Shown here piece after piece: positions 1 through 64,000 of a stretch of DNA of 64,000 nt (positions are counted from its first letter, which is position 1; each line of letters begins with the position of its first letter). The stretch covers positions 68,892-132,891 of the forward strand of contig CAYQMM010000001.1 of the NCBI GenBank assembly GCA_964418675.1, in the 5' to 3' direction. Both the position numbers and the translations under genes were made by a program. The notes beneath the pieces were generated by a model. That model ran no database searches and was not told the DNA's origin. It saw only the letters and a list, made by a program, of their open reading frames with translations. This DNA is from an uncultured Candidatus Bathyarchaeia archaeon (GTDB lineage Archaea; Thermoproteota; Bathyarchaeia; Bathyarchaeales; Bathyarchaeaceae).

Positions 1-59
1 ATGAGCTCTCTAGCTTCTTTTTCTTCGTTCGGATTCAAGGTCAGCCACTATTTTTGAGC

Positions 60-1061
60 TTAATGTTTTCTAGCGAAAATAAGGTCTGAAAGGCTTATGA
101 GGTCTTCTCTATCTTCGGAGGCAGGAAAGCCAGCCAACGCCTCTTTGGCTCTTTCGATATATTCTTCTGCCACCTCTTTTGCGTGGTCAATTGCCCCCAA
201 TGAATCAATCAGTTCAATCGTCTCTCGTATCCTTTCAGGAGAAGCGGATTGATTTCCCAGCGTTTCAAGAATTCTTTTCCTCTGGTTTTTTGAAGCCTTT
301 TCGAGGGCGTGAACAACTATCAGGGTTCGTTTTCCTTCGCGAATGTCGCTTCCAACGGGTTTTTTAAGAATTTTTTCGTCCGCGATCAAGCCTAGAATAT
401 CGTCGATCACTTGAAACGCAACTCCAGCGTAACGTCCATATTCTCCGAGACGTTTAACTTGGCTTTTATTTGCGCCCCCTAAGATTCCACCGCATCTCGC
501 AGAGGTCTCAAATAACGCTGCGGTTTTGGCTTGGATCATTTCGAAGTATTCATCCTCGGAAATGGTCTCCTTGCTTTCAAACATCATGTCTCGGGTCTGT
601 CCCTCGCATATGGTTATAGTTGCTTCGCTAACTTCCTTCAAAACCTGCAAGATTCGCTTTGGGGCTACTTGTTTAGGGTCTGTGAACTTGGTGATTGTCT
701 CGTAGACCTTGGCGAAGAGAAGGTCTCCTGCAACGATGGCGATGGGCACTCCCCATTGGTTGTGAACTGTTGGGACGCCCCTTCTCTTTTCATCTTGGTC
801 CATTATGTCATCATGAAGGAGAGTAAACGTGTGAAGCAACTCTAAAGCTGCCGCCGTTGGAATCGCATCCTCTTCCCTCCCCCCCACTAGCTTGCAGCTC
901 TTCAAAACCGTGAAAGGTCTCAGTCTCTTTCCTCCAGCGTCAACTATGTGGCGGGCAGCTCTGTAAAGTAACGTGGGTTCATCCTCTAGGTCAACAACTT
1001 TCTCAATGAATCGGTTCACTTTTTCAGCCGTTTCGGCTATTTGAGCGGAGAGGCGGCTCAT
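60..1061 (-). CDS. idsA: Short-chain trans-prenyl diphosphate synthase, probable geranylgeranyl diphosphate synthase
   Basis: 333-aa ORF with both Asp-rich motifs (LLHDDIMDQD, FQVIDDILG). Phe at position -5 before the first motif (HTFTLLHDD) is typical of C20-limited archaeal enzymes. Last gene of the co-directional mevalonate string. Confidence 0.85.
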   Translation of the reverse strand: MSRLSAQIAETAEKVNRFIEKVVDLEDEPTLLYRAARHIVDAGGKRLRPFTVLKSCKLVGGREEDAIPTAAALELLHTFTLLHDDIMDQDEKRRGVPTVHNQWGVPIAIVAGDLLFAKVYETITKFTDPKQVAPKRILQVLKEVSEATITICEGQTRDMMFESKETISEDEYFEMIQAKTAALFETSARCGGILGGANKSQVKRLGEYGRYAGVAFQVIDDILGLIADEKILKKPVGSDIREGKRTLIVVHALEKASKNQRKRILETLGNQSASPERIRETIELIDSLGAIDHAKEVAEEYIERAKEALAGFPASEDREDLISLSDLIFARKH

Positions 1062-2158
1062 GCTCTTCTCCTCGCGTAAAGTTCAGGTTGGAAACCTCGC
1101 GCTCTTAACCATTCAGCCGTCTTTCCAGTCAACACCAAAGGAACCTCCTGCAACTTTTGAACCGAGTCCGCTCCGACAAGGAACATAGCGTTTCTTGTCT
1201 CTCCAATCAAGGATTGAAGCGTCCTCTTAACCTCTTCCGAGCCTTTTGTGGCTGGCTGCAGAATCGGGTAAGCAACACTAGCCAAAGCTGCACCTAGGGC
1301 TAAAGCTTTTGTGACGTCTATTCCGTGGCGAATTCCGCCTGAAGCGATTACAGGGATACTGACTGACTGGACAGTTTCTACGAGGCTTACGGCTGTGGGT
1401 ATGCCCCAGTCCAAGAAGGCTTCCCCCAGCTTTTGATGGAACTCATCTTGGCGTCTTTTCGCTCGGTAATATTCCACCGCTGCCCAACTTGTTCCTCCAA
1501 CTCCAGCAACATCGATTCCTGCAACACCAGCCTCTTCAAGCATTTTCGCCTCTTCCGCTGCTATGCCTGCACCAGTTTCCTTTACGATGACGGGAACCTC
1601 TAGGGCTTGGGCAACTTCACATATCTTGTCTAGGATACCGGAGAAGTTTGTTTCTCCCTCCGGTTGAACCGCCTCCTGTAACGCGTTCAGGTGTATAGCT
1701 AAGGCGTTGGCTTCCACCATCTCAACCGCCTTCCCAGCCTCCTTGACACCATATTTACCGACTAACTGGGGACCTCCAATGTTGGCTAAAATGAAGGCTG
1801 TCGGCGCCTTCTCCCTAACCACCCTAAAAGAACGCTCCAGTTTTGGGTTGTCAATTGCTGCTCTTTGGCTTCCGACGCCCATCCCGAGATTAAGCTCCTC
1901 AACTGCTTCGGCTATGGCAGCATTTATCTTCAGGGCTTTTGCGGTGCCTCCAGTCATGGCACCCACGAAGATAGGAGCAGAAAACTTGTAGCCGAAAACG
2001 GTTGTGGAGAGGTCTATTTTTTTGCGTTCGATTTCGGGCAGAGCCTTATGTATAAGGGAAAAGTCTTCGAAGCCCGTGGTTGTTTTTCGGGCTTGAACGT
2101 TTTCTTCAAGACATATTTCTATGTGATCAGCTTTTCTTTCTTCGATTGAATCCTTCAC
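1058..2158 (-). CDS. fni: Isopentenyl-diphosphate delta-isomerase, type 2 (FMN-dependent)
   Basis: ORF 1058..2239 reads ERKADHIEICLEENVQ...FVGAMTGG...VKETGAGI...ASGGIRHG, typical of IDI-2. The first ~27 codons overlap ipk, so I placed the start at in-frame GTG 2158, which is preceded by AGGTGA. GTG 2167 or ATG 2239 remain possible. Confidence 0.85.
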   Translation of the reverse strand: MKDSIEERKADHIEICLEENVQARKTTTGFEDFSLIHKALPEIERKKIDLSTTVFGYKFSAPIFVGAMTGGTAKALKINAAIAEAVEELNLGMGVGSQRAAIDNPKLERSFRVVREKAPTAFILANIGGPQLVGKYGVKEAGKAVEMVEANALAIHLNALQEAVQPEGETNFSGILDKICEVAQALEVPVIVKETGAGIAAEEAKMLEEAGVAGIDVAGVGGTSWAAVEYYRAKRRQDEFHQKLGEAFLDWGIPTAVSLVETVQSVSIPVIASGGIRHGIDVTKALALGAALASVAYPILQPATKGSEEVKRTLQSLIGETRNAMFLVGADSVQKLQEVPLVLTGKTAEWLRARGFQPELYARRRA

Positions 2159-2975
2159 CTGTTTCACCTTTCTCGATAATTGTCCCCCTGACTTCTTCTC
2201 CCTTAAGTGCCTTGTAGACCCTCTGGGGTTTTGTGGCATTTACGATTAACGTTTGAATCTTATGTTCGATGGCAGCTGTTAATTCGAGCATTTTTCCGAG
2301 CATGCCTCCTGTCACGTCGGTTGCCTTTGCCCCTTCAATTGTGTGTTTTAGGCTTTTCAATTCTTCCAAAGTGATTCGATCTAATAGCTGCGCCGAAGAG
2401 TCTGTTTTGGGGTCTGCTGTGTAGAGACCATCGACATCCACAGCCATTATTATACGCTCTCCGCCAAGTGCTATTGCCAGTGAAGAGACAAGTTGGTCTC
2501 CAGACAATATAGCGAAGCCCTTCTCCGAATCGAAGACGGCGTCTCCGTAGAGCACCGGCACAAACCCCATCTTGAGCATTTTTTTCAGGGGTCTCAGTTC
2601 CATGTTGATGATTCGACCAGCCTTCGTTACCACACAGGAAGACGGCTGAACCTCTACTGCGGCAATATTATGGCTTATTAGAGCCTTCATAACCAGGCTG
2701 TTGAGCTCGGTCATGGCTCGATGGGTCTCCGAAAACCCCATAATCTGTGACGGCGCTCCATACCCCTCTGCGATACCGTATCGTTCCGCAACCGGATGAC
2801 CAAAAGAACCGCCCCCATGAACCAAGATAAGGGACGAAACCTTGGCTCGAGAAATTTCGTTTGCCAACCGCTCAATTGCCCGCAAGTTGGGAGTCAACGG
2901 CTTCCGCTTGTCGGTTATCACAGAACCTCCGAGCTTCAGAACAGTTGGCTTGACGCTCATCCTTCGCACCATCAT
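2127..2975 (-). CDS. ipk: Isopentenyl phosphate kinase
   Basis: 282-aa amino-acid-kinase fold with VLKLGGSVITDK and LVHGGGSFGH motifs. Positioned between the dehydratase pair and idi. ATG 2960 is an alternative start. Confidence 0.85.
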   Translation of the reverse strand: MMVRRMSVKPTVLKLGGSVITDKRKPLTPNLRAIERLANEISRAKVSSLILVHGGGSFGHPVAERYGIAEGYGAPSQIMGFSETHRAMTELNSLVMKALISHNIAAVEVQPSSCVVTKAGRIINMELRPLKKMLKMGFVPVLYGDAVFDSEKGFAILSGDQLVSSLAIALGGERIIMAVDVDGLYTADPKTDSSAQLLDRITLEELKSLKHTIEGAKATDVTGGMLGKMLELTAAIEHKIQTLIVNATKPQRVYKALKGEEVRGTIIEKGETGEGFNRRKKS

Positions 2976-3017
2976 CGGTTTTTTCTCATGAAAACTAAAA
3001 CGGGTTACTTCAACTAA

Positions 3018-3404
3018 CTATTTCTTAATTGTGATAACACCATTTTCTAAATGAACCATATCCCCCGTTTTTATCTTTGAAATATCAACCTCGTCAACAC
3101 AGGGTATCTCTGAGATTATTGCGCCCACAGCGACTACAGTTTCGCACTCTCTGTTTATGATTCCAGCTGGAGCTATCCCGCCTTTTTTCAGCCTGTAAAG
3201 AGTGTAGGAGCCAACTGTTGAACCTTTACCGTTTGGGAAGACCAGTATCTTGTCTTTGACTTTCTTCCCTTGGAGTTCATGTCCCTTTTCTATTATCTCG
3301 CTGGTTTCAGGGTCTACTCCCCCATAGAATGAGATTGGCTGGGTTGTGGTTAATGCTTCTCCTTCTGCAACTCCCCTTGAAATTATTCTTCCTTTCAACT
3401 CCAT
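3018..3404 (-). CDS. Aconitase-X swivel-domain protein (DUF126), probable phosphomevalonate dehydratase small subunit
   Basis: Start set at ATG 3404 (MELKGRIISRGVAEGEAL...), which overlaps the upstream stop in ATGGAGTTGA. The ORF-track extension to 3485 lies inside the upstream gene. Paired with a DUF521-type large subunit. Confidence 0.75.
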   Translation of the reverse strand: MELKGRIISRGVAEGEALTTTQPISFYGGVDPETSEIIEKGHELQGKKVKDKILVFPNGKGSTVGSYTLYRLKKGGIAPAGIINRECETVVAVGAIISEIPCVDEVDISKIKTGDMVHLENGVITIKK

Positions 3405-4591
3405 TTTCCCTTCACCGCAGCCTCTATGCACTCTTCTAAACTCCCCAGCTTCGTCTGTATGCCATGATGCCTTGAATAGTAGCATCCCTTTGCCGAGGTT
3501 GTAGCAACGGTCTTAAATCTTCCTTTCAACGGAGCCACCGCCATGCAGGTGTCGCAGGCAAATTTTGCCCCAGCCTTCTCAATTACTTCAGTGTAGCCTC
3601 TTTTGTCCGCGAGCTGCTTCATGGGTCTTGAGGTTGCAATCCAGAATTCAGTGCTGGGAGACACCTTCTTGTTTTCTAACAGCTCCGCTATTTGGGCGAT
3701 TTCTTTGATGGAGGAGTGGGGGCAGCCTATACAGACAAAATCTATGTCTTCCACATCATCGTTAATATTTTCATATGCTTCTCTTATGTCCCTATCTTCG
3801 ATGGTGATTTTCTCTTTTGGAGGCTGATGCCTTTCGGACGCCGGAGTAATTCCCTTCATATAGAATAGCGGTTTTGAACCGTAAGTCACCACAGAAGCAC
3901 AGAAGGACTTCAACTCATCTAGTTCCGCCTCGTTTATGCCTGTTATGTAAGGGATTTTGTTTTGCACTTTCTTTCCGATGCAGTAACCAAGGGCGCCCCA
4001 ATCCGAGAACTTAGTCAACTTAGCATTTACCTTTACATGGGTGTCTGGTGCTCTGTTCTCGTCGAGATGAAGCCCGTAGTAAGGTGTTTTGCCAACAAAG
4101 GCTGCTGCAAGGGCTGACGGTCCTCCTTCACGGTTTGTTTTCGCTCCGATAACTGAATTGGCGAAAGTAACTGCTGAAGACTCAGACCAAGCGATGTGTT
4201 CCCCATATCTTGGCAGGTTACCTATGAAGTAGGGTGTACAGGTGCAGGAGATGATTATGCCCATCTTCCTGAAAGCGTCAATAACCAGATTCTGTTTCCG
4301 TGCGAACTCCTCGTCAATACCGAGGTTTCTCCAATCTTCCAAATCCATCCCTGCAGGATTCAAGGTCGTCAGTACCTTGACTTTTCCGTCTTCTGCAAGT
4401 TCGTTCAAGAATTCTAAGCCAGCATCTCCGAGGTTGTGGTAGGATACGCCTGCAACTTGGACAGACCCAACTTCTATGAGCTTTTCAGCGCCGAAGATGT
4501 TTCCGAGGGCAACGAGTATCTCCATGGACTTTTTTACTGCGTAGCCCTCTTCTCCATCCAGCATTTTTTCTTCGTTTTTTGTGAGGTGCAT
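3395..4591 (-). CDS. Aconitase-X catalytic-domain protein (DUF521), probable phosphomevalonate dehydratase large subunit
   Basis: 398 aa, N-terminus MHLTKNEEKMLDGEEGYAVKKSME, Cys-containing segments (SCTCTPY, CIGCPHSS, ACDTCMA). Sits between a UbiD-family gene and the DUF126 gene. Confidence 0.75.
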   Translation of the reverse strand: MHLTKNEEKMLDGEEGYAVKKSMEILVALGNIFGAEKLIEVGSVQVAGVSYHNLGDAGLEFLNELAEDGKVKVLTTLNPAGMDLEDWRNLGIDEEFARKQNLVIDAFRKMGIIISCTCTPYFIGNLPRYGEHIAWSESSAVTFANSVIGAKTNREGGPSALAAAFVGKTPYYGLHLDENRAPDTHVKVNAKLTKFSDWGALGYCIGKKVQNKIPYITGINEAELDELKSFCASVVTYGSKPLFYMKGITPASERHQPPKEKITIEDRDIREAYENINDDVEDIDFVCIGCPHSSIKEIAQIAELLENKKVSPSTEFWIATSRPMKQLADKRGYTEVIEKAGAKFACDTCMAVAPLKGRFKTVATTSAKGCYYSRHHGIQTKLGSLEECIEAAVKGKWS

Positions 4592-4595
4592 AAAA

Positions 4596-5903
4596 TCACG
4601 TGAACTTGTTTAAGTCAACTTTTCGATATGCTGTCCTTTTAAATCCTTTACCTGTCCCCTCAAGGGGAATTGTAGCGTCTAACCCCACCTTGCACGTTCT
4701 TGCCTTTCTTCCTTCAGTTAAATCGCCAGACGGATCAAGAGATGAGCCTCTCTGGTTAGGCATGATAACAGCGGCTTTGTCTGCTTGGAACCTCGTTGCA
4801 ATGGCCCACTCAACATCGTTGTGGTCATAGATGTTTACGTCGTCATCCACAATAACACAATGTTTCAATGACTTGTGGCCTTCAAAGGCTGCCTTAACCG
4901 CTTTCTTTCCATCGTCTGGATTCTGCTTTGTTATTTGTACTACCGCGTGGAGCCAGCTGCAGCCTCCAGGAGTTATGTAAACGTCATTACATTTGCAGAC
5001 CTTGTTAACTTCATTGTAGATTGTGGGTTCTTTAGGCATTCCCATCAGCGTCTTGTGTTCATTTCTTCCTGCAAGTATGGTTTGGTAGATGGGCTTTTCT
5101 CTGTAAGTTATGCATTTTACTTCTATCACTGGCTGCTGTCTCACCTTATCCATAATTCCGGTAAGATCCAAGAATGGCCCTTCTGGCGCTTGTTCCTTTG
5201 TTATCCTTCCCTCCAGCACGATTTCGCAGTCCCTTGGAACTTCGACATCGATGGTTTTGCACTTCACCAATTCTGTTTTTTCGAGTACATTAGCCATCCC
5301 TAGCTCGTCAACGCCCATGGGTAGAGATGTGGAGGCGGAGATAAGAACAGCGGTGGAGTTACCTATGCACATTGCTATGTCGAGTTCGCCGCCAGATTTC
5401 TTAAGGGCGGTGTCTGTTCCGCGTTCTTCAACGATTCTTGTCACAAACTTGTTCTTGTCTATAAGCATCAGCCTGTGGAAGGCCATGTTTCTGCCCAGTT
5501 CAGGGTCGCGTACTATGGATACGGCGGACGGTATGTATTTTCCTCCATCCTTTGCTGTATACCTCATTATGGGCAACTTTGTCAAGTCAACATCTCGCTC
5601 AACAACTTCTTGGCATTCTCCCTTCTCCACAACATCTGGAGGCATAGGATTTTCTATGGCGCCCGATAACTTATGTAGCAGTTGTTTCATGTTAACGCCC
5701 AAAGCTTTAGCAACTAGTTCTTTGGAAGAGACAAGACCGCCTACGACAGGGATGTTGGACTCTTTTACTTTCTCAAAATAGACGGGCTGTTCACCTAGAG
5801 CCTCGATGATACCCGCCATCTCTAGATTGGTTGACACTTCCTTTCTTATTCTTGTTAATCTTCCTTCTCTCTCAAGTTGTTCTATGAATCCTCTAAAACC
5901 CAT
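4596..5903 (-). CDS. UbiD-family decarboxylase, probable trans-anhydromevalonate-5-phosphate decarboxylase
   Basis: ~435-aa UbiD-like ORF. ATG 5903 is preceded by GGAGG at 8-nt spacing. Gene context is mvk upstream and the AcnX pair downstream. Confidence 0.75.
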   Translation of the reverse strand: MGFRGFIEQLEREGRLTRIRKEVSTNLEMAGIIEALGEQPVYFEKVKESNIPVVGGLVSSKELVAKALGVNMKQLLHKLSGAIENPMPPDVVEKGECQEVVERDVDLTKLPIMRYTAKDGGKYIPSAVSIVRDPELGRNMAFHRLMLIDKNKFVTRIVEERGTDTALKKSGGELDIAMCIGNSTAVLISASTSLPMGVDELGMANVLEKTELVKCKTIDVEVPRDCEIVLEGRITKEQAPEGPFLDLTGIMDKVRQQPVIEVKCITYREKPIYQTILAGRNEHKTLMGMPKEPTIYNEVNKVCKCNDVYITPGGCSWLHAVVQITKQNPDDGKKAVKAAFEGHKSLKHCVIVDDDVNIYDHNDVEWAIATRFQADKAAVIMPNQRGSSLDPSGDLTEGRKARTCKVGLDATIPLEGTGKGFKRTAYRKVDLNKFT

Positions 5904-5916
5904 TTGATTTTCCTCC

Positions 5917-6858
5917 CTACTTCTGAATTCCAATCTTTGTTCTCAATACTTTAAACCCTTGCTGTTCCATGGCAGTCGCAACTGCCTCCTGCAACTCTTT
6001 TCCGGGGGTCAAAGCCACCATGCAGCCTCCTCCGCCCCCACCAGTTAGTTTTGCCCCAAAAGCCCCCTTCTCCCGAGCCAAGTTTACTAGGTAATCTAGT
6101 TCTTTAGAGGAGACCTCAATCTCCTGCAAAAGGCGATGGTTTTCATTCATTAGCTTGCCAACTTTTCTTAGGTCAAACTCTTCCAGTGCTTTTCTTGCTG
6201 TGAACGCTAGCTCTTCTGCCTGCTTGAACAGCGCGTTATATTTCGCTGGATACTTTTTCTTTCTCTCCCCTACTCCAGCAACCATCACCTTTGTATCAGC
6301 TACAATTCCCGTGTTGCCTATGACAATTTCCACTGGCTCCCTTATGCTTAGCCTCTCAATCGTGTTAGGTCCTCCGCTTAGATTCCTCTTGAACCAGATT
6401 AATCCTCCAAAGGTTGCTGCGGTATTGTCAATGCCTGAGGGGGTTCCAGCATAAGCCTTCTCAGCCTCATAGGCAGCCTCATTGATCTTCTCATCGGATA
6501 AATCCATTTCAAATTCTTCTGCTATGGCTCGGGCAATGGCAACGCTGCTTGCTGCAGAAGCGCCAATCCCACTAAAACCCGGGAGGTTTCCTCCCAACCA
6601 GATTCTCAAAGAAACTTTTTCCGGGTGCATATTCATTGCCTTAAGCATTCTTTCGATTGACTCTAATTGCTGAATCCTTTTCTTTTCTGCGTAGCCTTTT
6701 GCGCCCTTTCTCGTATCCTCTACGGTGATGCCTTTTCCAGTTTTTTTCACTTCTGCGTCTGCTGCCGAATCGATTGCTGAGACAATTCCGGGTGTGCCGT
6801 GGACAACGAAGTGTTCATTGAACAGAATGGCTTTTCCGAAGCCAGAACCTTTTCCCAT
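5917..6858 (-). CDS. mvk: Mevalonate kinase
   Basis: GHMP-kinase motifs: GFGKAILFNEHFVVHG, PGFSGIGASAASSVA, KLTGGGGGGCMVAL. Start placed at ATG 6858; TTG 6915 is an alternative. Confidence 0.85.
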   Translation of the reverse strand: MGKGSGFGKAILFNEHFVVHGTPGIVSAIDSAADAEVKKTGKGITVEDTRKGAKGYAEKKRIQQLESIERMLKAMNMHPEKVSLRIWLGGNLPGFSGIGASAASSVAIARAIAEEFEMDLSDEKINEAAYEAEKAYAGTPSGIDNTAATFGGLIWFKRNLSGGPNTIERLSIREPVEIVIGNTGIVADTKVMVAGVGERKKKYPAKYNALFKQAEELAFTARKALEEFDLRKVGKLMNENHRLLQEIEVSSKELDYLVNLAREKGAFGAKLTGGGGGGCMVALTPGKELQEAVATAMEQQGFKVLRTKIGIQK

Positions 6859-7031
6859 TGGAATTAACCCAGAAAACAATGTAAGGGATTGAATAAAAGC
6901 CTTTTTTCTTAACAAAACACTGGTTTTTGACTTTATTATACCACCAACTAGTAAACAAAAAATGCCCTTTCAGGAACGAAAATTCTAAAATTCACATTGA
7001 CAATAGGAAGAATGAAACTTAAGGCGCTGAA

Positions 7032-7646
7032 TCACCTTTCCAATTTTGGTATTAACATTGGCACTTTTTTCGTATAATCTTCATATTCTTTGCCAAATTC
7101 CTTTATCAGCTCTTTCTCTTCCTTTTTCGATAGCAGATAGATAAGTACAACCATTAAAGGAGTAAAAAGCAAAGAATACCAAGCAGAAAACAGAAAGGAG
7201 ATTCCCACATGTGCCAGTAATGCGCCAAGATGCTGTGGGTGTCTAACAATGGAATATGCCCCTGTGGTAATAATTTTATCGGTCCTATGTGTTTCTGCTA
7301 CTTTTACGGTTACCTCTTTTACTCCTTTGATTGCAAGCCATGCACCCGGTATGAGGAAAACCGCACAAAACGTTAGGTGAAGCAAAGGAATCGAGAAATT
7401 CACAACTGGAACCATGACTGACAAATTCTGAAGAAGTGGAATAGTGAATCTAGGTTGAGGTGAAACCCAGATTCCTATCAAAAAGAAGAAGAAACCCCAT
7501 CCTGAAATTAGGCCATAAATTTTACCTATTTTGATTCCTTTTTCCTTTCCATATCTTTCCTGAAGTTTGTGGTGTTCAACTGACAAAAAATGAAGTGGTA
7601 TCATAGCAATTACAGCGAATACGCAAATGAAAAACCAAATATACAT
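7032..7646 (-). CDS. Isoprenylcysteine carboxyl methyltransferase (ICMT/PEMT)-family membrane protein
   Basis: 204 aa, multi-pass hydrophobic. C-terminal signature TTGAYSIVRHPQHLGALL...EEKELIKEFGKEYEDYTKKVP. Confidence 0.6.
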   Translation of the reverse strand: MYIWFFICVFAVIAMIPLHFLSVEHHKLQERYGKEKGIKIGKIYGLISGWGFFFFLIGIWVSPQPRFTIPLLQNLSVMVPVVNFSIPLLHLTFCAVFLIPGAWLAIKGVKEVTVKVAETHRTDKIITTGAYSIVRHPQHLGALLAHVGISFLFSAWYSLLFTPLMVVLIYLLSKKEEKELIKEFGKEYEDYTKKVPMLIPKLER

Positions 7647-7762
7647 TTCTCAACCATTGAACTTAAACGGCTCCTCAATTTAAATCATTTTATACGCCAG
7701 AAGTTAAGCTAAAAAATTTTTTAAGGATAGTCAAGTGCATTGGCGGGAATTCGCTTCCCTTA

Positions 7763-8614
7763 TTAGCTCTTCATGAATGCTATGGATGCGTAGCCAACTA
7801 CTCCAGAATAGTCTCCTGTTACGTCGCCGCTGGTTCTGTAGCATAGTAGCTTAGCCTTTTTGGCGCCCAGCTCCTTTGAAGCCGTGATGGCTGCGATGGT
7901 GGGACCGTAACCGCAGGATGATACGGCGTGAGATTCTATAATTGAATAATACTGTTCCTCATCCAGTTTGACTGCGGCTTCTAATGCTATCCTGTCTTTC
8001 TTTTCAGCTCTCGCTTGAGGCTCATAATGGCTCATGTCCGTGGATGCAATCACCAAAGCATTCTTCCCAGACAAAGCCTTTGCAGTTGCCTTTCCCACTT
8101 CGCGGCTGGACTCCAAATCCTGCATCATGAAAGTGACTGGGACAAACTTGAAGTCTGAACCGTATAGATACTGAAGAAAGGGGAGCTGAAGCTCAATAGA
8201 ATGCTCGTAAGCATGTGCCATCTCGTCCACATCAATAATTTGCGACCCCTGCAAAATCTCATCAGCGGTCTCAGTGTCAATCTCCACATCACCCAGAGGG
8301 GTACGCCACACACCCTCATTCATAACGGCAAGGGCGCTTCCCCTTCCAGTATGGTTGGGACTGAAAATCACTACAACATCCGGTTTTCCATCCTTCGCAA
8401 GCTGGTAATATCCATGGGCAGCTACATGACCGGAGTACATGTATCCTGCATGGGGGCAAACAAGACCAACCACGCTTCGAGGACCATCCTTTACGACTAT
8501 GGGGAGGCTTCCGGGTCCTAGCTTGCGGGTGAAAGCCTCTTCTATCTGGCTCCGTAACCTGTCTGGAGTGCCAGCATACCATGAACCTGCGAAGGCCGGA
8601 GGCCTAACTTTCAA
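7763..8614 (-). CDS. amrB: MEMO1/AmmeMemoRadiSam system protein B family
   Basis: 283 aa; [10 protein letters not shown]-terminus, [16 protein letters not shown] and TDMSHY motifs. Confidence 0.75.
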
Positions 8615-9270
8615 AAGTCCTCTCCTTCCCCTCTTTCCCGGGTCAGTTTTATTTCGAAGTCTTCTATAGACTGACTTATGTCTCCGTCCGGGGGGATTTC
8701 GCCTCTCTCACGTAATATCTGTCTGGCTAGAAGCCAGTATATGACAGCTAAGGCACGTCTTCCCTTATTGTTGGTGGGGATAACCAAGTCTACAAAGGAG
8801 AAGTCGTTGTCGGTGCTGCAGAGGGCTATAATCGGAATTCCGATGCTTGATGCTTCTTTCACCGCTTGCACATCAGCTTTCGGGTCAGATACTATTATCA
8901 CACCCGGCTCAATTCGCTGCGGATAAAGAGGATTCGAAAGCATCCCGGGGATGAAACGTCCAACTATAGGGGTTGCTCCAACAACTTCGCAGAATTTCTC
9001 TACAGGAGAATGACCATACAATCTCCCAGCTACAGCCGCTATCTTCGCGGGCTCAAAACGGGCGAGAAACTTGGCAGCCACCCGTATACGTTCGTCCGTC
9101 TTTTTAACGTCCAAAACGAACAAACCGTCGGCTCTAACCCGGTATATGAAGGGTTCCATGTCCTTGGTTCTCATTCTTGTTCCTATGTGAACCCCCGCGG
9201 ACAGCAATGTATCCTGAGGTAACAACAGTTCCTCGCCAAATGATTCCATGTTTTCTTCACTTTCAGACAA
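8611..9270 (-). CDS. rps2: 30S ribosomal protein S2 (uS2)
   Basis: 219 aa; [10 protein letters not shown] motif. Conserved eno-rps2 neighbourhood. Confidence 0.9.
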
Positions 9271-9288
9271 ACTTTTTCCTCCTACAAA

Positions 9289-10533
9289 TCAGAATATTGC
9301 CATTTGTGCCCTGTTTCCAAGGGTCTCCTCTATGCGAATGAGCTCGTTGATTTTCGCCACCCGCTCTCCATGTAATACACCAGTCTTGATGACTGGACAA
9401 GAGAAGGCAACTGCTAGGTGCGCTATATGCGCGTCAGTTGTTTCTCCAGAACGATGAGACATAACCGGCACATATCGGGCTCTTTTTGCCAGTTGGGTAG
9501 TCTCCCACGCGTCGGTGAGGGTGCCCACTTGATTCGTTTTTATGATAATCGAGCTCCCGGCACAAGTTTTTATTCCTTTAATTAACCTTTCGTGGTTTGT
9601 GACGAAAAGGTCGTCGCCGCAGATGAGGCAGTTCTTTACTTTTTTCGTGAGTTCCGCAAAGCTTTCGTAGTCTTCCTCATGGAAGGGGTCTTCAACATAA
9701 GCAAGTTTATAATCTTTGATGAGGTGCAGCATAAAATCTAGCTGTTCTCCCGAATCTCGTTTGGTTCCTTCCATGGAATAAAAGTAAACCTTTTCTTTCT
9801 GTCTCCACAGACTGGAAGCAGCAACATCGAGACCTGCCCTGCATTCGATGCCCCGCTCCTCTGAAACCTCTTCACAAGCCTTCACAACTATCTTCAAAGC
9901 TTCTTCATTCTTCATATTGGGCGCCCAAGCTCCCTCGTCTCCTGTTCCACCTGTAAAGGTTTTATCTGTTTTTTTGAGAGCAGCACCAATCTTTCGATGT
10001 ACCATAATGTTGGCTTTCGCCGCCTCTGCGAAGCTGGGTGCCTTAAGTGGAATAACCAGATATTCTTGTATGTCTGGGGTCTTTCCTATGGCGTGTTTTC
10101 CTCCGCCCAGCACGTTTCCTAGAGGATAGGGAAGCTCATTTGCGAGGTATCCGGATAGATGCTGAAATATGGGTAAGCCGTAGGAGGTTGCGGCTGCTTC
10201 TGCCGTGGCTAGGGAGATAGCGAAGCCCGTGTTTCCTCCAATACTTCCGAAGTTCTCTGTTCCGTCGATTTCATGAAGAAGAGCATCAATTTCTTTCTGT
10301 TCTTCAGCGTCCATGCCGATAAGTTCAGGGACGACTAGCTCCTCTACCTTTTCTATAGCCTTATCCACTCCTCCTTCAGGATAGGAAACAACCTCAGCTT
10401 TGCCTTTGCTGGCTCCGGCTGGGGCTGCCGCTCTTCCGAACCCATCAGTAGTCATAATGTCTATTTCCAGCGTTTCCTCTCCTCTACTATTGAAAAGTTT
10501 TCTCGCCTCAACATCTTCTATGATGGATGACAT
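9289..10533 (-). CDS. eno: Enolase
   Basis: 414 aa; N-terminal ARKLFNSRGEETLEIDI, and SHRSGETTD near the C-terminus. Confidence 0.9.
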   Translation of the reverse strand: MSSIIEDVEARKLFNSRGEETLEIDIMTTDGFGRAAAPAGASKGKAEVVSYPEGGVDKAIEKVEELVVPELIGMDAEEQKEIDALLHEIDGTENFGSIGGNTGFAISLATAEAAATSYGLPIFQHLSGYLANELPYPLGNVLGGGKHAIGKTPDIQEYLVIPLKAPSFAEAAKANIMVHRKIGAALKKTDKTFTGGTGDEGAWAPNMKNEEALKIVVKACEEVSEERGIECRAGLDVAASSLWRQKEKVYFYSMEGTKRDSGEQLDFMLHLIKDYKLAYVEDPFHEEDYESFAELTKKVKNCLICGDDLFVTNHERLIKGIKTCAGSSIIIKTNQVGTLTDAWETTQLAKRARYVPVMSHRSGETTDAHIAHLAVAFSCPVIKTGVLHGERVAKINELIRIEETLGNRAQMAIF

Positions 10534-10548
10534 GTCTCTATTCCCCTG

Positions 10549-10776
10549 CTAAAATGGCTGGGTATTGTTTACTTTTCCTTTTTCTTCGTAAAACTTGAGG
10601 ATTTCATCAGCAATCTCTACGTGAGAAAGAAGCATTCGGCGACAGCAATATCTTGTTAACCCTAAGCTGTCAAGAACCTTTTTTGTATCTTCTCCGGCTT
10701 TGATCCTTCTGGTGAACTCTTCCCATTTGTCACCTATCAACTTGCCGCATGTGAAACAGCGAACTGGGATAATTAT
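10549..10776 (-). CDS. rpoN: DNA-directed RNA polymerase subunit N (Rpb10)
   Basis: The ORF-track version (TTG 10740) begins at IGDKWEEF and keeps the CCRR motif. The conserved N-terminus [11 protein letters not shown] is encoded in frame upstream, after stop 10785-10783. The only plausible initiators there are ATA 10776 or ATT 10773, 9 nt after GGAGGT. Confidence 0.8.
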
Positions 10777-10799
10777 TTCAACTCAACCTCCATAACTAT

Positions 10800-11213
10800 T
10801 TATCTGTAGCTTTTCTGATCCCTAGCCCTAGCGCCGGGACCTCCGAACTTTTTAGGTTCGCTTCTTCTAGGATCACCGGCAATCATTGTTCGATCATAAT
10901 CTCTAAGGGCAGTGCGAAGACGCGTGCTTTTAGTCCACTTCAGGAGACCCTTAGCTATAGCCATACGTGCCGCCTCAGCCTGTCCCATGAAGCCTCCTCC
11001 AGAAACCTTAACGTTGATGTCAAGTTGACTCAGGACCTTTTCATCTGTTAGGAGTAAGGGTTCCAGAATTTTGTCGCGAGCAAGTTTCGTTTCATAAATC
11101 TCTAAGGGCACATTGTTTATTCGGACTCTTCCCTTTCCAACTCTAACTGTCGCTCGGGCTATTGCGGTTTTCCGCTTCCCACTTAGTACCATAACCTTTT
11201 TTGATTTAGACAA
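10800..11213 (-). CDS. rps9: 30S ribosomal protein S9 (uS9)
   Basis: [13 protein letters not shown]...[23 protein letters not shown]. Start placed at TTG 11213, just after the L13 stop and 9 nt after GGAGG. ATG 11192 is an alternative. The ORF-track extension to 11261 overlaps rpl13. Confidence 0.85.
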
Positions 11214-11214
11214 C

Positions 11215-11655
11215 CTATTCAGCCTCCGGGGTCCACCCAATCTCCTTAGCCAATTCTCCAACGGTTATATAAGGTGATTTTAACTTCTCTGCGCTGGCTT
11301 CAAGGAGTGTTTGGATTTCTTTGTCATTAAACTCCGAGGGAGTACCAAGGTAAACTTTGAGTCTTTTGTAGGCTTGCTGACCTTTCGATTTCTGCCGAGG
11401 AAGCATACCGCGGATAGTTCTGCGAACAATCTTGTCAGGTCTTCTAGGGTGATAGGGTCCCTTTCTTGGGTGACCCACCTCAAGGAACGTTTTAGCGTCC
11501 TTTACTATGCTTAGTCTCTTGCCGGATATGGCTGTTTTTTCAGCGTTTAAAACGATGATGGTCTCGCCTTGGAGAAGACGTTTAGCTATGATGCTAGCCA
11601 TTCGTCCAAGAATCAGTCCCTTAGCGTCGATAATTATGGCATTTTCAGGCATCAC
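11215..11655 (-). CDS. rpl13: 50S ribosomal protein L13 (uL13)
   Basis: 146 aa; [14 protein letters not shown]...RRTIRGMLP motifs. Confidence 0.9.
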
Positions 11656-11658
11656 AAT

Positions 11659-12021
11659 TCACCCCATGACTCTCACGTTTGTGCCCTCTGGGTTCTTCTC
11701 CATCAAGTCTCTTATTGATAAGCAATTCCCCTTAGCCTCTCGAATCTTTGATTGCGCCCGGTCAGAAAAGGCGAAGGCTGCTATAGTCATGGGATGATCG
11801 GCTTTTCCGGCACCCAGAACTTTACCCGGAACAGCAACCATGTCTCCCTCTTTCGTGTGACGGTTTAATCGGCTTACGTTTACGGCTATACGGCTTCTTT
11901 TTGGAGCTGACAAGCGTTCTGCCAAGTAACGCCATACTTCTGTTTGTTTTTCTTGTGATTTCTTCCTTAAATCTCGAATGAGCGCAATAAGCTCCGGATT
12001 GGTTGCCTTTACTTTCTTCAC
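11659..12021 (-). CDS. rpl18e: 50S ribosomal protein L18e (eL18)
   Basis: 120 aa; NPELIALIRDLRKKS, VNVSRLNRHTKEGDMVAVPGKVLG. Confidence 0.85.
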   Translation of the reverse strand: MKKVKATNPELIALIRDLRKKSQEKQTEVWRYLAERLSAPKRSRIAVNVSRLNRHTKEGDMVAVPGKVLGAGKADHPMTIAAFAFSDRAQSKIREAKGNCLSIRDLMEKNPEGTNVRVMG

Positions 12022-12839
12022 TTCTTCATACCCTTTTTTAGTTGAATGGAAAAATCCTTAAGTTTGTTGTCAAGAATTTTGAGAGCTTCAGTAATGATTC
12101 GTTCTACCGGAAGTGCTCCGGTGGATTCGATTTTAAAAATGAAAGCTTCCTTGTCCCAAGATATTTCAAGGGCTGGCGGGTTTTGGGGGCAAGCATCTAC
12201 ACAATCCATACAGAGGGTGCAGTTGATTACTTCCTGAGTTTTTATCCCTTCAGCCATGTCTACAAGAACCTCTTCGGGACACACCTTAACGCATTTAGCA
12301 CATGCGTCACAGCGTTCTACATCAATCTTGATTTTTGGCAGGTACATATAAGTGCACATGGAAACAGGCTGCCATTTCGCATGTTTCTTCCCTTTCCCCA
12401 GTCGAGCGTAAGCTTCCAAGTTTATTCGTTGCTCAGGAGCCAACTTCACTATCGGAATCTTGCTGCTGACCGGAGTGATGTCAGGGTTCTCTGACTTCAA
12501 ATCTCCTGAATAAACAGTGATCGTCTTATCCGTGGCTTCGGTTTCCAAGGTCAAATTTGCTCGGCAAAGGTTGCATCCCAGCTCGCTTTCGCATTTGCAT
12601 TCTTCAGGAAGGTTGTAAGAATCTAGGTCGGTTTTGAGGGGTATGAGTCCCATTCTGTGGGCGAGGATTTCATCGTGAAGTATGGAAGAATTTTCGAGGA
12701 TGACAATTTCATCTATAGCCATGGCGGGAACTTCGGTAAGCATGATTCGCCGTAACGCGTTTACAAAGGGTACATTGGCTCCTCTAACAATGAATCGCAT
12801 GAAATCATCGGTTTTTTCTAGGATTTGAATCTCTACCAC
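12018..12839 (-). CDS. rpoD: DNA-directed RNA polymerase subunit D (Rpb3-like) with ferredoxin-like domain
   Basis: 273 aa, GTG start; NALRRIMLTEVPAMAIDEI. Two CxxCxxCxxxCP motifs (CDACAKCVKVCP, CTLCMDCVDACP). Confidence 0.9.
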   Translation of the reverse strand: MVEIQILEKTDDFMRFIVRGANVPFVNALRRIMLTEVPAMAIDEIVILENSSILHDEILAHRMGLIPLKTDLDSYNLPEECKCESELGCNLCRANLTLETEATDKTITVYSGDLKSENPDITPVSSKIPIVKLAPEQRINLEAYARLGKGKKHAKWQPVSMCTYMYLPKIKIDVERCDACAKCVKVCPEEVLVDMAEGIKTQEVINCTLCMDCVDACPQNPPALEISWDKEAFIFKIESTGALPVERIITEALKILDNKLKDFSIQLKKGMKK

Positions 12840-12995
12840 AGTTAAGCCTCAATTGTAGTAGCGCGTTGAAAGCTCGTGCTTTTCAATGAGTAAGAGAGCC
12901 ATTATTTCAATATTGTGGTTTCTGAGAGGACCCGAACCATGTATATTACAGGTGTTTAAGCCCTGCATTTCACAATTTTCGCGATAATTGCAATA

Positions 12996-13391
12996 TCAGA
13001 CTCTGCGTCCTCTGCGTCCGCCCTTCCTCCGGGTTCCGTCGTGAGGGATGGGCGTCACTTCTTCAATACGACCTACGCGGAATCCCGCCCTTGCCAAGGC
13101 ACGTATAGCAGCTTGGGCTCCTGCCCCAGGCGTTCTGGCACCTGATCCTCCTGGAGCTCGGACTTTTACGTGTATAGCTGTTATTCCTTTGTCTTTGGCT
13201 ATATTGGCGGCATGGGCTGCGGCTCGCATTGTAGCGTATGCTGACGATTCTAGCCGGTCTGATTTGACGTGCATGCCTCCTGAAGACCTTGCTATGGTTT
13301 CTGCGCCTGAGATGTCTGTGAAATGGATGATTGTGTTGTTGTAGGAGCTGTAAACGTGAACGACTGCCCATTTCTCAGCTTTTTTACTCAC
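12996..13391 (-). CDS. rps11: 30S ribosomal protein S11 (uS11)
   Basis: 131 aa; [16 protein letters not shown]...[10 protein letters not shown]...[12 protein letters not shown]. Confidence 0.9.
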
Positions 13392-13950
13392 GGCTCTCTT
13401 CCTCCTTACTTGGGGCTGCTGGTCCGGTTGAGACGCTTATGGAGCTTTGTAGGGGATGCTCGGGGTTTGTAAGAGGACTTTTGGGGGCGTAGGCTATTTT
13501 TGTTTCTTCATTCTTGAGTACCAAATAGCTTGGAGTGGAGACTCTTCTTCCTTCAATGGCAATGTGGCCATGGGTGATAAGTTGACGGGCTTGCTGTATT
13601 GACTTAGCTAAACCCTTCTGGAAAACAAGCGTTTGAAGCCTACGTTCAAGAATGTCTTCCAAGCTCATGTCTAAAACGTCATCTAGTGCAGCTTCATCAG
13701 GCAGGATTCCTAGACGGTGAAGCCTGTCTAGAAGCTGTTTTTCCTGTCTGCTTCGTTCTTCAATTGACATGCCCAAAAGTGAACGCCCGATGCCACGGTA
13801 CTTTGAGAGTAAGGTTTTGTGGCGCCATATCTCTCGTTTATTTCGTAAACCGTATTGACCGAGCAGCTTGAGTTCAGTGTCCAATGCGTCGGTCTGCCAA
13901 GGGAACCGGGGTGTATCAAACTTTTTCCTTTGTTTCTTGGGGTCTCCCAT
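13384..13950 (-). CDS. rps4: 30S ribosomal protein S4 (uS4)
   Basis: 188 aa; [18 protein letters not shown], with S4 RNA-binding-domain segment [28 protein letters not shown]. Confidence 0.9.
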
Positions 13951-14418
13951 TTACTCTTTCCGCACCCGTTCCCTTTGTTTTTTCTTTACGCCTATAGCCT
14001 TGCCCTTTCTACCAGTTGTTCTGGTTCTCTGCCCTCGGACTTTCAATCCGTAGCTGTGACGGAAGCCTCTCCATGATCTTATCTTTTTCTGGTCGTCTAT
14101 GTCGTTTTTTGTTTGAAGAACTAGGTCTGAGCCTAAGAGATGAAGGTTGTTTCCTGTTTCTCTGTCTTTTCGCCGATTTAGCAGCCACAGGGGTATGCCA
14201 TATTTCTGGGGGTTTTTGAGGACATCCTCAATCGTTTCTACGTCAGAGCTGGAAAGGAAACCCATTCGCGCTTCTGGGTTGATTCCAGCTTTCTCTATGA
14301 TGGCGTTTGCTAGTTTTATTCCTACACCCTTTACACTTGTCAGGGCGTAGGTTACCGGCTGGGTTCCGTTAATGTCGGTTCCTGCAAACCTTATGATGTG
14401 CTGAAACTCTCTGGACAT
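13951..14418 (-). CDS. rps13: 30S ribosomal protein S13 (uS13)
   Basis: Start at ATG 14418 (MSREFQHIIRFAGTDING...). C-terminal GLKVRGQRTRTTGR. Confidence 0.9.
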   Translation of the reverse strand: MSREFQHIIRFAGTDINGTQPVTYALTSVKGVGIKLANAIIEKAGINPEARMGFLSSSDVETIEDVLKNPQKYGIPLWLLNRRKDRETGNNLHLLGSDLVLQTKNDIDDQKKIRSWRGFRHSYGLKVRGQRTRTTGRKGKAIGVKKKQRERVRKE

Positions 14419-14632
14419 CTTGAATACACACGTCTCTTTTAGGCTAACTACCGAAGTGAATTGCATTTTATAAGGTTTCCTTTATTTGCATTGCTTCTTT
14501 TCAACAGACCCGAGAAAAAATGTGCACACAGCCAACTCGGTTATTTTGACCTTGCTATTCCGGTGCAGTTACAGCATTCTTTTACGATAAGTTTTTTTGC
14601 AGCAACTTTGTTGCTCTCTGTAGGGCTTAAGT

Positions 14633-15865
14633 TTGGCGCGGCTTAAAGGATTCGAGAAACTCACGAACGTGGATGTTGCTCTTTCATCTTTCTTAGAAAA
14701 ACTTAAGCCAGAAAGGTTGGATTCTGAACGAATCCCAATTCACGCGGCACTAGGACGAGTCACGGCAGGAGACACCCGAGCCCAATATCATCTGCCGCCA
14801 TTTGACCGCTCTGCAGTAGACGGCTACGCCCTGAAAGCAAAAGACACCTTCGGAGTCTCTGCCTTTAATCCCAAAATCTTCAAGCTGACCGAAAACCAAG
14901 TCCATGAAAACGAAGCGAAAGAACTCTGGACTGGAAACCCGGTTCCGGAAGGCGCTGACGCCGTAGTTATGCTCGAATACACCAAGAAGTTAGAGGACAA
15001 AATCGAGCTGGGAACGGCAGTTACTCCCGGCGAAAACGTCTCCAAAAGAGGAGAGGACGTGACTAAAGGGGACGTGGCAATAACGGCTGGAACCCGATTG
15101 AATCCCCATCACCTAGGCTTACTGGCGGCGTTAGGTGAGACCCATGTTGACGCTGTCAGGAAACCGAGGGTCGCCATCTTATCCACCGGAAACGAACTCG
15201 TAGAGCTGGGTCACAAACTTGAGCCTGGCAAGATAGTGGAGACTAACCGACTGATTTTCTCTAGCATGTGCAGAGAGCTGGGCGCGGAACCCAGAGAATT
15301 GGGCATAGCCAAGGATGACCTCAGGGAGATAACCGCCAAAATCAAGGAAGGATTAGACGAGGCAGATGCTGTCATCACCACGGGAGGGACAAGCGTCGGA
15401 TATCCGGACTTGGTTCCCATGGCAGTTAACCAGCTAGGAAAGCCCGGGGTCATCGTGCACGGCGTAGCTATGAGACCTGGCATGCCAACAGCGCTGGCAA
15501 TCCTGAAGGGCAAACCCGTCTTCATATTGTCTGGAAACCCCGTGGCAGCCACCATTGGCTTCGAGGTTTTCGTTCGCCCCCTCCTTCTGAGGCTGCTGGG
15601 ACTTAAAAGGGAGCCCAGACCAGTCATCAAGGCGAAACTAACCAGAAGAGTTGCGGCGGCGTTGGGACGCCGAGTTTTTTTGAGGGTTCGTGTTTTTGAA
15701 AGAGACGGCGGCTTCTTCGCTGAGCCTGTTCGCGTTAAGGGGTCTGGTGTGCTCACAACTATGACAAAGGCAAACGGTTACGTGATTATTCCTGAAAACC
15801 GTGAGGGACTGGTGGAGGGAGAACCCGTCAACGTCCACCTCTTCTGCAGCATCAAGGGGGAGTAG
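14633..15865 (+). CDS. moeA: Molybdopterin molybdenum/tungsten transferase MoeA (paralog 1)
   Basis: 410 aa, TTG start; PPFDRSAVDGYA, TGNPVPEGADAVV, ILSTGNEL, TTGGTSVG, PGMP motifs. Confidence 0.85.
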   Translation: MARLKGFEKLTNVDVALSSFLEKLKPERLDSERIPIHAALGRVTAGDTRAQYHLPPFDRSAVDGYALKAKDTFGVSAFNPKIFKLTENQVHENEAKELWTGNPVPEGADAVVMLEYTKKLEDKIELGTAVTPGENVSKRGEDVTKGDVAITAGTRLNPHHLGLLAALGETHVDAVRKPRVAILSTGNELVELGHKLEPGKIVETNRLIFSSMCRELGAEPRELGIAKDDLREITAKIKEGLDEADAVITTGGTSVGYPDLVPMAVNQLGKPGVIVHGVAMRPGMPTALAILKGKPVFILSGNPVAATIGFEVFVRPLLLRLLGLKREPRPVIKAKLTRRVAAALGRRVFLRVRVFERDGGFFAEPVRVKGSGVLTTMTKANGYVIIPENREGLVEGEPVNVHLFCSIKGE

Positions 15866-15866
15866 T

Positions 15867-17123
15867 ATGTTTAGAAAATTAGTTTCATTTGACGAAGCCA
15901 AACAGATTCTCAGACAGAACCTTTCTCCTAAACCCCTTGGGGCGGAGCGGGTTTCCCTCTCGAAAGCCCAGGGTCGGGTGCTAGCCCAACCTGTTGTGGC
16001 GCCCATAAATATTCCCCCCTTTAGTCGGTCAATCGTGGATGGCTATGCCGTGAAAGCCGCTGACACCTTTGGCGCGAGTGAGGAGAAACCGGTTTCCCTA
16101 GGATTCTGTGGACAAGTTGCAGTTGGCGAATCTCCCAGCGTAGTTGTCGAAAAGGGTTTGGCTGCTGAGATAGTCACTGGAGCGCCCCTGCCTGAGGGCG
16201 CTGACTCTGTGGTTATGGTGGAGTACACAAACCGACAGGGAGACAATGTCCTCATACACCGTCCAGTTTCAACGGGCGAGAACATGATGGCGGCGGGTTC
16301 TGACATCCGTAAGGGTGAAATGGTTCTTAGAAAAAGTCGGGTTCTGGCTTCCCGTGAGATTGGGGTTCTGGCTGCCATAGGCTTGACGGAAGTTACTGTT
16401 TACAAGCGTCCCAAGGTAGCCATAATCTCCACGGGAGCGGAAGTTGTAGAACCAGGAAAAACCCTTCCCCCCGGAAAAATCTATGACATAAACGCCCATG
16501 CCCTAAGCGCAGCGGTTCTGGAAAGCGGAGGAGAGCCGATTAACTTGGGAATCATCCCCGACAAGAGGGACCGACTGGAAAAAGCTTTTGGGAAGGCATT
16601 AGCTTCGGCGGATACAGTGATAACTTCTGGCGGAGTCTCTGTTGGTCCCAAAGACCTCACTCCCCAAATCGTGGATACGCTGGGAAAGCCTGGTGTGATC
16701 ATATCTGGAATAGCCGTGAAACCCGGGAAACCCACAACCATCGCGGTGGTTGACGGGAAGCCCGTTTTTTCTCTGCCCGGTCACCCCACATCCTCCCTCT
16801 TCATGTTCACTGTCTTCGTCCGCCCCATACTTCTTAAGCTGGCTGGGAGAACCGAAGAAACAGTGCCTAAGCTTAGGGCGGTAACGGCTACGAAGATGTT
16901 TCCGGCAAGGGGGCGCCGAACCTTCATAATGGTAAATTTGACCTATGACAAAACTGGGACGCTGCTTGCCACTCCAGTTCCTACTGGTTTGTCAGGTGCC
17001 ATAACCACTTTGGCGAAGGCTGAAGGTTTCGTTGAGATATCTGAGAAACAGCAGTTCATTGATGCGGGAACAGAAATAGACGTTTATCTATTTGGAAAAT
17101 TGAGAAAGCCTAAAATAGCCTGA
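15867..17123 (+). CDS. moeA: Molybdopterin molybdenum/tungsten transferase MoeA (paralog 2)
   Basis: Start at ATG 15867, 1 nt after the paralog-1 stop. Same motif set (PPFSRSIVDGYA, TGAPLPEGADSVV, IISTGAEV, TSGGVSVG, PGKP). Confidence 0.85.
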   Translation: MFRKLVSFDEAKQILRQNLSPKPLGAERVSLSKAQGRVLAQPVVAPINIPPFSRSIVDGYAVKAADTFGASEEKPVSLGFCGQVAVGESPSVVVEKGLAAEIVTGAPLPEGADSVVMVEYTNRQGDNVLIHRPVSTGENMMAAGSDIRKGEMVLRKSRVLASREIGVLAAIGLTEVTVYKRPKVAIISTGAEVVEPGKTLPPGKIYDINAHALSAAVLESGGEPINLGIIPDKRDRLEKAFGKALASADTVITSGGVSVGPKDLTPQIVDTLGKPGVIISGIAVKPGKPTTIAVVDGKPVFSLPGHPTSSLFMFTVFVRPILLKLAGRTEETVPKLRAVTATKMFPARGRRTFIMVNLTYDKTGTLLATPVPTGLSGAITTLAKAEGFVEISEKQQFIDAGTEIDVYLFGKLRKPKIA

Positions 17124-17129
17124 ATGTTT

Positions 17130-17504
17130 TCAGTTGAAGTCTTCTCTTTTAGTTATTGTGTAGATGAAGGCTATCAGTAGTATGATCATGTATGCTATGA
17201 GGGCTGTGTGGAACAGTGGAGCGCCTCCAAAGGTCTGCAAGACAATAGAGGTGTTGAGGGTTATTGCTGCAAATGTTACTCCTAAAAAGAAGATGCCGAT
17301 TACAAGGGGCACAGACCATTTTTTCATCCTGAAGAAACCGTAGGCTGTGATTAAACTCAGGATTCCTAGAGCTCCGATGTGGGGGGGCGTAACAGAATTC
17401 TCGATTGCCCAATAGCCTACTTCAACCACTCCGACGACAATGTAGAATAGTGAGAATAGAAACACCATTGGATTTTCGATATTAAACCTTGACTTCGACG
17501 TCAT
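17130..17504 (-). CDS. Hypothetical small membrane protein (about 4 TM segments)
   Basis: 124-aa ORF with four long hydrophobic stretches. No recognisable motif. Confidence 0.45.
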   Translation of the reverse strand: MTSKSRFNIENPMVFLFSLFYIVVGVVEVGYWAIENSVTPPHIGALGILSLITAYGFFRMKKWSVPLVIGIFFLGVTFAAITLNTSIVLQTFGGAPLFHTALIAYMIILLIAFIYTITKREDFN

Positions 17505-17700
17505 CTCACATCCCTTGCACTACCGCTAGTGTACAACAGGTAATAAATTAGTTTCTCAAGAATTTGCTTGCAGCATGCTCATTTTCAAAGAATTAACGTC
17601 GTAGGAGACAGATGCTCTGAATGGGGAAGATAGATTTGTTGTAATAATTGTGTTTTCATAAGTGTTATCCCCTAATAGTCGAATCCTGATTCCGATCAAA

Positions 17701-17928
17701 ATGGACCCGAAAAAAATGCTTTCAAAGGAGATATCCGCCAAAGTCAAGGGTCACATCAGCGAACAAACCGTTAATGAGAAAGTGGACCAATTCTTCAAGC
17801 ACGGCAACACCTTTCTTCTCTTAGAATTAGTGAGCCTAAGAAGGGAAGTTGAAAGCCTGAGAGAAGAGCTTCAGTACCAGAGAAAAAGCAAGCGAAGAAG
17901 TTCTCTCCGCGCACTAGCTGTTCCATGA
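17701..17928 (+). CDS. Hypothetical small charged/coiled-coil-like protein
   Basis: ORF 17662..17928, with ATG 17701 likely (MDPKKMLSKE...). Heptad-like SLRREVESLREELQYQRK. Support is only ORF length and position in an otherwise empty gap. Confidence 0.3.
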   Translation: MDPKKMLSKEISAKVKGHISEQTVNEKVDQFFKHGNTFLLLELVSLRREVESLREELQYQRKSKRRSSLRALAVP

Positions 17929-18011
17929 GACGTTAAATCTCCCCTGTACCCTTTTTTCGCAAGCTTTAATAGTAAACAAATCTTGGCTGTATCGTTGTTG
18001 AGGAACTGCGG

Positions 18012-18257
18012 ATGGGTCAATTTCCTGAGGAGATTGTAAAGAAAGCGTTTGCAAGAGCAAATGCCCGATGCCAATGTGAAAGAGAAGGACATGCGCATTC
18101 AACCTTTACATGCTTCAAACAGATTGAATGGAAAAATCGGGGAAGCACATGGGAAGCCCATTATAGGGTAAGCCCCGAAGAAGGCGGAAAACCCACCGTA
18201 GAAAATTGTGAAATCCTCTGTTGGGACTGCTATACCCGAACGCTTCAGCCCCAATAA
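18012..18257 (+). CDS. Small HNH-nuclease-like protein
   Basis: 81 aa. Pattern RCQCEREGHAH...WEAHYRVSPEEGGKPTVENCEILCWDCY matches the mini-HNH layout (CxC...H...H-x3-P-x3-GG-x5-N-x3-LC-x2-C-H), but the final His is Tyr. Confidence 0.5.
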   Translation: MGQFPEEIVKKAFARANARCQCEREGHAHSTFTCFKQIEWKNRGSTWEAHYRVSPEEGGKPTVENCEILCWDCYTRTLQPQ

Positions 18258-18325
18258 TTCTAAATCCTCTATCTACCTTACGTTAAATTGATATGTAACA
18301 CAATAAATTCTGGGACTGACTAAAC

Positions 18326-19216
18326 ATGAGCTACCGTGAACTCTTCGCATCTCCACCCTTCCTCTTCATGGGCAATCAACAAACTTTTGAAAAGGCTGAC
18401 TACGTGATTTTGGGAGTTCCCCTAGATGTAACCAGCACCTACCGTTCCGGAGCAAGATTTGCGCCTCACGCCATCAGAGAAGCCTCCCTTAACATTGAAG
18501 GCTACAGCTTCAGAACCAAAGTTGATGTTGAGGACCTGAAAATCCACGATCTAGGCGACCTACACATAGCTGGAGACGTCGAATTGACTCTAGGACGTTT
18601 AGCTTTGGTCGCTCAGGACCTCTTTGAAGCCAAGAAAATCCCAATTTTCATCGGAGGAGAACACACCATTACTCTAGGCGTTATGCGAAGCCTCGACGAA
18701 AACACTGCCCTAGTAAGCTTCGATGCCCACTTGGACCTGCGCAACGAATACCTAGGTCTAAACGTATCCCACACAACCTTCATGCGAAGAATCAAAGAAC
18801 AGGTCAATCCTTCCAAGATTTTAGAGATTGGCACCCGCGCAGTATGCCGAGAAGAACTTGAATACGCAAAAAAATCTGGAATCGAATTCTTAACTGCCAG
18901 TCAGATTAGAGAAGATGGCATCGCAAAAACAGTTGAAACAATGGATTGTGCTCTTGCTGGTTGCGAAAAAATCTACGTTACAATCGATTTGGATGTTCTG
19001 GACCCTGCTTTTGCGCCTGCCGTTCAAAACCCTGAACCTGAGGGGCTGGATACTTCAACGCTTCTGGACCTCATAAACGAGATTTGTGACCAGCGGGTAG
19101 TTGGTTTCGATTTGGTTGAGGTGGCGCCTCATTATGACAGGGGCGTAACGGCTATTCAGGCGGCAAAGACTGTTTTTGAAGTGTTATGCTGTTTGGAGAG
19201 CGCACGAAAAAGCTAA
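18326..19216 (+). CDS. speB: Agmatinase (arginase/ureohydrolase family)
   Basis: 296 aa; metal-ligand motifs GGEHTITLG, SFDAHLDLR, VTIDLDVLDPAFAP. Confidence 0.85.
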   Translation: MSYRELFASPPFLFMGNQQTFEKADYVILGVPLDVTSTYRSGARFAPHAIREASLNIEGYSFRTKVDVEDLKIHDLGDLHIAGDVELTLGRLALVAQDLFEAKKIPIFIGGEHTITLGVMRSLDENTALVSFDAHLDLRNEYLGLNVSHTTFMRRIKEQVNPSKILEIGTRAVCREELEYAKKSGIEFLTASQIREDGIAKTVETMDCALAGCEKIYVTIDLDVLDPAFAPAVQNPEPEGLDTSTLLDLINEICDQRVVGFDLVEVAPHYDRGVTAIQAAKTVFEVLCCLESARKS

Positions 19217-19224
19217 TCGGCAAA

Positions 19225-20565
19225 TCACGTGGTTTCCTTCATTAGTTTGGCTACGAAAAAGCCGTTGCATTCGTGAATGTGGGGATAGAGTCTTTGGCAC
19301 TTGGTTAGCCCTCTGAGTCCCGGTAAGCCGATTTTTGGTTTTGTGTCCATAAGCTTGAATTCTGGATGTATCTTCAGAAATCTCTCAATCACCATCTCGT
19401 TTTCCTCCACGGTTATGCTGCATGTGGAATAGACCAGAAAGCCTCCCTCCTTCGTATATTCTGCGCAGTGTTCTATCATCTCTCCCTGAATCTTCGCCAT
19501 ACCCAAAATTGACCTTTTGGTGAGCCTCCATTTAGCGTCTGGGGTTTTCCCGAAGGTTCCCGTGCTCGTGCATGGAGGGTCTAAAATCACCAAGTCTGCA
19601 TGAAGGTTCAGGGGCAATGTTTTCCTTGCATCGGCAACTATTGGAGAGGCTATTTCAGCGCCCATGCGTTCTGTTTCTCCTTTCCAGACCTTTATCCTCC
19701 GCTTTGAGTAGTCAACAGAAATGATTATTCCCCTGTTTTCCATCAGTTGAGCCAAGTAAGTTGTTTTGGCTCCCGGCGCTGCGCACACATCAAGTACAGT
19801 GGTTCCTGCCTGTGGGTCTGAGATTTCCGCGGCTAGACAGCTGGCTTTGTCTTGAAGGAAGAAGAATCCTTGACGAAAGCTTCGTATTCTTGTGAGGGGT
19901 TTCCTGCTTTGAATCAACCTGTACGCGTGCTTGAGTTGCTGAACTTTTTCCAGAACAACCTTCTCCTCCTCTATTTTCTTGAGCAAGATTTCTTCCGGTG
20001 CCTTCAAGGTATTCAGCCGCAGATAGGTGGGCGGAATCTCTGTGGCATTTTCTAGGAACATGAGGGCTTCTTTTCTTCCAAGAAGTCGGAAACAGTATTT
20101 TACGAACCATGGGGGGTGGTAGGTTAGGAGCCCCACCTTCTCCACCTCATCCAGCCCTTTCAAAGCAGAGTCAGGGTTGATGCTCAGTATTTCGCCAAGA
20201 ACCTCTTCGACATCATTGAGTTCTCGCCATCCCAGAATCGAGCGTCCCATTCTGGCTATCCTAGCAGCCTTCTCCAAGTTTCCATCCATCATCCTTGTTT
20301 CATGGACGTATAGGCGGAGGAAAGCCCTTGGACCGAGTTTGAAGTCGTTAAGGGACCGTGGTGCTAGAGCCGAATTTAATATGAAATCGATGTGGTTCTT
20401 TTTTCGAAGGGTCTCGGATACCAGCCTGTGGGCTAATCCGATGGCTTTGCGGTCTTTTATTCCCAGCTGTTTCGCAGCCCTATTTAAGGCTAAACGCTCA
20501 CTTAACCGCTGTAATTCAATCCAGCTTAATGTTTCTATGACGAGCGCCCAAGCATCCCTTAACAT
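19225..20565 (-). CDS. RsmB/NOP2/Sun-family RNA cytosine-C5 methyltransferase
   Basis: 446 aa; SAM motif VLDVCAAPGAKT, catalytic ILDPPCTSTGT and YSTCS. Confidence 0.85.
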   Translation of the reverse strand: MLRDAWALVIETLSWIELQRLSERLALNRAAKQLGIKDRKAIGLAHRLVSETLRKKNHIDFILNSALAPRSLNDFKLGPRAFLRLYVHETRMMDGNLEKAARIARMGRSILGWRELNDVEEVLGEILSINPDSALKGLDEVEKVGLLTYHPPWFVKYCFRLLGRKEALMFLENATEIPPTYLRLNTLKAPEEILLKKIEEEKVVLEKVQQLKHAYRLIQSRKPLTRIRSFRQGFFFLQDKASCLAAEISDPQAGTTVLDVCAAPGAKTTYLAQLMENRGIIISVDYSKRRIKVWKGETERMGAEIASPIVADARKTLPLNLHADLVILDPPCTSTGTFGKTPDAKWRLTKRSILGMAKIQGEMIEHCAEYTKEGGFLVYSTCSITVEENEMVIERFLKIHPEFKLMDTKPKIGLPGLRGLTKCQRLYPHIHECNGFFVAKLMKETT

Positions 20566-20656
20566 TTTAGCTTGCCTTGAAGAGTCTTAACTGGGTGCCT
20601 ATTAAAAGCTTGAGCAGTATTATACCTGAAACGCGCTCTTTGAATGTTGATGTGTT

Positions 20657-20959
20657 GTGGTGGGCATGAAGTTGCTTGAGACTGCTGAGGGGGTTGTTCT
20701 GGACTTGTATGTTAAGCCAAAAGCAAAGGCGTTTGGGGTAAAATTTGAAGGCGATGAAATTGTAGTGTCATGTCGTGAGGCTCCGGTGAAGGGCAGAGTT
20801 AACCGAGAATTGGTTAAGGAGCTTTCTAGGCTCTTCGATAGAAGGGTGGAGCTTGTCTCAGGGTTTAGTTCAAAGCGCAAGAGGATTTTGATTAGCAACA
20901 TTGAGGTAGCCGAAGTTAACCGACTCTTAGCTTCCGCTTCAGCCTCGGATGTTCCGTAG
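20657..20959 (+). CDS. DUF167/YggU-family protein
   Basis: 100 aa; LDLYVKPKAKAFGV...VSCREAPVKGRVNRELVKELSRLF...VELVSGFSSKRKRILI. Confidence 0.7.
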   Translation: MVGMKLLETAEGVVLDLYVKPKAKAFGVKFEGDEIVVSCREAPVKGRVNRELVKELSRLFDRRVELVSGFSSKRKRILISNIEVAEVNRLLASASASDVP

Positions 20960-21178
20960 TCTTAAATGCTGAAAAAAATACGAATTTGAAGAATGTGGAT
21001 GGAAGAATAGACCCCAAACTCAAGGAACTAGATGATTTTCTGTTGCACACCTGCTTTTACCTGTGGAGGGGTTAATTTTTATTATTTTTAGTAAAAAAAA
21101 CAACAATATTTTTAAACACCGAAGTACTCTTAGGTTTCATCTGAACATTAACAATATCACAGGAGCCGCGTATAGAGA

Positions 21179-23569
21179 ATGCCAAACGAACCCCGAATAG
21201 GCGTATTCATCTGTCATTGTGGCGGGAACATCAGCGATACAGTAGAAGTGGAAAAAGTTAAAACAAAAATAGGCTCTCTCAAAATTGTCGAAGTCGCCGA
21301 GACTTTCGAGTACCTTTGTAGCAACCCTGGACAAGAAACGGTAATTAAAAAATCAATCAAAGACCATAACTTAAATCGAGTGATCGTGGCTTCCTGCTCC
21401 CCTAGGATGCATCTAGACACTTTTAGAGGGGCAGTGAAGTCCGCAGGAATCAACCCCTACCTTTTAGACATGGTCAACATCAGAGAACACTGTAGTTGGG
21501 TTCATGATGACCCAGAAAAAGCAACCGCGAAGACTATAGCGCTCATCCGTGGCGCCGTGGAACGAGCACGTTACTTGGAACCTCTAACTCCCCAGAGCCT
21601 GAAAGTAAAAAAAAGTGTCCTCGTAATTGGAGGAGGCATCGCAGGAATCTATTCTGCCCTAGAATTAGCGGATAAGGGCTATGACGTATACATGGTTGAA
21701 AGGACCCCCAGCATAGGAGGTCATATGGCCCAACTCAGCAAGACCTTCCCAACTTTCGACTGTTCCGCTTGTATTTTAACGCCGAAGATGGTAGCAGTAT
21801 CCCAACATCCCAAAATCAAAATTTTCACCAACGCAGAACCCATTTCCGTAAAGGGTTCTCCAGGAAACTATGAAGTAAAAATAAAAATAAAACCTAGATA
21901 TGTGAACCCTGAGAAATGTACTGCATGTGGAGAATGCGCACAAAAGTGTCCGGTTAAGAAGCCCAGCAAGTTTGAGGAAAATCTAATTCAAGAAAAAGCC
22001 ATCTACATACCGTTCAAGCAATCTATACCTAATGTCTATTCAATCGATAAAGACTATTGTCTTTATTTAACCAAGGGAGTTTGCCGAATCTGTGAAAAAT
22101 TCTGTAAGGGTGACGCGATAGACTTTACTCAAAAAGACGAATTTGTAGACTTGGATGTTGGAAGTATTATCGTCTCCACTGGCTATAGCCTGTTAGACCC
22201 TAAAGCTTTTGGTCAATACAGCTATGGTCTTCATCCAGACATTATAACAAGTCTTCAGTTTGAACGATTGATGCTGCAGGGTCTCCATAGACCCTCCACG
22301 GGAGAAGTCCCCAAAAAAGTAGCCTTCATTCTTTGCGTAGGAAGCCGCGCAACTGAAACTAAAGGAGTTGGCTATTGCTGCAAAATAGGGTGCATGAATG
22401 CAATAAAGCAGGCGTTATTGCTTGACAAGGCGGTACCCGGCGCAGAGCCCTGGGTATTCTATACTGATGTAAGGGCTCACGGTAAAGGTTACGAAGAGTT
22501 CTACGCCAAAGCCAGAGACCACCTTACGACGTTTATCCGGGGACGTGCAGCAGAGGTTATACCCAACGGAAATTCTATTACCGTAAGAGCCGAGGACACC
22601 ATTCTTGGAAAACAGATAGAAGAGAACTTTGATTTGGTTGTGCTTAGTCCCGCTCTCATTCCCAACGTTGGAACGAAAGAATTAGCTGAAATGCTTGGCA
22701 TCGATTTAGGACCTGACGATTTCTTCTTGGAGCTCCACCATAAACTTAGGGGGGTTGAAACAAAGAGAGAGGGCATTTACACTGCTGGATGTGCTCAAGG
22801 CCCGAAGGATGTAAGAGAAACCACAATGGAGTCCATGGCCACAGCATCTAAAGTTGCAACCTTACTTGGGAAAGGAAAAATATCTGTCTCCCCTGAAGTA
22901 GCTTATCTCTTACCCGAAAAATGCAATCTTTGTGAAATTTGTATTGACGTGTGTCCAACTAAAGCCATCCAGAAAGGAAAAGACGAAGTGGTAATCGACC
23001 CCATATCCTGCGTAGGATGCGGAATATGCGTTCCGTTATGCCCTGAAGAAGCAATTGATCTGAAGCACAACACGGAACATCAACTGATTGCCCAAATTCA
23101 GGGAGTAAGTGCGGAAGGAGATACATCGCCTAAAATAATAGCCTTTCTTGAGAGGATGACAGCTTATGGCTCAGCCGACTTAGGTGGACAAAGCAGACGG
23201 AGTTATCCTTCAGAAGTTAGAATAATTGGCGTTCCAAGTATAGGTCGTTTAGGCATAAAACATGTGCTACATGCCTTCGCCGCAGGAGCAGATGGCTTAA
23301 TTTTTGTTGAAGGAGACGACAGTCTGTTAGATGAAGGACAGTTAAGAGAGCAAGTAATAAAATGGAAAAAGGAAGTACGCAAATACGGAATCGAATCTCT
23401 TAGATTACAATCAATCACTACAACTCTTCCCCAATTTGAGAAAATTTTCAGTCTTTTCGACTCTTTTGTTGAACGAATCAAAAAAATTGGTCCTCTAAGC
23501 CAAGAAAAACGTGAAGAACTTAAGAAGCAACTAGCAGGTGAACAATATGCAATCCAGTACGCAACATGA
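21179..23569 (+). CDS. hdrA: HdrA-like flavoprotein (canonical domain order) fused to a cysteine-less MvhD-like C-terminal domain
   Basis: 796 aa. N-terminal Cys domain ([31 protein letters not shown]). FAD Rossmann [11 protein letters not shown] and [11 protein letters not shown]. Inserted ferredoxin ([20 protein letters not shown]) and CVGSR...YCCKIGC. C-terminal [12 protein letters not shown] / [12 protein letters not shown]. Residues from about nt 23129 align to MvhD. Confidence 0.85.
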
Positions 23570-24170
23570 AAATGAAGAACAAAACGAAGCAAGAAGACTT
23601 GTTGCATCGTTGACAGCTAAGAAAACTAGAAGGGACTTTGTCAAAGAAGTCATGAAGATGGATGCAGGAGAAAATATACTAGACTGCATACAATGTGGTT
23701 TATGTGCTGGCACATGCCCAACAAGGTTTGCCATGGATTATTCTCCCATGCAGCTAATAAAGATGATACATTTGGGCATGCGGGAAAAAGTTTTGTCGAG
23801 TTCAACTATCTGGATTTGTTCCTCTTGCTACTCCTGTTACAGCCGTTGTCCACGAAATATAAACATCACTTCCCTCATGACATCCCTAAAAAATTTGGCC
23901 ATGGAAGAGAATATAGTCAATAAGGCTAAGATAAAGCCAAAGTTCCATAAATCTTTCTTCGAAGTTGTCAACAAATATGGAAGGCTCCACGAAGCAGCGC
24001 TTTTAACTAAAATTTTGAAAAAAACAGACATCAAAAATCTTTTCCACAACGCCAATTTAGCTTTGAGGCTTTTTAGAAAAGGAAAATTACGTATACGACC
24101 CGCGAAGATCGAAAAAACTGCCGATCTTGCGCGTTTACTTGAAAAGACTAACGAGGAGGAATCATCATGA
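23547..24170 (+). CDS. hdrC: HdrC-like 2x[4Fe-4S] subunit
   Basis: [12 protein letters not shown] and [12 protein letters not shown] motifs. Overlaps the hdrA 3' end. GTG 23538 is an alternative start. Confidence 0.8.
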
Positions 24171-25054
24171 AGTACGCTTTTTATCCCGGATGTGCGGTAC
24201 ACTCCGCCTCTAAAGAGTATGGAGATTCCTGCAAAGCTGTTAGCGAAGTTCTGGGTATTGAGCTGGCTGAAATACCTGATTGGAACTGTTGCGGCGCCAT
24301 AGATGCAGTTTATTCCTATAAGCCGCTTTATGCTGTGACTCTTGATGCCAGAAATTTGGCTTTGGCTGAGAAAATGGGAACGAATATTACAACTCTGTGT
24401 AGTGCCTGTTACTACACGTTATCTCGAACCAACCAACTCCTTAGAGACAATTCCAAATTGAAGAGTCAAGTCAACAAGGCGCTAAGCAGCATCGACCTCA
24501 ACTACAGCGGTAATGTGAAAGTAAGGCATTTTCTCGAAGTCGTTCTGTCAGATGTGGGCTTAGAAAAAGTCGGTGAGAAAGTTACGCATCCGCTACGTAC
24601 CTTTAATGTAGCGTCCTACTATGGCTGTTTTCTAGTAAGACCTCCAGACTTAATCACTTTTGATGATTCGGATCATCCCACACGCTTAGAGGAGCTGTCT
24701 GAAACTCTTGGTGCTTCCAGAGTTGAATATTACGGAAAAACCAGATGTTGTGGAGCCTCCCTTGGTATAACAACCGAAAAAGTCATGCTGGAACTTTCCA
24801 AGAAAATTCTCCTCAGTGCGAAGGATGCGGGAGCAAACTGCATGATAACCGCATGTCCTCTATGTCACTTCAACCTTGATGCCAAACAGAAGGATATAGA
24901 GTCAAAATTTGATATTAAAATAGACCTGCCAGTTCTCCATTTCACCCAATTAATGGGCTTAGCTTTTGGGATTGAACCAAGGAAACTAGGACTACATAAA
25001 AACTGCGTCTCTCCCAAGAATCTCCTTCAACAATATATCATGAGTGTGGCTTAA
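24167..25054 (+). CDS. hdrB: HdrB-like subunit with two intact CCG domains
   Basis: 295 aa; PGCAVHS...WNCCGA...LCSACYY and YYGCFLVRP...RCCGAS...ACPLCHF. Confidence 0.85.
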   Translation: MKYAFYPGCAVHSASKEYGDSCKAVSEVLGIELAEIPDWNCCGAIDAVYSYKPLYAVTLDARNLALAEKMGTNITTLCSACYYTLSRTNQLLRDNSKLKSQVNKALSSIDLNYSGNVKVRHFLEVVLSDVGLEKVGEKVTHPLRTFNVASYYGCFLVRPPDLITFDDSDHPTRLEELSETLGASRVEYYGKTRCCGASLGITTEKVMLELSKKILLSAKDAGANCMITACPLCHFNLDAKQKDIESKFDIKIDLPVLHFTQLMGLAFGIEPRKLGLHKNCVSPKNLLQQYIMSVA

Positions 25055-25055
25055 A

Positions 25056-26153
25056 ATGATCAAGGAAAGACTCTCATTTCATACCCTCAACAAGGAAGTT
25101 GTTGAACCCAGAATCTGTTCAGAATGCTACGGATGTGTAAGCTTCTGCACCGCCAACGAACTGAATGTCCTAACAATCAAAGATGAAAAACCCGTATATT
25201 GTGATGAAGAGAACTGCCTTGAAGATGGAATATGCTACCTGATCTGTCCAAAAACCCCCGATTTGGACCATGCTTTAGAGACTAAGTACCAATTTAAAGA
25301 ACCAATAGGCTCTTATGTTGCTGTTCGAAGCCTCCGCGCTACTAACAAAAAAATCGACGACGTCTGCTGTGATGGAGGAGTAGTGACAAGCCTTCTAAAG
25401 TTCCTACTGGATACCAGAAGAATCGATGGCGCTGTACTCTCGAAAAGAGAGGGAATGTGGAATAACAAACCTATGATTGCAACGAAATTTGAGGAGCTGC
25501 TCGAGTGCGCTGGGTCTAGCTTGGGGCAATCTAAAAGTATTAAAGATTTAGGAGACTTGACAACCTACGCCCCCATCTTCAGTGCCCTTAAAGGGTCGAA
25601 TTTGATGGACCTAACGAGGCTTGCGGTTGTTGGGACTCCATGTCAAATAGCGGCGATCCGAAAGATGCAACTGCTCCACATAGTACCGAGCCACCTTGTA
25701 CGCTTTACTATAGGCCTTTTCTGCTTCGAGAACTTTTTAATGCACGATGATGGAAGGGAGTTCCTTTCCAATAAGATTGGAGCAGATTTAGATCAGATTG
25801 AAAAGATCAATATTAAAGATGATTTCATCGTAAGATTGAAGGATGGAAGGGTTTCGCACATCGATTTGGATGATCTTCGTCCCATCGTGCGTTTAGGATG
25901 CCTAGCATGCACCATGTTCTCCAACTACACTGCTGACATATCACTAGGTGGACTAGGTTCCCCTGATGGTTATACAACTATTTTAGTACGGACTCGGGCT
26001 GCTCAAGACCTGATAAACCAAGCTATTAATCAAGGTTACTTGGAGGAAATCCACCCAAAAGGGATCGTAGAAAAAATCGAAAGAATGGCTGAGCGAAAGA
26101 AAAAACGTGGAATGCAAGTGCTCACTGAGAGAAAAGCGAAACACACCTCGTAA
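25056..26153 (+). CDS. FrhB/FdhB/FpoF-family (F420 hydrogenase/dehydrogenase beta-like) iron-sulfur flavoprotein
   Basis: About 365 aa; N-terminal CSECYGCVSFC, GTPCQIAAIRKM, IGLFCFENF, C-terminal CLACTMFSNYTADISLGGLG. ATG 25056 immediately follows the hdrB stop. Confidence 0.75.
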   Translation: MIKERLSFHTLNKEVVEPRICSECYGCVSFCTANELNVLTIKDEKPVYCDEENCLEDGICYLICPKTPDLDHALETKYQFKEPIGSYVAVRSLRATNKKIDDVCCDGGVVTSLLKFLLDTRRIDGAVLSKREGMWNNKPMIATKFEELLECAGSSLGQSKSIKDLGDLTTYAPIFSALKGSNLMDLTRLAVVGTPCQIAAIRKMQLLHIVPSHLVRFTIGLFCFENFLMHDDGREFLSNKIGADLDQIEKINIKDDFIVRLKDGRVSHIDLDDLRPIVRLGCLACTMFSNYTADISLGGLGSPDGYTTILVRTRAAQDLINQAINQGYLEEIHPKGIVEKIERMAERKKKRGMQVLTERKAKHTS

Positions 26154-26242
26154 CATATCAGCTCAGAAATCAAGCTCATATAGGTGGGTGCAGATTAACT
26201 CGTTTCAAATCAAAAACAATATAAAAGGAGAATGTCATTATT

Positions 26243-26596
26243 ATGAAGGAGGCCTTTGTGAAAATGTCCTTGATAAGCCATCGAGCGTGCCACTTAATTG
26301 AAGTGAATGATGAGAGTCTCGAACGGATGATTGAAGAGATCAAAGCTTTCTTAGTAGAGACAAAAATTCCTGAAACATACAAAGTAAACGTCTACAAAGA
26401 TCAGGTTACTTGTTGCGGGCACATGCCAATTGGTGTAGCTATTGAAATAGAAGGCCCAAAACAACAGCCAATCAAAGACCTAGATGAAAAAATATTGGGG
26501 AAAATCAAAGAGATATGTGGAAGAGAACACATCAAATATCATGAGTGCTCACCTATGGAAATTCTTCAAGACATTGATGGAAAAGTCTTTATTTAA
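26243..26596 (+). CDS. Hypothetical Cys/His-rich small protein
   Basis: 117-aa ORF (alternative start ATG 26264), last gene of the hdrACB-frhB string. HRACH, VTCCGH and CGREHIKYHEC clusters. No family recognised. Confidence 0.4.
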   Translation: MKEAFVKMSLISHRACHLIEVNDESLERMIEEIKAFLVETKIPETYKVNVYKDQVTCCGHMPIGVAIEIEGPKQQPIKDLDEKILGKIKEICGREHIKYHECSPMEILQDIDGKVFI

Positions 26597-26802
26597 TGCT
26601 GAAAGCAAGCCTCCTTGCAACGAAACCAATAACCAAAAAAATAAACCACGCGCTTTTCTGGTCTAAGAAAAAGGGGTGCTCCTCTCTGTTAGCCTTCTAC
26701 CCGTCGAATAAGAATATTATTATGATATTTATTGAAATGACAAAAATATTTATAGTCCGTTAATATTCTTTACGTCAGCTAATACCTCCGAAGGATATTG
26801 GT

Positions 26803-27810
26803 ATGCCAGACATCAGAGCGCATCTTATGCCAGATGAAAAGGCATTTCAGTCTTATGTAGAGAATACAAGGCAATTACTAGAGTCTGAACTTTTAAAACA
26901 TCTTTCGAAAATTGCTGACCTAAGAATTTATGGAAAAATTAAGTATGCCTTATTTTCCCCTGGAAAGAGAATGAGACCTCTATTGGTCATACTTAGCGCC
27001 CAAAGCGTTGGAGGAAATCGAGAAGACGTAATCTCGCTGGCTCTATCCTTTGAGTTGTTACACACCGCAACTCTCGTTCATGACGATATATTGGATCAGG
27101 ACAGCTATAGACGCAACGTCCCTGCCATTCATGAAAAGTGGTCTGTAAATGATGCCATTTTAGTTGGAGATGCCATGATATCTCTTGGAATCAACTTGAT
27201 TTCCGACTATGGACCAGAAATCCTAAAAATTGCATCAGAAACTGGGCTAACACTTTGTGATGGTGAATACATGGATGTGTCAACAACATCAATCGAGCTG
27301 GCTGGAACTGAATACTTCGAAAAAATAGGCAAGAAATCAGCTTCTCTCTTTCAAGCTGCAACTCGTAGTGGAGCCATAGCCGGAGGGGGTTCTTATGCTG
27401 AAGTTAAGTCCCTAACAAATTTCGGAGAGCATTTCGGAATGGCTTACCAACTAAGCGATGACTTTTTTGACACATCCTCATCAAGAGATGGTATTCCAAA
27501 AGATCTTAGAAAACGCCGAATTAGCCTTCCCTTAATTCATCTATATAAATCCAGTAGCTCAGCCGAACGGGAAATGTTGATCAATGACCTGCAAATTTTG
27601 GCAAATAACGACGCTGCCGCTAAAGAGGTCCCCCTCACCAGGATTCTTAAAAATCTGGAAACCAAGGGCTCTCTCGCTTATTGCAAAAAGAAAATAAACG
27701 AATATGTTGATCAAGCAATTGCTGATGTTAACCCTTTGAGAGCCAGCGATTTTAAGTTCTATTTGATTCAGATGGCGGAATTGTTGAGACCAAAAGAAGG
27801 GATTAAATAG
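26803..27810 (+). CDS. trans-Prenyl diphosphate synthase, long/medium-chain type predicted
   Basis: 335 aa; Asp-rich motifs LVHDDILDQD and YQLSDDFFD. Small residue (Ala) at position -5 before the first motif (HTATLVHDD). Confidence 0.8.
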   Translation: MPDIRAHLMPDEKAFQSYVENTRQLLESELLKHLSKIADLRIYGKIKYALFSPGKRMRPLLVILSAQSVGGNREDVISLALSFELLHTATLVHDDILDQDSYRRNVPAIHEKWSVNDAILVGDAMISLGINLISDYGPEILKIASETGLTLCDGEYMDVSTTSIELAGTEYFEKIGKKSASLFQAATRSGAIAGGGSYAEVKSLTNFGEHFGMAYQLSDDFFDTSSSRDGIPKDLRKRRISLPLIHLYKSSSSAEREMLINDLQILANNDAAAKEVPLTRILKNLETKGSLAYCKKKINEYVDQAIADVNPLRASDFKFYLIQMAELLRPKEGIK

Positions 27811-27950
27811 AAGCCAGTATGCTAAGGCGTTGATATCGAAACCATCTGTAGTGATGCAGGAGATTTGCGTTTAAATTTTTAGTTAAGAATAATAAATATA
27901 AGGTATATATATTCTTCATATTATATTATAGTTAAGCAATGGCGTGAAAG

Positions 27951-28649
27951 ATGAGCGAAAAGAAGGCTTTTGAAGCATTATCCAGTACATCAAGACTTGA
28001 AATTTTGAGTTTACTTTATAAAAAGCCTTTGTGTGTTGAGGAAATAGCGAAATTAGTGAATCTGAAACCAATTACTATACGTCATCATCTGCAGTCTTTG
28101 AAAAATGCTGGTTTCATAGAAAGTTATGAAAAACGTAGAGGGGCTGTGGGAAGACCAAAAGTTTACTATCGGATTGCAAAAGAGCCTACGCGAGTGGTTT
28201 ATCCTAAACGTCGCTATCTAACCCTAGCCACCCTTGTGATAAGAGCTCTTCCATTATTGATAGGACCAAAGAGAGCGGGTAAATTCTTGGAAAAGATTGG
28301 AAAAAACATGGGCGAAAGCGTAATAGCAGACATTAGCAATAAACATAAAACAAAAGTTTGGTCTTTCGAAGATTTTAAAGAATTATTCATCAAAGGATAT
28401 CTCCAAGAAGACGGGGCAGAACCAGAAATTGTGAAGACCGATGAGAATTCGGTTGTGTATCGTACTCACAACTGTCTTTTTCTTGAACTTGCTGTTAGAA
28501 TGCCAGAAATGATGTGTGACGTTCTACATGAGGCATTTCATGAAGGTACCTCTAATGCCTTGGGTGGAAAGTTGAAAATAACCCGGTTGACATGCCAGGG
28601 ACACGGCGACCCCTACTGTGAACATCACTGCGTGTGGAATGTTTCTTAA
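27951..28649 (+). CDS. Transcriptional regulator, ArsR-type winged helix plus C-terminal V4R-like ligand-binding domain
   Basis: 232 aa. N-terminal SRLEILSLLYKKPLCVEEIAKLVNLKPITIRHHLQSLKNAGFI. C-terminal pattern C...MMCDVLHEAFHEG...LTCQGHGDPYCEH resembles the V4R signature. Confidence 0.65.
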   Translation: MSEKKAFEALSSTSRLEILSLLYKKPLCVEEIAKLVNLKPITIRHHLQSLKNAGFIESYEKRRGAVGRPKVYYRIAKEPTRVVYPKRRYLTLATLVIRALPLLIGPKRAGKFLEKIGKNMGESVIADISNKHKTKVWSFEDFKELFIKGYLQEDGAEPEIVKTDENSVVYRTHNCLFLELAVRMPEMMCDVLHEAFHEGTSNALGGKLKITRLTCQGHGDPYCEHHCVWNVS

Positions 28650-28664
28650 AAAAAAGGGAGTTCT

Positions 28665-28689
28665 ACTTTATCACAATTTGTGATAAAGT
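28665..28689. repeat. Perfect 25-bp palindrome (12-bp arms, 1-nt centre) between convergent gene ends
   Basis: ACTTTATCACAA-T-TTGTGATAAAGT read directly. Lies 16 nt after the regulator stop and 47 nt before the doxX stop. Confidence 0.9.
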
Positions 28690-28735
28690 CCTTGTTAGAT
28701 ACCATTTCAATATGCTGACATTGAGTGTTTGTTTG

Positions 28736-29287
28736 TCATCCAAAGATTGCTTTGAGCCACGAATTTTTCTTTACTATTTCTAAGTCGTGTACGTATTTGT
28801 CCAAGCCGTATACTAGACCTGCGCCGACCAATATGAAGACGATGTACAAACATACTATAATGAAATTTTCGGTGATTGGTCCGGTACTCCATCCATTTCC
28901 CCACGGTCCTGTATTGACGACTAGTGCACCTGTGGCATCACGTGATTTAGCCAGAAATTCGGAAATCCAGAATAGCCCGTTCATGATTATTCCGAAGAAT
29001 GAAGCAAGTCTTGTGAGGAACCCTAAGAGGAGTCCCAACCCGATCGCTACCTCACCAAACATTACTAAGCTACTTAATGCACTACTTCCTGCTATGCTGT
29101 GAAACCATGGATTAAATGCTCCGCCGCCTGCAACAAAATTAAGGTATCCAGTAGCGCTCCATCCTGATGTGTGACCTCCCCATGTGGTATAAAGAACTTT
29201 TTCAATTCCAGCGAAGAACATCAGAAATCCTACTAACAGTCTAAGACCCAATATTGAAAGTTCAGTCATGGATAATTTTAGTTCCAT
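28736..29287 (-). CDS. DoxX/DoxD-like membrane protein
   Basis: 183 aa; N-terminal LGLRLLVGFLMFFAGIEKV, four hydrophobic segments, GWSATGYL segment. Confidence 0.6.
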   Translation of the reverse strand: MELKLSMTELSILGLRLLVGFLMFFAGIEKVLYTTWGGHTSGWSATGYLNFVAGGGAFNPWFHSIAGSSALSSLVMFGEVAIGLGLLLGFLTRLASFFGIIMNGLFWISEFLAKSRDATGALVVNTGPWGNGWSTGPITENFIIVCLYIVFILVGAGLVYGLDKYVHDLEIVKKNSWLKAIFG

Positions 29288-29753
29288 TTTCTAGCACTCC
29301 TTTCTTTTCTTGTTTGCTTAACAGTCCACTAGTTAGGTATATAATTTTTTCGATTGGTTTTTTTCCTATGACTTTTATGATAATTTTAGAATAAATTAAG
29401 CTGGTAACACTCTTGAAAACTGGCACAGAGGAGAGTTCAATGCCTCTTAGTAATTGGTTTTGCGTGTATCCTCAGGTTTGCAGAGAACCCTTCAAACCCG
29501 CAAAAGCGCTTCTTTGTCGCTCGATTCGCTTATTCATGCAAGACCAGCGGAGATATAACGGTTGGTGAAGTCTCCGACTTACAAAAGGTTAGCATGCCCT
29601 CAGCTAAAACCTGCTACATCATAGAAGTTTCAACAAAAATGAGGTTAGATTTGCACGGGCGGCTTGTTTATATACATCATAGCCGTATGTGAAAAGCTTT
29701 TTTGCAATAACATTTAATATGTTTTGATTTATTATGATAAACCCGAAAATGCG

Positions 29754-30710
29754 ATGACAGAGGGACGGAAACTGTCAAAGAAATCTGAAAATAAAACAGC
29801 TAGGTTTCTTGTATGGGTTAAAGAACTGAGGGCTCCCTTTTTTACAGCAGTCTTAATTCCTGTGCTCCTCGGCACTATAATGGCTTGGTTTTCGTTCGGA
29901 GCTTTTGACTCAACGTATTTTATCTTGAGTTTGATAGGCATAGTGTGCGTAAATGCTGGAACAAATCTTGCAAACGATTATTTTGACTACAAAAGCGGAT
30001 GCGATTCTGTCGATACAGATTTTAATTCACCATTCAGTGGCGGAAGTGGCTTGCTTCCCAGAGGCATTTTAAATCCCAGAAAAGTATACATCGCCTCTCT
30101 AGTTGCCTTTATTCTTGCCAGCCTTATTGGAGCATTTCTTGCTTTAACTCGAGGGTGGGTTATTGTCGTTCTCGGCCTTATCGGCGTCTTTTCAGGATAT
30201 TTCTACACTACTAAATTGGCGCCACTAGGCATTGGTGAACTCATTGTAGGCCTCAACTGCGGGCCACTCGCAGTTATAGGAAGCTATTACGTACAAACAC
30301 AAATTATCGCATTGGAACCAATAGTGGCATCCATTCCTGTAGGAATATTGATTCTTGAAGTGCTCTGGATAAACGAAATTCCAGACTACTACGCAGACGC
30401 TAAGGCTGGAAAAAAGACGCTGGTAACTAGGCTTGGAAGAAAAAGGGCTGCGGATATTTACGGCTTACTTATGTTTTTCACCTACGCTGTAATACTGCTA
30501 GGGGTCTCTCTGTCGCTGATGCCAGTGCTCACGTTACTTTCTTTTCTAACGGCTCCACTGGCTATAAGAGCAGTGTACGTTGCCAGAAGAAATTATGGAG
30601 ATCCACGCAAGCTTATTCCTGCAAATGCAACTACAGTTCTTGTGCACTTGTTCACTGGTCTGCTGTTGTGCATATCATACGTTGTCAGCGGCTACATGGC
30701 GGGTCTGTGA
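29754..30710 (+). CDS. UbiA-superfamily aromatic prenyltransferase, MenA-like
   Basis: Polytopic membrane ORF. First Asp-rich motif NLANDYFDYKSGCD, second EIPDYYADAKAGKKTLV. ATG 29754 preferred over TTG 29724. Confidence 0.75.
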   Translation: MTEGRKLSKKSENKTARFLVWVKELRAPFFTAVLIPVLLGTIMAWFSFGAFDSTYFILSLIGIVCVNAGTNLANDYFDYKSGCDSVDTDFNSPFSGGSGLLPRGILNPRKVYIASLVAFILASLIGAFLALTRGWVIVVLGLIGVFSGYFYTTKLAPLGIGELIVGLNCGPLAVIGSYYVQTQIIALEPIVASIPVGILILEVLWINEIPDYYADAKAGKKTLVTRLGRKRAADIYGLLMFFTYAVILLGVSLSLMPVLTLLSFLTAPLAIRAVYVARRNYGDPRKLIPANATTVLVHLFTGLLLCISYVVSGYMAGL

Positions 30711-31007
30711 AATTGCGCGCGCCAAAAAACAATAACATTCTTTGCATTTTCCTCTTTTTCAATTCCTTCTAAATCCTCTAGCATTTTGCTGAAAGTCTTG
30801 TACCATGATTCCTCTACGTTAAACACTAAAAAACGAGAATTTTAATTTGAAAACATCCTCTCATAGGTTTGATGGGACGGTTCTCTTAGCTATTGAGAGG
30901 TCCGGGATATTTTTTATGATGAAACTCATAAAAATGATAGCAAAAGTATAAATAGTATTATTTATTTGATAGAAATCTCCAAATAAACTTGGTCAAAGTG
31001 GTTTGGA

Positions 31008-31583
31008 ATGGAAAAAGAAGTGATAATTGATTTTGGTGATCTCGATCCGAACTTTAAATATGAGGTTTCTAGTCAACCCGGTGGTGAAAACGTAAAGCAA
31101 TGTTTTCATTGTGGTATTTGTGCCGTTTCATGCCCCGTAAGGAGAATCGACAATGACTATAACCCAAGAAAGATAATTAGAATGATTCTATACGGGATGA
31201 AGAAAGAACTGCTTTCCAGCGAAACCATATGGAAGTGCGTTCACTGTCATACCTGCTACGAACGATGTCCTCAAAATGTGAAGTTTGCTGAGGTTGTTGA
31301 GGCCTTAAAGATTCTTGCAATAAGAGAACTAGAAAAAGGGAACATCGAGATTAAGGGATCAACGTTCTTGTTTGATTCAACCTTCACAGACAGCATAAAA
31401 CATCATGGGCGAGTATTCGAGACGGGTCTAATTGTGAGGTACATGCTGAAAAGGAAGAACCTGAAATTTATGCTGTCGTATTTTCCTCTTGGGTTAAAGA
31501 TGGCTTGGAAAAGAAAACTAAAGCTGTTTCCGAATAAAGTCAAAGATCTTAAGGAAATAGATAAATTATTCAAAGAAACTTAG
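31008..31583 (+). CDS. hdrC: HdrC-like 2x[4Fe-4S] subunit
   Basis: 191 aa; CFHCGICAVSCP and CVHCHTCYERCP. Confidence 0.8.
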   Translation: MEKEVIIDFGDLDPNFKYEVSSQPGGENVKQCFHCGICAVSCPVRRIDNDYNPRKIIRMILYGMKKELLSSETIWKCVHCHTCYERCPQNVKFAEVVEALKILAIRELEKGNIEIKGSTFLFDSTFTDSIKHHGRVFETGLIVRYMLKRKNLKFMLSYFPLGLKMAWKRKLKLFPNKVKDLKEIDKLFKET

Positions 31584-31594
31584 GTGGTGCGAAA

Positions 31595-32458
31595 GTGAAG
31601 GTTTCTTATTATCCAGGATGTTCGCTTGAATCTTCTGCAAAAGAGTATCAAATATCCGCAAACGCTGTTTGCCAGAGGCTAGATATAGAACTCGTAGAAA
31701 TTGAAGATTGGAATTGTTGTGGTGCCCTAGAAGTTAGTTCACTGAACCCGTTGCTTTCGTTGGCTCTACCAGCGAGAAATTTGAAAATCGCGTCCGAAGA
31801 GTCCGATAAGCTGGTGGTAACATGCAACGCTTGTTTGAACAATCTTGTTAAAGTCCAGTGGAAGCTTTTCAAGAATGGAGAGCTAAGAAAAAAGATAAAT
31901 CAACTTTTAAACCACGAATTTCGTGAAATAAAAATAAAGCATCTTCTAGATTTGATTTTGAATGATATAGGTCTGGAGAAGGTAAAAGAGAACGTAAAAA
32001 AACCGCTCAAAGGGTTAAAAACCGTTTCCTATTACGGCTGCCTGATAGTTAGACCATCCAAAATCCTCAATTTTGACGATCCAGACGACCCCGAGTTACT
32101 CGATAAACTCGTCTTAACTTTAGGGGGAAACCCCCTAGAGTTCTTCAGCAAAACAAAATGTTGCGGCGGTGGTTTACTCATGTCAAATCAGGACATGTCT
32201 CTGGAATTAACAAAAGAGATAATCGCCGAGGCGGCAGAACGTGGAGCACAATGTATTACGGTTACTTGTCCCCTTTGCCATATGGCACTTGAAACCTTAC
32301 AACATAAGGTTATGGCGAAAATAGGGAGCAAACGCAAGATACCCATCCTTTATTTTACGCAACTCATGGGGCTCTCATTTGGCGTCCCTCCAAAGGAGTT
32401 AGGTCTTCACAAAAATATGATTTCCGCGAAACCAGTAATTGATTTTGTCAATAGATAA
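31595..32458 (+). CDS. hdrB: HdrB-like subunit with two intact CCG domains
   Basis: 287 aa, GTG start after TAGGTGGTG. PGCSLES...WNCCGA...TCNACLN and YYGCLIVRP...KCCGGG...TCPLCHM. Confidence 0.85.
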   Translation: MKVSYYPGCSLESSAKEYQISANAVCQRLDIELVEIEDWNCCGALEVSSLNPLLSLALPARNLKIASEESDKLVVTCNACLNNLVKVQWKLFKNGELRKKINQLLNHEFREIKIKHLLDLILNDIGLEKVKENVKKPLKGLKTVSYYGCLIVRPSKILNFDDPDDPELLDKLVLTLGGNPLEFFSKTKCCGGGLLMSNQDMSLELTKEIIAEAAERGAQCITVTCPLCHMALETLQHKVMAKIGSKRKIPILYFTQLMGLSFGVPPKELGLHKNMISAKPVIDFVNR

Positions 32459-32460
32459 GA

Positions 32461-35400
32461 TTGGTGGTACTTGTGGAGCCTGTGGGTGCTGTAGCTGTAG
32501 TCGGTGGGGGGATCTCTGGGATATATGCAGCTCTCGAACTTGCAGATTCAGGTTTTAAAGTATATCTAATTGAGGGTAGCCCCACCATTGGGGGAAGAAT
32601 GCTTCAACTCGACAAAACATTTCCAACAAATGATTGCGCTATCTGCATTTTGGCTCCTAAGTTGGCTGAGGTTTCGCGGCATCCAAACATAGAGTTATTC
32701 ACATACTGCGAATTGCTGTCTGTTACTGGGAAGGCAGGAGATTTCGAAATCGAATTGCACAAGAAAGCGAGGTTTGTGGACGAGCGAAGATGCACAGGGT
32801 GTGGAACATGCTCCTCTAAGTGTCCAGTAAAAATTCCAGATGCAATGAATGAGAACATCAACCTAACAAAGTGTATAAGAATTGCCCTCCCCCAAGCAGT
32901 TCCCCTCGTCGCCCTAATTGACAAGGAAAAGTGTCTTTACTTCACCAAAAATGTTTGTCGAATATGCGAGAAAGTATGCGAAGCCAAGGCTGTGGACTTC
33001 ACCCAAAAAGACAAAAAAGTCCGATTGAAGGTTGGAAGCATTATCATTGCTGCTGGCGCAGAGGCATACAACCCCACATTCGAAACAGTATTGAATTATA
33101 AGCATGAAAATGTAGTTACATCCACGGAATTTGAGAGGCTTTTAAGCGCAAGTGGACCTACAAAGGGGTCCATAATCAAGCCTTCAGATGGCACAAAACC
33201 AAAGAAGATTGGTTTTATTCAGTGTGTTGGGTCGAGAGACCCTAGTATGGGTAGGGAATTGTGCTCCGCCGTCTGCTGTATGTACGCAACAAAAGAAGCT
33301 ATAGTAGCAAAAGAGCATGACCCAGAACTAGACGAGTACATATTTTTTATAGATCTGAGGGCTTATGGGAAGGGGTTTGAAGAGTTTGCGAAAAGAGCTG
33401 AGGACGAATATAACATCAAATACATCAGGTGCAAGGATGTTGAGGTAAAAGGGAATATAAACAGTGATTTGCTAACAATCCACTATGAGGACCCAAAAGA
33501 CAACCAATTCAAGACTATCGACCTCGATCTTGTAGTTCTTTCAGTCGGATTGAAACCACATAAATCGCTGAAAACACTTGCCAAAATGTTGAATCTGGAG
33601 CTGAATGAATACGGTTACGTGAAAACAAGCCTTGATAAACCGATGGAGACTAACATCGAAGGTGTGTATGTTTGTGGAACAGCTCAAGGTCCAAAGGACA
33701 TACCGGATTGTGTAGCACAGGCATGTGGAGCTGCTGCAAAGACTAAGGCTCTACTTTCTTCTACGAGAAACCAGTTAACCATTGAGAAAGTATTTCCAAA
33801 AGAACGCAAGATAGCGGAAGAGCCCAGAATAGGTGTGTTTGTTTGTAACTGCGGCATAAACATTGGGGGGGTCGTAAATGTACCTGAAGTGGTCAAATAT
33901 GTTAGCACGCTAGACAATGTTATTCACTGTGAAGAAAACCTTTACACATGCTCGCAGGAAACGCTGGAAAGAATAAAAGAGGTCATAGAAAAAAGGGAAT
34001 TGAACAGAATCATAGTTGCATCGTGCACTCCAAGAACTCATGAACCTCTCTTCCAAAACACCTTGAGGGAAGCCGGTTTAAACCCCTATCTCTTTGAATT
34101 CTGTAACATCCGCGAACAATGCTCTTGGGTGCACATGAATCAAAAAGAAAGAGCTACGGAGAAGGCTAAGAATCTCATCGAAATAGCGGTTGCCAAGGCA
34201 AAATTGTTGACGCCACTCCAAAGACGAATGACCCCCATTACTCAGAAGGCGCTGGTGTTGGGCGGAGGCATTTCTGGGATGACTGCAAGCCTAGATATTG
34301 CGAATCAAGGGTTCGAAGTTTTTCTCGTTGAAAAAAACACTACACTGGGAGGGTTTATCAAGAACCTATGGCAAATCCAAGGTGGAACTAGGACATCTGA
34401 TATCCTAGAAGAAATTGTTCGAAAAGTGAAGAGTAATCCGCGGATAAAGATATTCTTCGAATCAGAAGTGAAAGCAGTTACAGGTCATGTCGGTGACTTC
34501 AAGGCAACAATAACTACTCCGAAAGGCTCTGAGGAAATTGAATTTGGAACCGCCATCATCGCTGTTGGAGCCGACGTTCTTGTACCAACAGGATACTACC
34601 ATTATGGAGAAAACGATAGAATAATCATTCAAAAAGACTTGGAACAGATGTTTGAGAAAGGTTTCAACGCAAAGGCTGTTGTCATGATCCAGTGTGTCGG
34701 TTCTAGGGAAAATGAAGGTAGAACCTACTGCTCAAGGGTTTGTTGTAGTGAAGCCATAAAGAATGCAATAAACATTAAGAAGATGAGTCCAGAAACGGAC
34801 GTGTATATACTATACAAAGATGTTAGGGCATATGGAATCTGGGAGACCATTTACAACACCGCGAGAAGTATGGGCGTAGTTTTCATTAGGTATACAGACG
34901 AACACAAACCATCCGTAGACCCTGAAAATCTATCCGTTACAGTTGATGAACTCCTATTGAAGGAAAAGTTGATACTCCACCCAGATTATGTGGTTCTGAG
35001 TAGCGCAATAACTTCACGTGAGGACTACGAAAAAATAAGCAGACTATTCAAGGTTCCTCTGGACCCCAACGGTTTCTTTTTGGAGGCTCATGTGAAGCTT
35101 AGGCCTGTTGACTTTGCAACGGATGGGGTGTTTGTTTGTGGAACCGCCCATTATCCGAAGATGATATACGAGAGCATAGCGCAGGCGAGCGCAGCGGCGT
35201 CAAGAGCTACTACAATCCTCTCAAAGGATTATAGTGAAAGCGAGGTGATCATCAGCCGCGTGACAGATAAAGAAAAATGTATAGGCTGCGAACTTTGTGT
35301 GTTTTTATGTCCATTCAACGCTGTCGAAATTGGTGACGATGGAAAAGCAGAAGTTATTTTGGCGGCATGCAAAGGTTGTGGTATTTGCACCGCGTCATGC

Positions 35401-35481
35401 CCAGAAAAAGCAATCAGCATTACCCATTTCACTGATGAACAACTCGTATCGCAGATAAGGGCGGCGAAGGTGATCTCATGA
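32461..35481 (+). CDS. hdrA: Tandem-fused HdrA-like flavoprotein (two thioredoxin-reductase-like FAD modules in one chain), copy 1
   Basis: 1006 aa. Module 1: VVGGGISGIY, FPTNDCAICIL, inserted ferredoxin CTGCGTCSSKCP / CRICEKVC, CVGSRD...CSAVCCMYATK. Then an HdrA N-terminal-type Cys domain in mid-chain (RIGVFVCNCGINIGG, ASCTPRTHE, REQCSWVH). Module 2: LVLGGGISGMT, CVGSRENEGRTYCSRVCC. C-terminal CIGCELCVFLCP / CKGCGICTASCP. Confidence 0.85.
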   Translation: MVVLVEPVGAVAVVGGGISGIYAALELADSGFKVYLIEGSPTIGGRMLQLDKTFPTNDCAICILAPKLAEVSRHPNIELFTYCELLSVTGKAGDFEIELHKKARFVDERRCTGCGTCSSKCPVKIPDAMNENINLTKCIRIALPQAVPLVALIDKEKCLYFTKNVCRICEKVCEAKAVDFTQKDKKVRLKVGSIIIAAGAEAYNPTFETVLNYKHENVVTSTEFERLLSASGPTKGSIIKPSDGTKPKKIGFIQCVGSRDPSMGRELCSAVCCMYATKEAIVAKEHDPELDEYIFFIDLRAYGKGFEEFAKRAEDEYNIKYIRCKDVEVKGNINSDLLTIHYEDPKDNQFKTIDLDLVVLSVGLKPHKSLKTLAKMLNLELNEYGYVKTSLDKPMETNIEGVYVCGTAQGPKDIPDCVAQACGAAAKTKALLSSTRNQLTIEKVFPKERKIAEEPRIGVFVCNCGINIGGVVNVPEVVKYVSTLDNVIHCEENLYTCSQETLERIKEVIEKRELNRIIVASCTPRTHEPLFQNTLREAGLNPYLFEFCNIREQCSWVHMNQKERATEKAKNLIEIAVAKAKLLTPLQRRMTPITQKALVLGGGISGMTASLDIANQGFEVFLVEKNTTLGGFIKNLWQIQGGTRTSDILEEIVRKVKSNPRIKIFFESEVKAVTGHVGDFKATITTPKGSEEIEFGTAIIAVGADVLVPTGYYHYGENDRIIIQKDLEQMFEKGFNAKAVVMIQCVGSRENEGRTYCSRVCCSEAIKNAINIKKMSPETDVYILYKDVRAYGIWETIYNTARSMGVVFIRYTDEHKPSVDPENLSVTVDELLLKEKLILHPDYVVLSSAITSREDYEKISRLFKVPLDPNGFFLEAHVKLRPVDFATDGVFVCGTAHYPKMIYESIAQASAAASRATTILSKDYSESEVIISRVTDKEKCIGCELCVFLCPFNAVEIGDDGKAEVILAACKGCGICTASCPEKAISITHFTDEQLVSQIRAAKVIS

Positions 35482-36263
35482 AAGAAGAGAATGATGAAAA
35501 AGATTTTGAACCCTTGATAATTGCGTTCTTATGTAACTGGTGTTCCTACGCGGGAGCAGATTTTGCCGGGGTTTCGAGGTATCAGTATCCCACAAGCATA
35601 AGGATCATTAAGGTTATGTGTAGCGGTAGAGTTGACCCGTTCCTAATTTTTGAGGCATTTCGTGATGGCGCCGACGGCGTTTTGGTGGCTGGATGCCACC
35701 TAGGAGACTGCCACTATATATCGGGTAACATCGAGGCGCAGCAGAAGATGAAATATGTTGTAAGAGCTATCGAAAGAAGCAAGATTCCTCTACAACGATT
35801 TAGATACAAATGGATCTCTGCGTCGGAAGGAAAGCTTTTTGCGGCGACTATTGCCGAGTTTACTGAGGAACTGAAAAAATTAGGGCCTATTTCCAAGGAA
35901 GTCATAGACGGCGTTCCTACCCTGGATAAGATAGTTGCTGCTGAAAATGAGTTCTTAGACTTCACAGTAAGGTGGATGATAGGTAAAGAGAAAATACTTT
36001 TAGAGGAAGGGAATGTTTATGGAGAGGCGCTCGATCCCGACCATTTAACAAATATAGTCAACGAAGTTGTAGACACAAAATATCTGAAATTTCTTATTCT
36101 GAGGATGATCAAGGATACGCCGCTCTCAGTTGCCGATCTTTCGGAAAAACTGGAAATTGAACCGAGAGAGACCTTCGACTGCTTAATGCAGTTGAAAAAT
36201 GAAGGATCCGTCGGTATAGTTGGCTTCAAGGATGATTATCCCATTTTTCAAGTAATAAGGTGA
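35478..36263 (+). CDS. mvhD: MvhD-like [2Fe-2S] subunit with about 120-aa C-terminal extension ending in a winged-helix-like segment
   Basis: 261 aa. Core FLCNWCSYAGADFAG...VMCSGRVD...GCHLGDCHY. Tail LILRMIKDTPLSVADLSEKLEIEPRETFDCLMQLKNEGSV. Confidence 0.8.
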   Translation: MKEENDEKDFEPLIIAFLCNWCSYAGADFAGVSRYQYPTSIRIIKVMCSGRVDPFLIFEAFRDGADGVLVAGCHLGDCHYISGNIEAQQKMKYVVRAIERSKIPLQRFRYKWISASEGKLFAATIAEFTEELKKLGPISKEVIDGVPTLDKIVAAENEFLDFTVRWMIGKEKILLEEGNVYGEALDPDHLTNIVNEVVDTKYLKFLILRMIKDTPLSVADLSEKLEIEPRETFDCLMQLKNEGSVGIVGFKDDYPIFQVIR

Positions 36264-36271
36264 ATTATCAT

Positions 36272-39200
36272 ATGAAAGGTTCTGTGCTGGTCGTAGGTGG
36301 GGGAATAGCCGGGATTCAAGCATCCTTGGATCTCGCAGATTCAGGTTTCAAAGTTTACCTTATCGATCAAAAACCTAGCATAGGAGGAACCATGCCTCAG
36401 CTGGACAAGACGTTTCCAACAAACGACTGTGCCATGTGCATTTTGTCACCAAAACTGGTTAACACATACAGGCATCCGAACATAGAAATAATAGGTAACG
36501 CTGACATCATTGATTTTAGTGGTGCTCCAGGGGATTTCAAGGTAAAACTGTTGAAAAGACCGAGATACGTCGACCCTGAAAAATGCAACGGTTGTGGAGA
36601 ATGTGCACAATCTTGTCCGGTTAGGGCTCTCGATGCCTTCAACAGAAATCTCAGTAAGAAAAGCGCCATATCCGTGATGTATCCCCAAGCAGTTCCCCTC
36701 GTTTACTCCATCGACAGAAACGCATGCATTGGATGCGGACTTTGCGAGAAAGTCTGCAAAAGAAAAGCTATAGATTACGACCAGCAGACTAGCCCAACTG
36801 AATTGAACGTTGGAGCCGTCATTCTCGCAACTGGTGCAGGACTTTTTGATCCGTCAACCATGAAAAAATATGGGTATCACTATGCAGATGTGATTACGAG
36901 CGCTGAGTTTGAAAGAATTTTAAGCGCCAGCGGCCCCTACGGAGGTGTCGTCCTTCGTCCTTCAGACGGAAAAAGACCTAAAACCATTGGGTTTATTCAA
37001 TGTGTCGGCTCGAGGAACCCTAGCATTGGTAGGGAATTGTGCTCCGCCGTCTGCTGTATGTACGCAACAAAAGAAGCTATAGTAGCAAAAGAACACGACC
37101 CAGAACTGGACATAACAATCTTCTACATAGACTTACGCGCTTTTGGGAAGGGATTCGAAGAATTTACTGAGAGGGCAATGAGAGAATATGGCATAAAATA
37201 CGTAAGGTGTGAAGTTCCAGAGGTATCTCTCAATAAAGACAAGAGTGGTCTCACAGTTTTCTACGAAGACCCCGTTACTAATGAACTTAAAAGCATGGAT
37301 TTAGATTTACTTGTTCTCTCAGTGGGATTGACCCCTCCCAGCACGCTTCTTTCGCTCAAAGAAATTATGGGTTTGGAACTAAACGATTTCGGATATGTGA
37401 ATACTAGACTAACCAGTCCCGTAGAAACTAATATTACAGGGATATATGTTTGTGGCGCATCCCAAGGACCAAAGGACATTCCTGATTCAGTTGCACAGGC
37501 GAGCGCAGCAGCTGCAAAGGCAGAGGTGCTTCTATCTTCTGCAAGGAATCAGCTGATTACAACTAAGGAGTATCCGAAAGAGAAGGCTATTCCAGAAGAA
37601 CCAAGAATTGGGGTTTTCGTTTGTCACTGTGGCATAAACATCGGAGGAATAGTGGACGTCCGAGAAGTGGTCGAATACGTGAAAAAATTACCATATGTGG
37701 TTCATGCAGAGAGAAACCTATACACGTGTTCTCAGGACACCCAGGAAAGAATAAAGGAAGTCATAATAGAAAAGAATTTGAACCGGGTTATAGTCGCATC
37801 TTGTACTCCGAGAACTCATGAATCCATCTTCAGGAACACTTGCAGAGAAGCTGGTTTAAACCAATATCTTTTCGAGTTCTGCAACATTAGGGAGCAGTGT
37901 TCATGGGTTCACATGAGGGATAAGAAGAGTGCGACAGAAAAAGCAAAAGATATCCTTAGGATGGGTGTTGCAAGGGCTAGATTTTTGAAGCCTCTTGAAA
38001 CTAAGTTAATTTCTGTAAAGAAGAGTGCTCTGGTCATTGGTGGTGGCATTTCAGGGATGACGGCGAGCTTGGATATTGCAAATCAGGGCTTCGAAGTCTA
38101 TCTTATAGAAAAGCGAGATCAGCTCGGCGGATTTGTACGAAATATAGAAGAGATGCAGGATGGAACCAAGGCAATTGAAATCCTTGAAGAAATAATAAAG
38201 AAGGTTGAAAATCACCCAAAAATCAGAGTATTCAAGAATTCAGAGGTCATGGAAGTCGAAGGTTTCGTCGGAAACTTTAAGGCAAAAATCAACACGGAAA
38301 GAAAAGTGGAAGAAGTGGAATTTGGAGCAGCGATAATTGCGGTTGGGGCGGAGATGCTAGAACCCCAAGGTCTCTTTCACTATGGAGAAAGTAACAAAAT
38401 CATTACTCAAAAAATGTTGGAACCTATGATAACAGGAAAATGGATGTGGGATGAAAAGAGGGGTGTAAAGACTGTTGTTATGATCCAATGTGTAGGTTCC
38501 AGGGACGAAAATAGACCGTACTGTTCCAGAGTTTGTTGTACAGAGGCAATAAAAAACGCTATCAGAATTAAGAAACTAAACCCTGACACTGAAGTCTACA
38601 TACTGTACCGGGACATACGTGCATACGGGCTGTGGGAAGCACTATACAGAGAGGCAAGAGACCTTGGAGTAATCTTCTTGAGTTATACTAATGAAAATAG
38701 CCCTTCGGTTAATCCAAAGAATTTGACAGTTGAGATATATGATCCAATGTTCAATTCGAAATTGAGATTGAGGCCAGACCTCATAGTTCTGAGTAGCGCA
38801 ATAGTGCCGAGAGACGATTATGATGAACTAAGCAAAATTTTCAAGGTTCCTCTGGACCCCAACGGTTTCTTTTTGGAGGCTCATGTGAAGCTTAGGCCTG
38901 TTGACTTTGCAACGGATGGGGTGTTTGTTTGTGGAACCGCCCATTATCCGAAGATGATATACGAGAGCATAGCGCAGGCGAGCGCAGCGGCGTCCCATGC
39001 CTGCACAATATTATCGAAGGATTGCATAGAATCTGAAGGTGCCGTCGGGGTGGTTGATGAGGAGAAATGTAAGGGATGTGGCATTTGTGTTGAGATTTGT
39101 CCCTTCAAGGCAATAGAACTTCAGCCCGAGGAAATGATCCTAGAGAAGGTTAAGTTCCTAACAAGGAAGGCGTATATTAACCCCATAACCTGCAAGGGCT

Positions 39201-39367
39201 GTGGATCCTGTGCAGTAGCATGCCCCGTCGGAGCAATAACACCTCAGCACTTTTCAAAACAACAAATCGAGGCAAGCTTACAAGCAGCCATCATAAAATC
39301 TCAAGAGACCGCGGATTTACTCTCCGTACCAATGGTCGAAAAAACTCAAAAAAGTTCGGGTAGTTAA
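36272..39367 (+). CDS. hdrA: Tandem-fused HdrA-like flavoprotein, copy 2
   Basis: About 1031 aa. ATG 36272 is preceded by AGGTGA; GTG 36260 is an alternative. Same domain order as copy 1 (VVGGGIAGIQ, FPTNDCAMCIL, CNGCGECAQSCP, CVGSRN...CSAVCCMYATK, RIGVFVCHCGINIGG, LVIGGGISGMT, CVGSRDENRPYCSRVCC, CKGCGICVEICP / CKGCGSCAVACP). Confidence 0.85.
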   Translation: MKGSVLVVGGGIAGIQASLDLADSGFKVYLIDQKPSIGGTMPQLDKTFPTNDCAMCILSPKLVNTYRHPNIEIIGNADIIDFSGAPGDFKVKLLKRPRYVDPEKCNGCGECAQSCPVRALDAFNRNLSKKSAISVMYPQAVPLVYSIDRNACIGCGLCEKVCKRKAIDYDQQTSPTELNVGAVILATGAGLFDPSTMKKYGYHYADVITSAEFERILSASGPYGGVVLRPSDGKRPKTIGFIQCVGSRNPSIGRELCSAVCCMYATKEAIVAKEHDPELDITIFYIDLRAFGKGFEEFTERAMREYGIKYVRCEVPEVSLNKDKSGLTVFYEDPVTNELKSMDLDLLVLSVGLTPPSTLLSLKEIMGLELNDFGYVNTRLTSPVETNITGIYVCGASQGPKDIPDSVAQASAAAAKAEVLLSSARNQLITTKEYPKEKAIPEEPRIGVFVCHCGINIGGIVDVREVVEYVKKLPYVVHAERNLYTCSQDTQERIKEVIIEKNLNRVIVASCTPRTHESIFRNTCREAGLNQYLFEFCNIREQCSWVHMRDKKSATEKAKDILRMGVARARFLKPLETKLISVKKSALVIGGGISGMTASLDIANQGFEVYLIEKRDQLGGFVRNIEEMQDGTKAIEILEEIIKKVENHPKIRVFKNSEVMEVEGFVGNFKAKINTERKVEEVEFGAAIIAVGAEMLEPQGLFHYGESNKIITQKMLEPMITGKWMWDEKRGVKTVVMIQCVGSRDENRPYCSRVCCTEAIKNAIRIKKLNPDTEVYILYRDIRAYGLWEALYREARDLGVIFLSYTNENSPSVNPKNLTVEIYDPMFNSKLRLRPDLIVLSSAIVPRDDYDELSKIFKVPLDPNGFFLEAHVKLRPVDFATDGVFVCGTAHYPKMIYESIAQASAAASHACTILSKDCIESEGAVGVVDEEKCKGCGICVEICPFKAIELQPEEMILEKVKFLTRKAYINPITCKGCGSCAVACPVGAITPQHFSKQQIEASLQAAIIKSQETADLLSVPMVEKTQKSSGS

Positions 39368-39381
39368 TAAGGTATCCAAGT

Positions 39382-40404
39382 TTACGTGATTTCTTCGGAT
39401 TTTAGGATTATGTCAACTTTGGCTGCTGCACAACTTCCCTGTGCAATAGAGTAAGCGATGTCTTTTAACCCGCTAGCTGCACCGGCTACAAAAACACCTT
39501 TTACGTTTGTGCCAACTGGCCTTTCGACTACCTGAAAAAATCCTGAATCCGATAACTCGAGATTCAACTTATCCTTGAAAAAAACAGTAGCTGGATCAGG
39601 AACTCCGCCGGTAGAAAGTACCACAAGGTCGGACTCGAGGAAAACTAAATCATTCTCTAATGTATCTTCCACCTGAACCAAAAAAGCATCCTTGACTTTC
39701 CGGACTCTAGCAGGTTTTCCTCTGAGAAATCGGACGCCCAACAGTCTAGCATTATTATAGTCAAACTCGCCTTTATATGGAGCTCTTATGTCCATATACA
39801 ATATGGTTATCATCATTTCTGGGTGCATTTTTTTGATCTGCTGTGCGAACTTAATGGCATACATGCAGCAAAAGGAGGAGCAGTAGGTATTCGTATTGTT
39901 GTCCCTTGAGCCGACACATTGGATTATAGATATGGAAGTTGGTCTCTTCAAATCTGAAGGTCTTACGAGGTTTCCCTTCTTGACCATTTCTTCCAACTCC
40001 AAAGAGGTTACCACATCCTTATATTTGCCATATCCATACCGCCTCAAAGGTGAAGGGTCATAAGGTTTGAACCCAATAGCCAAGACAACGGCATTGACAC
40101 CTAGGCTCTTTTCCTCATTTAAACTCTTCACTTTAACCTTGAACTCTGGAAATTTTCCTGTAACGTCCAGAATTTCAGAGTTCTTCACGACCGTGATGTT
40201 CTCCTTGTCCTCAATCTCGCTCAAAAGGCTCGAAAGCAGATCCGATGCCTTCTCACCCGTTGGGAAGAGTTCACCTAGGTTCTTCAGGTTTCCTCCAAGT
40301 TGGTGCTCTCTCTCGACCAGAAAAACATGGTGTCCAAAGTCTGCGAGATCCAGTGAAGCTTGAAGACCCGCAACTCCAGAACCAACCACTAATACTCTAC
40401 TCAT
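39382..40404 (-). CDS. hdrA: Minimal HdrA-like FAD/[4Fe-4S] protein (thioredoxin-reductase-like core only)
   Basis: 340 aa; VLVVGSGVAGLQ, IQCVGSRDNNTNTYCSSFCCMYAIK. No N-terminal Cys domain, no ferredoxin inserts, and no FPTxDCxxC cysteines (LFPTGEKASD instead). Confidence 0.8.
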   Translation of the reverse strand: MSRVLVVGSGVAGLQASLDLADFGHHVFLVEREHQLGGNLKNLGELFPTGEKASDLLSSLLSEIEDKENITVVKNSEILDVTGKFPEFKVKVKSLNEEKSLGVNAVVLAIGFKPYDPSPLRRYGYGKYKDVVTSLELEEMVKKGNLVRPSDLKRPTSISIIQCVGSRDNNTNTYCSSFCCMYAIKFAQQIKKMHPEMMITILYMDIRAPYKGEFDYNNARLLGVRFLRGKPARVRKVKDAFLVQVEDTLENDLVFLESDLVVLSTGGVPDPATVFFKDKLNLELSDSGFFQVVERPVGTNVKGVFVAGAASGLKDIAYSIAQGSCAAAKVDIILKSEEIT

Positions 40405-40834
40405 TCATAGCACCAACGGTTTTTCGCATAGGATTAGGTTCTAACTCTTTCAACTCGTCCGTAAATTCTCTAATCACGCTTGCGAATTTCGGTCCTTCAG
40501 AAGCAGATATCCACTCCAGTCTTAATCTTTTGGCTTCAAACCCCACATATTCTAAGGCTTTCATCGTTTCCCTTATCCTCTTTTCAGTTTTGTAGTTGCC
40601 TTCAATATAGTGGCAGTCACCTAGATGGCAGCCTGCAACGAGAACTCCGTCTGCTCCCCTGAGAAAAGCTTTCAAAATGAAGGCTGGATCAACTCGACTT
40701 GAGCACATCACTCGTATTATCCTTATTGTAGGAGGATATTGAATTCTACTAACCCCTGCTAAATCTGCCCCCGCGTAGGAACACCAGTTACATGCAAAAA
40801 CCACAATTCTCGGTTCAAACTCGTTCCTAGTCAT
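40397..40834 (-). CDS. mvhD: MvhD-like [2Fe-2S] subunit
   Basis: 145 aa; FACNWCSYAGADLAG...VMCSSRVD...GCHLGDCHY. Confidence 0.85.
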   Translation of the reverse strand: MTRNEFEPRIVVFACNWCSYAGADLAGVSRIQYPPTIRIIRVMCSSRVDPAFILKAFLRGADGVLVAGCHLGDCHYIEGNYKTEKRIRETMKALEYVGFEAKRLRLEWISASEGPKFASVIREFTDELKELEPNPMRKTVGAMNE

Positions 40835-40841
40835 TAATTAA

Positions 40842-41903
40842 TCACCTTTTGTCAATTAATTCTGTCAAGAAAACCGTTAGATCTTTAACATCAATGTCAA
40901 AATCTTTTATCGGCGGTTTTTCATTCTTCACGCAATTCAGATGCGCATAACATTTTGGGCACGCAGTAATTAGCGTCTTTGAATCTGTATCTATTGCCCT
41001 TTCCAGTTTTTCCACCATTAGAAACTTGCCCTCTGGATTACATGAAATCCACGCAGATACCCCACAACATTGTGCATCTTCCCTGGACTCATCAAGTTCT
41101 TTGAATGTGAGACCTTTCACTTTTGACAGCACATTTCTAGGTGCATCATACACTCCCATGTGTCTGCCAAGCCTACATGGGTCATGGTATGTGACTGTGG
41201 TGCCGTTGGTTTCAATGTCTAATTTATCCCTGTTTTTCTCAAGTATTTGGGATATGTGTTTTATCTCCAAGTCAAGTTCGTAATCTTTTGAAAATGTTCT
41301 GAAACATTCTGCGCAAGAGGTGACGAGAGTTTTGATACCGCTTTCATTTATTTTTGCTTCATTGTACTTTCTTAGTGCATTGAAAGTAGCGTTATAGCCC
41401 TGCCAGAGTGCGTCGTGCCCGCAGCATTTTAAGGATAAAATTCTGGGTTTGATATCAATTAGGTTTAGTAGCGTGATGCTTGACTCACCGATCGCATGGA
41501 AATCTACGCCGACATCTAAAAAACAGTCAAAAAAGTCGAGACAGCCAGGGAAATAAGCAATGTCACTGTTTTGATCTATTTCTCCTTTGAAGTCTGTAGG
41601 CACTCCATGAGCATCAGGATATTTCGTCATGATTTCGCAGATAAGTGAAAAAATTGATTTATGAGCGATTACTTCTTCATCAACCTCTTGGTTTCTCAGG
41701 TCTCGAACAAAGTCTACGTAGTTAACCTCTTGTGGGCAGTACTGTGAACAAAGTCCGCAGGTAAGACATTCCCACGAGACCTCTCTTTTATTCTCCAATA
41801 GAAACTTGTTAATTTTGAAGCGAGGGGAATACTTAGAAATCCGCCTTCTTGGGCAAATTCCTGTGCACAGCCCGCATTGGTAACAACTATTTATCAGCGA
41901 CAT
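40842..41903 (-). CDS. Fused HdrC/HdrB-like protein (HdrD/GlpC-like): 2x[4Fe-4S] plus two CCG domains
   Basis: 353 aa. N-terminal CYQCGLCTGICP, CLTCGLCSQYCP. Then FPGCLDFF...KCCGHD...SCAECFR and HDPCRLGR...QCCGVS...ACPKCYA. Confidence 0.8.
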   Translation of the reverse strand: MSLINSCYQCGLCTGICPRRRISKYSPRFKINKFLLENKREVSWECLTCGLCSQYCPQEVNYVDFVRDLRNQEVDEEVIAHKSIFSLICEIMTKYPDAHGVPTDFKGEIDQNSDIAYFPGCLDFFDCFLDVGVDFHAIGESSITLLNLIDIKPRILSLKCCGHDALWQGYNATFNALRKYNEAKINESGIKTLVTSCAECFRTFSKDYELDLEIKHISQILEKNRDKLDIETNGTTVTYHDPCRLGRHMGVYDAPRNVLSKVKGLTFKELDESREDAQCCGVSAWISCNPEGKFLMVEKLERAIDTDSKTLITACPKCYAHLNCVKNEKPPIKDFDIDVKDLTVFLTELIDKR

Positions 41904-42915
41904 GTATTCCCCTCAAGAGTTTGTTTATTTGAGATGCGACAGCACCCGCCTGCGCTAGAGAATAGTCTATATCTTTTGGGCCACAGGCTGCACCTACCAC
42001 AAAAACTCGATTTGCATCTGTACCCAAAGGTCTATTGTGAACCTTGAAAAACCCCGTACCGTCCAATGAAACCTTCATCATCTGACTTAACTCCTCTGTT
42101 TCTGGAGGAGGAATTCCCCCAACGGACAGAACGACCAAGTCAGATTCAATGCTGTGCGGTTCGCTCGTCAAAGTGTCCTCGAAATTGAGGACTAATTTAT
42201 TATCTTTTTCGAAAATTTCTGCTGGTCTAGCCCTAATGAACTTCACGCCGATGTTTCTAGCATCCAAATATAGATTCTCATAGAGGTAAGGGGTTCTGAT
42301 GTCCATGTACATAACCCTTACTTCTATGTCAGGATATTCTCTTTTAATAAGAAGTGCATTTTTCACAGCTAGAGTACAACAAAAATAGGAACAATATCTA
42401 TATGCCTGAGCATCTCTAAATCCAACGCACTGAACAAATGTTACCGATTTGGGCTTCTCAGAGTTCGAGGGTCTTATCAGCTTTCCTTCTTTCATCACTC
42501 TTTCCAGGTCTACTGAAGTTATCACATCTCCATACCTGTTGTATCCATATTCCGTCTTTTCTGTTGGATCATAAGGAACAAAGCCTGTTGCAAGAACTAT
42601 TGCATCAACGTCGAAGGTGTCATGCTTACCTGCGGCGTCGATTGTAACTCTGAAAGCACGGGCTTTTTCTTCAAACTTGCAGAGAGTTGAATCCGTCAGG
42701 ATTGATATGTTATCGTGTGTTTTTGCTTTTTCCTTGAAGGTGGAGAGAAATTCCTCTGCTCTCTCGTTTGTAGGAAGGATTTTGTATAGATTCTTCAGAT
42801 TGCCTCCTAGTTCTCCTTCCTTCTCGACTAGGTATACCCGATGGCCCATATTAGCTAAGTCTAATGAAGACTGAACCCCAGCGATACCGCCGCCTACCAC
42901 CAACACTCTACCCAT
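41887..42915 (-). CDS. hdrA: Minimal HdrA-like FAD/[4Fe-4S] protein (thioredoxin-reductase-like core only)
   Basis: Start at ATG 42915 (MGRVLVVGGGIAGVQ), overlapping the hdrB stop in ATGGGTAG. VQCVGFRDAQAYRYCSYFCCTLAVK. The ORF-track 5' extension lies inside hdrB. Confidence 0.8.
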   Translation of the reverse strand: MGRVLVVGGGIAGVQSSLDLANMGHRVYLVEKEGELGGNLKNLYKILPTNERAEEFLSTFKEKAKTHDNISILTDSTLCKFEEKARAFRVTIDAAGKHDTFDVDAIVLATGFVPYDPTEKTEYGYNRYGDVITSVDLERVMKEGKLIRPSNSEKPKSVTFVQCVGFRDAQAYRYCSYFCCTLAVKNALLIKREYPDIEVRVMYMDIRTPYLYENLYLDARNIGVKFIRARPAEIFEKDNKLVLNFEDTLTSEPHSIESDLVVLSVGGIPPPETEELSQMMKVSLDGTGFFKVHNRPLGTDANRVFVVGAACGPKDIDYSLAQAGAVASQINKLLRGIHVADK

Positions 42916-43783
42916 TGGAAACCCCCAGTTTCTCCAAGAATTTATCCGTGGGTATCTTGTGGATAACGTTAAGTCCGAGGTCCTTTGCGTCAAATCCGAG
43001 AGCCAGCCCAAGAAGTTCGGCATAAAAGAGTATGGGAACGTTCAATTCTTTGTTGAACTTCTTTTTGGCGACAACTTGTCCAATATCGAACTGTTTGAAA
43101 CAGAATGGACAACCGACCACTATTGCATCGACCACGCCTTTTCTTTCAATAGACTCTATTGCCAATAACTGTGCGGCATCTAAATCACAAAGTGACAGAA
43201 CCGATCCACAACATTGTTCGGTCCCCACCGGCCTAACAATTCTGGCTCCTGTTAATGCCACAAGTTCTTCAAGTTTCTTCGGGTTTTCGGGGTCATCGAA
43301 TCCAAGAACATCGCTTGGTCTGAGGATGTGGCAACCATTATGACAGGAGACAGATATGTCATTCAAGTTAAAAACTATCTTTTCCTTAATCTTTGAAGGC
43401 CCAACGATATCGTACATCAGTTGGTGAAAGTGAAACACCCGTGATTTTCCTTTGTAGGATAGACCTATTTTTTTCAGAGTCTTGTCGACTCTATTTCTCA
43501 GATAAGTGTCTCTTAGCGCGAAAATTGCTTTATTCAATGAAGAGAAACACCCGTTACACAAAGTTAAAATGTCTAGACCCTCCTTCTCCGCTAGGGCAAT
43601 ATTTCTCGCAGAGAAAACTAGGGATGTGTAATAATCCATAGCTTCTGTAAGCTCACCGCAACAACCAAAATCCGCGATGTCTACAAGCTTAATCTTAAAG
43701 GCATCTGCAATTTTCCTGACCGAAGCTTCATAATTGTAAACCTGAGTTGGAACATTACACCCGAGAAAAAATGCAAGCTTCAT
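42908..43783 (-). CDS. hdrB: HdrB-like subunit with two intact CCG domains
   Basis: 291 aa; LGCNVPT...FGCCGE...LCNGCFS and CHNGCHILRP...QCCGSV...GCPFCFK. Confidence 0.85.
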   Translation of the reverse strand: MKLAFFLGCNVPTQVYNYEASVRKIADAFKIKLVDIADFGCCGELTEAMDYYTSLVFSARNIALAEKEGLDILTLCNGCFSSLNKAIFALRDTYLRNRVDKTLKKIGLSYKGKSRVFHFHQLMYDIVGPSKIKEKIVFNLNDISVSCHNGCHILRPSDVLGFDDPENPKKLEELVALTGARIVRPVGTEQCCGSVLSLCDLDAAQLLAIESIERKGVVDAIVVGCPFCFKQFDIGQVVAKKKFNKELNVPILFYAELLGLALGFDAKDLGLNVIHKIPTDKFLEKLGVSNG

Positions 43784-44247
43784 CGGACCAGCTCCGCCAA
43801 TCCGGTTATTTTAGCGATTTCCTTAAAGTCCTTCGAAACATCTGCTTTCAGTTCTGGCAGCCCCAAACCCCCTCTTTTTTGCGCAGTAAATTTAGTGATG
43901 TCACTACTGCGACCTACGGCTAGAATTTTCTTATTTCCTTCCTTCAGAGATGACGGGACAGATCCATTTTGCGATATAAGATTTGTTATGGAATGTACAA
44001 CTTCAATTGGCTTGATTTCTTGAGGGCATCGCTCATAACATATATAGCAAGTGAGGCAGTACCAGAGGAATTTATTGTTAATATCAATTCTGTTTTCTTT
44101 TTTATGTTTGACTATTTTTCTTATATTGTATTCAGGGACCAGCCTTGTAACCGGACATCCACCAGTGCATGTTCCACACTGATAACATAGATGGAGATTA
44201 TCCATATTATGATTCTCATTTATTTCATTCGAGGAACCTTTGTCCAT
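43780..44247 (-). CDS. hdrC: HdrC-like 2x[4Fe-4S] subunit
   Basis: 155 aa; CYQCGTCTGGCP and CLTCYICYERCP. A TTTATATC TATA-like box lies about 16 nt upstream of ATG 44247. ATG 44205 is an alternative start. Confidence 0.8.
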   Translation of the reverse strand: MDKGSSNEINENHNMDNLHLCYQCGTCTGGCPVTRLVPEYNIRKIVKHKKENRIDINNKFLWYCLTCYICYERCPQEIKPIEVVHSITNLISQNGSVPSSLKEGNKKILAVGRSSDITKFTAQKRGGLGLPELKADVSKDFKEIAKITGLAELVR

Positions 44248-44658
44248 TTCGGATCCCTAATTAGATATAAACCATCATAATTATCGTAATATTAAGACTT
44301 TCGTTTTCCCCCTTTCCGTCGGCGAAGTCGCGATAGGAGCCAAATGGAGAAAGAATTTCTGGAACCATTTATATGCATGTCCAATCCAGTAGAAAAGGCG
44401 GGGAGAATGGTTGGCTAAGCGACAAACGGATATCTGTGGTTGCGTTTTTGAGGTTCAACAGGGCATAATGGTTTGCATCAAGCGCTGTCCAAAACATAGC
44501 AGACCTAAGCCAAAGCGTCCCTTCAGACCCAAGGCTGAATGTGTCAGACCCTAAACACAAAGCTCTGCCGTTCCACCTGAGAGAGGGAGATTCCTACCGT
44601 CGAATCAGAGATTTTTTTAATGGGAGGGAGAAATATAACCTAACGGATACGAATAAAG

Positions 44659-47340
44659 ATGAGTAGACAGAACCCGCCGCTTGACTTCTTCAGCAATCCT
44701 AATCCTAAACCGAAGGAAAAGGAGTCGCCAGAATCTCCCTCTGCTGAGGAAAGGTCGCTAGTGAAGAGAAAAAAAGTTGCCTATCCCAGGGTTCCCCAAG
44801 AACTGCCTCCGTCATATCTCGTATCCGCATCATACAACGGAAAAAAGAGACTCGCCTCTCTCAAGTTGTATGAGCCGGAATCTCAAAAAATCTATTTCTG
44901 GTATGACACAACAGGTCACAAGCCCTATTGTCTCACAAGCCTCCCGCCTAAGGAACTTGAAAAACTCAGCCGCCTAATGTCCCATTCTGGCTTTGACCAT
45001 TTCGAGATTGCGGAGAAGTATGATCCTCTTCTGGACAAGCAGGTGAAAGTAACAAAGGTTGTGGCTAAAGACCCGTTAGCTATAGGCGGTCGCCCAAGCG
45101 GCACTATAAGAGACATAATACCTCAAGATTATCCAGCCTTAACAGGTTCGGAAGAGCCAATTAAAGTCTGGGAATCCTACATACGATACTATCAATCCTA
45201 CATCTATGACAACAACTTAGCGCCGGGCATGCTGTATAAGATTCAGAAAGGGGAGCTTGTCCCTGTTAAACATGAATCCTCAGAAGACACTGTGGGAAAA
45301 ATCCTTGAACTCTTCCGGGGCGAAGCAGAAGAATTCGTGCAGCGAGTAGAAATGTGGGCACGTCTCCTAGAATATCCAGCTCCCCAATTTCGAAGAGTCG
45401 CCCTCGACATAGAGGTCAGCTCACCAGTTCCAACCCGTATTCCTGACCCTCGCGAAGCCGCTCACCCGGTTATCGCTGCGACGTTATATGGTTCAGATGG
45501 AAAGAAAGAGATTCTGATTTTGAAACGGAAGGACATCAAAGACGGTGTAATGAAGTTGCCTTCTGATGTGAAGGTTGAGTATTTTGATTCTGAGGAAAAG
45601 TTGATTCTGAAAATCTTTGATGCCCTTCTGGATTATCCCTTCGTTCTCACCTTCAACGGGGACGACTTCGACCTACGCTACCTATACCACAGGGCTATGG
45701 ACCACTTCGGCTTAAACAGAAGCCAGATTCCCATAGAGCTTGGGAAGAGAGTATGCCTCCTCAAATACGGAATTCACATAGACCTCTACAAATTCTTCTT
45801 CAACCGGTCAATCCAAATCTACGCCTTCGGCAACAAATACAGGGATGTAACCCTAGACGCCATCGGCACCTCCATACTGGGACTCCCAAAGATAGAACTC
45901 ACCAAACCCTTCTCCGAACTGACCTACAGCGAACTCGCCCTATACAATCTGCGAGACGCCGAAATCACGCTGGACCTTACGACCTATGGCGACAATCTTG
46001 TTATGAAGCTGATTCTAGCCATCACGCGAATAGCTCGAATGCCAATGGAGGATGTGAGTCGTCAGGGAGTTTCGCGGTGGATACGTAACTTTCTGTACTA
46101 TGAGCATCGCCAGAGAAACATGCTGATTCCAAACGCCGAGGACATACTCACCATCAAAGGAGGAACAACCACTCAGGCTATCATAAAGGGAAAGAAATAC
46201 AAGGGAGCCATAGTGGTGGAACCCGTGCCCGGCGTCCACTTCAATGTGGCAGTGATGGACTTCGCCAGCCTGTACCCCTCCATAATAAAAGTTTACAATC
46301 TGGGCTACCAGACTCTGCTTTGTAATCATGACGAATGCAAGGTAAACAAGGTTCCTGAGACCCCTCACTGGATATGCACAAAAAAGAAGGCTCTTGAGAG
46401 TCTGTTGATAGGCTCCCTCAGAGACCTCAGAGTCAAGTGGTACAAACTTAAAGCCAAAGACAAGACTTTGCCCAACGACCTGCGGAGCTGGTACAACGTA
46501 ATCCAGAGCGCCCTCAAGGTCATTCTGAACGCGAGCTACGGAGTTTTTGGTGCCCAATCCTTCGCTCTCTACTGCCCACCGGTTGCCGAGGCTACAGCCG
46601 CCATCGGGAGACATGTAATAACCCAAGCATTGGAAAAGGCTAGAGAGTTGGGTATCGAGGTTCTTTACGGAGACACAGACAGTATCTTCTTGAAGAATCC
46701 TTCTCAGGAGCAGATAAAAATTCTGGAGAAATGGTCGGAGAAGACGCTGGGAATGGAGCTGGATGTAGACAAGTATTATCGGTATGCGGTCTTCAGCTCC
46801 CGCAAAAAGAACTATCTAGGAATCTTACCTGATGGAAGCGTTGATGTCAAGGGGATGACTGGAAAGAAGAGGCACATTCCGATCTACATCAAGAAGGCTT
46901 TTGATCAGATGGAAGAGCGGCTGGGGAAGGTGCAGTCACCCGCAGAATTCGTGGAAGCCAAGAAGGAGATTCGGAAGATTGTTCGAGACCGCTACTTACG
47001 GTTGAAGCAACGGCGCTGGGGAGACAATCCAAACCAGCTGGCGTTCCATGTTGTTCTCGGCAAGGTCCCATCTTCTTATACCAAAACTACTCCTCAGCAT
47101 GTGAAGGCAGCACTTCAACTTGAGAAGATGGGTTACGAGATGAAGGCTGGAGATCTGATAAGCTTTGTCAAGGTCTTGAAGGAACCCCGTGTTAAACCCG
47201 TTCAAATAGCTTCTAACAGTGAGATAGATGTGGACAAGTATGTAGGATATCTGCAATCAACTTTCGATCAGGTTCTCGATGCTTTGGGGCTGGACTTCGA
47301 TGAAATTATCGGATTAACGAAGCTTGAACGATTCATGTAA
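44659..47340 (+). CDS. polB: Family-B DNA polymerase
   Basis: 893 aa. Exo motifs ALDIEV, TFNGDDFDLRYL, YNLRDAE. Pol motifs DFASLYPSII, KVILNASYG, YGDTDS. Pro/Ser/Lys-rich N-terminal leader of about 45 aa. Confidence 0.9.
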   Translation: MSRQNPPLDFFSNPNPKPKEKESPESPSAEERSLVKRKKVAYPRVPQELPPSYLVSASYNGKKRLASLKLYEPESQKIYFWYDTTGHKPYCLTSLPPKELEKLSRLMSHSGFDHFEIAEKYDPLLDKQVKVTKVVAKDPLAIGGRPSGTIRDIIPQDYPALTGSEEPIKVWESYIRYYQSYIYDNNLAPGMLYKIQKGELVPVKHESSEDTVGKILELFRGEAEEFVQRVEMWARLLEYPAPQFRRVALDIEVSSPVPTRIPDPREAAHPVIAATLYGSDGKKEILILKRKDIKDGVMKLPSDVKVEYFDSEEKLILKIFDALLDYPFVLTFNGDDFDLRYLYHRAMDHFGLNRSQIPIELGKRVCLLKYGIHIDLYKFFFNRSIQIYAFGNKYRDVTLDAIGTSILGLPKIELTKPFSELTYSELALYNLRDAEITLDLTTYGDNLVMKLILAITRIARMPMEDVSRQGVSRWIRNFLYYEHRQRNMLIPNAEDILTIKGGTTTQAIIKGKKYKGAIVVEPVPGVHFNVAVMDFASLYPSIIKVYNLGYQTLLCNHDECKVNKVPETPHWICTKKKALESLLIGSLRDLRVKWYKLKAKDKTLPNDLRSWYNVIQSALKVILNASYGVFGAQSFALYCPPVAEATAAIGRHVITQALEKARELGIEVLYGDTDSIFLKNPSQEQIKILEKWSEKTLGMELDVDKYYRYAVFSSRKKNYLGILPDGSVDVKGMTGKKRHIPIYIKKAFDQMEERLGKVQSPAEFVEAKKEIRKIVRDRYLRLKQRRWGDNPNQLAFHVVLGKVPSSYTKTTPQHVKAALQLEKMGYEMKAGDLISFVKVLKEPRVKPVQIASNSEIDVDKYVGYLQSTFDQVLDALGLDFDEIIGLTKLERFM

Positions 47341-47386
47341 AAAAGTACTGTTTTCAAAAACTATTTTTAGAAAAAATGGAGAGATT

Positions 47387-47788
47387 TCAGCGGTTCTTGT
47401 CATTGATGAACTTGGAGTTGGTTCTCACATGCTTAATTTCTATTCCTTTCTCAGTAGGTCTGCAGGGTACTTTGTATTTTTTGAATAGCCACATCAGTTC
47501 CCTGAAGGCTTTGTCGTTGACTTCGATTTCCACGACCTCTGTCATCTCCGCTATGACAGCCGGATGTTTGGGGTTCGCTTTGTAAAGCAGCTTAAACTCG
47601 ATGTCCTTCTCAGAATTTGGGGGTACCGCTACTATTTCCCATAGAGACTTTGCTGGAAAGTTTCGAGGGGGGTACCTCTTTATCGTAATTTTCTTCAATC
47701 TCTCCAGTCCCTCTCCTAGGCGCACGTCATATGGTGGGGAACTATCATATAAAGAGTCATGGTAATTTTTTCTATATTTTCTTTCCAA
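47387..47788 (-). CDS. Hypothetical protein
   Basis: 133-aa ORF filling the polB-dtdA gap. No recognisable motif. Confidence 0.4.
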   Translation of the reverse strand: MERKYRKNYHDSLYDSSPPYDVRLGEGLERLKKITIKRYPPRNFPAKSLWEIVAVPPNSEKDIEFKLLYKANPKHPAVIAEMTEVVEIEVNDKAFRELMWLFKKYKVPCRPTEKGIEIKHVRTNSKFINDKNR

Positions 47789-47921
47789 TTAATCTATTCT
47801 AACCGCTTTAACCCATCGTCTTTCAAGATTTCAATGGTATTTGCTTTCAAACAGTATCATCTCTCCATGAAAACCTTATCTTCCAATCATCCGCAATTAA
47901 CAGTCAGGGACGACGCCAACT

Positions 47922-48737
47922 TTGATCCTCTTCGTAGCTTCAACCAAAGACGTTGCTGGAATGAATATCGCCAAAAAGCTCATAGACCACTACAACTTCG
48001 AAAAACTCTCAGAATCCTTCCAACAAAATCCTGTGTACTCAAGAACATTTCAGAACAAAAAAACCAAACTAGTTTTCGTTAACACAGAGATAGTGGATAC
48101 CCAGTTCTTGGGTGACCTCTTCGCCCCCCAGTTGCTCGTTTTCCTGTCTAGGCACAACAGCGCCATGGGCATCTCCACCCTATCTGTTCACACCCCCGGC
48201 AACCTCTCAGAAGCTAAATTTGGCGGAGAACCTAGAAGGGTCTCCATCTCTCCCGTGGGCGCCATGAAGAATGCTCTCTTGGAAATGGCACGATTGAGGG
48301 ATGAGCGGGGGCTTAACTACGAGGTTTCCTACGAATGCACTCACCATGGTCCCTCCTTGGATGTGCCAGCTATGTTTGTGGAGCTGGGGAGCTCGCCGAA
48401 GCAGTGGAAGGACGCTAGAGCTGCTGAGGTGGTTGCTCATGCGGCGATGGCTGCTGTTTCTGATAGTTCTAGCTGTTCTGTTGCGCTGGGCATAGGTGGA
48501 CCCCATTATAACAAAAAGTTTACAAAGATTGCTCTAGGCACTCAGAAGGCGTTTGGTCACATAATTCCCAAATATGCCCTTCCTGAAGTTGACGCTGAAG
48601 TAATCAAGCAATGCGTTGAAAAAACAGTGGAAACTGTGGATTCTGCAGTTCTTGATTGGAAGGGAATCAAAGGCGCAGACAAACCCAAGATAGTTGCGGC
48701 GCTGGAGGAGCTTGGCGTGCCATCAGAAAGAGTCTAG
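47922..48737 (+). CDS. dtdA: D-aminoacyl-tRNA deacylase, archaeal DtdA type
   Basis: 271 aa, TTG start. ILFVASTKDVAGMNIAKKL N-terminus, SRHNSAMGISTLSVHTPGN, ECTHHGPS. Confidence 0.7.
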   Translation: MILFVASTKDVAGMNIAKKLIDHYNFEKLSESFQQNPVYSRTFQNKKTKLVFVNTEIVDTQFLGDLFAPQLLVFLSRHNSAMGISTLSVHTPGNLSEAKFGGEPRRVSISPVGAMKNALLEMARLRDERGLNYEVSYECTHHGPSLDVPAMFVELGSSPKQWKDARAAEVVAHAAMAAVSDSSSCSVALGIGGPHYNKKFTKIALGTQKAFGHIIPKYALPEVDAEVIKQCVEKTVETVDSAVLDWKGIKGADKPKIVAALEELGVPSERV

Positions 48738-48786
48738 TTACTTGTTGGCGTCACCCTGGTTTGTAAAAAAGGGGGAGAGGAAGATT

Positions 48787-49182
48787 TTATTTTATTCCCC
48801 ATCGTTTAGTGACTTTCACTAGTACGAAGATAACGAAGGCTACGATGATGAAGGTTATCAGAGCCACCAGGAAGTTTCCGATTCCAAATACTTGTGTTCC
48901 CACAGCATATTGTAAGCTGGCTAAATCTGAAAGTCCAGGTAACGCGAGACCTATCACTGGCAACAGCAAATCTTTGACTAGAGATTGAACCAGCAAACCC
49001 AAATAGACACCTATAATGAAGGCAACAGCCAAACCCATGACCTTGTACTGCTCTAGAAAATCTTTGAACTCATTCCATAGACCCTTAGGAGGCGGTGGAG
49101 GAGGAGCGGGCTTAGACGCCAACAATTCACGTATCTGTTTAAGTTCCTTCAGCATCTCATCTTCTTTCGACATTCTACTCAC
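48787..49182 (-). CDS. mscL: Large-conductance mechanosensitive channel MscL-like protein
   Basis: 131 aa. After a Pro-rich N-terminal extension: LWNEFKDFLEQYKVMGLAVAFIIGVYLGLLVQSLVKDLLLPVIG, plus a second TM segment. Confidence 0.65.
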   Translation of the reverse strand: MSRMSKEDEMLKELKQIRELLASKPAPPPPPPKGLWNEFKDFLEQYKVMGLAVAFIIGVYLGLLVQSLVKDLLLPVIGLALPGLSDLASLQYAVGTQVFGIGNFLVALITFIIVAFVIFVLVKVTKRWGIK

Positions 49183-49324
49183 CGCTTAATATTACCACAT
49201 TTTCAGCTTTTAACATCTGTTGTGGTGAGTAAACCATCTAAAAACTAATGAAACCACTCCAAAAGATGTTAGAAAGAGGCTGTTGTCGGGGATAACTTTA
49301 CATATTAGAATTTGTTTTTGAAAG

Positions 49325-49504
49325 GTGCGAGGAACCTTGGGACTAAGATCGTTCTTTACGTCAGCATCCAGATTGCTGAAACTTGCAACAAAACCAGGCA
49401 GAACCGAGCTCTGGCTCTCGATAAAAATCTGCTTTCTAGGCACCATCGCTATCGGAGGAATCGGCTACATAATCCAACTCATAGGCTCTGCAATTGAGGG
49501 CTGA
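49325..49504 (+). CDS. secE: Preprotein translocase subunit SecE (Sec61-gamma)
   Basis: 59-aa GTG-start ORF, below the ORF-track cutoff: VRGTLGLRSFFTSASRLLKLATKPGRTELWLSIKICFLGTIAIGGIGYIIQLIGSAIEG. It has one C-terminal TM segment and lies immediately upstream of spt5, as in the conserved secE-spt5-rpl11 order. Confidence 0.8.
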   Translation: MRGTLGLRSFFTSASRLLKLATKPGRTELWLSIKICFLGTIAIGGIGYIIQLIGSAIEG

Positions 49505-49510
49505 TCAATT

Positions 49511-49987
49511 ATGGGCGAGGAAGAAAATTTTTCGACAGCGGTCTTCGCAGTACGAACCACCGCAGGACAAGAGAAAAACGTGGCAAACCTCATCGAAGCC
49601 AGAGTGAAAATGGATGAGCTGCAGATAAAAGCCGTCCTTGTGCCCGAGATGTTAAAGGGCTACGTTTTCATCGAAGCCGACGGACCCCACTCCGTGGAGA
49701 AAGCCATAGCCGGAGTTAAACATGTAAGGTCCCGAGTCCCGGGGGTTGTGACTTTTCCAGAAGTAGAACGATACATAGTTGTAAAACCGGTAATCGAAGA
49801 ACTGGATGATGAAGACCTCGTAGAAGTTGTCGGAGGGCCCTTCAAAGGAATGAGGGCAAAAATAACGAGGGTCGATAAGACAAAGGAAGAGGTGACCCTT
49901 GAGCTCCTAGAGGCAACCTTCACTCTGCCAATCACAGTTCACGCCGACTACGTGAAACTCGTCGAGAAAGCCAAAAAGGAAGAATGA
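49511..49987 (+). CDS. spt5: Transcription elongation factor Spt5 (NusG)
   Basis: 158 aa. NGN domain (VFAVRTTAGQEKNV...GYVFIEA) plus KOW (VEVVGGPFKGMRAKITRVD). Confidence 0.9.
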   Translation: MGEEENFSTAVFAVRTTAGQEKNVANLIEARVKMDELQIKAVLVPEMLKGYVFIEADGPHSVEKAIAGVKHVRSRVPGVVTFPEVERYIVVKPVIEELDDEDLVEVVGGPFKGMRAKITRVDKTKEEVTLELLEATFTLPITVHADYVKLVEKAKKEE

Positions 49988-50484
49988 AAAAGATGGGCGA
50001 AAAAAAGATAGTTGAAGCCTTAGTGAACGGCGGACAAGCTACCGCTGGGCCTCCCCTTGGACCCGCTCTTGGACCTTTGGGAGTCAATGTTCTAGCCATC
50101 GTAAACAAAATCAACGAAATCACAAAAGATTATTCCGGAATGAAGGTTCCGGTGAAAATCACCGTTGACACAGATAACAAGGAATTTGAAGTTAGCGTAG
50201 GCACACCCACAACCTCAGCATTGCTTGTCAGCGAGTTGGGAGTAACCAAGGGATCAGGGACACCTAACACCGATAAAATTGGGAACATATCCCTAGAGCA
50301 GGCGGTACGCATCGCCAAAGTTAAAGAGAATGATATTTTGGCTAGGGACCTGAAGGCAGCGGTTAAAGAGGTTTTAGGGACTAGCGTAAGCATGGGCGTA
50401 ACAGTGGAAGACAAAGACCCGAGGGAAGTTCAAAAGGAAATAGATGAAGGAAAACACGACGCCCTACTAAAGAAAGAAGCGTGA
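49984..50484 (+). CDS. rpl11: 50S ribosomal protein L11 (uL11)
   Basis: 166 aa; GGQATAGPPLGPALGPLGVN motif. Confidence 0.9.
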   Translation: MKKMGEKKIVEALVNGGQATAGPPLGPALGPLGVNVLAIVNKINEITKDYSGMKVPVKITVDTDNKEFEVSVGTPTTSALLVSELGVTKGSGTPNTDKIGNISLEQAVRIAKVKENDILARDLKAAVKEVLGTSVSMGVTVEDKDPREVQKEIDEGKHDALLKKEA

Positions 50485-50540
50485 TAGTAACAAGATTTTT
50501 ATAACTGGCTCTTGTACGTCATTGGCGCGAGGCTCTAAAG

Positions 50541-51191
50541 ATGCCATTAAACATGAAAAACCTCCTTGCTGCAGTGAAAGAGGTTAAAAGCAAATCCGCC
50601 AAACGGAAGTTTTCGCAATCCATAGAGCTCGCCATAAACTTGCAGAATGTTGACATGAAGAAGCCGGAGGGCAGAATTCAGGAACTCATCGAGTTACCTA
50701 ACCCTGTTGGAAAGGAAAAAAAAGTCTGTGTGATTGCCTCAGGCGAGATGGCGTTTAAAGCCAAGAAAGCAGGCGCTAGCTTGGTCCTCGAGAAAGGTGA
50801 CCTTGAACCTTTAGTGGGTGATAAGAAAAAACAGAAAGACCTTGCTAATAACTATGACATCTTTATCGCCGAAGCCCCCCTCATGCCCCTTGTAGGCAGG
50901 AGCCTCGGCGCCACCCTTGGACCCCGAGGAAAAATGCCTACGCCAGTGCCTCCCAACGCTGACATAAAAGAGCAGATTGAGAGGCATCAAAAAATTGTTT
51001 TGGTGAGGATGCGGGGGCAACCAGTTCTTCAGTGCCGTATCGGAAGCGAAGATATGGCAGATGAAAAGATAGCTGAAAACATTCAAGCGGTTGTGAGGAG
51101 AATTGAGGGGAAACTCAGAAGAGGAATCAAAAACTTCAGGTCGGTTTACCTGAAGACCTCGATGGGTTCTCCAGTTAAAGTGGCTATGTAG
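50541..51191 (+). CDS. rpl1: 50S ribosomal protein L1 (uL1)
   Basis: 216 aa; KRKFSQSIELAINL...LGPRGKMPTP. Confidence 0.9.
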   Translation: MPLNMKNLLAAVKEVKSKSAKRKFSQSIELAINLQNVDMKKPEGRIQELIELPNPVGKEKKVCVIASGEMAFKAKKAGASLVLEKGDLEPLVGDKKKQKDLANNYDIFIAEAPLMPLVGRSLGATLGPRGKMPTPVPPNADIKEQIERHQKIVLVRMRGQPVLQCRIGSEDMADEKIAENIQAVVRRIEGKLRRGIKNFRSVYLKTSMGSPVKVAM

Positions 51192-51200
51192 GGAAAGTCT

Positions 51201-52094
51201 ATGGTGGTCCGTCAATCAACACTGTTAAAGGCTGATAAAGTCAAAGAAATAACCAGCCTCCTATCTCAATACAAGGCATTAGGAATCGCCAGCCTGCAAA
51301 AGGTGAGGGCTGCCCAACTTCAACAGCTGAAGAAAAAGCTGGAAAAAAGCGCCAATTTCCGTGTTATAAAAAACTCCCTCATAAGGAGGGCTGTTTCTGA
51401 AGCCAAAGACAAGGCAGGGCTAGAGAATCTTGAAGAATATCTGACTGGACCTAACATTTTCCTTTTCACCAACCTAAACCCCTTCAAACTTGCCCTTCTT
51501 CTTGAAAAGAGCAGGGTGACGACAACAGCGAGGGCGGGAGACGCAGCCGCCTTTGACGTTACAGTCCCTGCCGGAAACACTGGATTGCCTCCAGGTCCTA
51601 TTATTAGCCAATTTACCGCTGTGGGTTTGCGTACCCGAATAGAGGCTGGAAGCGTTTGGGTGGCTAAGGACACTTTGGTGGCTAAAGAAGGAGATGTGAT
51701 ATCAGCCCAGCTGGCGAGCATGCTGTCAAAGCTTGGAATAAAACCCGTGGAGGTGGGTCTCAGCTTAAGAGTTGTCTACGACGACGGGCTGATGCTAACT
51801 GGAGAGGAACTGAAGCTGGATCTTGATGAGTTTCGGCGAAGCATTGAAGAAGCCCACAATATTGCTTTTAACTTGTCGTTAAAGGCGGCTTATCCTCTTC
51901 CAGATAACATCATGTTCCTTCTCAGGATGGGGCAACAGGAAGCCTACAGTTTAGCGTTAAACGCTGGCATAATCACCTCAGATACGGTCGCCGACCTTAT
52001 TAGAAAGGCTCATACGGAAATGCTAAGTTTAAGTGCAAGATTAGCTGAGGTAGATGAAAAGAGTGCGTCAGAAAGTTCGGTTCAGAAAGGTTGA
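51201..52094 (+). CDS. rpl10: 50S ribosomal protein L10/P0 (uL10)
   Basis: 297 aa. Position between L1 and P1; VRAAQLQQLKKKL...GDAAAFDVTVPAGNTGLPPGPIISQF. Confidence 0.9.
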   Translation: MVVRQSTLLKADKVKEITSLLSQYKALGIASLQKVRAAQLQQLKKKLEKSANFRVIKNSLIRRAVSEAKDKAGLENLEEYLTGPNIFLFTNLNPFKLALLLEKSRVTTTARAGDAAAFDVTVPAGNTGLPPGPIISQFTAVGLRTRIEAGSVWVAKDTLVAKEGDVISAQLASMLSKLGIKPVEVGLSLRVVYDDGLMLTGEELKLDLDEFRRSIEEAHNIAFNLSLKAAYPLPDNIMFLLRMGQQEAYSLALNAGIITSDTVADLIRKAHTEMLSLSARLAEVDEKSASESSVQKG

Positions 52095-52125
52095 AAAGTA
52101 AGTATAATGGAAAAGATGGAGGAGA

Positions 52126-52455
52126 ATGAATATGGAATACGTGTATGCTGCGATGCTCCTACACAAGGCTGGAAAGGAAATAAACGAAAAAAACATCTCA
52201 GAAGTGCTCACGGCAGCCGGCGTAAGCGCCGATGCTGTTCGAATTAAAGCTTTAGTGGCATCTCTTGCCGAAGTTGACATCGACGAAGCCATCAAAACCG
52301 CACCTACGATGATGGCGGCAGCGCCAGCAGCGCCTGCGGCTGCAGCACCAGCCAAGAAGGAAGAAAAGCCCGCAGAAAAAGAGGAAGAGAAAGAAGAAGA
52401 CGAAGAGAAGAAAGAAGAAGCTGCGATGGAAGGTTTAGGCGCCCTGTTCGGATGA
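52126..52455 (+). CDS. rpl12: 50S ribosomal stalk protein P1 (L12)
   Basis: 109 aa. [19 protein letters not shown], Ala/Pro hinge, acidic tail ending MEGLGALFG. Confidence 0.9.
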
Positions 52456-52650
52456 CAGCACAACGGAGCTTCGTTTCCCAAGACGGTTTAGGCTTCCCTC
52501 ACTCTCTCTTTGTTGTATCTTTTTGTAAATTCACATTTTCTTAGCTTTTGCGAGGGACTTTTCAGGTCTTAAATAGAAACATTCGAACCAGTTTAGCGGG
52601 ATTGAATAGTTACACTAGGAATATTAAGCAGTCTTACCAAAACCCTATCT

Positions 52651-54447
52651 ATGGTTATAGATTCAAAAAAGCTAAAGAAACTGTTCTTGGATTTCTTTAG
52701 CGAAAATCAGCATAAGTTGATTCCAAATTCTCCTCTTATTCCCGAATATGACCCTACCGTTCTTTTCACTCCGGCTGGCATGCATCCGCTTATACCGTAC
52801 TTTTTGGGGCATCCTCATCCGCTTGGAAAGAAACTTGTGAATGTTCAAAAATGCTTCAGGACGGGGGACATCGAATGTGTTGGAGACAGTTCACACCTAA
52901 CTTTTTTCGAAATGTTGGGCAGCTGGTCTTTAGGCGATTATTTCAAAAAGGAAACCATCAGATTAAGCTACGACTTTTTAACAAACAAACGATGGCTCAA
53001 CCTTGACAAAAAACGCTTGTTTGTCACCGTATTTGCAGGAGACGAAGATGCTCCAAGAGACAATGAGAGCTGTGAATCATGGAGGGCTTTAGGTGTGCCC
53101 GACGATAACATCTTCCTTCAGGCAAAGGAAGAGAATTGGTGGGGTCCAGTAGGTAACACAGGACCTTGCGGACCTTGCACTGAAATGTTCTATGATACTG
53201 GAAAACCACTCTGCGATCCTGAATGCAAGCCTGGTTGCTCATGCGGCAAATATTTTGAACTCTGGAACGACGTTTTCATGGAATATAACAAGACTCCTTC
53301 AGGTAGTTTTGAATTCTTGAAACAGAAGAACGTTGACACGGGAATGGGTGTAGAGCATACCGCTGCAATGCTTGAAGGGAAGGAAACCGTGTTTGAGATT
53401 GCGGCGATTAGACCAATAGCGGAGAGAGTGGAGGAGATTGCTTCAATTAGTGTGCCAGCTCCTGCTCAAGAAAGGTCTATCCGAATTATCACTGATCACA
53501 TTCGTGCTGCAACATTTATTCTCGGTGACGAACGAGGAGTTAAGCCAAGCAACGTTGACCGAGGGTATGTTTTACGTCGGTTGATCAGGCGTGCGATAAG
53601 GTTGGGGCGATTAATCGGAATTGAAAGAGATTTCTTGAGAGACCTTGCTGACATTGTTATAGTGCTTAATGAGTCCGAATATCCCCTGCTTAGAGAGAAA
53701 GAAGCCAGCATATTTGACGAACTGAGTAAAGAAGAGGCCAAGTTTAAGAATACTTTGGAAAAGGGTTTGAGGAAATTCCAACGAATAGCTGAAAACAGTC
53801 CAAGAATAGACGGAAAAAATGCGTTCTTACTGTTTCAGAGCTTCGGATTTCCTATCGAGTTGACAAAAGAACTTGCTGCAGAGATTGGTGTCGAAGTCGA
53901 TGAGGTGGAGTTCAGGAATGAATATGAACGACATCAAAAAGTCTCAGCTGCAAGCGCAAAAAAACTGTTCAAAGGCGGTTTAAGCGACGCAACTAAAGAA
54001 ACCATAAGACTTCACACTGCAACTCACCTGCTGAATGAAGCCTTGCGAAGGGTCTTAAAAAAGAAGGATATTGTTCAGAAAGGGTCGAATATTACTCCAG
54101 AACGGTTGCGTTTTGACTTCAATTTCGATAGACCTCTGAAACCCGAAGAAATAGATGCAGTTGAAAGGTTGGTTAATGAACAAATTAAGAAAGCTTTGCC
54201 AGTTGATAGAAAAGAAATGACGGTTGAAGAGGCAAAGGCATCTGGTGCACAGGCAGTGTTTGAGAATAAATATGGGGGCGATGCAATATCCGTTTACACC
54301 ATAGGGAATTTCTCGAAAGAAGCCTGTGGTGGACCTCATGTCAGTAACACCGCTGAGTTAGGCGTTTTCAGAATAACAAAAGAAAAGGGCATCGCATCTG
54401 GCGTCAGAAGAATACGAGCAGTACTTGTGCAGAAAAAAGGGAGTTAA
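52651..54447 (+). CDS. alaS: Alanine--tRNA ligase, short form (catalytic, tRNA-recognition and editing domains; no C-Ala domain)
   Basis: 598 aa. LFLDFFSENQHKLIPNSPLIP..DPTVLFTPAGM, QKCFRTGDIECVGDSSHLTFFEMLGSWSLGDYFK, GPCGPCTEMFYD. Editing-site HTATHLL and CGGPHV. Confidence 0.85.
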   Translation: MVIDSKKLKKLFLDFFSENQHKLIPNSPLIPEYDPTVLFTPAGMHPLIPYFLGHPHPLGKKLVNVQKCFRTGDIECVGDSSHLTFFEMLGSWSLGDYFKKETIRLSYDFLTNKRWLNLDKKRLFVTVFAGDEDAPRDNESCESWRALGVPDDNIFLQAKEENWWGPVGNTGPCGPCTEMFYDTGKPLCDPECKPGCSCGKYFELWNDVFMEYNKTPSGSFEFLKQKNVDTGMGVEHTAAMLEGKETVFEIAAIRPIAERVEEIASISVPAPAQERSIRIITDHIRAATFILGDERGVKPSNVDRGYVLRRLIRRAIRLGRLIGIERDFLRDLADIVIVLNESEYPLLREKEASIFDELSKEEAKFKNTLEKGLRKFQRIAENSPRIDGKNAFLLFQSFGFPIELTKELAAEIGVEVDEVEFRNEYERHQKVSAASAKKLFKGGLSDATKETIRLHTATHLLNEALRRVLKKKDIVQKGSNITPERLRFDFNFDRPLKPEEIDAVERLVNEQIKKALPVDRKEMTVEEAKASGAQAVFENKYGGDAISVYTIGNFSKEACGGPHVSNTAELGVFRITKEKGIASGVRRIRAVLVQKKGS

Positions 54448-54767
54448 CACAGCTTCATAATTGATTCGTGTTAGTCTCCACGCTTTTTTTCATGCTTCTT
54501 CTTTTTTTGCTTGTTCTTTTTTGCTAACGAAGGCATAACTGTCTCACCCTTAGATGATGCTTTCACTAACTGACAATACCAAAACAGCCCTATATTAACT
54601 TGACAACCAAAACAAAAAATAGCCCACACAAACAAGCAATCATATTTGTAGTCTAATAACAGTATATTGTTGAAAACTAACTTTTTCCTGTTTTTTCTTC
54701 CCCTAATTGCTTGAAGTGCATTTTGACTGCAAAAACTTTTAACCCTCGCGCTACTCCTTTGGCTTTA

Positions 54768-57650
54768 ATGAAATCTTTAAGGCAGATCGAGGAAAAATGG
54801 CGTAAGGCATGGGAAGAAGCCAAAATATTCGAGGCTGAACCAGACCAGACCAGAAAAAAATGCATGGTCACCTTCCCCTTCCCCTACATGAACGGACCAC
54901 TGCACGTGGGACACGGCTTCACAGCCACCCGCGTTGACGCCTACGCCCGCTTCAGAAGAATGCAAGGCTACAATGTTCTGTTTCCTTGGGCTTGGCACTG
55001 GACAGGCGAAACCATAGCCGGCGCAAGCGAACGGGTGAAGACTGGAGACGAAACCCTGATTAGCGCCTTAAGAGATGTGGACGGAGTCTCAGAGGAAGAC
55101 CTGAAAAAGTTTGTTGACCCAGTTTACATGGCTTCCTACTACACCGATGACAGCAGAGAAGCCGTTAAACGGCTGGGTTTTTCGATAGATTGGAGACGAG
55201 AATTTCATACAACATCCCTGTATCCCACCTTCAGCAAGTTTGTCGAGTGGCAATGTGAAAGGCTGCGAGAAAAAGGCTACATCATAAAAGGAACGTATCC
55301 TGTGGTTTGGTGTCCCCACGACCAGAGCCCCACAGGAGACCATGACCGCCAGACCGGCGAAGGAGTTGTGCCCGAGGAATACACTCTCATCAAATTCAGA
55401 ATGGACGATTATTATCTCCCGTCAGCAACCTTCAGACCCGAAACCATCTACGGCATAACAAACATCTGGATAAACCCCGACGCAGACTACGTCAAAGCCC
55501 AAGTAGATGGCGAGAAATGGATAATCAGCCACGTCGCAGCAGACAAACTACGGGAACAGCAAAGAAAGGTAGAGATAATCAGCCAATTCAAGGGCAAAGA
55601 GATAATCGGCAAACACTTTACAAGCCCCCTCAGCCCCAGAAAGATGCTAATCCTTCCCGCATGGTTCGTTGACCCAGCCAACGCCAGCGGAGTAGTTTAC
55701 AGCGTTCCAGCCCACGCCCCCTACGACTGGCTAGCCCTAAGAGACCTCCAGAACAGCCCCAAATTGCTGAAGGAATTCGGCATAGACCCTGAAGAGGTCA
55801 AGAAGATAAAGTCAATCTCCATGATTAAGGTGGAGGGTTTCGGAGAGCATCCCGCCATCGAACTCGTCGAGCAGATGGGAGTTAAAGACCAGCATGACCC
55901 CAAGGCTGAAGAAGCAACAAAAATGCTCTACAAAAAAGAGTTTCATGGCGGCGTGTTAAAGGAAATCTGCGGAGAATACGCTGGAAAAAAGGTCAATGAA
56001 GTCAAGGAGACTCTGATTCGAGACTTCAAGGAGAAGGGCATAGCAGACTCCATGTATGATCTGCCCGAACCAGTCATCTGCCGATGCATGACTCCCTGCC
56101 TCGTTAAGGTCCTTGAAGAACAATGGTTCATAAAATACTCCGATGAGACATGGAAAGCAGAGACCAAGAAAGCAGTGAAGCAGGCTTCCATCTACCCTGA
56201 AACGGCTACGCAATGGTTCATCAACATCATCGACTGGCTGAAGGAGTGGCCATGCGCAAGAAAAAGCGGTTTAGGAACACCCCTTCCTTGGAGTCCCGGC
56301 TGGATTGTTGAAACCCTAACCGACTCGACAGTTTACATGGCATTCTACACGATAAACAAACACCTAAAACAACACAACATAAAAGCGGAGCAGCTGGCGG
56401 GCGAGGTCTTCGACTACATCTTTTACGGACAAGGGAACCCAGAAAAGATTGCTGCCCAGTCACGTATTAGCCGCAAAATCTTAGATGAGATGCGAAGCGA
56501 GTTTCTCTACTGGTATCCCGTGGACCTCAGAGTCTCGGCTAAAGAGCTGCTTCCAAATCACTTGACTTTCTTTCTCTTTCAGCATGTGGCGCTGTTTCCA
56601 GAGCATCTGCCGAAGGGTATTGGCGTAAACGGTATGTTAAGCATTGAGGGGATGAAGATGTCGAAGTCCAAGGGCAACTTCGTAACCCTCAAGGATGCCC
56701 TCAACGAGTTCGGAGCTGACTCCACCCGCTGCGCCCTCCTCTTAGGTGGAGAAGGAATGGATGACCCAGATTGGAGGAGAGAGAATGTTCGGGACGTTAG
56801 AAGCAAGCTTCGCGGCTTTCTCACTCTAGCCGACAACATAATTGAATCTGCAAAGGAAAAGGAGAAGGGGCATCTGGAAGAGTGGCTGGTCAGTATGCTA
56901 CAGCACAGAATCAAAACCGTTACAGAAAGCATGGAGTCGCTGAAGACCAGAACAGCCATAGAAAACGCCCTCTTTGAAATCTGGAATGACTTCCGATGGT
57001 ACATTCGAAGAAAAGAAAAAACCGATTCAAAGCTCCTGAAGAAGGCTCTAGAAACATGGATACGCCTCCTAGCTCCCTTTGCACCCTATATCTGCGAGGA
57101 AATCTGGAGCAAACTGGGAAAATCAAACTTTGTTTCCTTGGCTAATTGGCCAGTTTACGACGAAAAGCAAGTCGATGTTCAGGCAGAAGAGACGGAAAAC
57201 CTGATCAAAAACGTGATGGAAGACATATCGAACATACTTCGAGCAACAAAGATGGTACCTAAGAAGATTTACTACTATTCTGCTGCGCCTTGGAAGTGGA
57301 AAGTCTACCTATCAGCCCTTAAGAGGTCAATGTCCACCCCGCTTGTTCTCAGCGATCTGATGAAGGAATTGATGCAAGACCCAGAGCTAAAAACGGTGGT
57401 TGGAAAGGTTGCCAAATTCGCCCGCGGAATCATAGAGGAAATCAATCGAATGCCAACAGACAGAAAGACGAGGCAACTAGAAATTGGACTTCTAGATGAA
57501 AAAACGTTGCTAGAGGAAGCTGAAGCCTTCTTCAGAAGCGACTTTAACGCGAAAATCCATGTGTACAAAGAGGGCGAGGAGCAGCTTTATGACCCCCAAA
57601 GGAAAGCAGGGTTTGCCAGACCGTACCGTCCAGCAATCTACATCGAGTGA
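54768..57650 (+). CDS. leuS: Leucine--tRNA ligase (archaeal type)
   Basis: Start at ATG 54768 (MKSLRQIEEKWRKAWEE). FPYMNGPLHVGH (HIGH-type) and GMKMSKSKGN (KMSKS). Confidence 0.9.
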   Translation: MKSLRQIEEKWRKAWEEAKIFEAEPDQTRKKCMVTFPFPYMNGPLHVGHGFTATRVDAYARFRRMQGYNVLFPWAWHWTGETIAGASERVKTGDETLISALRDVDGVSEEDLKKFVDPVYMASYYTDDSREAVKRLGFSIDWRREFHTTSLYPTFSKFVEWQCERLREKGYIIKGTYPVVWCPHDQSPTGDHDRQTGEGVVPEEYTLIKFRMDDYYLPSATFRPETIYGITNIWINPDADYVKAQVDGEKWIISHVAADKLREQQRKVEIISQFKGKEIIGKHFTSPLSPRKMLILPAWFVDPANASGVVYSVPAHAPYDWLALRDLQNSPKLLKEFGIDPEEVKKIKSISMIKVEGFGEHPAIELVEQMGVKDQHDPKAEEATKMLYKKEFHGGVLKEICGEYAGKKVNEVKETLIRDFKEKGIADSMYDLPEPVICRCMTPCLVKVLEEQWFIKYSDETWKAETKKAVKQASIYPETATQWFINIIDWLKEWPCARKSGLGTPLPWSPGWIVETLTDSTVYMAFYTINKHLKQHNIKAEQLAGEVFDYIFYGQGNPEKIAAQSRISRKILDEMRSEFLYWYPVDLRVSAKELLPNHLTFFLFQHVALFPEHLPKGIGVNGMLSIEGMKMSKSKGNFVTLKDALNEFGADSTRCALLLGGEGMDDPDWRRENVRDVRSKLRGFLTLADNIIESAKEKEKGHLEEWLVSMLQHRIKTVTESMESLKTRTAIENALFEIWNDFRWYIRRKEKTDSKLLKKALETWIRLLAPFAPYICEEIWSKLGKSNFVSLANWPVYDEKQVDVQAEETENLIKNVMEDISNILRATKMVPKKIYYYSAAPWKWKVYLSALKRSMSTPLVLSDLMKELMQDPELKTVVGKVAKFARGIIEEINRMPTDRKTRQLEIGLLDEKTLLEEAEAFFRSDFNAKIHVYKEGEEQLYDPQRKAGFARPYRPAIYIE

Positions 57651-57721
57651 TTGTGGAAACCAGCCGTCTGTTTGAATGAAAGATTATATTTGGGCAGTTC
57701 TTAGACTATGACGGTTCAAAA

Positions 57722-57815
57722 GGGTCCGTGGCCTAGCCAGGATAAGGCATTGGACTTCTAATCTAGGGAAGAAGAAATCCAATGATCCGGGGTTCAAATC
57801 CCCGCGGACCCGCCA
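57722..57815 (+). tRNA. tRNA-Arg (anticodon UCU) with 16-nt canonical-position intron and encoded CCA
   Basis: Hand-folded cloverleaf: acceptor GGGUCCG/CGGACCC, D arm GCCU-AGCCAGGAUA-AGGC, anticodon stem UUGGA/UCCAA, loop CU-UCU-A. Intron at 57761-57776 between positions 37 and 38. T arm CGGGG-UUCAAAU-CCCCG, discriminator G, CCA at 57813-57815. Confidence 0.9.
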
Positions 57816-57942
57816 TCAAACTAAATTTAAACCTGAAAAAGGTTCTTCCTAGACAAAAATGGTAGATTGGTAGCGTTTTCTTCATGAAGGGTTCCATAAA
57901 GGATATATTGCTGGAACATTTTGTGTTCGCACGTGAAAATAG

Positions 57943-59883
57943 ATGGTTGACAGTATGAAATCGGACTCTCTGCCAGTGGAATTAAGATACTGGCCTATAA
58001 AACGGTATATGGATACATACAAAAAATCCTTGGATGACATAGAAGAATTTTGGGGGCAAGAAGCGAGAAACTTAGAGTGGTTCAGCACATGGGACCGAGT
58101 GCTCGACTGGGACATACCCTTCGCAAAATGGTTCCCCGGCGGCATGCTGAATGCCTCCTACCTGTGTGTCGACAAGCACCTGAAGACTTGGAGAAGAAAC
58201 AAAGTAGCAATATACTGGGTAGGAGAAAACGGAGAAAAAAGAACATTAAGCTACTCGCAACTCTACACAGAAGTGAACAAGTTAGCGGCTGCCCTCAAGA
58301 AACTGGGCGTAAAGGACGGCGACCGCGTAGCCTTTTATCTGCCCATGATACCTGAAATGATGATAGCCATGCTGGCAACCGCCAGAATAGGCGCAATACA
58401 CACTGTTGTCTTTTCCGGCTTCAGTGCAATGGCTCTCGCGGAGCGGATAAACCACACGAAAGCCAAGGTTATAATAACGGCAGACGGCAGCTTCAGGAGA
58501 GGAAAAATCCTCAAACTAAAAGAGATAGTTGACCAAGCAGTGGAAAACACGCCGTCAGTCGAGAAGGTTATAGTTGTAAAGAGAACTGGTCACAAAATCA
58601 AAATGAAGGAGGGCAGAGACCTCTGGTATCATGAAACCGTGAAGCACATAGAAGAACCCGTGCCTCCCTTGCCTGTGGAGAGCACTCATCCGCTCTTCAT
58701 TCTTTACACTTCTGGAACTACAGGAAAACCGAAAGGCATAGTTCACAGCACAGGAGGCTACCTCGTCTACGTAAACTCCATCTACAAATGGGTTTTTAAC
58801 ATACAGGAAGACAGCGTATACTGGTGCACCGCCGACGTAGGATGGGTAACCGGACACAGCTTCATCGTCTATGCACCCCTGATAAATGGAGCATCAATAG
58901 TCGTCTACGAGGGAGCACCAGACTATCCGGAACCCGACAGATGGTGGCAGATAATTGAAGAATACAAAGTAACGACACTTTACACCTCGCCCACAGCCAT
59001 AAGAATGTTCATGCGCCTCGGAGAAAAATGGCTCAAAAAACACGATCTCAGCAGCCTAGCAATCCTAGGAACCGTGGGAGAACCCATAAACCCCGAAGCT
59101 TGGATGTGGTACTTCAAAAACATAGGCGGAGAAAGATGCCCCATAGTAGACACCTGGTGGCAAACAGAAACCGGCGGCATAATGATCTCACCAGCACCAG
59201 GCATAGGATTAGTTCCCCTGAAACCCGGATCCGCAACATACCCGCTGCCTGGAATAGACGCTGAAGTAGTAGATGAAAATGGAAAACCCGTACCTGCTGG
59301 AGTAAGAGGCTACATCATAATAAAGAAGCCGTGGCCTGGAATGCTCATGACAGTGTATAAGGACCCTGAACGATACAAAGAGACCTACTGGTCCAGGTTC
59401 AAGAACGCCTACTATGCTGGGGACTACTGCATGAAAGACGAAGATGGATACATGTGGCTATTAGGCAGAGCAGATGAGGTTCTGAAGGTTGCAGGTCACA
59501 GACTGGGAACAGTGGAGCTTGAAAGCGCCATGGTTTCGCATCCGGCAGTGGCAGAGGCTGCGGTAGTCAGCAAGCCTCACGACATTAAGGGAGAAACAAT
59601 TGTGGTCTTCGCCGTCCTGAAGCAGAAATACAAGCCTAGCGATGAACTGAAGAAAGAATTAAGGAATCATATGAGAAAAGCTGTGGGTCCCGTTGCAACC
59701 CCTGAAGAGATATACTTTGTTGTGAAGCTTCCGAAGACAAGAAGCGGCAAAATCATGCGAAGAGTCCTAAAAGCGCTTGTTTCAGACCAAAAGATAGGTG
59801 ACATCTCTACCTTAGAGGACAAGGCTTCAGTGGAAGAGGCAAAACAGGCATACGAGGAATTCAAAAGAATTACTAAGAAGTAG
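57943..59883 (+). CDS. acs: Acetyl-CoA synthetase (AMP-forming)
   Basis: 646 aa; [62 protein letters not shown]. Confidence 0.9.
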
Positions 59884-59910
59884 ACTGGCTAGACTGAAGG
59901 AAGTGGCAGA

Positions 59911-60108
59911 TCAGGTAAGTCTTACCCTGTTCAGGGTCTTGTTTTGCCACGAATATTTTCTAATTTTAGTTGACTCCCCGTAACCGCACGCTGAGCACCG
60001 TTTCTCTGTTATATGGTACGCTCTTTTGCCGCAGCGTCTACATCGGATATGAAGAGTCTTGTGGGCACGTTTTCCAAAAGATGAGGTGCCCTTACTTATT
60101 TTTCCCAT
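59911..60108 (-). CDS. rpl37e: 50S ribosomal protein L37e (eL37)
   Basis: 65 aa; KGTSSFGKRAHKTLHIRCRRCGKRAYH...CSACGY zinc ribbon. Confidence 0.85.
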   Translation of the reverse strand: MGKISKGTSSFGKRAHKTLHIRCRRCGKRAYHITEKRCSACGYGESTKIRKYSWQNKTLNRVRLT

Positions 60109-60114
60109 TGGTTG

Positions 60115-60342
60115 TCACCTTGGGGGCGGAGAAATTATCACCACATTGTCTCCACGGACTATGATGGCGCCAAGTTTCTTCACGTTTTCTACATCTGTCG
60201 TGTCTTCTGTCTCATCTAACACCAAGTTGAGGTGTTGATCGAAGCCCTTGAGTTTTCCCCGTAGCTTCTTTCCGCCTCTCAATCTTACGAGAACTATTTT
60301 TCCGAGGCTATCTTCCAAGATTTTAGTGGCCATTTCGCTCAT
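60115..60342 (-). CDS. Sm-like archaeal protein (LSm/SmAP)
   Basis: Sm1/Sm2 motifs VLVRLRGGKKLRGKLKGFDQHLNLVLDE...IIVRGDNVVIISP. ATG 60342 follows a GAGAGGG-like SD. GTG 60360 is an alternative start. Confidence 0.85.
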   Translation of the reverse strand: MSEMATKILEDSLGKIVLVRLRGGKKLRGKLKGFDQHLNLVLDETEDTTDVENVKKLGAIIVRGDNVVIISPPPR

Positions 60343-60428
60343 ATGAACCCTCTCGTCCACTTGTCACTTTTGATGTTTATAGGTTTCGGCGTAACGATTT
60401 AAAGGTTCTGATTTACTTCCTGTTTTAA

Positions 60429-61262
60429 TTACTGTTTTTCTTGTGTGCCAAGTAATTCCTTTATTGAAGCTACATCCTCTGGAAAGTTCTTCGTTAACCT
60501 GTTCTTTTTCAAATTTTCCTTTATTATCCACAGAATATCTGCATCTTGCAGACCCACAAGTTGTTGTATAAGCGCAAACCCTTCTTTGGGAGCAGCACGA
60601 ACTACAACGCTTAAAGTATAGCCTAATCCCTTTCGCAGAGTTTTGAATTTGTCTGATTTCCGTTCTTTGCTGGAGAGGATTCTGGCAAAGATTTTCTTGT
60701 GCAACTCTAAGGCTCTTCGTGCAGTTTTATCATCCTTCAATATGGGTGGTTCAGCTACTCCAGCTGCAATTGCCCTCATAACGAGCCATTCATTGTCCGT
60801 AATCCAGTTTTCTAATGCTTTCAAGGTGTTTTGGCTCTGTTTTGTCAACAGTTTCTGAATTCCCATGGCAACACCTTCTCTGGTTCTCCATCTTGGATCA
60901 TCTGCTAATTCTCGTAACAAAACCAGTGCTTTTTCAAAGAACCTTGGGGAAACTGAGGCGATGGCTCCTATGGCATAAGTTCCGCAAAAGGTAAGGAATT
61001 CCTTCGGGTTGTTTGTGGGAGCTTCATCTGCAGAGATTTCGGTTAATTTCAGACATAATTTCCACAGGTTCTCAAGTTCTTTTGAGGAGTAAGCTTCAAC
61101 TACTTCAGTGAATGCCATAGCCAATTCTAAATTTCCTCTGGGGCTAGGAAGGTTGCTATTTGAAACTAGATATTCAATTATCTTCTCTTTGTTACCGGTT
61201 CTAAGAAACTCATCAAGAAAACGAGTTAAATCTGGTTTGTAACTTTCCTTCTTGCCGCCCAT
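60429..61262 (-). CDS. HEAT/ARM-repeat protein, possibly DNA-alkylation-repair (AlkD-like) family
   Basis: 277-aa helical-repeat-looking ORF. The segment NEWLVMRAIAAGVA resembles the W-x-RR-aa repeat of that family. Assignment is weak. Confidence 0.35.
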   Translation of the reverse strand: MGGKKESYKPDLTRFLDEFLRTGNKEKIIEYLVSNSNLPSPRGNLELAMAFTEVVEAYSSKELENLWKLCLKLTEISADEAPTNNPKEFLTFCGTYAIGAIASVSPRFFEKALVLLRELADDPRWRTREGVAMGIQKLLTKQSQNTLKALENWITDNEWLVMRAIAAGVAEPPILKDDKTARRALELHKKIFARILSSKERKSDKFKTLRKGLGYTLSVVVRAAPKEGFALIQQLVGLQDADILWIIKENLKKNRLTKNFPEDVASIKELLGTQEKQ

Positions 61263-61416
61263 CCTGACTAATTCTCCTCCCTCATATAATGTGAATGCGT
61301 TAATCCTATTATCCTTATTCTAACTGTTGTATAGATGTTATTTGCACTGCTTACCTTTGGTTAGGCTAAAAAAAGGAAAAGATGTGGGAGGATAGGTGTG
61401 TCTAAACCCCATTCAT

Positions 61417-62022
61417 TTACTCTATGTTTATGGTCTCGCCCTTTGGTTTCTCTCCCTTCTTTTTGGGGATAGCGATGTCTAAGACGCCGTTCTTGTATTT
61501 TGATGCAGCCTTTTTAATGTCCACTTTGGCGGGCAGTTCAACTTCTTTGAAGTATTTGCGATCAGGAGTATCAACAGAAATCGTTAACTTTTCATCTGTT
61601 CCAGAAAGTTTGATGTCTTTCTTCTCGACACCCGGCAGCTCAACTATCACCCTAACTTCATTATCTTCAGTCATCACATCTGCTAAGGGTTCCCTCTTCT
61701 CCTTGACGTCTATGTAGGGTTTTCCCATGCGAGTTTCCGTTTTGAAATTTCCGAACTCCCTCACTTTTGGCTTCCCATCTGGACCAACAGTTACGCTGTA
61801 GCCGTAAACAAAGGGTCCCCAGCTTTTAACTTTAGTTCCATCAGGCAGGGTTCGTTCTCGTAGGAGGTCTTTGGGTGCTCTCTTGGATAGTTCCTCGAAT
61901 TCTTTTGCCATCATCTCTTCCATTTCTTTGAATGTTTCGTCTATGTCCCATAGATTGCCTCCAAAGAAGGGCCAGCTTCTTCTTTTCTTAAACCAGCGGG
62001 ACCATCTATCTTCTTCTGACAC
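61417..62022 (-). CDS. hsp20: Small heat-shock protein, Hsp20/alpha-crystallin family
   Basis: 201 aa. ACD core PLADVMTEDNEVRVIVELPGVEKKDIKLSGTDEKLTISVD...FKEVELPAKVDIKKAASKYKNGVLDIAIPKK. Long N-terminal arm. Confidence 0.85.
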   Translation of the reverse strand: MSEEDRWSRWFKKRRSWPFFGGNLWDIDETFKEMEEMMAKEFEELSKRAPKDLLRERTLPDGTKVKSWGPFVYGYSVTVGPDGKPKVREFGNFKTETRMGKPYIDVKEKREPLADVMTEDNEVRVIVELPGVEKKDIKLSGTDEKLTISVDTPDRKYFKEVELPAKVDIKKAASKYKNGVLDIAIPKKKGEKPKGETINIE

Positions 62023-62028
62023 GGTTTT

Positions 62029-62448
62029 TCACCTCCTCAAACTCTCTATTTCCTCTAGAGATTCTATTAATCGGCGTAGGGCGAGGCTTAAGGTTAAGAA
62101 GGCTGACTGTCCAAACTCTGAGCAGCGATAGGTTCCTCTGCCGGTCTTCTTTAGAAATCCTCCTTCCCTGAGCTTTCGCGAGTTTTCCCAGACGGTTTTT
62201 GGATTTAAATCTAGGTCGCGCATGAAATCTGCGAAGTTCATTGTACGGTCCTCTTCCTCTACCAGCCTTCTCATCATTTTTAGGCGGGTTTCGTTGGAGA
62301 GGGCTTCGAACATGTTGGAGAATTTTTGGAAATCTTCTTCGAAGGCTTCGAATTCGGTTGTAAGCTGTTCTTTTGACCAATCCATGGGGGATAGGGGCAC
62401 TTCTAGGATTACTTTGTTGTCGCGTACTAGCTGTAGTTTTAAGCTCAT
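62029..62448 (-). CDS. Winged-helix (ArsR/Phr-like) transcriptional regulator
   Basis: Start at ATG 62448. FEALSNETRLKMMRRLVEEEDRTMNFADFMRDLDLNPKTVWENSRKLREGGFLKK. Stop lies 6 nt upstream of the hsp20 start. Confidence 0.6.
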   Translation of the reverse strand: MSLKLQLVRDNKVILEVPLSPMDWSKEQLTTEFEAFEEDFQKFSNMFEALSNETRLKMMRRLVEEEDRTMNFADFMRDLDLNPKTVWENSRKLREGGFLKKTGRGTYRCSEFGQSAFLTLSLALRRLIESLEEIESLRR

Positions 62449-62583
62449 GTTTCCTCGCCTCTTATTACCGTGAAGTAATAAACGTGGCTTCACATATAAA
62501 TGTTACTATCTGGTAATAAACTCAACCGTTATTAAACGAAAAAAGAATTAACCCGGGGGAGCCGCGATTTCGTCAAACGAAAG

Positions 62584-63048
62584 TTAGAATTGTTTGGGAA
62601 TATCCTGTTTTTCCATGATGTAGCCACAATAATGGCATCTTAGCCGGAGGGGTTCTTCATTATCCACGTAGAAGGTAGGTTTCACTGGTTCTTTACTATT
62701 TGAGATGCACGCGGGATTTGCACACTTGACTGTGTCCCGTATCACTTTGGGCAGCTTAACCAGCTGCTTGTCAACAACCTTATAGTTTCTGATGATGTTG
62801 ATGCTGGCATGGGGAGCCAACAGGGCAATTTTATCCACTTCTCGGGATTTCAGTTCCCTTCCCTCAATCTTTACCATGTCTTTTAAGCCCAATGTTTTGC
62901 TGGGCACATTCATGGCAACGGTCACGATTCCATTCACATGTTCCGTAATAGCCAAAATCTTTAACACATCTAAAGCATGTCCAGCCGTGATATGATCTAT
63001 AACTGTGCCGTCTTTGATTTTGGATACACGCAAAGTTGTTTCAGCCAA
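62584..63048 (-). CDS. pyrI: Aspartate carbamoyltransferase regulatory subunit
   Basis: 154 aa. LRVSKIKDGTVIDHITAGHALDVLKIL and Zn domain CANPACISN...CHYCG. Confidence 0.85.
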   Translation of the reverse strand: MAETTLRVSKIKDGTVIDHITAGHALDVLKILAITEHVNGIVTVAMNVPSKTLGLKDMVKIEGRELKSREVDKIALLAPHASINIIRNYKVVDKQLVKLPKVIRDTVKCANPACISNSKEPVKPTFYVDNEEPLRLRCHYCGYIMEKQDIPKQF

Positions 63049-63702
63049 TTAACTCGCCCCTAGGAAGCTATCTATCACCTTTTATGAATAACGAGTTTAT
63101 TTAACACTGCTGTTCATTTCCCGTGGAAAACAACTTTAGAAGGGAAAAAAGCGTTTCTTAAGGAGCGTTTACGTCTATTACCCGCTTACCCAGCCATTCA
63201 TTCATGTTTAAATCCTAGTTTGGAGAGCAGAGAGCGGATTAACATTTTGAGATGATGTTTGATGCTGTAAACTGGAGGGGCTGCATATACTCGCGTATAG
63301 GTGATGTTCTTCTTTCGAAGAATTAAGAAAGTTTTGTATTGAGGAGGAGAGAAGGCATTCGTGGGGATGCTGAAGAGCGTAAAAGCGTGCTTGAGTTTTT
63401 CCACATCTTCGAAATTCACGGCATCCCCTCAAAACAAATAGAAGTCTATATGGTTTGTCGAACTTGCTTTCAACAGTGAGTGAAGTACCAAGAGTCACTC
63501 AACTTTTCCTTTGGCTTTTTCAGCTTTCTATTTTTTATCTGTCGCATTTTCATCACAATTAAAACACAGGGAGTCACATATTTATGGTATCCAAATAATA
63601 TATAGAAAACTATTTACTCTATATAGAACATGATTAACAATAAGCTGCAACAACATCTACATAAGAAGGAAGATTCACCCTTCATATCAGATGTGTGATT
63701 AA

Positions 63703-64000
63703 ATGAAGAAGAAAAGTGTTCTTTTCATTTGTACCCACAATTCTGCCCGTTCCCAAATGGCAGAAGGACTCCTAAATACCTTCTATGGAGACAGATACGA
63801 AGCCCGCAGTGCTGGGGTAACTCCCACCCAAATCAATCCCTATGCGATTAAGGCAATGGCGGAAATCAGAATCGACATTTCAAAAAACCGCTCAAAAAGC
63901 ATCCAAGAGTTCCGAGGAGAGAACTTCAACTACGTTGTAACCGTTTGCGACAGTGCTAGAGAAAGCTGTCCCTTCTTCCCCGGCGAAAAGGTCATTCATA
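63703..64000 (+). CDS. arsC: Arsenate reductase / low-molecular-weight phosphotyrosine phosphatase family (partial; runs off the window end)
   Basis: MKKKSVLFICTHNSARSQMAEGLL (CX5R P-loop) and VVTVCDSARESCPFFPG, typical of thioredoxin-coupled ArsC. Confidence 0.75.
   Translation, partial: MKKKSVLFICTHNSARSQMAEGLLNTFYGDRYEARSAGVTPTQINPYAIKAMAEIRIDISKNRSKSIQEFRGENFNYVVTVCDSARESCPFFPGEKVIH

Follow-up and report, generated by a model that had tools for sequence, protein, structure and literature searches.

L1 and L2, the two long open reading frames of this stretch, are fused "type II" HdrA proteins, and each chain most probably constitutes a covalent, asymmetric HdrA pseudo-dimer with a predicted two FAD and seven [4Fe-4S] clusters. 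The family is known as HdrA3/A4 in ANME genomics and as BamE in class II benzoyl-CoA reductase. The pseudo-dimer reading is correct but not new, because the architecture is already published, is widespread in anaerobes, and has been resolved by cryo-EM in a homologue. Chadwick 2022 described HdrA3/4 as "their own heterodimeric partners" and reported the same complementarity of losses in the halves. Lyu, Yu & Lu 2025 treated these proteins as the class "type II HdrA" and analyzed the halves separately, so that the phylogeny of separated halves proposed in an earlier note on this DNA is already available. A 2026 cryo-EM preprint (10.64898/2026.04.10.717634) presents BamE of Geobacter metallireducens as a "fused HdrA dimer" and assigns to it two FAD and the clusters E1-E7.

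Within the window, which is the whole 64-kb stretch of DNA that was analyzed, L1 and L2 are part of a translationally coupled operon, probably on a chromosome, with the order hdrC-hdrB-L1-mvhD(long)-L2 (Table 1). The hdrC-like gene is the first in the operon and has an orthologue (86% identical) at the equivalent position in L001, an independent Bathyarchaeia metagenome-assembled genome. The hdrB-like stop and the L1 start are separated by 3 nt. The listed start of L1 is a TTG, and further in-frame GTGs at 32464, 32473, and 32482 all precede the first GxGxxG. The start of the long MvhD gene and the stop of L1 overlap in ATGA. The true start of L2 is probably the ATG at 36272, which gives 1031 aa. 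L1 and L2 are 60% identical over their whole length.

Table 1. Coordinates of the Hdr-related features in the window
Feature	Position	Strand	Basis
HdrA fused to MvhD, canonical order, 796 aa, HdrA2 / type Ia; reference copy	21179..23569	+	
hdrC-like gene, 191 aa, 2x[4Fe-4S] dicluster domain	31008..31583	+	Pfam Fer4_8/Fer4_17
hdrB-like gene, 287 aa, two CCG domains	31595..32458	+	Pfam CCG x2
L1, type II (fused) HdrA, 1006 aa	32461..35481	+	
L1 module 1, aa 9-440, TrxR/FAD fold	32485..33780	+	
L1 HdrA N-terminal-type (MvhD-like) Cys domain, aa 453-590	33817..34230	+	
L1 module 2, aa 591-925, TrxR/FAD fold	34231..35235	+	
L1 C-terminal 2x[4Fe-4S] ferredoxin, aa 926-1006	35236..35478	+	Pfam Fer4/Fer4_7 at 934-987
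Long MvhD, 261 aa, BamF-like	35478..36263	+	Pfam FlpD 14-136
L2, second type II (fused) HdrA, 1035 aa from GTG	36260..39367	+	
L2 domains: module 1 aa 7-433, N-terminal-type 446-583, module 2 584-923, C-terminal ferredoxin 924-~1014			
Neighboring Hdr-like operon, convergent	39382..44247	-	Pfam; minimal HdrAs aligned

The earlier note had both long genes flanking a single mvhD. They do flank one, but it encodes the long form, and a second, short mvhD (145 aa, 40397-40834, minus strand) is the only short one near L2. This short gene belongs to the convergent operon, which also encodes HdrC (155 aa), HdrB (291 aa), two minimal HdrAs (378 and 340 aa), and an HdrD-like CB fusion (353 aa); the same convergent arrangement was found in L001. 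The 796-aa copy does have the canonical HdrA order for which the earlier note cited it, but its HdrA part is fused to an MvhD (FlpD domain at residues 653-771), and hdrC, hdrB, and an FrhB-like gene (23538-26153) lie downstream of it. The 64-kb window was found to contain no input module of the hydrogenase, Fdh, or BamGHI type.

Both long proteins share one domain order, as was claimed from their translations and motifs: TrxR/FAD module 1, an N-terminal-type Cys domain, TrxR/FAD module 2, and a C-terminal 2x[4Fe-4S] ferredoxin. Module 1 of L1 carries GGGISG at 15-20, FPTNDCAICIL at 54-64 with the Cys pair C59/C62, an inserted 2x[4Fe-4S] ferredoxin at about residues 101-185 (Cys 111/114/117/121 and 158/166/169/173), the CVGSR...CSAVCC cluster (Cys 255/268/272/273), and E225 and K278. 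It aligns with residues 148-510 of Methanothermococcus thermolithotrophicus HdrA and with the N-half of a BamE-like protein, and its flavin site is predicted to be bifurcating. L2 is laid out alike; the second cluster of its inserted ferredoxin has a canonical CIGCGLCEKVC motif, and the protein ends in a 20-aa tail after the C-terminal ferredoxin. The Cys domain typical of the HdrA N terminus does lie near residue 450 of L1, with RIGVFVCNCGINIGG at 456-470, ASCTPRTHE at 520-528, REQCSWVH at 551-558, and Cys 462/464/497/522/554. It aligns with HdrA residues 2-174 and with residues 1 to about 140 of the window's canonical HdrA, and is predicted to hold the shuttle [4Fe-4S] cluster (HA3/E3). Module 2 has a second GGGISG at 601-606, E624, E728, K767, and the CVGSR...YCSRVCC cluster (Cys 745/757/761/762) without the Cys pair or the inserted ferredoxin, again as described earlier, and its flavin is predicted to be structural and non-bifurcating. 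The C-terminal ferredoxin (Cys 940/943/946/950 and 970/973/976/980) aligns with HdrA 503-647 and is predicted to be the MvhD-docking input arm (HA1/HA2, E1/E2).

The domain order is rearranged, as the earlier note held, but it is not a circular permutation; it results from two HdrA units, each truncated in its own way, having been joined head to tail. Within L1, the two TrxR modules are homologous to each other (29-39% identity, E = 4e-24), and the C-half (446-1006) is colinear with the 796-aa canonical HdrA except for one large gap, which corresponds to the region of the Cys pair and inserted ferredoxin. The NCBIfam HdrA2 model matches in three stretches in rearranged order. On the domain map, the Cys pair, inserted ferredoxin, and TrxR cluster are present in the N-half, from which the N-terminal domain and C-terminal ferredoxin are missing; those two domains occur in the C-half, which is devoid of the Cys pair and the insert. 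These complementary losses, the description by Chadwick, and the BamE cryo-EM structure support the proposal that two non-identical halves were fused into an asymmetric dimer, and the two FAD and clusters E1-E7 of BamE support the estimate of two FAD and about seven clusters per chain. A single-chain AF2 model of L1 (pLDDT 87.2, pTM 0.89) matched only HdrA chains in Foldseek. Among the observations that count against the pseudo-dimer explanation are these: the position of BamE Gln768 is E764 in L1, and Chadwick 2022 gives the halves in an order opposite to that of all sequences here.

There is next to no probability that the long open reading frames are assembly or frameshift artefacts joining two hdrA genes. 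ANME do have separate hdrA genes in tandem whose losses are complementary (HdrA5/6 and HdrA12/13), but no support for such a joining was found here. The two paralogues in the window have one and the same junction, and L001 has an identical operon (82-91% identity) with equally uninterrupted genes. More than 100 protein clusters of about 1000 aa (52-91% identity) match over 98-100% of the query, and all 80 of the best genome loci, from Archaea and Bacteria, are colinear over the full length, the best being 88% identical. Linker residues are conserved (among 81 homologues R436 and E448 are invariant and P446 is present in at least 90%), and BamE is a purified protein of about 1000 aa with a structure. 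The conservation data have already refuted the artefact reading, and the genes are genuine.

Canonical HdrA, as found in MvhADG-HdrABC and related complexes (PDB 5ODC, 8RVU, 7BKB), has the same four domain types, ligands, and E356/K409 signature. It is a symmetric homodimer of chains of about 650 aa, each with six clusters and one FAD, that forms two active units, whereas L1 is a single chain with a predicted seven clusters and two FAD and only one complete unit. As the earlier note stated, domains are swapped in the canonical homodimer: the flavin core of each protomer is served by the mobile arm of its partner. In the fused chain, the N-half may act as the catalytic core (bifurcating FAD with K278/E225, C59/C62, TrxR cluster, and inserted ferredoxin) and the C-half as the mobile arm (N-terminal-type domain bearing the shuttle cluster, together with the MvhD-docking C-terminal ferredoxin). 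Because arm and core are each supplied by one half, one chain would retain a single bifurcation unit out of the two symmetric ones in the canonical HdrA2 dimer. Electrons would enter from the [2Fe-2S] cluster of MvhD via the C-terminal ferredoxin clusters to the first FAD. The high-potential electron would then pass through Cys255/268/272/273 to HdrC, HdrB, and a disulfide-type acceptor, and the low-potential electron through C59/C62, the shuttle cluster, and the inserted ferredoxin clusters to ferredoxin or a partner. The main role of the second FAD and its cluster would be to hold the pseudo-dimer together.

That only the first flavin bifurcates and the second is structural is likely from homology to BamE, in which Lys280 and Cys59-Cys62 are at the bifurcating TrxR1 and TrxR2 is non-bifurcating. 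Lyu 2025 speculated on two bifurcation events for type II HdrA, so that each polypeptide would carry out two reactions. Equivalents of E356/K409 are kept in both modules of L1 and L2 (E225/K278 and E728/K767), and retention of E728 and K767 makes the sequence compatible with a catalytic role at the second flavin. Both residues were present in 75% of type II sequences (Lyu 2025), and each module has a GxGxxG motif and a TrxR [4Fe-4S] cluster, kept in 60/60 family members. We nevertheless consider bifurcation at both flavins improbable. Module 2 lacks the Cys pair, the inserted ferredoxin, and a partner arm, and the N-half has neither the N-terminal nor the C-terminal domain. The module 2 signature is also relaxed (E728 in 52/60 and K767 in 50/60 family members, versus 60/60 for C59, C62, E225, and K278 in module 1), and the BamE-like protein keeps the Lys too, yet the second FAD of BamE lies off the branching point in the cryo-EM structure.

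Residues 11-1002 of L1 are colinear with and 46% identical to the BamE-like protein of a genuine bam cluster, which has genes for AOR, an HdrD-like protein, a long MvhD containing Sec, and NuoE- and NuoF-like proteins. L1 resembles BamE in its single chain of about 1000 aa, two TrxR/FAD modules, seven [4Fe-4S] clusters (predicted for L1), the correspondence of Cys59-Cys62 and Lys280 with C59, C62, and K278, and a partner MvhD (BamF in the Bam system) that bears a winged helix and exceeds the usual length by more than 100 aa. Even so, very little probability attaches to L1 and L2 being BamE orthologues in a class II benzoyl-CoA reductase locus. Genes for the catalytic module BamBC (BamB being an AOR) and the NuoEFG-like input module BamGHI were not found in the window, and BamB/C/G/H probes (tblastn of loci) gave nothing in the window's closest relative, L001, but hits in at least 17 other loci. 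HdrC and HdrB are encoded separately upstream rather than as a fused BamD, the Sec of BamF corresponds to a Cys in the MvhD, and there are two tandem paralogues rather than one gene. A neighbor-joining tree places L1 and L2 outside the bam clade, with HdrB-linked copies of Methanoperedens, ANME-2, and Methanosarcinales.

The type II HdrAs (A3/A4) of Chadwick 2022 and Lyu 2025 are also among the closest known systems. They too consist of an A6-like unit, without the N-terminal domain and C-terminal ferredoxin, fused to a unit with the N-terminal domain; they show the complementary Cys197/N-terminal-domain pattern, and adjoin hdrBC and mvhD, and the copies in Methanoperedens and ANME-2 are 50-55% identical to those studied here. 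The host here, in contrast, is a member of the Bathyarchaeia, the pair is arranged in tandem around a long MvhD, and the FdhB and molybdopterin-protein genes that mark the best-described archaeal cluster are not adjacent. HdrA of the MetFV-HdrABC-MvhD complexes of Moorella thermoacetica and Sporomusa ovata similarly has an extra N-terminal TrxR module before an HdrA-like part without the inserted ferredoxin, and two FAD have been reported for the fused Moorella protein. However, the inserted ferredoxin is missing from the S. ovata N-half (five clusters predicted), the 163-kDa Moorella protein contains a GltD insertion, and metFV, to which both are linked, is absent here.

The long MvhD combines a [2Fe-2S] domain (aa 10-137) with an extension of about 120 aa that ends in a winged helix (aa ~187-259), and its C22 occupies the position of BamF Sec19. 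With the AF2 model (pLDDT 90.6), Foldseek matched the N part to 5odh_D (TMt 0.90) and gave weak wHTH matches (1ku9, SmtB, Z-alpha; E about 0.02-0.04). BamF is likewise a long MvhD with a wHTH, and its extension is an inter-module adaptor that docks BamI (10.64898/2026.04.10.717634). It is possible, though unlikely, that L1, L2, and the long MvhD between them assemble with HdrBC and a short MvhD into a single supercomplex that has two HdrA-type bifurcation modules in series, in which the winged helix would dock the second fused HdrA as BamF docks BamI. Such a supercomplex would add to the pseudo-dimer explanation, not replace it. The adaptor role in BamF, the two-event speculation of Lyu 2025, and the translational coupling of the three genes are in its favor. 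So is the presence of type II HdrA, long MvhD, and type II HdrA on one strand in 16/80 loci (Bathyarchaeia, Thermoplasmata, Asgard archaea, Dehalococcoidia, and Desulfobacterales), with the middle MvhD of the long form in 16/16. The inserted ferredoxin also differs between copies, with a canonical C-x2-C-x2-C-x3-C in 12/12 downstream copies and a C-x7/8-C form in 11/12 upstream copies. On the other hand, no short mvhD lies downstream of L2 on the same strand within the window, and in archaeal lineages each tandem copy resembles its neighbor (0.61-0.74) more than it does copies elsewhere, which is also compatible with recent duplication into isoenzymes. What is possibly new is the recurrent order of type II HdrA, long MvhD, and type II HdrA, in which the downstream copy always has a distinct ferredoxin motif.

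The two long ORFs L1 and L2 encode HdrA-like proteins that were 60% identical to each other from end to end. The earlier note had described both as proteins of about 1,000 residues with duplicated FAD modules, and every motif that it quoted was found in the translations. Each protein opened directly with a GxGxxG motif and contained two GxGxxG/Pyr_redox stretches, corresponding to two thioredoxin reductase (TrxR)-like FAD modules per chain. The halves of each protein were aligned separately with the canonical 796-aa HdrA of the window and with the HdrA of M. thermolithotrophicus, whose sequence was rebuilt from a PDB alignment. The N-half (L1 aa 9-440) aligned with HdrA residues ~145-567. Its Cys pair C59/C62 corresponded to HdrA C194/C197 and its E225/K278 to HdrA E356/K409, and it also carried the inserted 2x[4Fe-4S] ferredoxin (Cys 111-173) and the TrxR cluster (C255/268/272/273). 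It had neither the N-terminal Cys domain nor the C-terminal ferredoxin, and L2 carried the equivalent N-half residues. The C-half (L1 aa 446-1006) aligned with HdrA 1-236 plus 315-647, colinear with a single gap at the insert. It began with the N-terminal Cys domain, followed by the TrxR/FAD fold and then the C-terminal 2x[4Fe-4S] ferredoxin. In this half the TrxR fold had no Cys pair and no inserted ferredoxin but kept its own cluster (C745/757/761/762), as the earlier note had described for the second module, and it also carried E728/K767. Counted from ligand motifs, each chain would hold 2 FAD and 7 [4Fe-4S] sites, matching the number estimated previously.

With two modules, complementary contents of the N- and C-halves, and full-length homology to other fused proteins, L1 and L2 are type II HdrAs. 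They did not fit the canonical type I definition (a single TrxR module, N-terminal domain first, ~650 aa, homodimer). As to a function as CoB-CoM heterodisulfide reductase, the 64-kb window contained nothing that speaks to the making or use of CoM-S-S-CoB by the host (MCR and coenzyme M/B pathways), and the NCBIfam HdrA/HdrA2 scores of 1004 and 1053 were under the curated cut-off of 1100. The 796-aa gene, which had been put forward as showing the canonical order, did have the type I layout, with an MvhD domain added.

A rearranged domain order of this kind could in principle arise by permutation, as the earlier note had worded it, or by joining of two genes through a frameshift or misassembly. 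The rearranged layout is real. True circular permutation is ruled out, as both halves were colinear with canonical HdrA save for terminal and internal deletions. Given the clear homology of the TrxR modules (29-39% identity, E = 4e-24), the alignments show two HdrA units, each truncated in a different way, that have been fused head to tail. A frameshift or assembly artefact is likewise ruled out, because both paralogues share a conserved junction that recurs in the closest relative of the window (locus L001, a Bathyarchaeia metagenome-assembled genome) and across more than 100 protein clusters. These clusters of ~1000 aa, among the 120 listed, were 52-91% identical to L1 over 98-100% of its length and included sources such as Methanoperedens, Bathyarchaeota, and Methanosarcinales.

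A scan of species-representative genomes yielded at least 599 stretches that passed the tblastn check (E <= 1e-3), from which 80 loci were kept. All 80 had full-length colinear matches, with 44-88% identity in the best segment. The archaeal loci came from Bathyarchaeia, ANME-2, Methanoperedens, Methanosarcina, Thermoplasmata, Asgard archaea, and Archaeoglobi, and the bacterial loci from Desulfobacterales, Chloroflexi, Planctomycetota, and Firmicutes. In all 60 full-length relatives compared, each of the two modules had its FAD motif and its set of TrxR-cluster Cys. C59, C62, E225, and K278 of module 1 were also invariant (60/60), as were the Cys of its inserted ferredoxin, and the corresponding module 2 signature was kept less strictly (E in 52/60, K in 50/60).

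The best locus of the scan was L001, in which gene order matched that of the window on both strands with 82-91% amino acid identity. Archaeal housekeeping genes were present in the rest of the window, which is most likely Bathyarchaeia chromosome. L1 and L2 belong to a tightly packed operon, in which the end of L1 and the beginning of mvhD overlap as ATGA. L2 probably starts at the ATG at 36272, giving a protein of 1031 aa, because this codon lies 8 nt past the mvhD stop with AAGGTGA just ahead of it. The L001 orthologue of L2 is 1031 aa, equal to L2 counted from 36272.

Features of the hdr region and other genes, in window positions
Coordinates	Strand	Feature	Remarks
21179-26153		Third Hdr cluster	HdrA-MvhD fusion (796 aa), hdrC, hdrB, FrhB/FdhB-like gene (369 aa)
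26803-30710		Genes between the first two hdr clusters	Polyprenyl synthetase, ArsR-type HTH/ATC-hydrolase-like fusion, UbiA-family prenyltransferase
31008-31583	+	hdrC-like	First gene of the tightly packed operon
31595-32458	+	hdrB-like	Same operon, after hdrC-like
32461-35481	+	L1, type II HdrA	1006 aa
35478-36263	+	Long mvhD	261 aa, between L1 and L2
36260-39367	+	L2, type II HdrA	1035 aa
39382-44247	-	Hdr-like operon	Convergent with the L2 operon; hdrC, hdrB, minimal HdrA, HdrD-like CB fusion, short mvhD (40397-40834), minimal HdrA
52651-54447		Alanyl-tRNA synthetase	598 aa

Fused HdrAs have been recognized before. HdrA homologues exceeding 1000 aa were described from ANME as HdrA3/4 (Chadwick et al. 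2022, PMC9012536), and double-HdrA fusions were found to be frequent in TACK and Asgard archaea (Padalko et al. 2024). The name type II HdrA is that of Lyu, Yu and Lu 2025, who analysed the halves apart and concluded that there was a single ancient fusion of two different type I classes. The HdrAs of acetogens have the same C-part with the inserted ferredoxin absent (Kremp et al. 2022), and Buckel and Thauer 2018, citing Mock 2014, give the Moorella protein two FAD. In the account of Chadwick et al. 2022, the N-terminal half of the fused HdrA3/4 is the one that has the N-terminal FeS domain and lacks Cys197. The order of the halves was opposite to that account in every sequence examined among L1, L2, and loci L001-L080, the ANME-2 locus L003 included, and the order seen here agrees with Lyu 2025 and with BamE, the HdrA-type subunit of Geobacter class II benzoyl-CoA reductase.

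The AF2 model of L1 as a single chain was confident (pLDDT 87.2, pTM 0.89). Its strong PDB fold matches were exclusively HdrA chains and the minimal sHdrA, and both halves matched HdrA chains. No solved structure of a fused HdrA was present in the PDB set searched by sequence and fold, a set that does not include the BamE entries (29QY/29RC/29RN) from a preprint of April 2026 (10.64898/2026.04.10.717634) reporting the cryo-EM structure of Geobacter class II benzoyl-CoA reductase. In recent cryo-EM of canonical complexes, a mobile arm of one protomer serves the other protomer at its FAD, its Cys pair, and its HA4 and HA5/HA6 clusters. The domain-by-domain alignment with characterised HdrA that the earlier note had called for places exactly the arm parts in the C-half of L1 and L2 and exactly the core parts in the N-half. 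Because of this division, a single L1 or L2 chain could build one complete bifurcation unit, a picture that fits the stronger family-wide conservation of module 1 than of the E/K signature of module 2. The proposal that each protein is a covalent, asymmetric pseudo-dimer is supported by the complementary halves, by their conservation, and by homology to the fused dimer BamE; the underlying observation is confirmed. Earlier publications already contain the architecture, the pseudo-dimer idea, and the half-by-half analysis, and a homologue has a public experimental structure.

The resemblance to BamE raises the possibility that L1 and L2 are its orthologues and belong to a benzoyl-CoA reductase locus. 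L1 residues 11-1002 aligned with the BamE-like protein of Geobacter sp. locus L036 at 46% identity with no rearrangement. According to the preprint, BamE contains two FAD and clusters E1-E7, its TrxR1 flavin is bifurcating (Lys280, Cys59-Cys62) and the TrxR2 flavin is structural (Gln768); BamE C59, C62, K280, and Q768 correspond to L1 C59, C62, K278, and E764 (constant offset of 2). Locus L036 is a genuine bam cluster, with genes for an AOR, an Fe-S protein, an HdrD-like protein, and a type II HdrA, as well as a long MvhD whose reading frame has a TGA at the Sec position, and NuoE-like and NuoF-like genes, and probes for BamB, BamC, BamG, and BamH revealed bam clusters in at least 17 of the 80 kept loci. 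The same probes had no match in L001, and the window contained none of bamB (tungsten AOR), bamC, bamD (HdrD-like), and bamGHI (NuoEFG-like). The absence of BamB, BamC, BamG, and BamH from the window rules out BamE orthology and a benzoyl-CoA reductase locus. A rough neighbor-joining (NJ) tree placed L1 and L2 beside hdrB-linked copies of Methanoperedens, ANME-2, and Methanosarcinales. L1 and L2 are type II HdrAs, not BamE orthologues.

The MvhD encoded between L1 and L2 also has a counterpart in BamF, an MvhD more than 100 aa over the usual length whose winged helix docks BamI according to the preprint. The MvhD domain of the window protein matched 5odh_D (Foldseek; TMt 0.90, 55% identity). 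Its extension was confidently modelled by AF2 and ends in three helices and a beta-hairpin (aa 187-259), a winged helix; Foldseek matches of this part to wHTH proteins were weak (E about 0.02-0.04), and some relatives had HTH Pfam matches. The protein aligned with the L036 BamF-like protein over 92% of its length, and as the partner MvhD it has the long BamF form. MvhDs of 256-265 aa are widespread. The selenocysteine of BamF position 19 was not found in the window, where the MvhD has FLCNWC, with Cys22 instead, in contrast to FLCTW-TGA in the BamF-like protein. The in-frame TGA of the L036 long MvhD gene (11120-11917; FLCTW*AY) coincides with the Sec19 position published for BamF. In L035, L043, and L051, several type II hdrA genes of Desulfobacterales appeared fragmented in tblastn, and in-frame Sec codons may be the cause.

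The arrangement of type II HdrA, long MvhD, and type II HdrA on one strand was found in 16 of the 80 kept loci, in both Bacteria and Archaea, and the middle MvhD was the long form in every case. Twelve complete pairs were compared (the window and loci L001, L007, L010, L011, L012, L017, L019, L024, L033, L068, and L072). In the inserted ferredoxin, the second cluster of the downstream copy had the canonical C-x2-C-x2-C-x3-C motif (CIGCGxC) in 12/12 pairs. The upstream copy had a C-x7/8-C variant with a 5-6-residue insertion (CLYxTKxxC) in 11/12, a variant also present in BamE and most single-copy members. Among residues separating upstream from downstream copies by position, only this indel passed. 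In an NJ tree of the tandem copies, archaeal pairs grouped by lineage, the two copies being most similar to each other, whereas Desulfobacterales copies grouped by position and showed position-specific similarity. The motif difference points, short of proof, to the upstream and downstream copies being non-equivalent partners of one complex. A bolder reading, which we consider improbable, is that the tandem order, usually with a short MvhD after it, specifies one supercomplex in which the long MvhD bridges two non-equivalent HdrAs for serially coupled bifurcation. This tandem-module reading is the sole part of the analysis that could be new.

The minimal HdrAs of the convergent operon (378 aa and 340 aa) contain nothing beyond the TrxR/FAD fold with the E/K signature and the Cys for its [4Fe-4S], resembling the sHdrA of sulfur oxidisers (PDB 6TJR); the arrangement of this operon is also kept in L001. 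The third Hdr cluster resembles the F420H2-dependent HdrA2B2C2 type, and the TrxR-cluster motif of its 796-aa HdrA is YCCKIGC, not C-x3-CC. The alanyl-tRNA synthetase is only 598 aa long and has catalytic and SAD domains; the protein ends with the SAD domain, and no match to a further C-terminal domain was found.

The value of the window is confirmatory, in that a reading of raw sequence agrees with comparative genomics already in print and with cryo-EM of recent date. Fused HdrAs, which are common in uncultured anaerobes such as Bathyarchaeia, Asgard archaea, ANME, and sulfate reducers, provide an example of a symmetric electron-bifurcating dimer pared down to one asymmetric unit. If the supercomplex reading were true, the tandem genes would specify an all-Hdr analogue of BamGHI-BamE coupling, in non-methanogenic archaea and in bacteria, for very low potentials. 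If both copies cooperate, coupled bifurcation modules would not be confined to benzoyl-CoA reductase.

Follow-up and report, generated by a model that had tools for sequence, protein, structure and literature searches.

An MvhD-type [2Fe-2S] adaptor with a conserved ArsR/SmtB-like winged-helix extension, encoded between two long hdrA genes: a probable docking module

Introduction

Complexes built on fused-dimer HdrA abound in methane-oxidising archaea, Bathyarchaeia, Thermoplasmata, sulfate reducers and Firmicutes. Which subunits they contain, and what donates and accepts their electrons, is largely a matter of guesswork. One gene in a 64,000-nucleotide stretch of DNA from an uncultured Candidatus Bathyarchaeia archaeon (hereafter the window, meaning the whole stretch analysed) raises a specific question about such complexes. 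It encodes an MvhD-type adaptor that runs on, past the end of the canonical domain, into a segment resembling a transcription factor. Does this extension bind DNA, or does it hold the adaptor in place within an enzyme? A first-pass annotation of the locus had put forward both redox-linked DNA binding and docking.

Results

The adaptor gene is coupled to two long hdrA genes

The gene, here called mvhD-ext, belongs to an hdr cluster with the following members and neighbours:

31008..32458, + strand: hdrC-like (191 aa) and hdrB-like (287 aa, CCG domains) genes at the head of the same cluster (Pfam)
32461..35481, + strand: upstream long hdrA, 1006 aa, predicted fused HdrA dimer
35478..36263, + strand: mvhD-ext, 261 aa plus stop, ATG start; MvhD core followed by the extension
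36260..39367, + strand: downstream long hdrA, 1035 aa if started from the GTG at 36260 (Pfam, junction sequence)
40397..40834, - strand: short free MvhD with no extension, 145 aa (PF02662, E=6e-56), in the neighbouring hdr cluster

The reading frame, its position between the two long hdrA genes and the length of the free MvhD are as first annotated. At the upstream junction, the TGA stop of hdrA overlaps the mvhD-ext start codon in the sequence ATGA. The mvhD-ext stop either overlaps the start of the downstream hdrA or lies 10 nt from it, depending on the start codon used; an ATG at 36273 with a GGTGA Shine-Dalgarno sequence ahead of it is a more likely start than the GTG. Translational coupling of this kind to both hdrA genes is typical of stoichiometric subunits.

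The two flanking HdrA proteins share 60% identity and have two FAD-binding Rossmann units apiece, which Pfam places near aa 11 and aa 594 in the upstream protein. Each also aligns with the ~650-aa HdrA structures in three matched stretches. Judged by sequence, both are fused HdrA dimers in a single polypeptide. The free MvhD is 62% identical to the core of the extended protein, with the alignment ending at LGP137, and is likely the second MvhD of the module. No NuoE/F/G-like or AOR-type gene was detected by Pfam in the cluster (31008-44247). Gene order in two related loci (L001 and L002) is identical to that of this hdrC/hdrB-headed cluster. Elsewhere in the window, an FrhB-like gene accompanies an HdrA-MvhD fusion in a cluster at 21179-26153, and a bona fide ArsR regulator is encoded separately (27951-28649).

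The N-terminal region is an intact MvhD/FlpD domain

The first-pass annotation placed a complete MvhD core in the first ~135 aa of the protein, in agreement with our profile analysis:

35517..35885, + strand: MvhD/FlpD [2Fe-2S] adaptor core, aa 14-136 (PF02662; Cys19, 22, 48, 73 and 78)

PF02662 matched this region over the entire model (positions 1-123 of 123; E=6.3e-50; 168.8 bits against a cut-off of 22.3). The motifs CNWCSY, VMCSGRV and GCHLGDCHY, as well as the C-terminal sequence quoted in that annotation, are all present in the translation, and Cys19, 22, 48, 73 and 78 (CNWC, MCSGR, GCH and DCHY) are invariant in 99 aligned homologues. AF2 modelled the full-length protein with a pLDDT of 89.3 and a pTM of 0.86, and Foldseek matched the core to 5odc_D, the MvhD of the Mvh-Hdr complex (E=6e-15, TMt 0.89, rmsd 1.3 Å), and to 8rvu_F (TMt 0.94). 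By profile, cysteines and predicted fold, the core is an intact MvhD/FlpD domain, with a putative role in binding a [2Fe-2S] cluster and transferring electrons to HdrA. Foldseek matches of the whole model to lumazine-synthase flavodoxin-like folds were spurious, and the other matches were mostly to the MvhD core. Since the core swamped the whole-model search, the extension was remodelled alone.

The extension combines a conserved linker with an ArsR/SmtB-type winged helix

The extension (EXT) spans aa 138-261, approximately 125 residues, and comprises a helical linker followed by a winged helix:

35889..36035, + strand: EXT part 1, helical linker and loop, aa 138-186, with predicted helices 148-160 and 162-176 (AF2)
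36003..36026, + strand: EEGNVYGE signature motif, aa 176-183, with N179 and V180 at least 90% conserved
36036..36260, + strand: EXT part 2, predicted ArsR/SmtB-type winged helix, aa 187-261 (profile, AF2, Foldseek)

Of the 120 best-matching database clusters, at least 119 retain the whole of EXT. Conservation within it peaks in part 1, at A154, R165, G169, N179 and V180, and the linker carries a near-invariant motif, R..G..EEGNVYGE. Used as an exact peptide pattern, EEGNVYGE retrieved 33 confirmed loci in archaeal and bacterial genomes. Part 1 matched no PDB fold or Pfam family in searches with Pfam, with the family profile against the PDB and with Foldseek. The first ~50 residues of EXT, its best-conserved part, had gone unmentioned in the first-pass annotation. 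An origin of EXT as a read-through or frameshift artefact is ruled out by its full-length conservation across phyla and by its own conserved motifs.

Part 2 is predicted by AF2 to fold as a helix, a short strand, a helix-turn-helix and a β-hairpin wing, with a long H1 (187-210), H2 (218-225), a recognition helix H3 (229-241) and the wing at 245-259. Against PDB sequences, the EXT family profile matched PH1932 (E=1.7e-8), HlyU (E=2.7e-7) and CzrA, SmtB and NmtR (1e-4 to 1e-3). When EXT alone was submitted to Foldseek, the top matches were winged-helix proteins, which dominated the top 50, and HlyU, CzrA and SmtB were returned at probability 1.0. As a single sequence, the EXT of the window reached Pfam HTH_5, MarR_2 and PF0610-like_N only below threshold (E 0.01-0.3), scoring 12.3-13.7 bits for HTH_5 (cut-off 22) and 11.9-13.5 bits for MarR_2 (cut-off 27), whereas some relatives exceed the HTH_5 or HTH_20 thresholds in precomputed Pfam hits. 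Family profiles were used to settle the winged-helix identity because Pfam and NCBIfam were sub-threshold on the window sequence alone. The C-terminal winged helix of ArsR/MarR type, previously read from the sequence pattern, is thus recovered by family profile, structure prediction and Foldseek alike, and it clearly descends from DNA-binding ArsR-type domains.

The best Foldseek TM-scores were obtained with small Z-alpha winged helices (TMt 0.80-0.85), and Cys235 lies in the recognition helix. Both could be taken to indicate an accessory domain for a ligand or nucleic acid, such as CoA or a thiol cofactor, RNA or a Z-form, that would recruit substrate or localise the complex. We regard this as very improbable: the Z-alpha matches reflect size and a generic winged-helix fold (E about 1e-2), the sequence profile favours the ArsR family instead, no ligand-binding motif is found family-wide, and Cys235 is confined to one clade.

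The extension follows long HdrA across archaea and bacteria

A profile search at E<=1e-10 recovered the MvhD-EXT architecture in 247 clusters (clustered at 50% identity) from at least six archaeal and at least three bacterial lineages, and full-length homologues in database clusters are 42-94% identical to the window protein. The architecture is not rare but common in databases, where the JGI auto-annotation names some members '.../predicted transcriptional regulator'. The earlier suggestion that such an extension is not a described feature of MvhD therefore needs qualifying, all the more so as an April 2026 preprint reports a winged helix on the MvhD-like adaptor BamF (bioRxiv 10.64898/2026.04.10.717634).

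Gene neighbourhoods were strongly conserved. An HdrA of at least 900 aa, the size class of the ~1000-aa fused dimer, is encoded directly downstream of the EXT gene in 31/39 loci, counting only EXT genes with enough downstream DNA, and an HdrA-like gene precedes the EXT gene in 32/42. The downstream long hdrA is a conserved partner gene of EXT. A recurring pattern consists of an extended MvhD, a long HdrA and a short MvhD; short MvhDs devoid of EXT occur in the same loci as EXT genes, and most related loci have one behind the long HdrA.

EXT also takes part in gene fusions and fissions. Fusions include HdrA-MvhD-EXT (810 aa), polyferredoxin-MvhD-EXT (508-528 aa) and a 1737-aa chain, HdrA-MvhD-EXT-Fer4-GltD/NfnB-like, in which EXT lies centrally. 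In one locus (L007), the core is joined to the upstream HdrA and EXT forms a separate ORF; in another (L031), a stand-alone EXT immediately precedes a 1140-aa HdrA, with no MvhD core adjacent. Selenocysteine variants occur among the relatives as well, with a TGA at the Cys73 position in Desulfobacterales, and shortened ORF calls suggest Sec at position 19 in a TA06/NC10 clade.

These fissions bear on whether EXT might simply fold onto its own MvhD core, stabilising or shielding the [2Fe-2S] site, for example by gating partner access, and contact no other subunit. The pTM of the full-length model fits such a cap, as does the pLDDT of the linker, which is 86-97 in the presence of the core versus 42-85 for EXT alone and so suggests packing of the linker against the core. 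However, this gap may stem from alignment depth (99 versus 27 sequences), EXT persists as a separate ORF in L007 and L031, in the latter with no core beside it, and EXT is strictly tied to a downstream long HdrA rather than to MvhD cores generally, which points to an intermolecular partner. We therefore judge a purely intramolecular role rather unlikely.

The DNA-reading face is acidic or neutral in the window and its clade

A further reading makes the protein a redox-sensing transcription factor, whose [2Fe-2S] core would sense the redox state of Hdr while the ArsR-type winged helix binds operators and autoregulates the hdr clusters. It draws on the homology to ArsR/SmtB-family repressors, on the relatives that pass HTH_5 or HTH_20, on the JGI name, on the stand-alone EXT ORFs and on those relatives with a basic winged helix (net charge up to +8, with recognition helices such as RHIVAMRRRG). 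In the window, however, the winged helix has a net charge of -3 and a pI of 4.8, the recognition helix carries -2 and the wing 0, and an acidic or neutral recognition helix (FDCLMQLKNEG) and wing (VGFKDDYP) are shared by its clade. The C-terminal α5 helix through which ArsR proteins dimerise is absent from the AF2 model, in which the protein ends two residues past the wing. Conservation is highest in the linker rather than on the DNA-reading face, the gene lies mid-operon with translational coupling to two enzyme subunit genes, EXT sits mid-chain in the 1737-aa enzyme, and the bona fide ArsR gene of the window is a separate one.

Nor do the intergenic regions contain notable operator-like palindromes: 30711-31007 and 44248-44658 yielded a single AT-rich inverted repeat of 8 bp along with short imperfect repeats, none above shuffled expectation, and promoter and terminator scans likewise returned nothing above shuffled expectation. 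On this evidence, transcriptional regulation by EXT is unlikely.

Discussion

A probable docking role within an Hdr-like complex

We propose, with moderate confidence, that mvhD-ext encodes the [2Fe-2S] adaptor of an Hdr-like, flavin-based bifurcating complex with fused-dimer HdrA, in which EXT serves for docking or bridging and not for DNA binding. Of the two functions originally suggested, we favour docking over redox-linked DNA binding because of the acidic recognition helix and wing, the missing dimerisation helix, the enzyme fusions, the HdrA synteny and the precedent of BamF. Docking is further consistent with a linker motif, not the recognition helix, being the best-conserved part of EXT, with translational coupling on both sides, with HdrA synteny that crosses phyla and with the fusions and fissions of EXT. 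Against it stand the ArsR-type descent of the winged helix, its basic character in some relatives and the stand-alone EXT ORFs, which could in principle be regulators.

In the proposed arrangement, the MvhD core would plug into one redox partner, for which the fusion cases suggest either the HdrA encoded upstream or a module of ferredoxin type. EXT would anchor the adaptor either to the long HdrA of the gene immediately downstream or to an adjacent module; that it docks, and on which surface, is inferred. Such anchoring might fix the geometry of the electron path, by analogy with the BamF winged helix, which acts via BamI.

A broader proposal is possible, though we hold it only tentatively: linker and winged helix could be the signature of an unnamed, prokaryote-wide class of Hdr-type supercomplexes in which the extended MvhD tethers two flavin-based bifurcation modules. 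In the window these would be the two fused-dimer HdrAs; in other cases an HdrA would be joined by Flx-, FrhB- or NfnB-like modules. If so, the coupling of two modules recently discovered in class II benzoyl-CoA reductase would exemplify a general principle of design instead of being an exception. In a still more novel variant, the winged helix would moonlight as a redox-dependent DNA binder too.

An extended adaptor that is conserved and easily recognised, together with the pattern of extended MvhD, long HdrA and short MvhD, can help to predict which modules are connected to one another, and mvhD-ext is a concrete construct for pull-downs or cryo-EM. Our findings also guard against annotating such proteins wrongly as transcriptional regulators. 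Should a docking role be confirmed, what was observed for BamF would hold for a broad family and not just for a single specialised enzyme.

Comparison with known systems

The window protein resembles the canonical adaptors MvhD, VhuD and FlxD (PF02662) of the Mvh-Hdr, Fdh-Hdr, Elp-Hdr and Flx-Hdr complexes in core fold, cysteines and association with HdrA, and its core is 50-55% identical to 5odc_D, 8rvu_F and 7bkb_F (rmsd 1.2-1.3 Å). Unlike it, all solved chains are 129-141 aa long and end where EXT begins, with neither linker nor winged helix. With the ArsR/SmtB regulators PH1932, HlyU, CzrA, SmtB and NmtR, EXT shares the predicted α-α-α-β-β winged-helix topology and a profile-level sequence similarity over ~58 residues. 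It differs from them in falling below the Pfam HTH_5 threshold in the window, in lacking the C-terminal dimerisation helix, in its acidic DNA-reading face and in occurring as a fused or embedded part of redox enzyme subunits.

Other Hdr systems provide further parallels. The HdrA-MvhD fusion cluster at 21179-26153 is reminiscent of Methanosarcina HdrA2, itself an HdrA-MvhD fusion. The long HdrAs of the window resemble ANME HdrA3/4 in exceeding 1000 aa and consisting of two fused HdrA units (PMC9012536). Chadwick et al. (2022) described how HdrA units are fused in ANME archaea, whose HdrA paralogues are fused or in tandem, and noted that MvhD occurs in the clusters; their passages on HdrA and MvhD mention no extension or winged helix on MvhD (PMC9012536).

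Literature on MvhD with a winged helix or C-terminal extension was limited, in our searches, to the class II benzoyl-CoA reductase preprint and an unrelated Methanothermobacter gene inventory. A word-indexed profile search, distinct from the one that recovered 247 clusters, matched 29 proteins, mostly truncated, without reaching BamF or a bam-type locus, and a homology search starting from a relative with putative Sec19 matched TA06/NC10 bacteria and no Geobacter. The contexts of five relatives (P0144, P0148, P0140, P0123 and P0303) were all HdrA, extended MvhD and long HdrA, with no bam cluster.

The closest parallel is BamF, the MvhD-like adaptor of the class II benzoyl-CoA reductase BamBCDEFGHI from Geobacter metallireducens, which is more than 100 aa longer than other MvhD adaptors, carries Sec19 and interfaces with BamI through its winged helix; its partner BamE is a fused HdrA dimer (bioRxiv 10.64898/2026.04.10.717634). 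We compared BamF, to which PDB entries 29QY, 29RC and 29RN belong, by its description only. Neither a BamGHI (HydABC-like) module nor a BamB/C tungsten enzyme is encoded in the window, and without a BamGHI-type partner the analogy is silent on what the winged helix would contact. The bam genes run bamE then bamF, whereas mvhD-ext precedes its hdrA, lying between two long hdrA genes and behind hdrC and hdrB. Two Rossmann-fold domains are described for BamF, whereas one is predicted in the window protein. The cluster-adjacent residue is numbered 19 in both, being cysteine in the window protein and selenocysteine in BamF. Both proteins nevertheless join an MvhD-type [2Fe-2S] core to an extension of more than 100 aa with a winged helix, and the HdrA partner of each is a single ~1000-aa chain made of a fused dimer, BamE in one case and the long HdrAs in the other. 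BamF is the only described precedent for an MvhD-like adaptor whose winged helix touches a partner subunit.

Architecture of the extended MvhD and its flanking genes

The extended MvhD of the window (mvhD-ext) and the free MvhD with which it was compared were delimited by ORF calling and translation.

35478-36263, + strand: mvhD-ext, 261 aa
40397-40834, - strand: free MvhD, 145 aa

PF02662 (FlpD/MvhD) spans residues 14–136 of the mvhD-ext protein over the full model (E=6.3e-50, Pfam), and the NCBIfam models for the MvhD-like C-terminus of HdrA2 and for VhuD match the same stretch. In the AlphaFold2 model, this core superposes on MvhD of the Mvh–Hdr complex (5odc_D) with a TMt of 0.89 and an rmsd of 1.3 Å (Foldseek). 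Aligned with the free MvhD, the core shows 62% identity and the match stops at LGP137, so that ~125 residues of the mvhD-ext protein are extra. The first-pass annotation, made from the sequence alone, had thus correctly described a complete MvhD core with all its quoted motifs (CNWCSY, VMCSGRV and GCHLGDCHY), about 120 further residues, a free MvhD of only 145 aa and a location between two long hdrA genes.

These flanking genes are paralogous (1006 and 1035 aa, 60% identical to each other), and because Pfam places two FAD-binding Rossmann units in each product, each is a fused HdrA dimer. Genes for hdrC-like and hdrB-like proteins precede the set (Pfam). The upstream hdrA stop and the mvhD-ext start share an ATGA overlap. 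For the downstream hdrA, the possible starts are a GTG (36260), which the mvhD-ext stop overlaps, and an ATG 10 nt past this stop. The latter, at 36273, follows a GGTGA Shine–Dalgarno-like sequence and is a more plausible start than the listed GTG.

Two further hdr clusters and a polymerase gene lie in the window:

21179-26153, + strand: third Hdr cluster, with an HdrA–MvhD fusion (796 aa, HdrA2-like), HdrC-like (210 aa), HdrB (295 aa) and FrhB/FdhB-like (369 aa) proteins
39382-44247, - strand: second hdr cluster, with hdrC-like (155 aa), hdrB (291 aa), short HdrA-like (378 aa), HdrB/C fusion (353 aa), MvhD (145 aa) and short HdrA-like (340 aa) genes
44659-47340, + strand: DNA polymerase of family B, 893 aa, immediately beyond the hdr region

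The arrangement of the third cluster is that reported for the F420-dependent HdrA2B2C2 of Methanosarcinales and ANME-2, and such a gene set would suit an ANME-2 or Methanoperedens-type archaeon. The second cluster is inverted relative to positions 13845–18650 of L001, the locus of a 78%-identical relative in which all 11 hdr/mvhD genes form one co-directional array; this looks like a local inversion with window breakpoints near 39370 and 44250. At the position of the DNA polymerase L001 carries another HdrA–MvhD fusion gene, and synteny therefore ends there.

The extension is a two-part module ending in a winged helix

The best 120 database clusters are 210–327 aa long (median 259) and 42–94% identical to the query, with a query coverage of at least 92% in all but one. 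In an alignment of 99 mvhD-ext homologues, conservation beyond the core falls into two segments: a linker, which carries A154, R165, G169 and the EEGNVYGE loop (residues 176–183), and a C-terminal block with I207, P215 and S217. Searched alone against Pfam, the window sequence gave only sub-threshold winged-helix matches. Against PDB sequences, the full-length family profile matched ArsR/SmtB-family structures at 4e-5, and an extension-only profile matched PH1932 (1.7e-8), HlyU (2.7e-7) and CzrA, SmtB and NmtR (1e-4 to 1e-3) over residues ~200–258.

AlphaFold2, run with this alignment (pLDDT 89.3, pTM 0.86), predicted helices at 148–160 and 162–176, a long helix at 187–210, helices at 218–225 and 229–241, and a β-hairpin at 245–259. 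With the model of the extension alone, Foldseek returned nearly only winged-helix proteins at probability 1.0, including HlyU, CzrA, SmtB, ZitR, Z-alpha and a eukaryotic/archaeal small-ribosomal-subunit winged-helix protein. The first ~50 extension residues matched nothing known in the Pfam, PDB-sequence profile or Foldseek searches. The extension (EXT, residues 138–261) is a conserved C-terminal module in two parts, a linker followed by an ArsR-derived winged helix. Profile searches and structure prediction, both proposed in the first-pass annotation, thus bear out its ArsR/MarR-type ending, but the extension is a two-part module.

A cysteine at residue 235 (nt 36180–36182) lies in the predicted recognition helix, within the motif F[DE]CL[MIV][QE]LK. 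Among the closest 18 in the alignment, the window's own sequence included, 16 keep it, and it is absent from the remaining family.

EXT is widespread and mostly precedes a long HdrA

EXT recurs widely: when its profile was run with HMMER over all 1.84 billion representatives, 821 clusters scored E≤1e-3, of which 247 reached ≤1e-10 and 32 reached ≤1e-30. Probing species-representative genomes for an exact EEGNVYGE peptide confirmed 33 loci, in archaea (Thermococci, Bathyarchaeia, Thermoplasmata/Methanomassiliicoccales, Odinarchaeota and Archaeoglobi) and bacteria (Anaerolineae, Desulfobacterales/Deltaproteobacteria and Bacillota/Clostridia). The closest relatives, at 78% identity in two MAG assemblies, share the window's gene order (hdrC, hdrB, long hdrA, mvhD-ext, long hdrA), which cytochrome-c maturation genes adjoin.

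Three Desulfobacterales genes (L012 7548–8318, L013 about 7560–8318 and L019 3049–3819) have an in-frame TGA at Cys73 (VLG*HPGDCHY) and are split by gene callers into ORFs of 72 and 117–149 aa; they probably encode selenoproteins. Many "truncated" database members (165–233 aa) probably likewise reflect Sec at Cys19, Cys73 or Cys78.

ORFs called in 40 loci and classed by phmmer against the window's Hdr proteins gave 48 EXT genes. Downstream DNA of at least 3.1 kb was available for 39 of these; in 31, the very next gene encodes an HdrA of at least 900 aa, and among the eight exceptions several have a long HdrA that is split by selenocysteine codons or frameshifts or was missed by the distance filter (L006, L011 and L037). 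An HdrA-like gene, canonical (~660 aa), split (440 + 570 aa) or long, precedes the EXT gene in 32 of 42 cases with upstream room. The position between two hdrA genes is therefore conserved with the module and not peculiar to the window. The long HdrA is usually followed by a short MvhD (129–155 aa) and then by a variable input module of Flx-like Fe-S/NAD-binding or FrhB-like proteins.

Fusions and fissions argue for docking rather than DNA binding

EXT ends an 810-aa HdrA–MvhD–EXT protein (P0150), lies mid-protein in a 1737-aa HdrA–MvhD–EXT–Fer4–GltD/NfnB-like protein (P0262) and follows polyferredoxin–MvhD in two proteins of 508–528 aa (P0216 and P0256). Core and EXT are separated in the Anaerolineae locus L007: the former is joined to the 1675-aa HdrA upstream, and the latter forms an ORF of its own (121 aa) ahead of the next HdrA. 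L031 has a free-standing EXT of 120 aa, flanked by hdrB and a 1140-aa hdrA. A 276–291-aa variant in Archaeoglobi (L032, L034, L035 and L036; genes near 7434–8297) combines an N-terminal 2×[4Fe-4S] ferredoxin, a degenerate MvhD-like core without CNWC and an EXT with EEGNVYGEK, and precedes a ~1000-aa HdrA and then a short MvhD. In these patterns the core goes with the partner upstream and EXT with the long HdrA downstream, which is difficult to square with a free transcription factor.

In L031 (926–6428, a deltaproteobacterial MAG), the EXT/long-HdrA pair lies directly 3′ of FolD and CODH/ACS (CdhC/CdhD-type) genes, which hints at a link to the Wood–Ljungdahl pathway.

The first-pass annotation had weighed docking against redox-linked DNA binding. 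For the latter, the winged helix averages a charge of +0.5 across the family (range -9 to +8), so that some members are basic, but that of the window is acidic (net charge -3, pI 4.8), with a recognition helix (RETFDCLMQLKNEG) of charge -2 and a wing (VGFKDDYP) of charge 0, a pattern common to its whole clade. In the model, the protein ends two residues past the wing and therefore lacks the C-terminal dimerisation helix of ArsR/SmtB, and the linker motif is more conserved than the DNA-reading face. No convincing operator palindromes were found in the two intergenic regions named as candidates (30711–31007 and 44248–44658), and promoter and terminator scans stayed at or below the shuffled expectation. 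The window also encodes a separate, bona fide regulator:

27951-28649, + strand: ArsR-family regulator, 232 aa (HTH_5 E=3e-12, above threshold)

Its gene, flanked by those for a polyprenyl synthetase and a UbiA prenyltransferase, precedes the hdr cluster by 2.4 kb. A redox-sensing DNA-binding role is thus improbable for the mvhD-ext protein, though basic or stand-alone EXT members may have one. The best-supported mechanism, and on balance a likely one given the fusions and the analogy with BamF, the MvhD-like adaptor of class II benzoyl-CoA reductase, is that EXT would serve as a docking or bridging element fixing the MvhD adaptor within the fused-dimer-HdrA complex.

Comparison with BamF

Among the PDB chains searched, MvhD never exceeded 141 aa, and a fused-dimer HdrA was absent. 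The keyword-matched passages of Chadwick et al (2022; PMC9012536) describe fused HdrAs of >1000 aa in ANME, with MvhD in their clusters, and make no mention of an MvhD extension. Literature searches for MvhD with a winged helix, helix-turn-helix, ArsR or C-terminal extension returned one relevant source, a preprint of April 2026 that presents class II benzoyl-CoA reductase as solved by cryo-EM (10.64898/2026.04.10.717634). The extended MvhD is common in databases, generically annotated and, as the first-pass annotation had supposed, essentially undescribed, with BamF in that preprint as the exception. As a marker, EXT is useful for recognising an uncharacterised class of Hdr complexes. In BamF, Sec19 stands in for the cluster-adjacent cysteine, which is Cys19 in the mvhD-ext protein (10.64898/2026.04.10.717634). 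Compared by description and not by extension sequence, BamF resembles the mvhD-ext protein in architecture and partner type; unlike BamF, the latter has no Sec19, and the window no BamGHI partner module.
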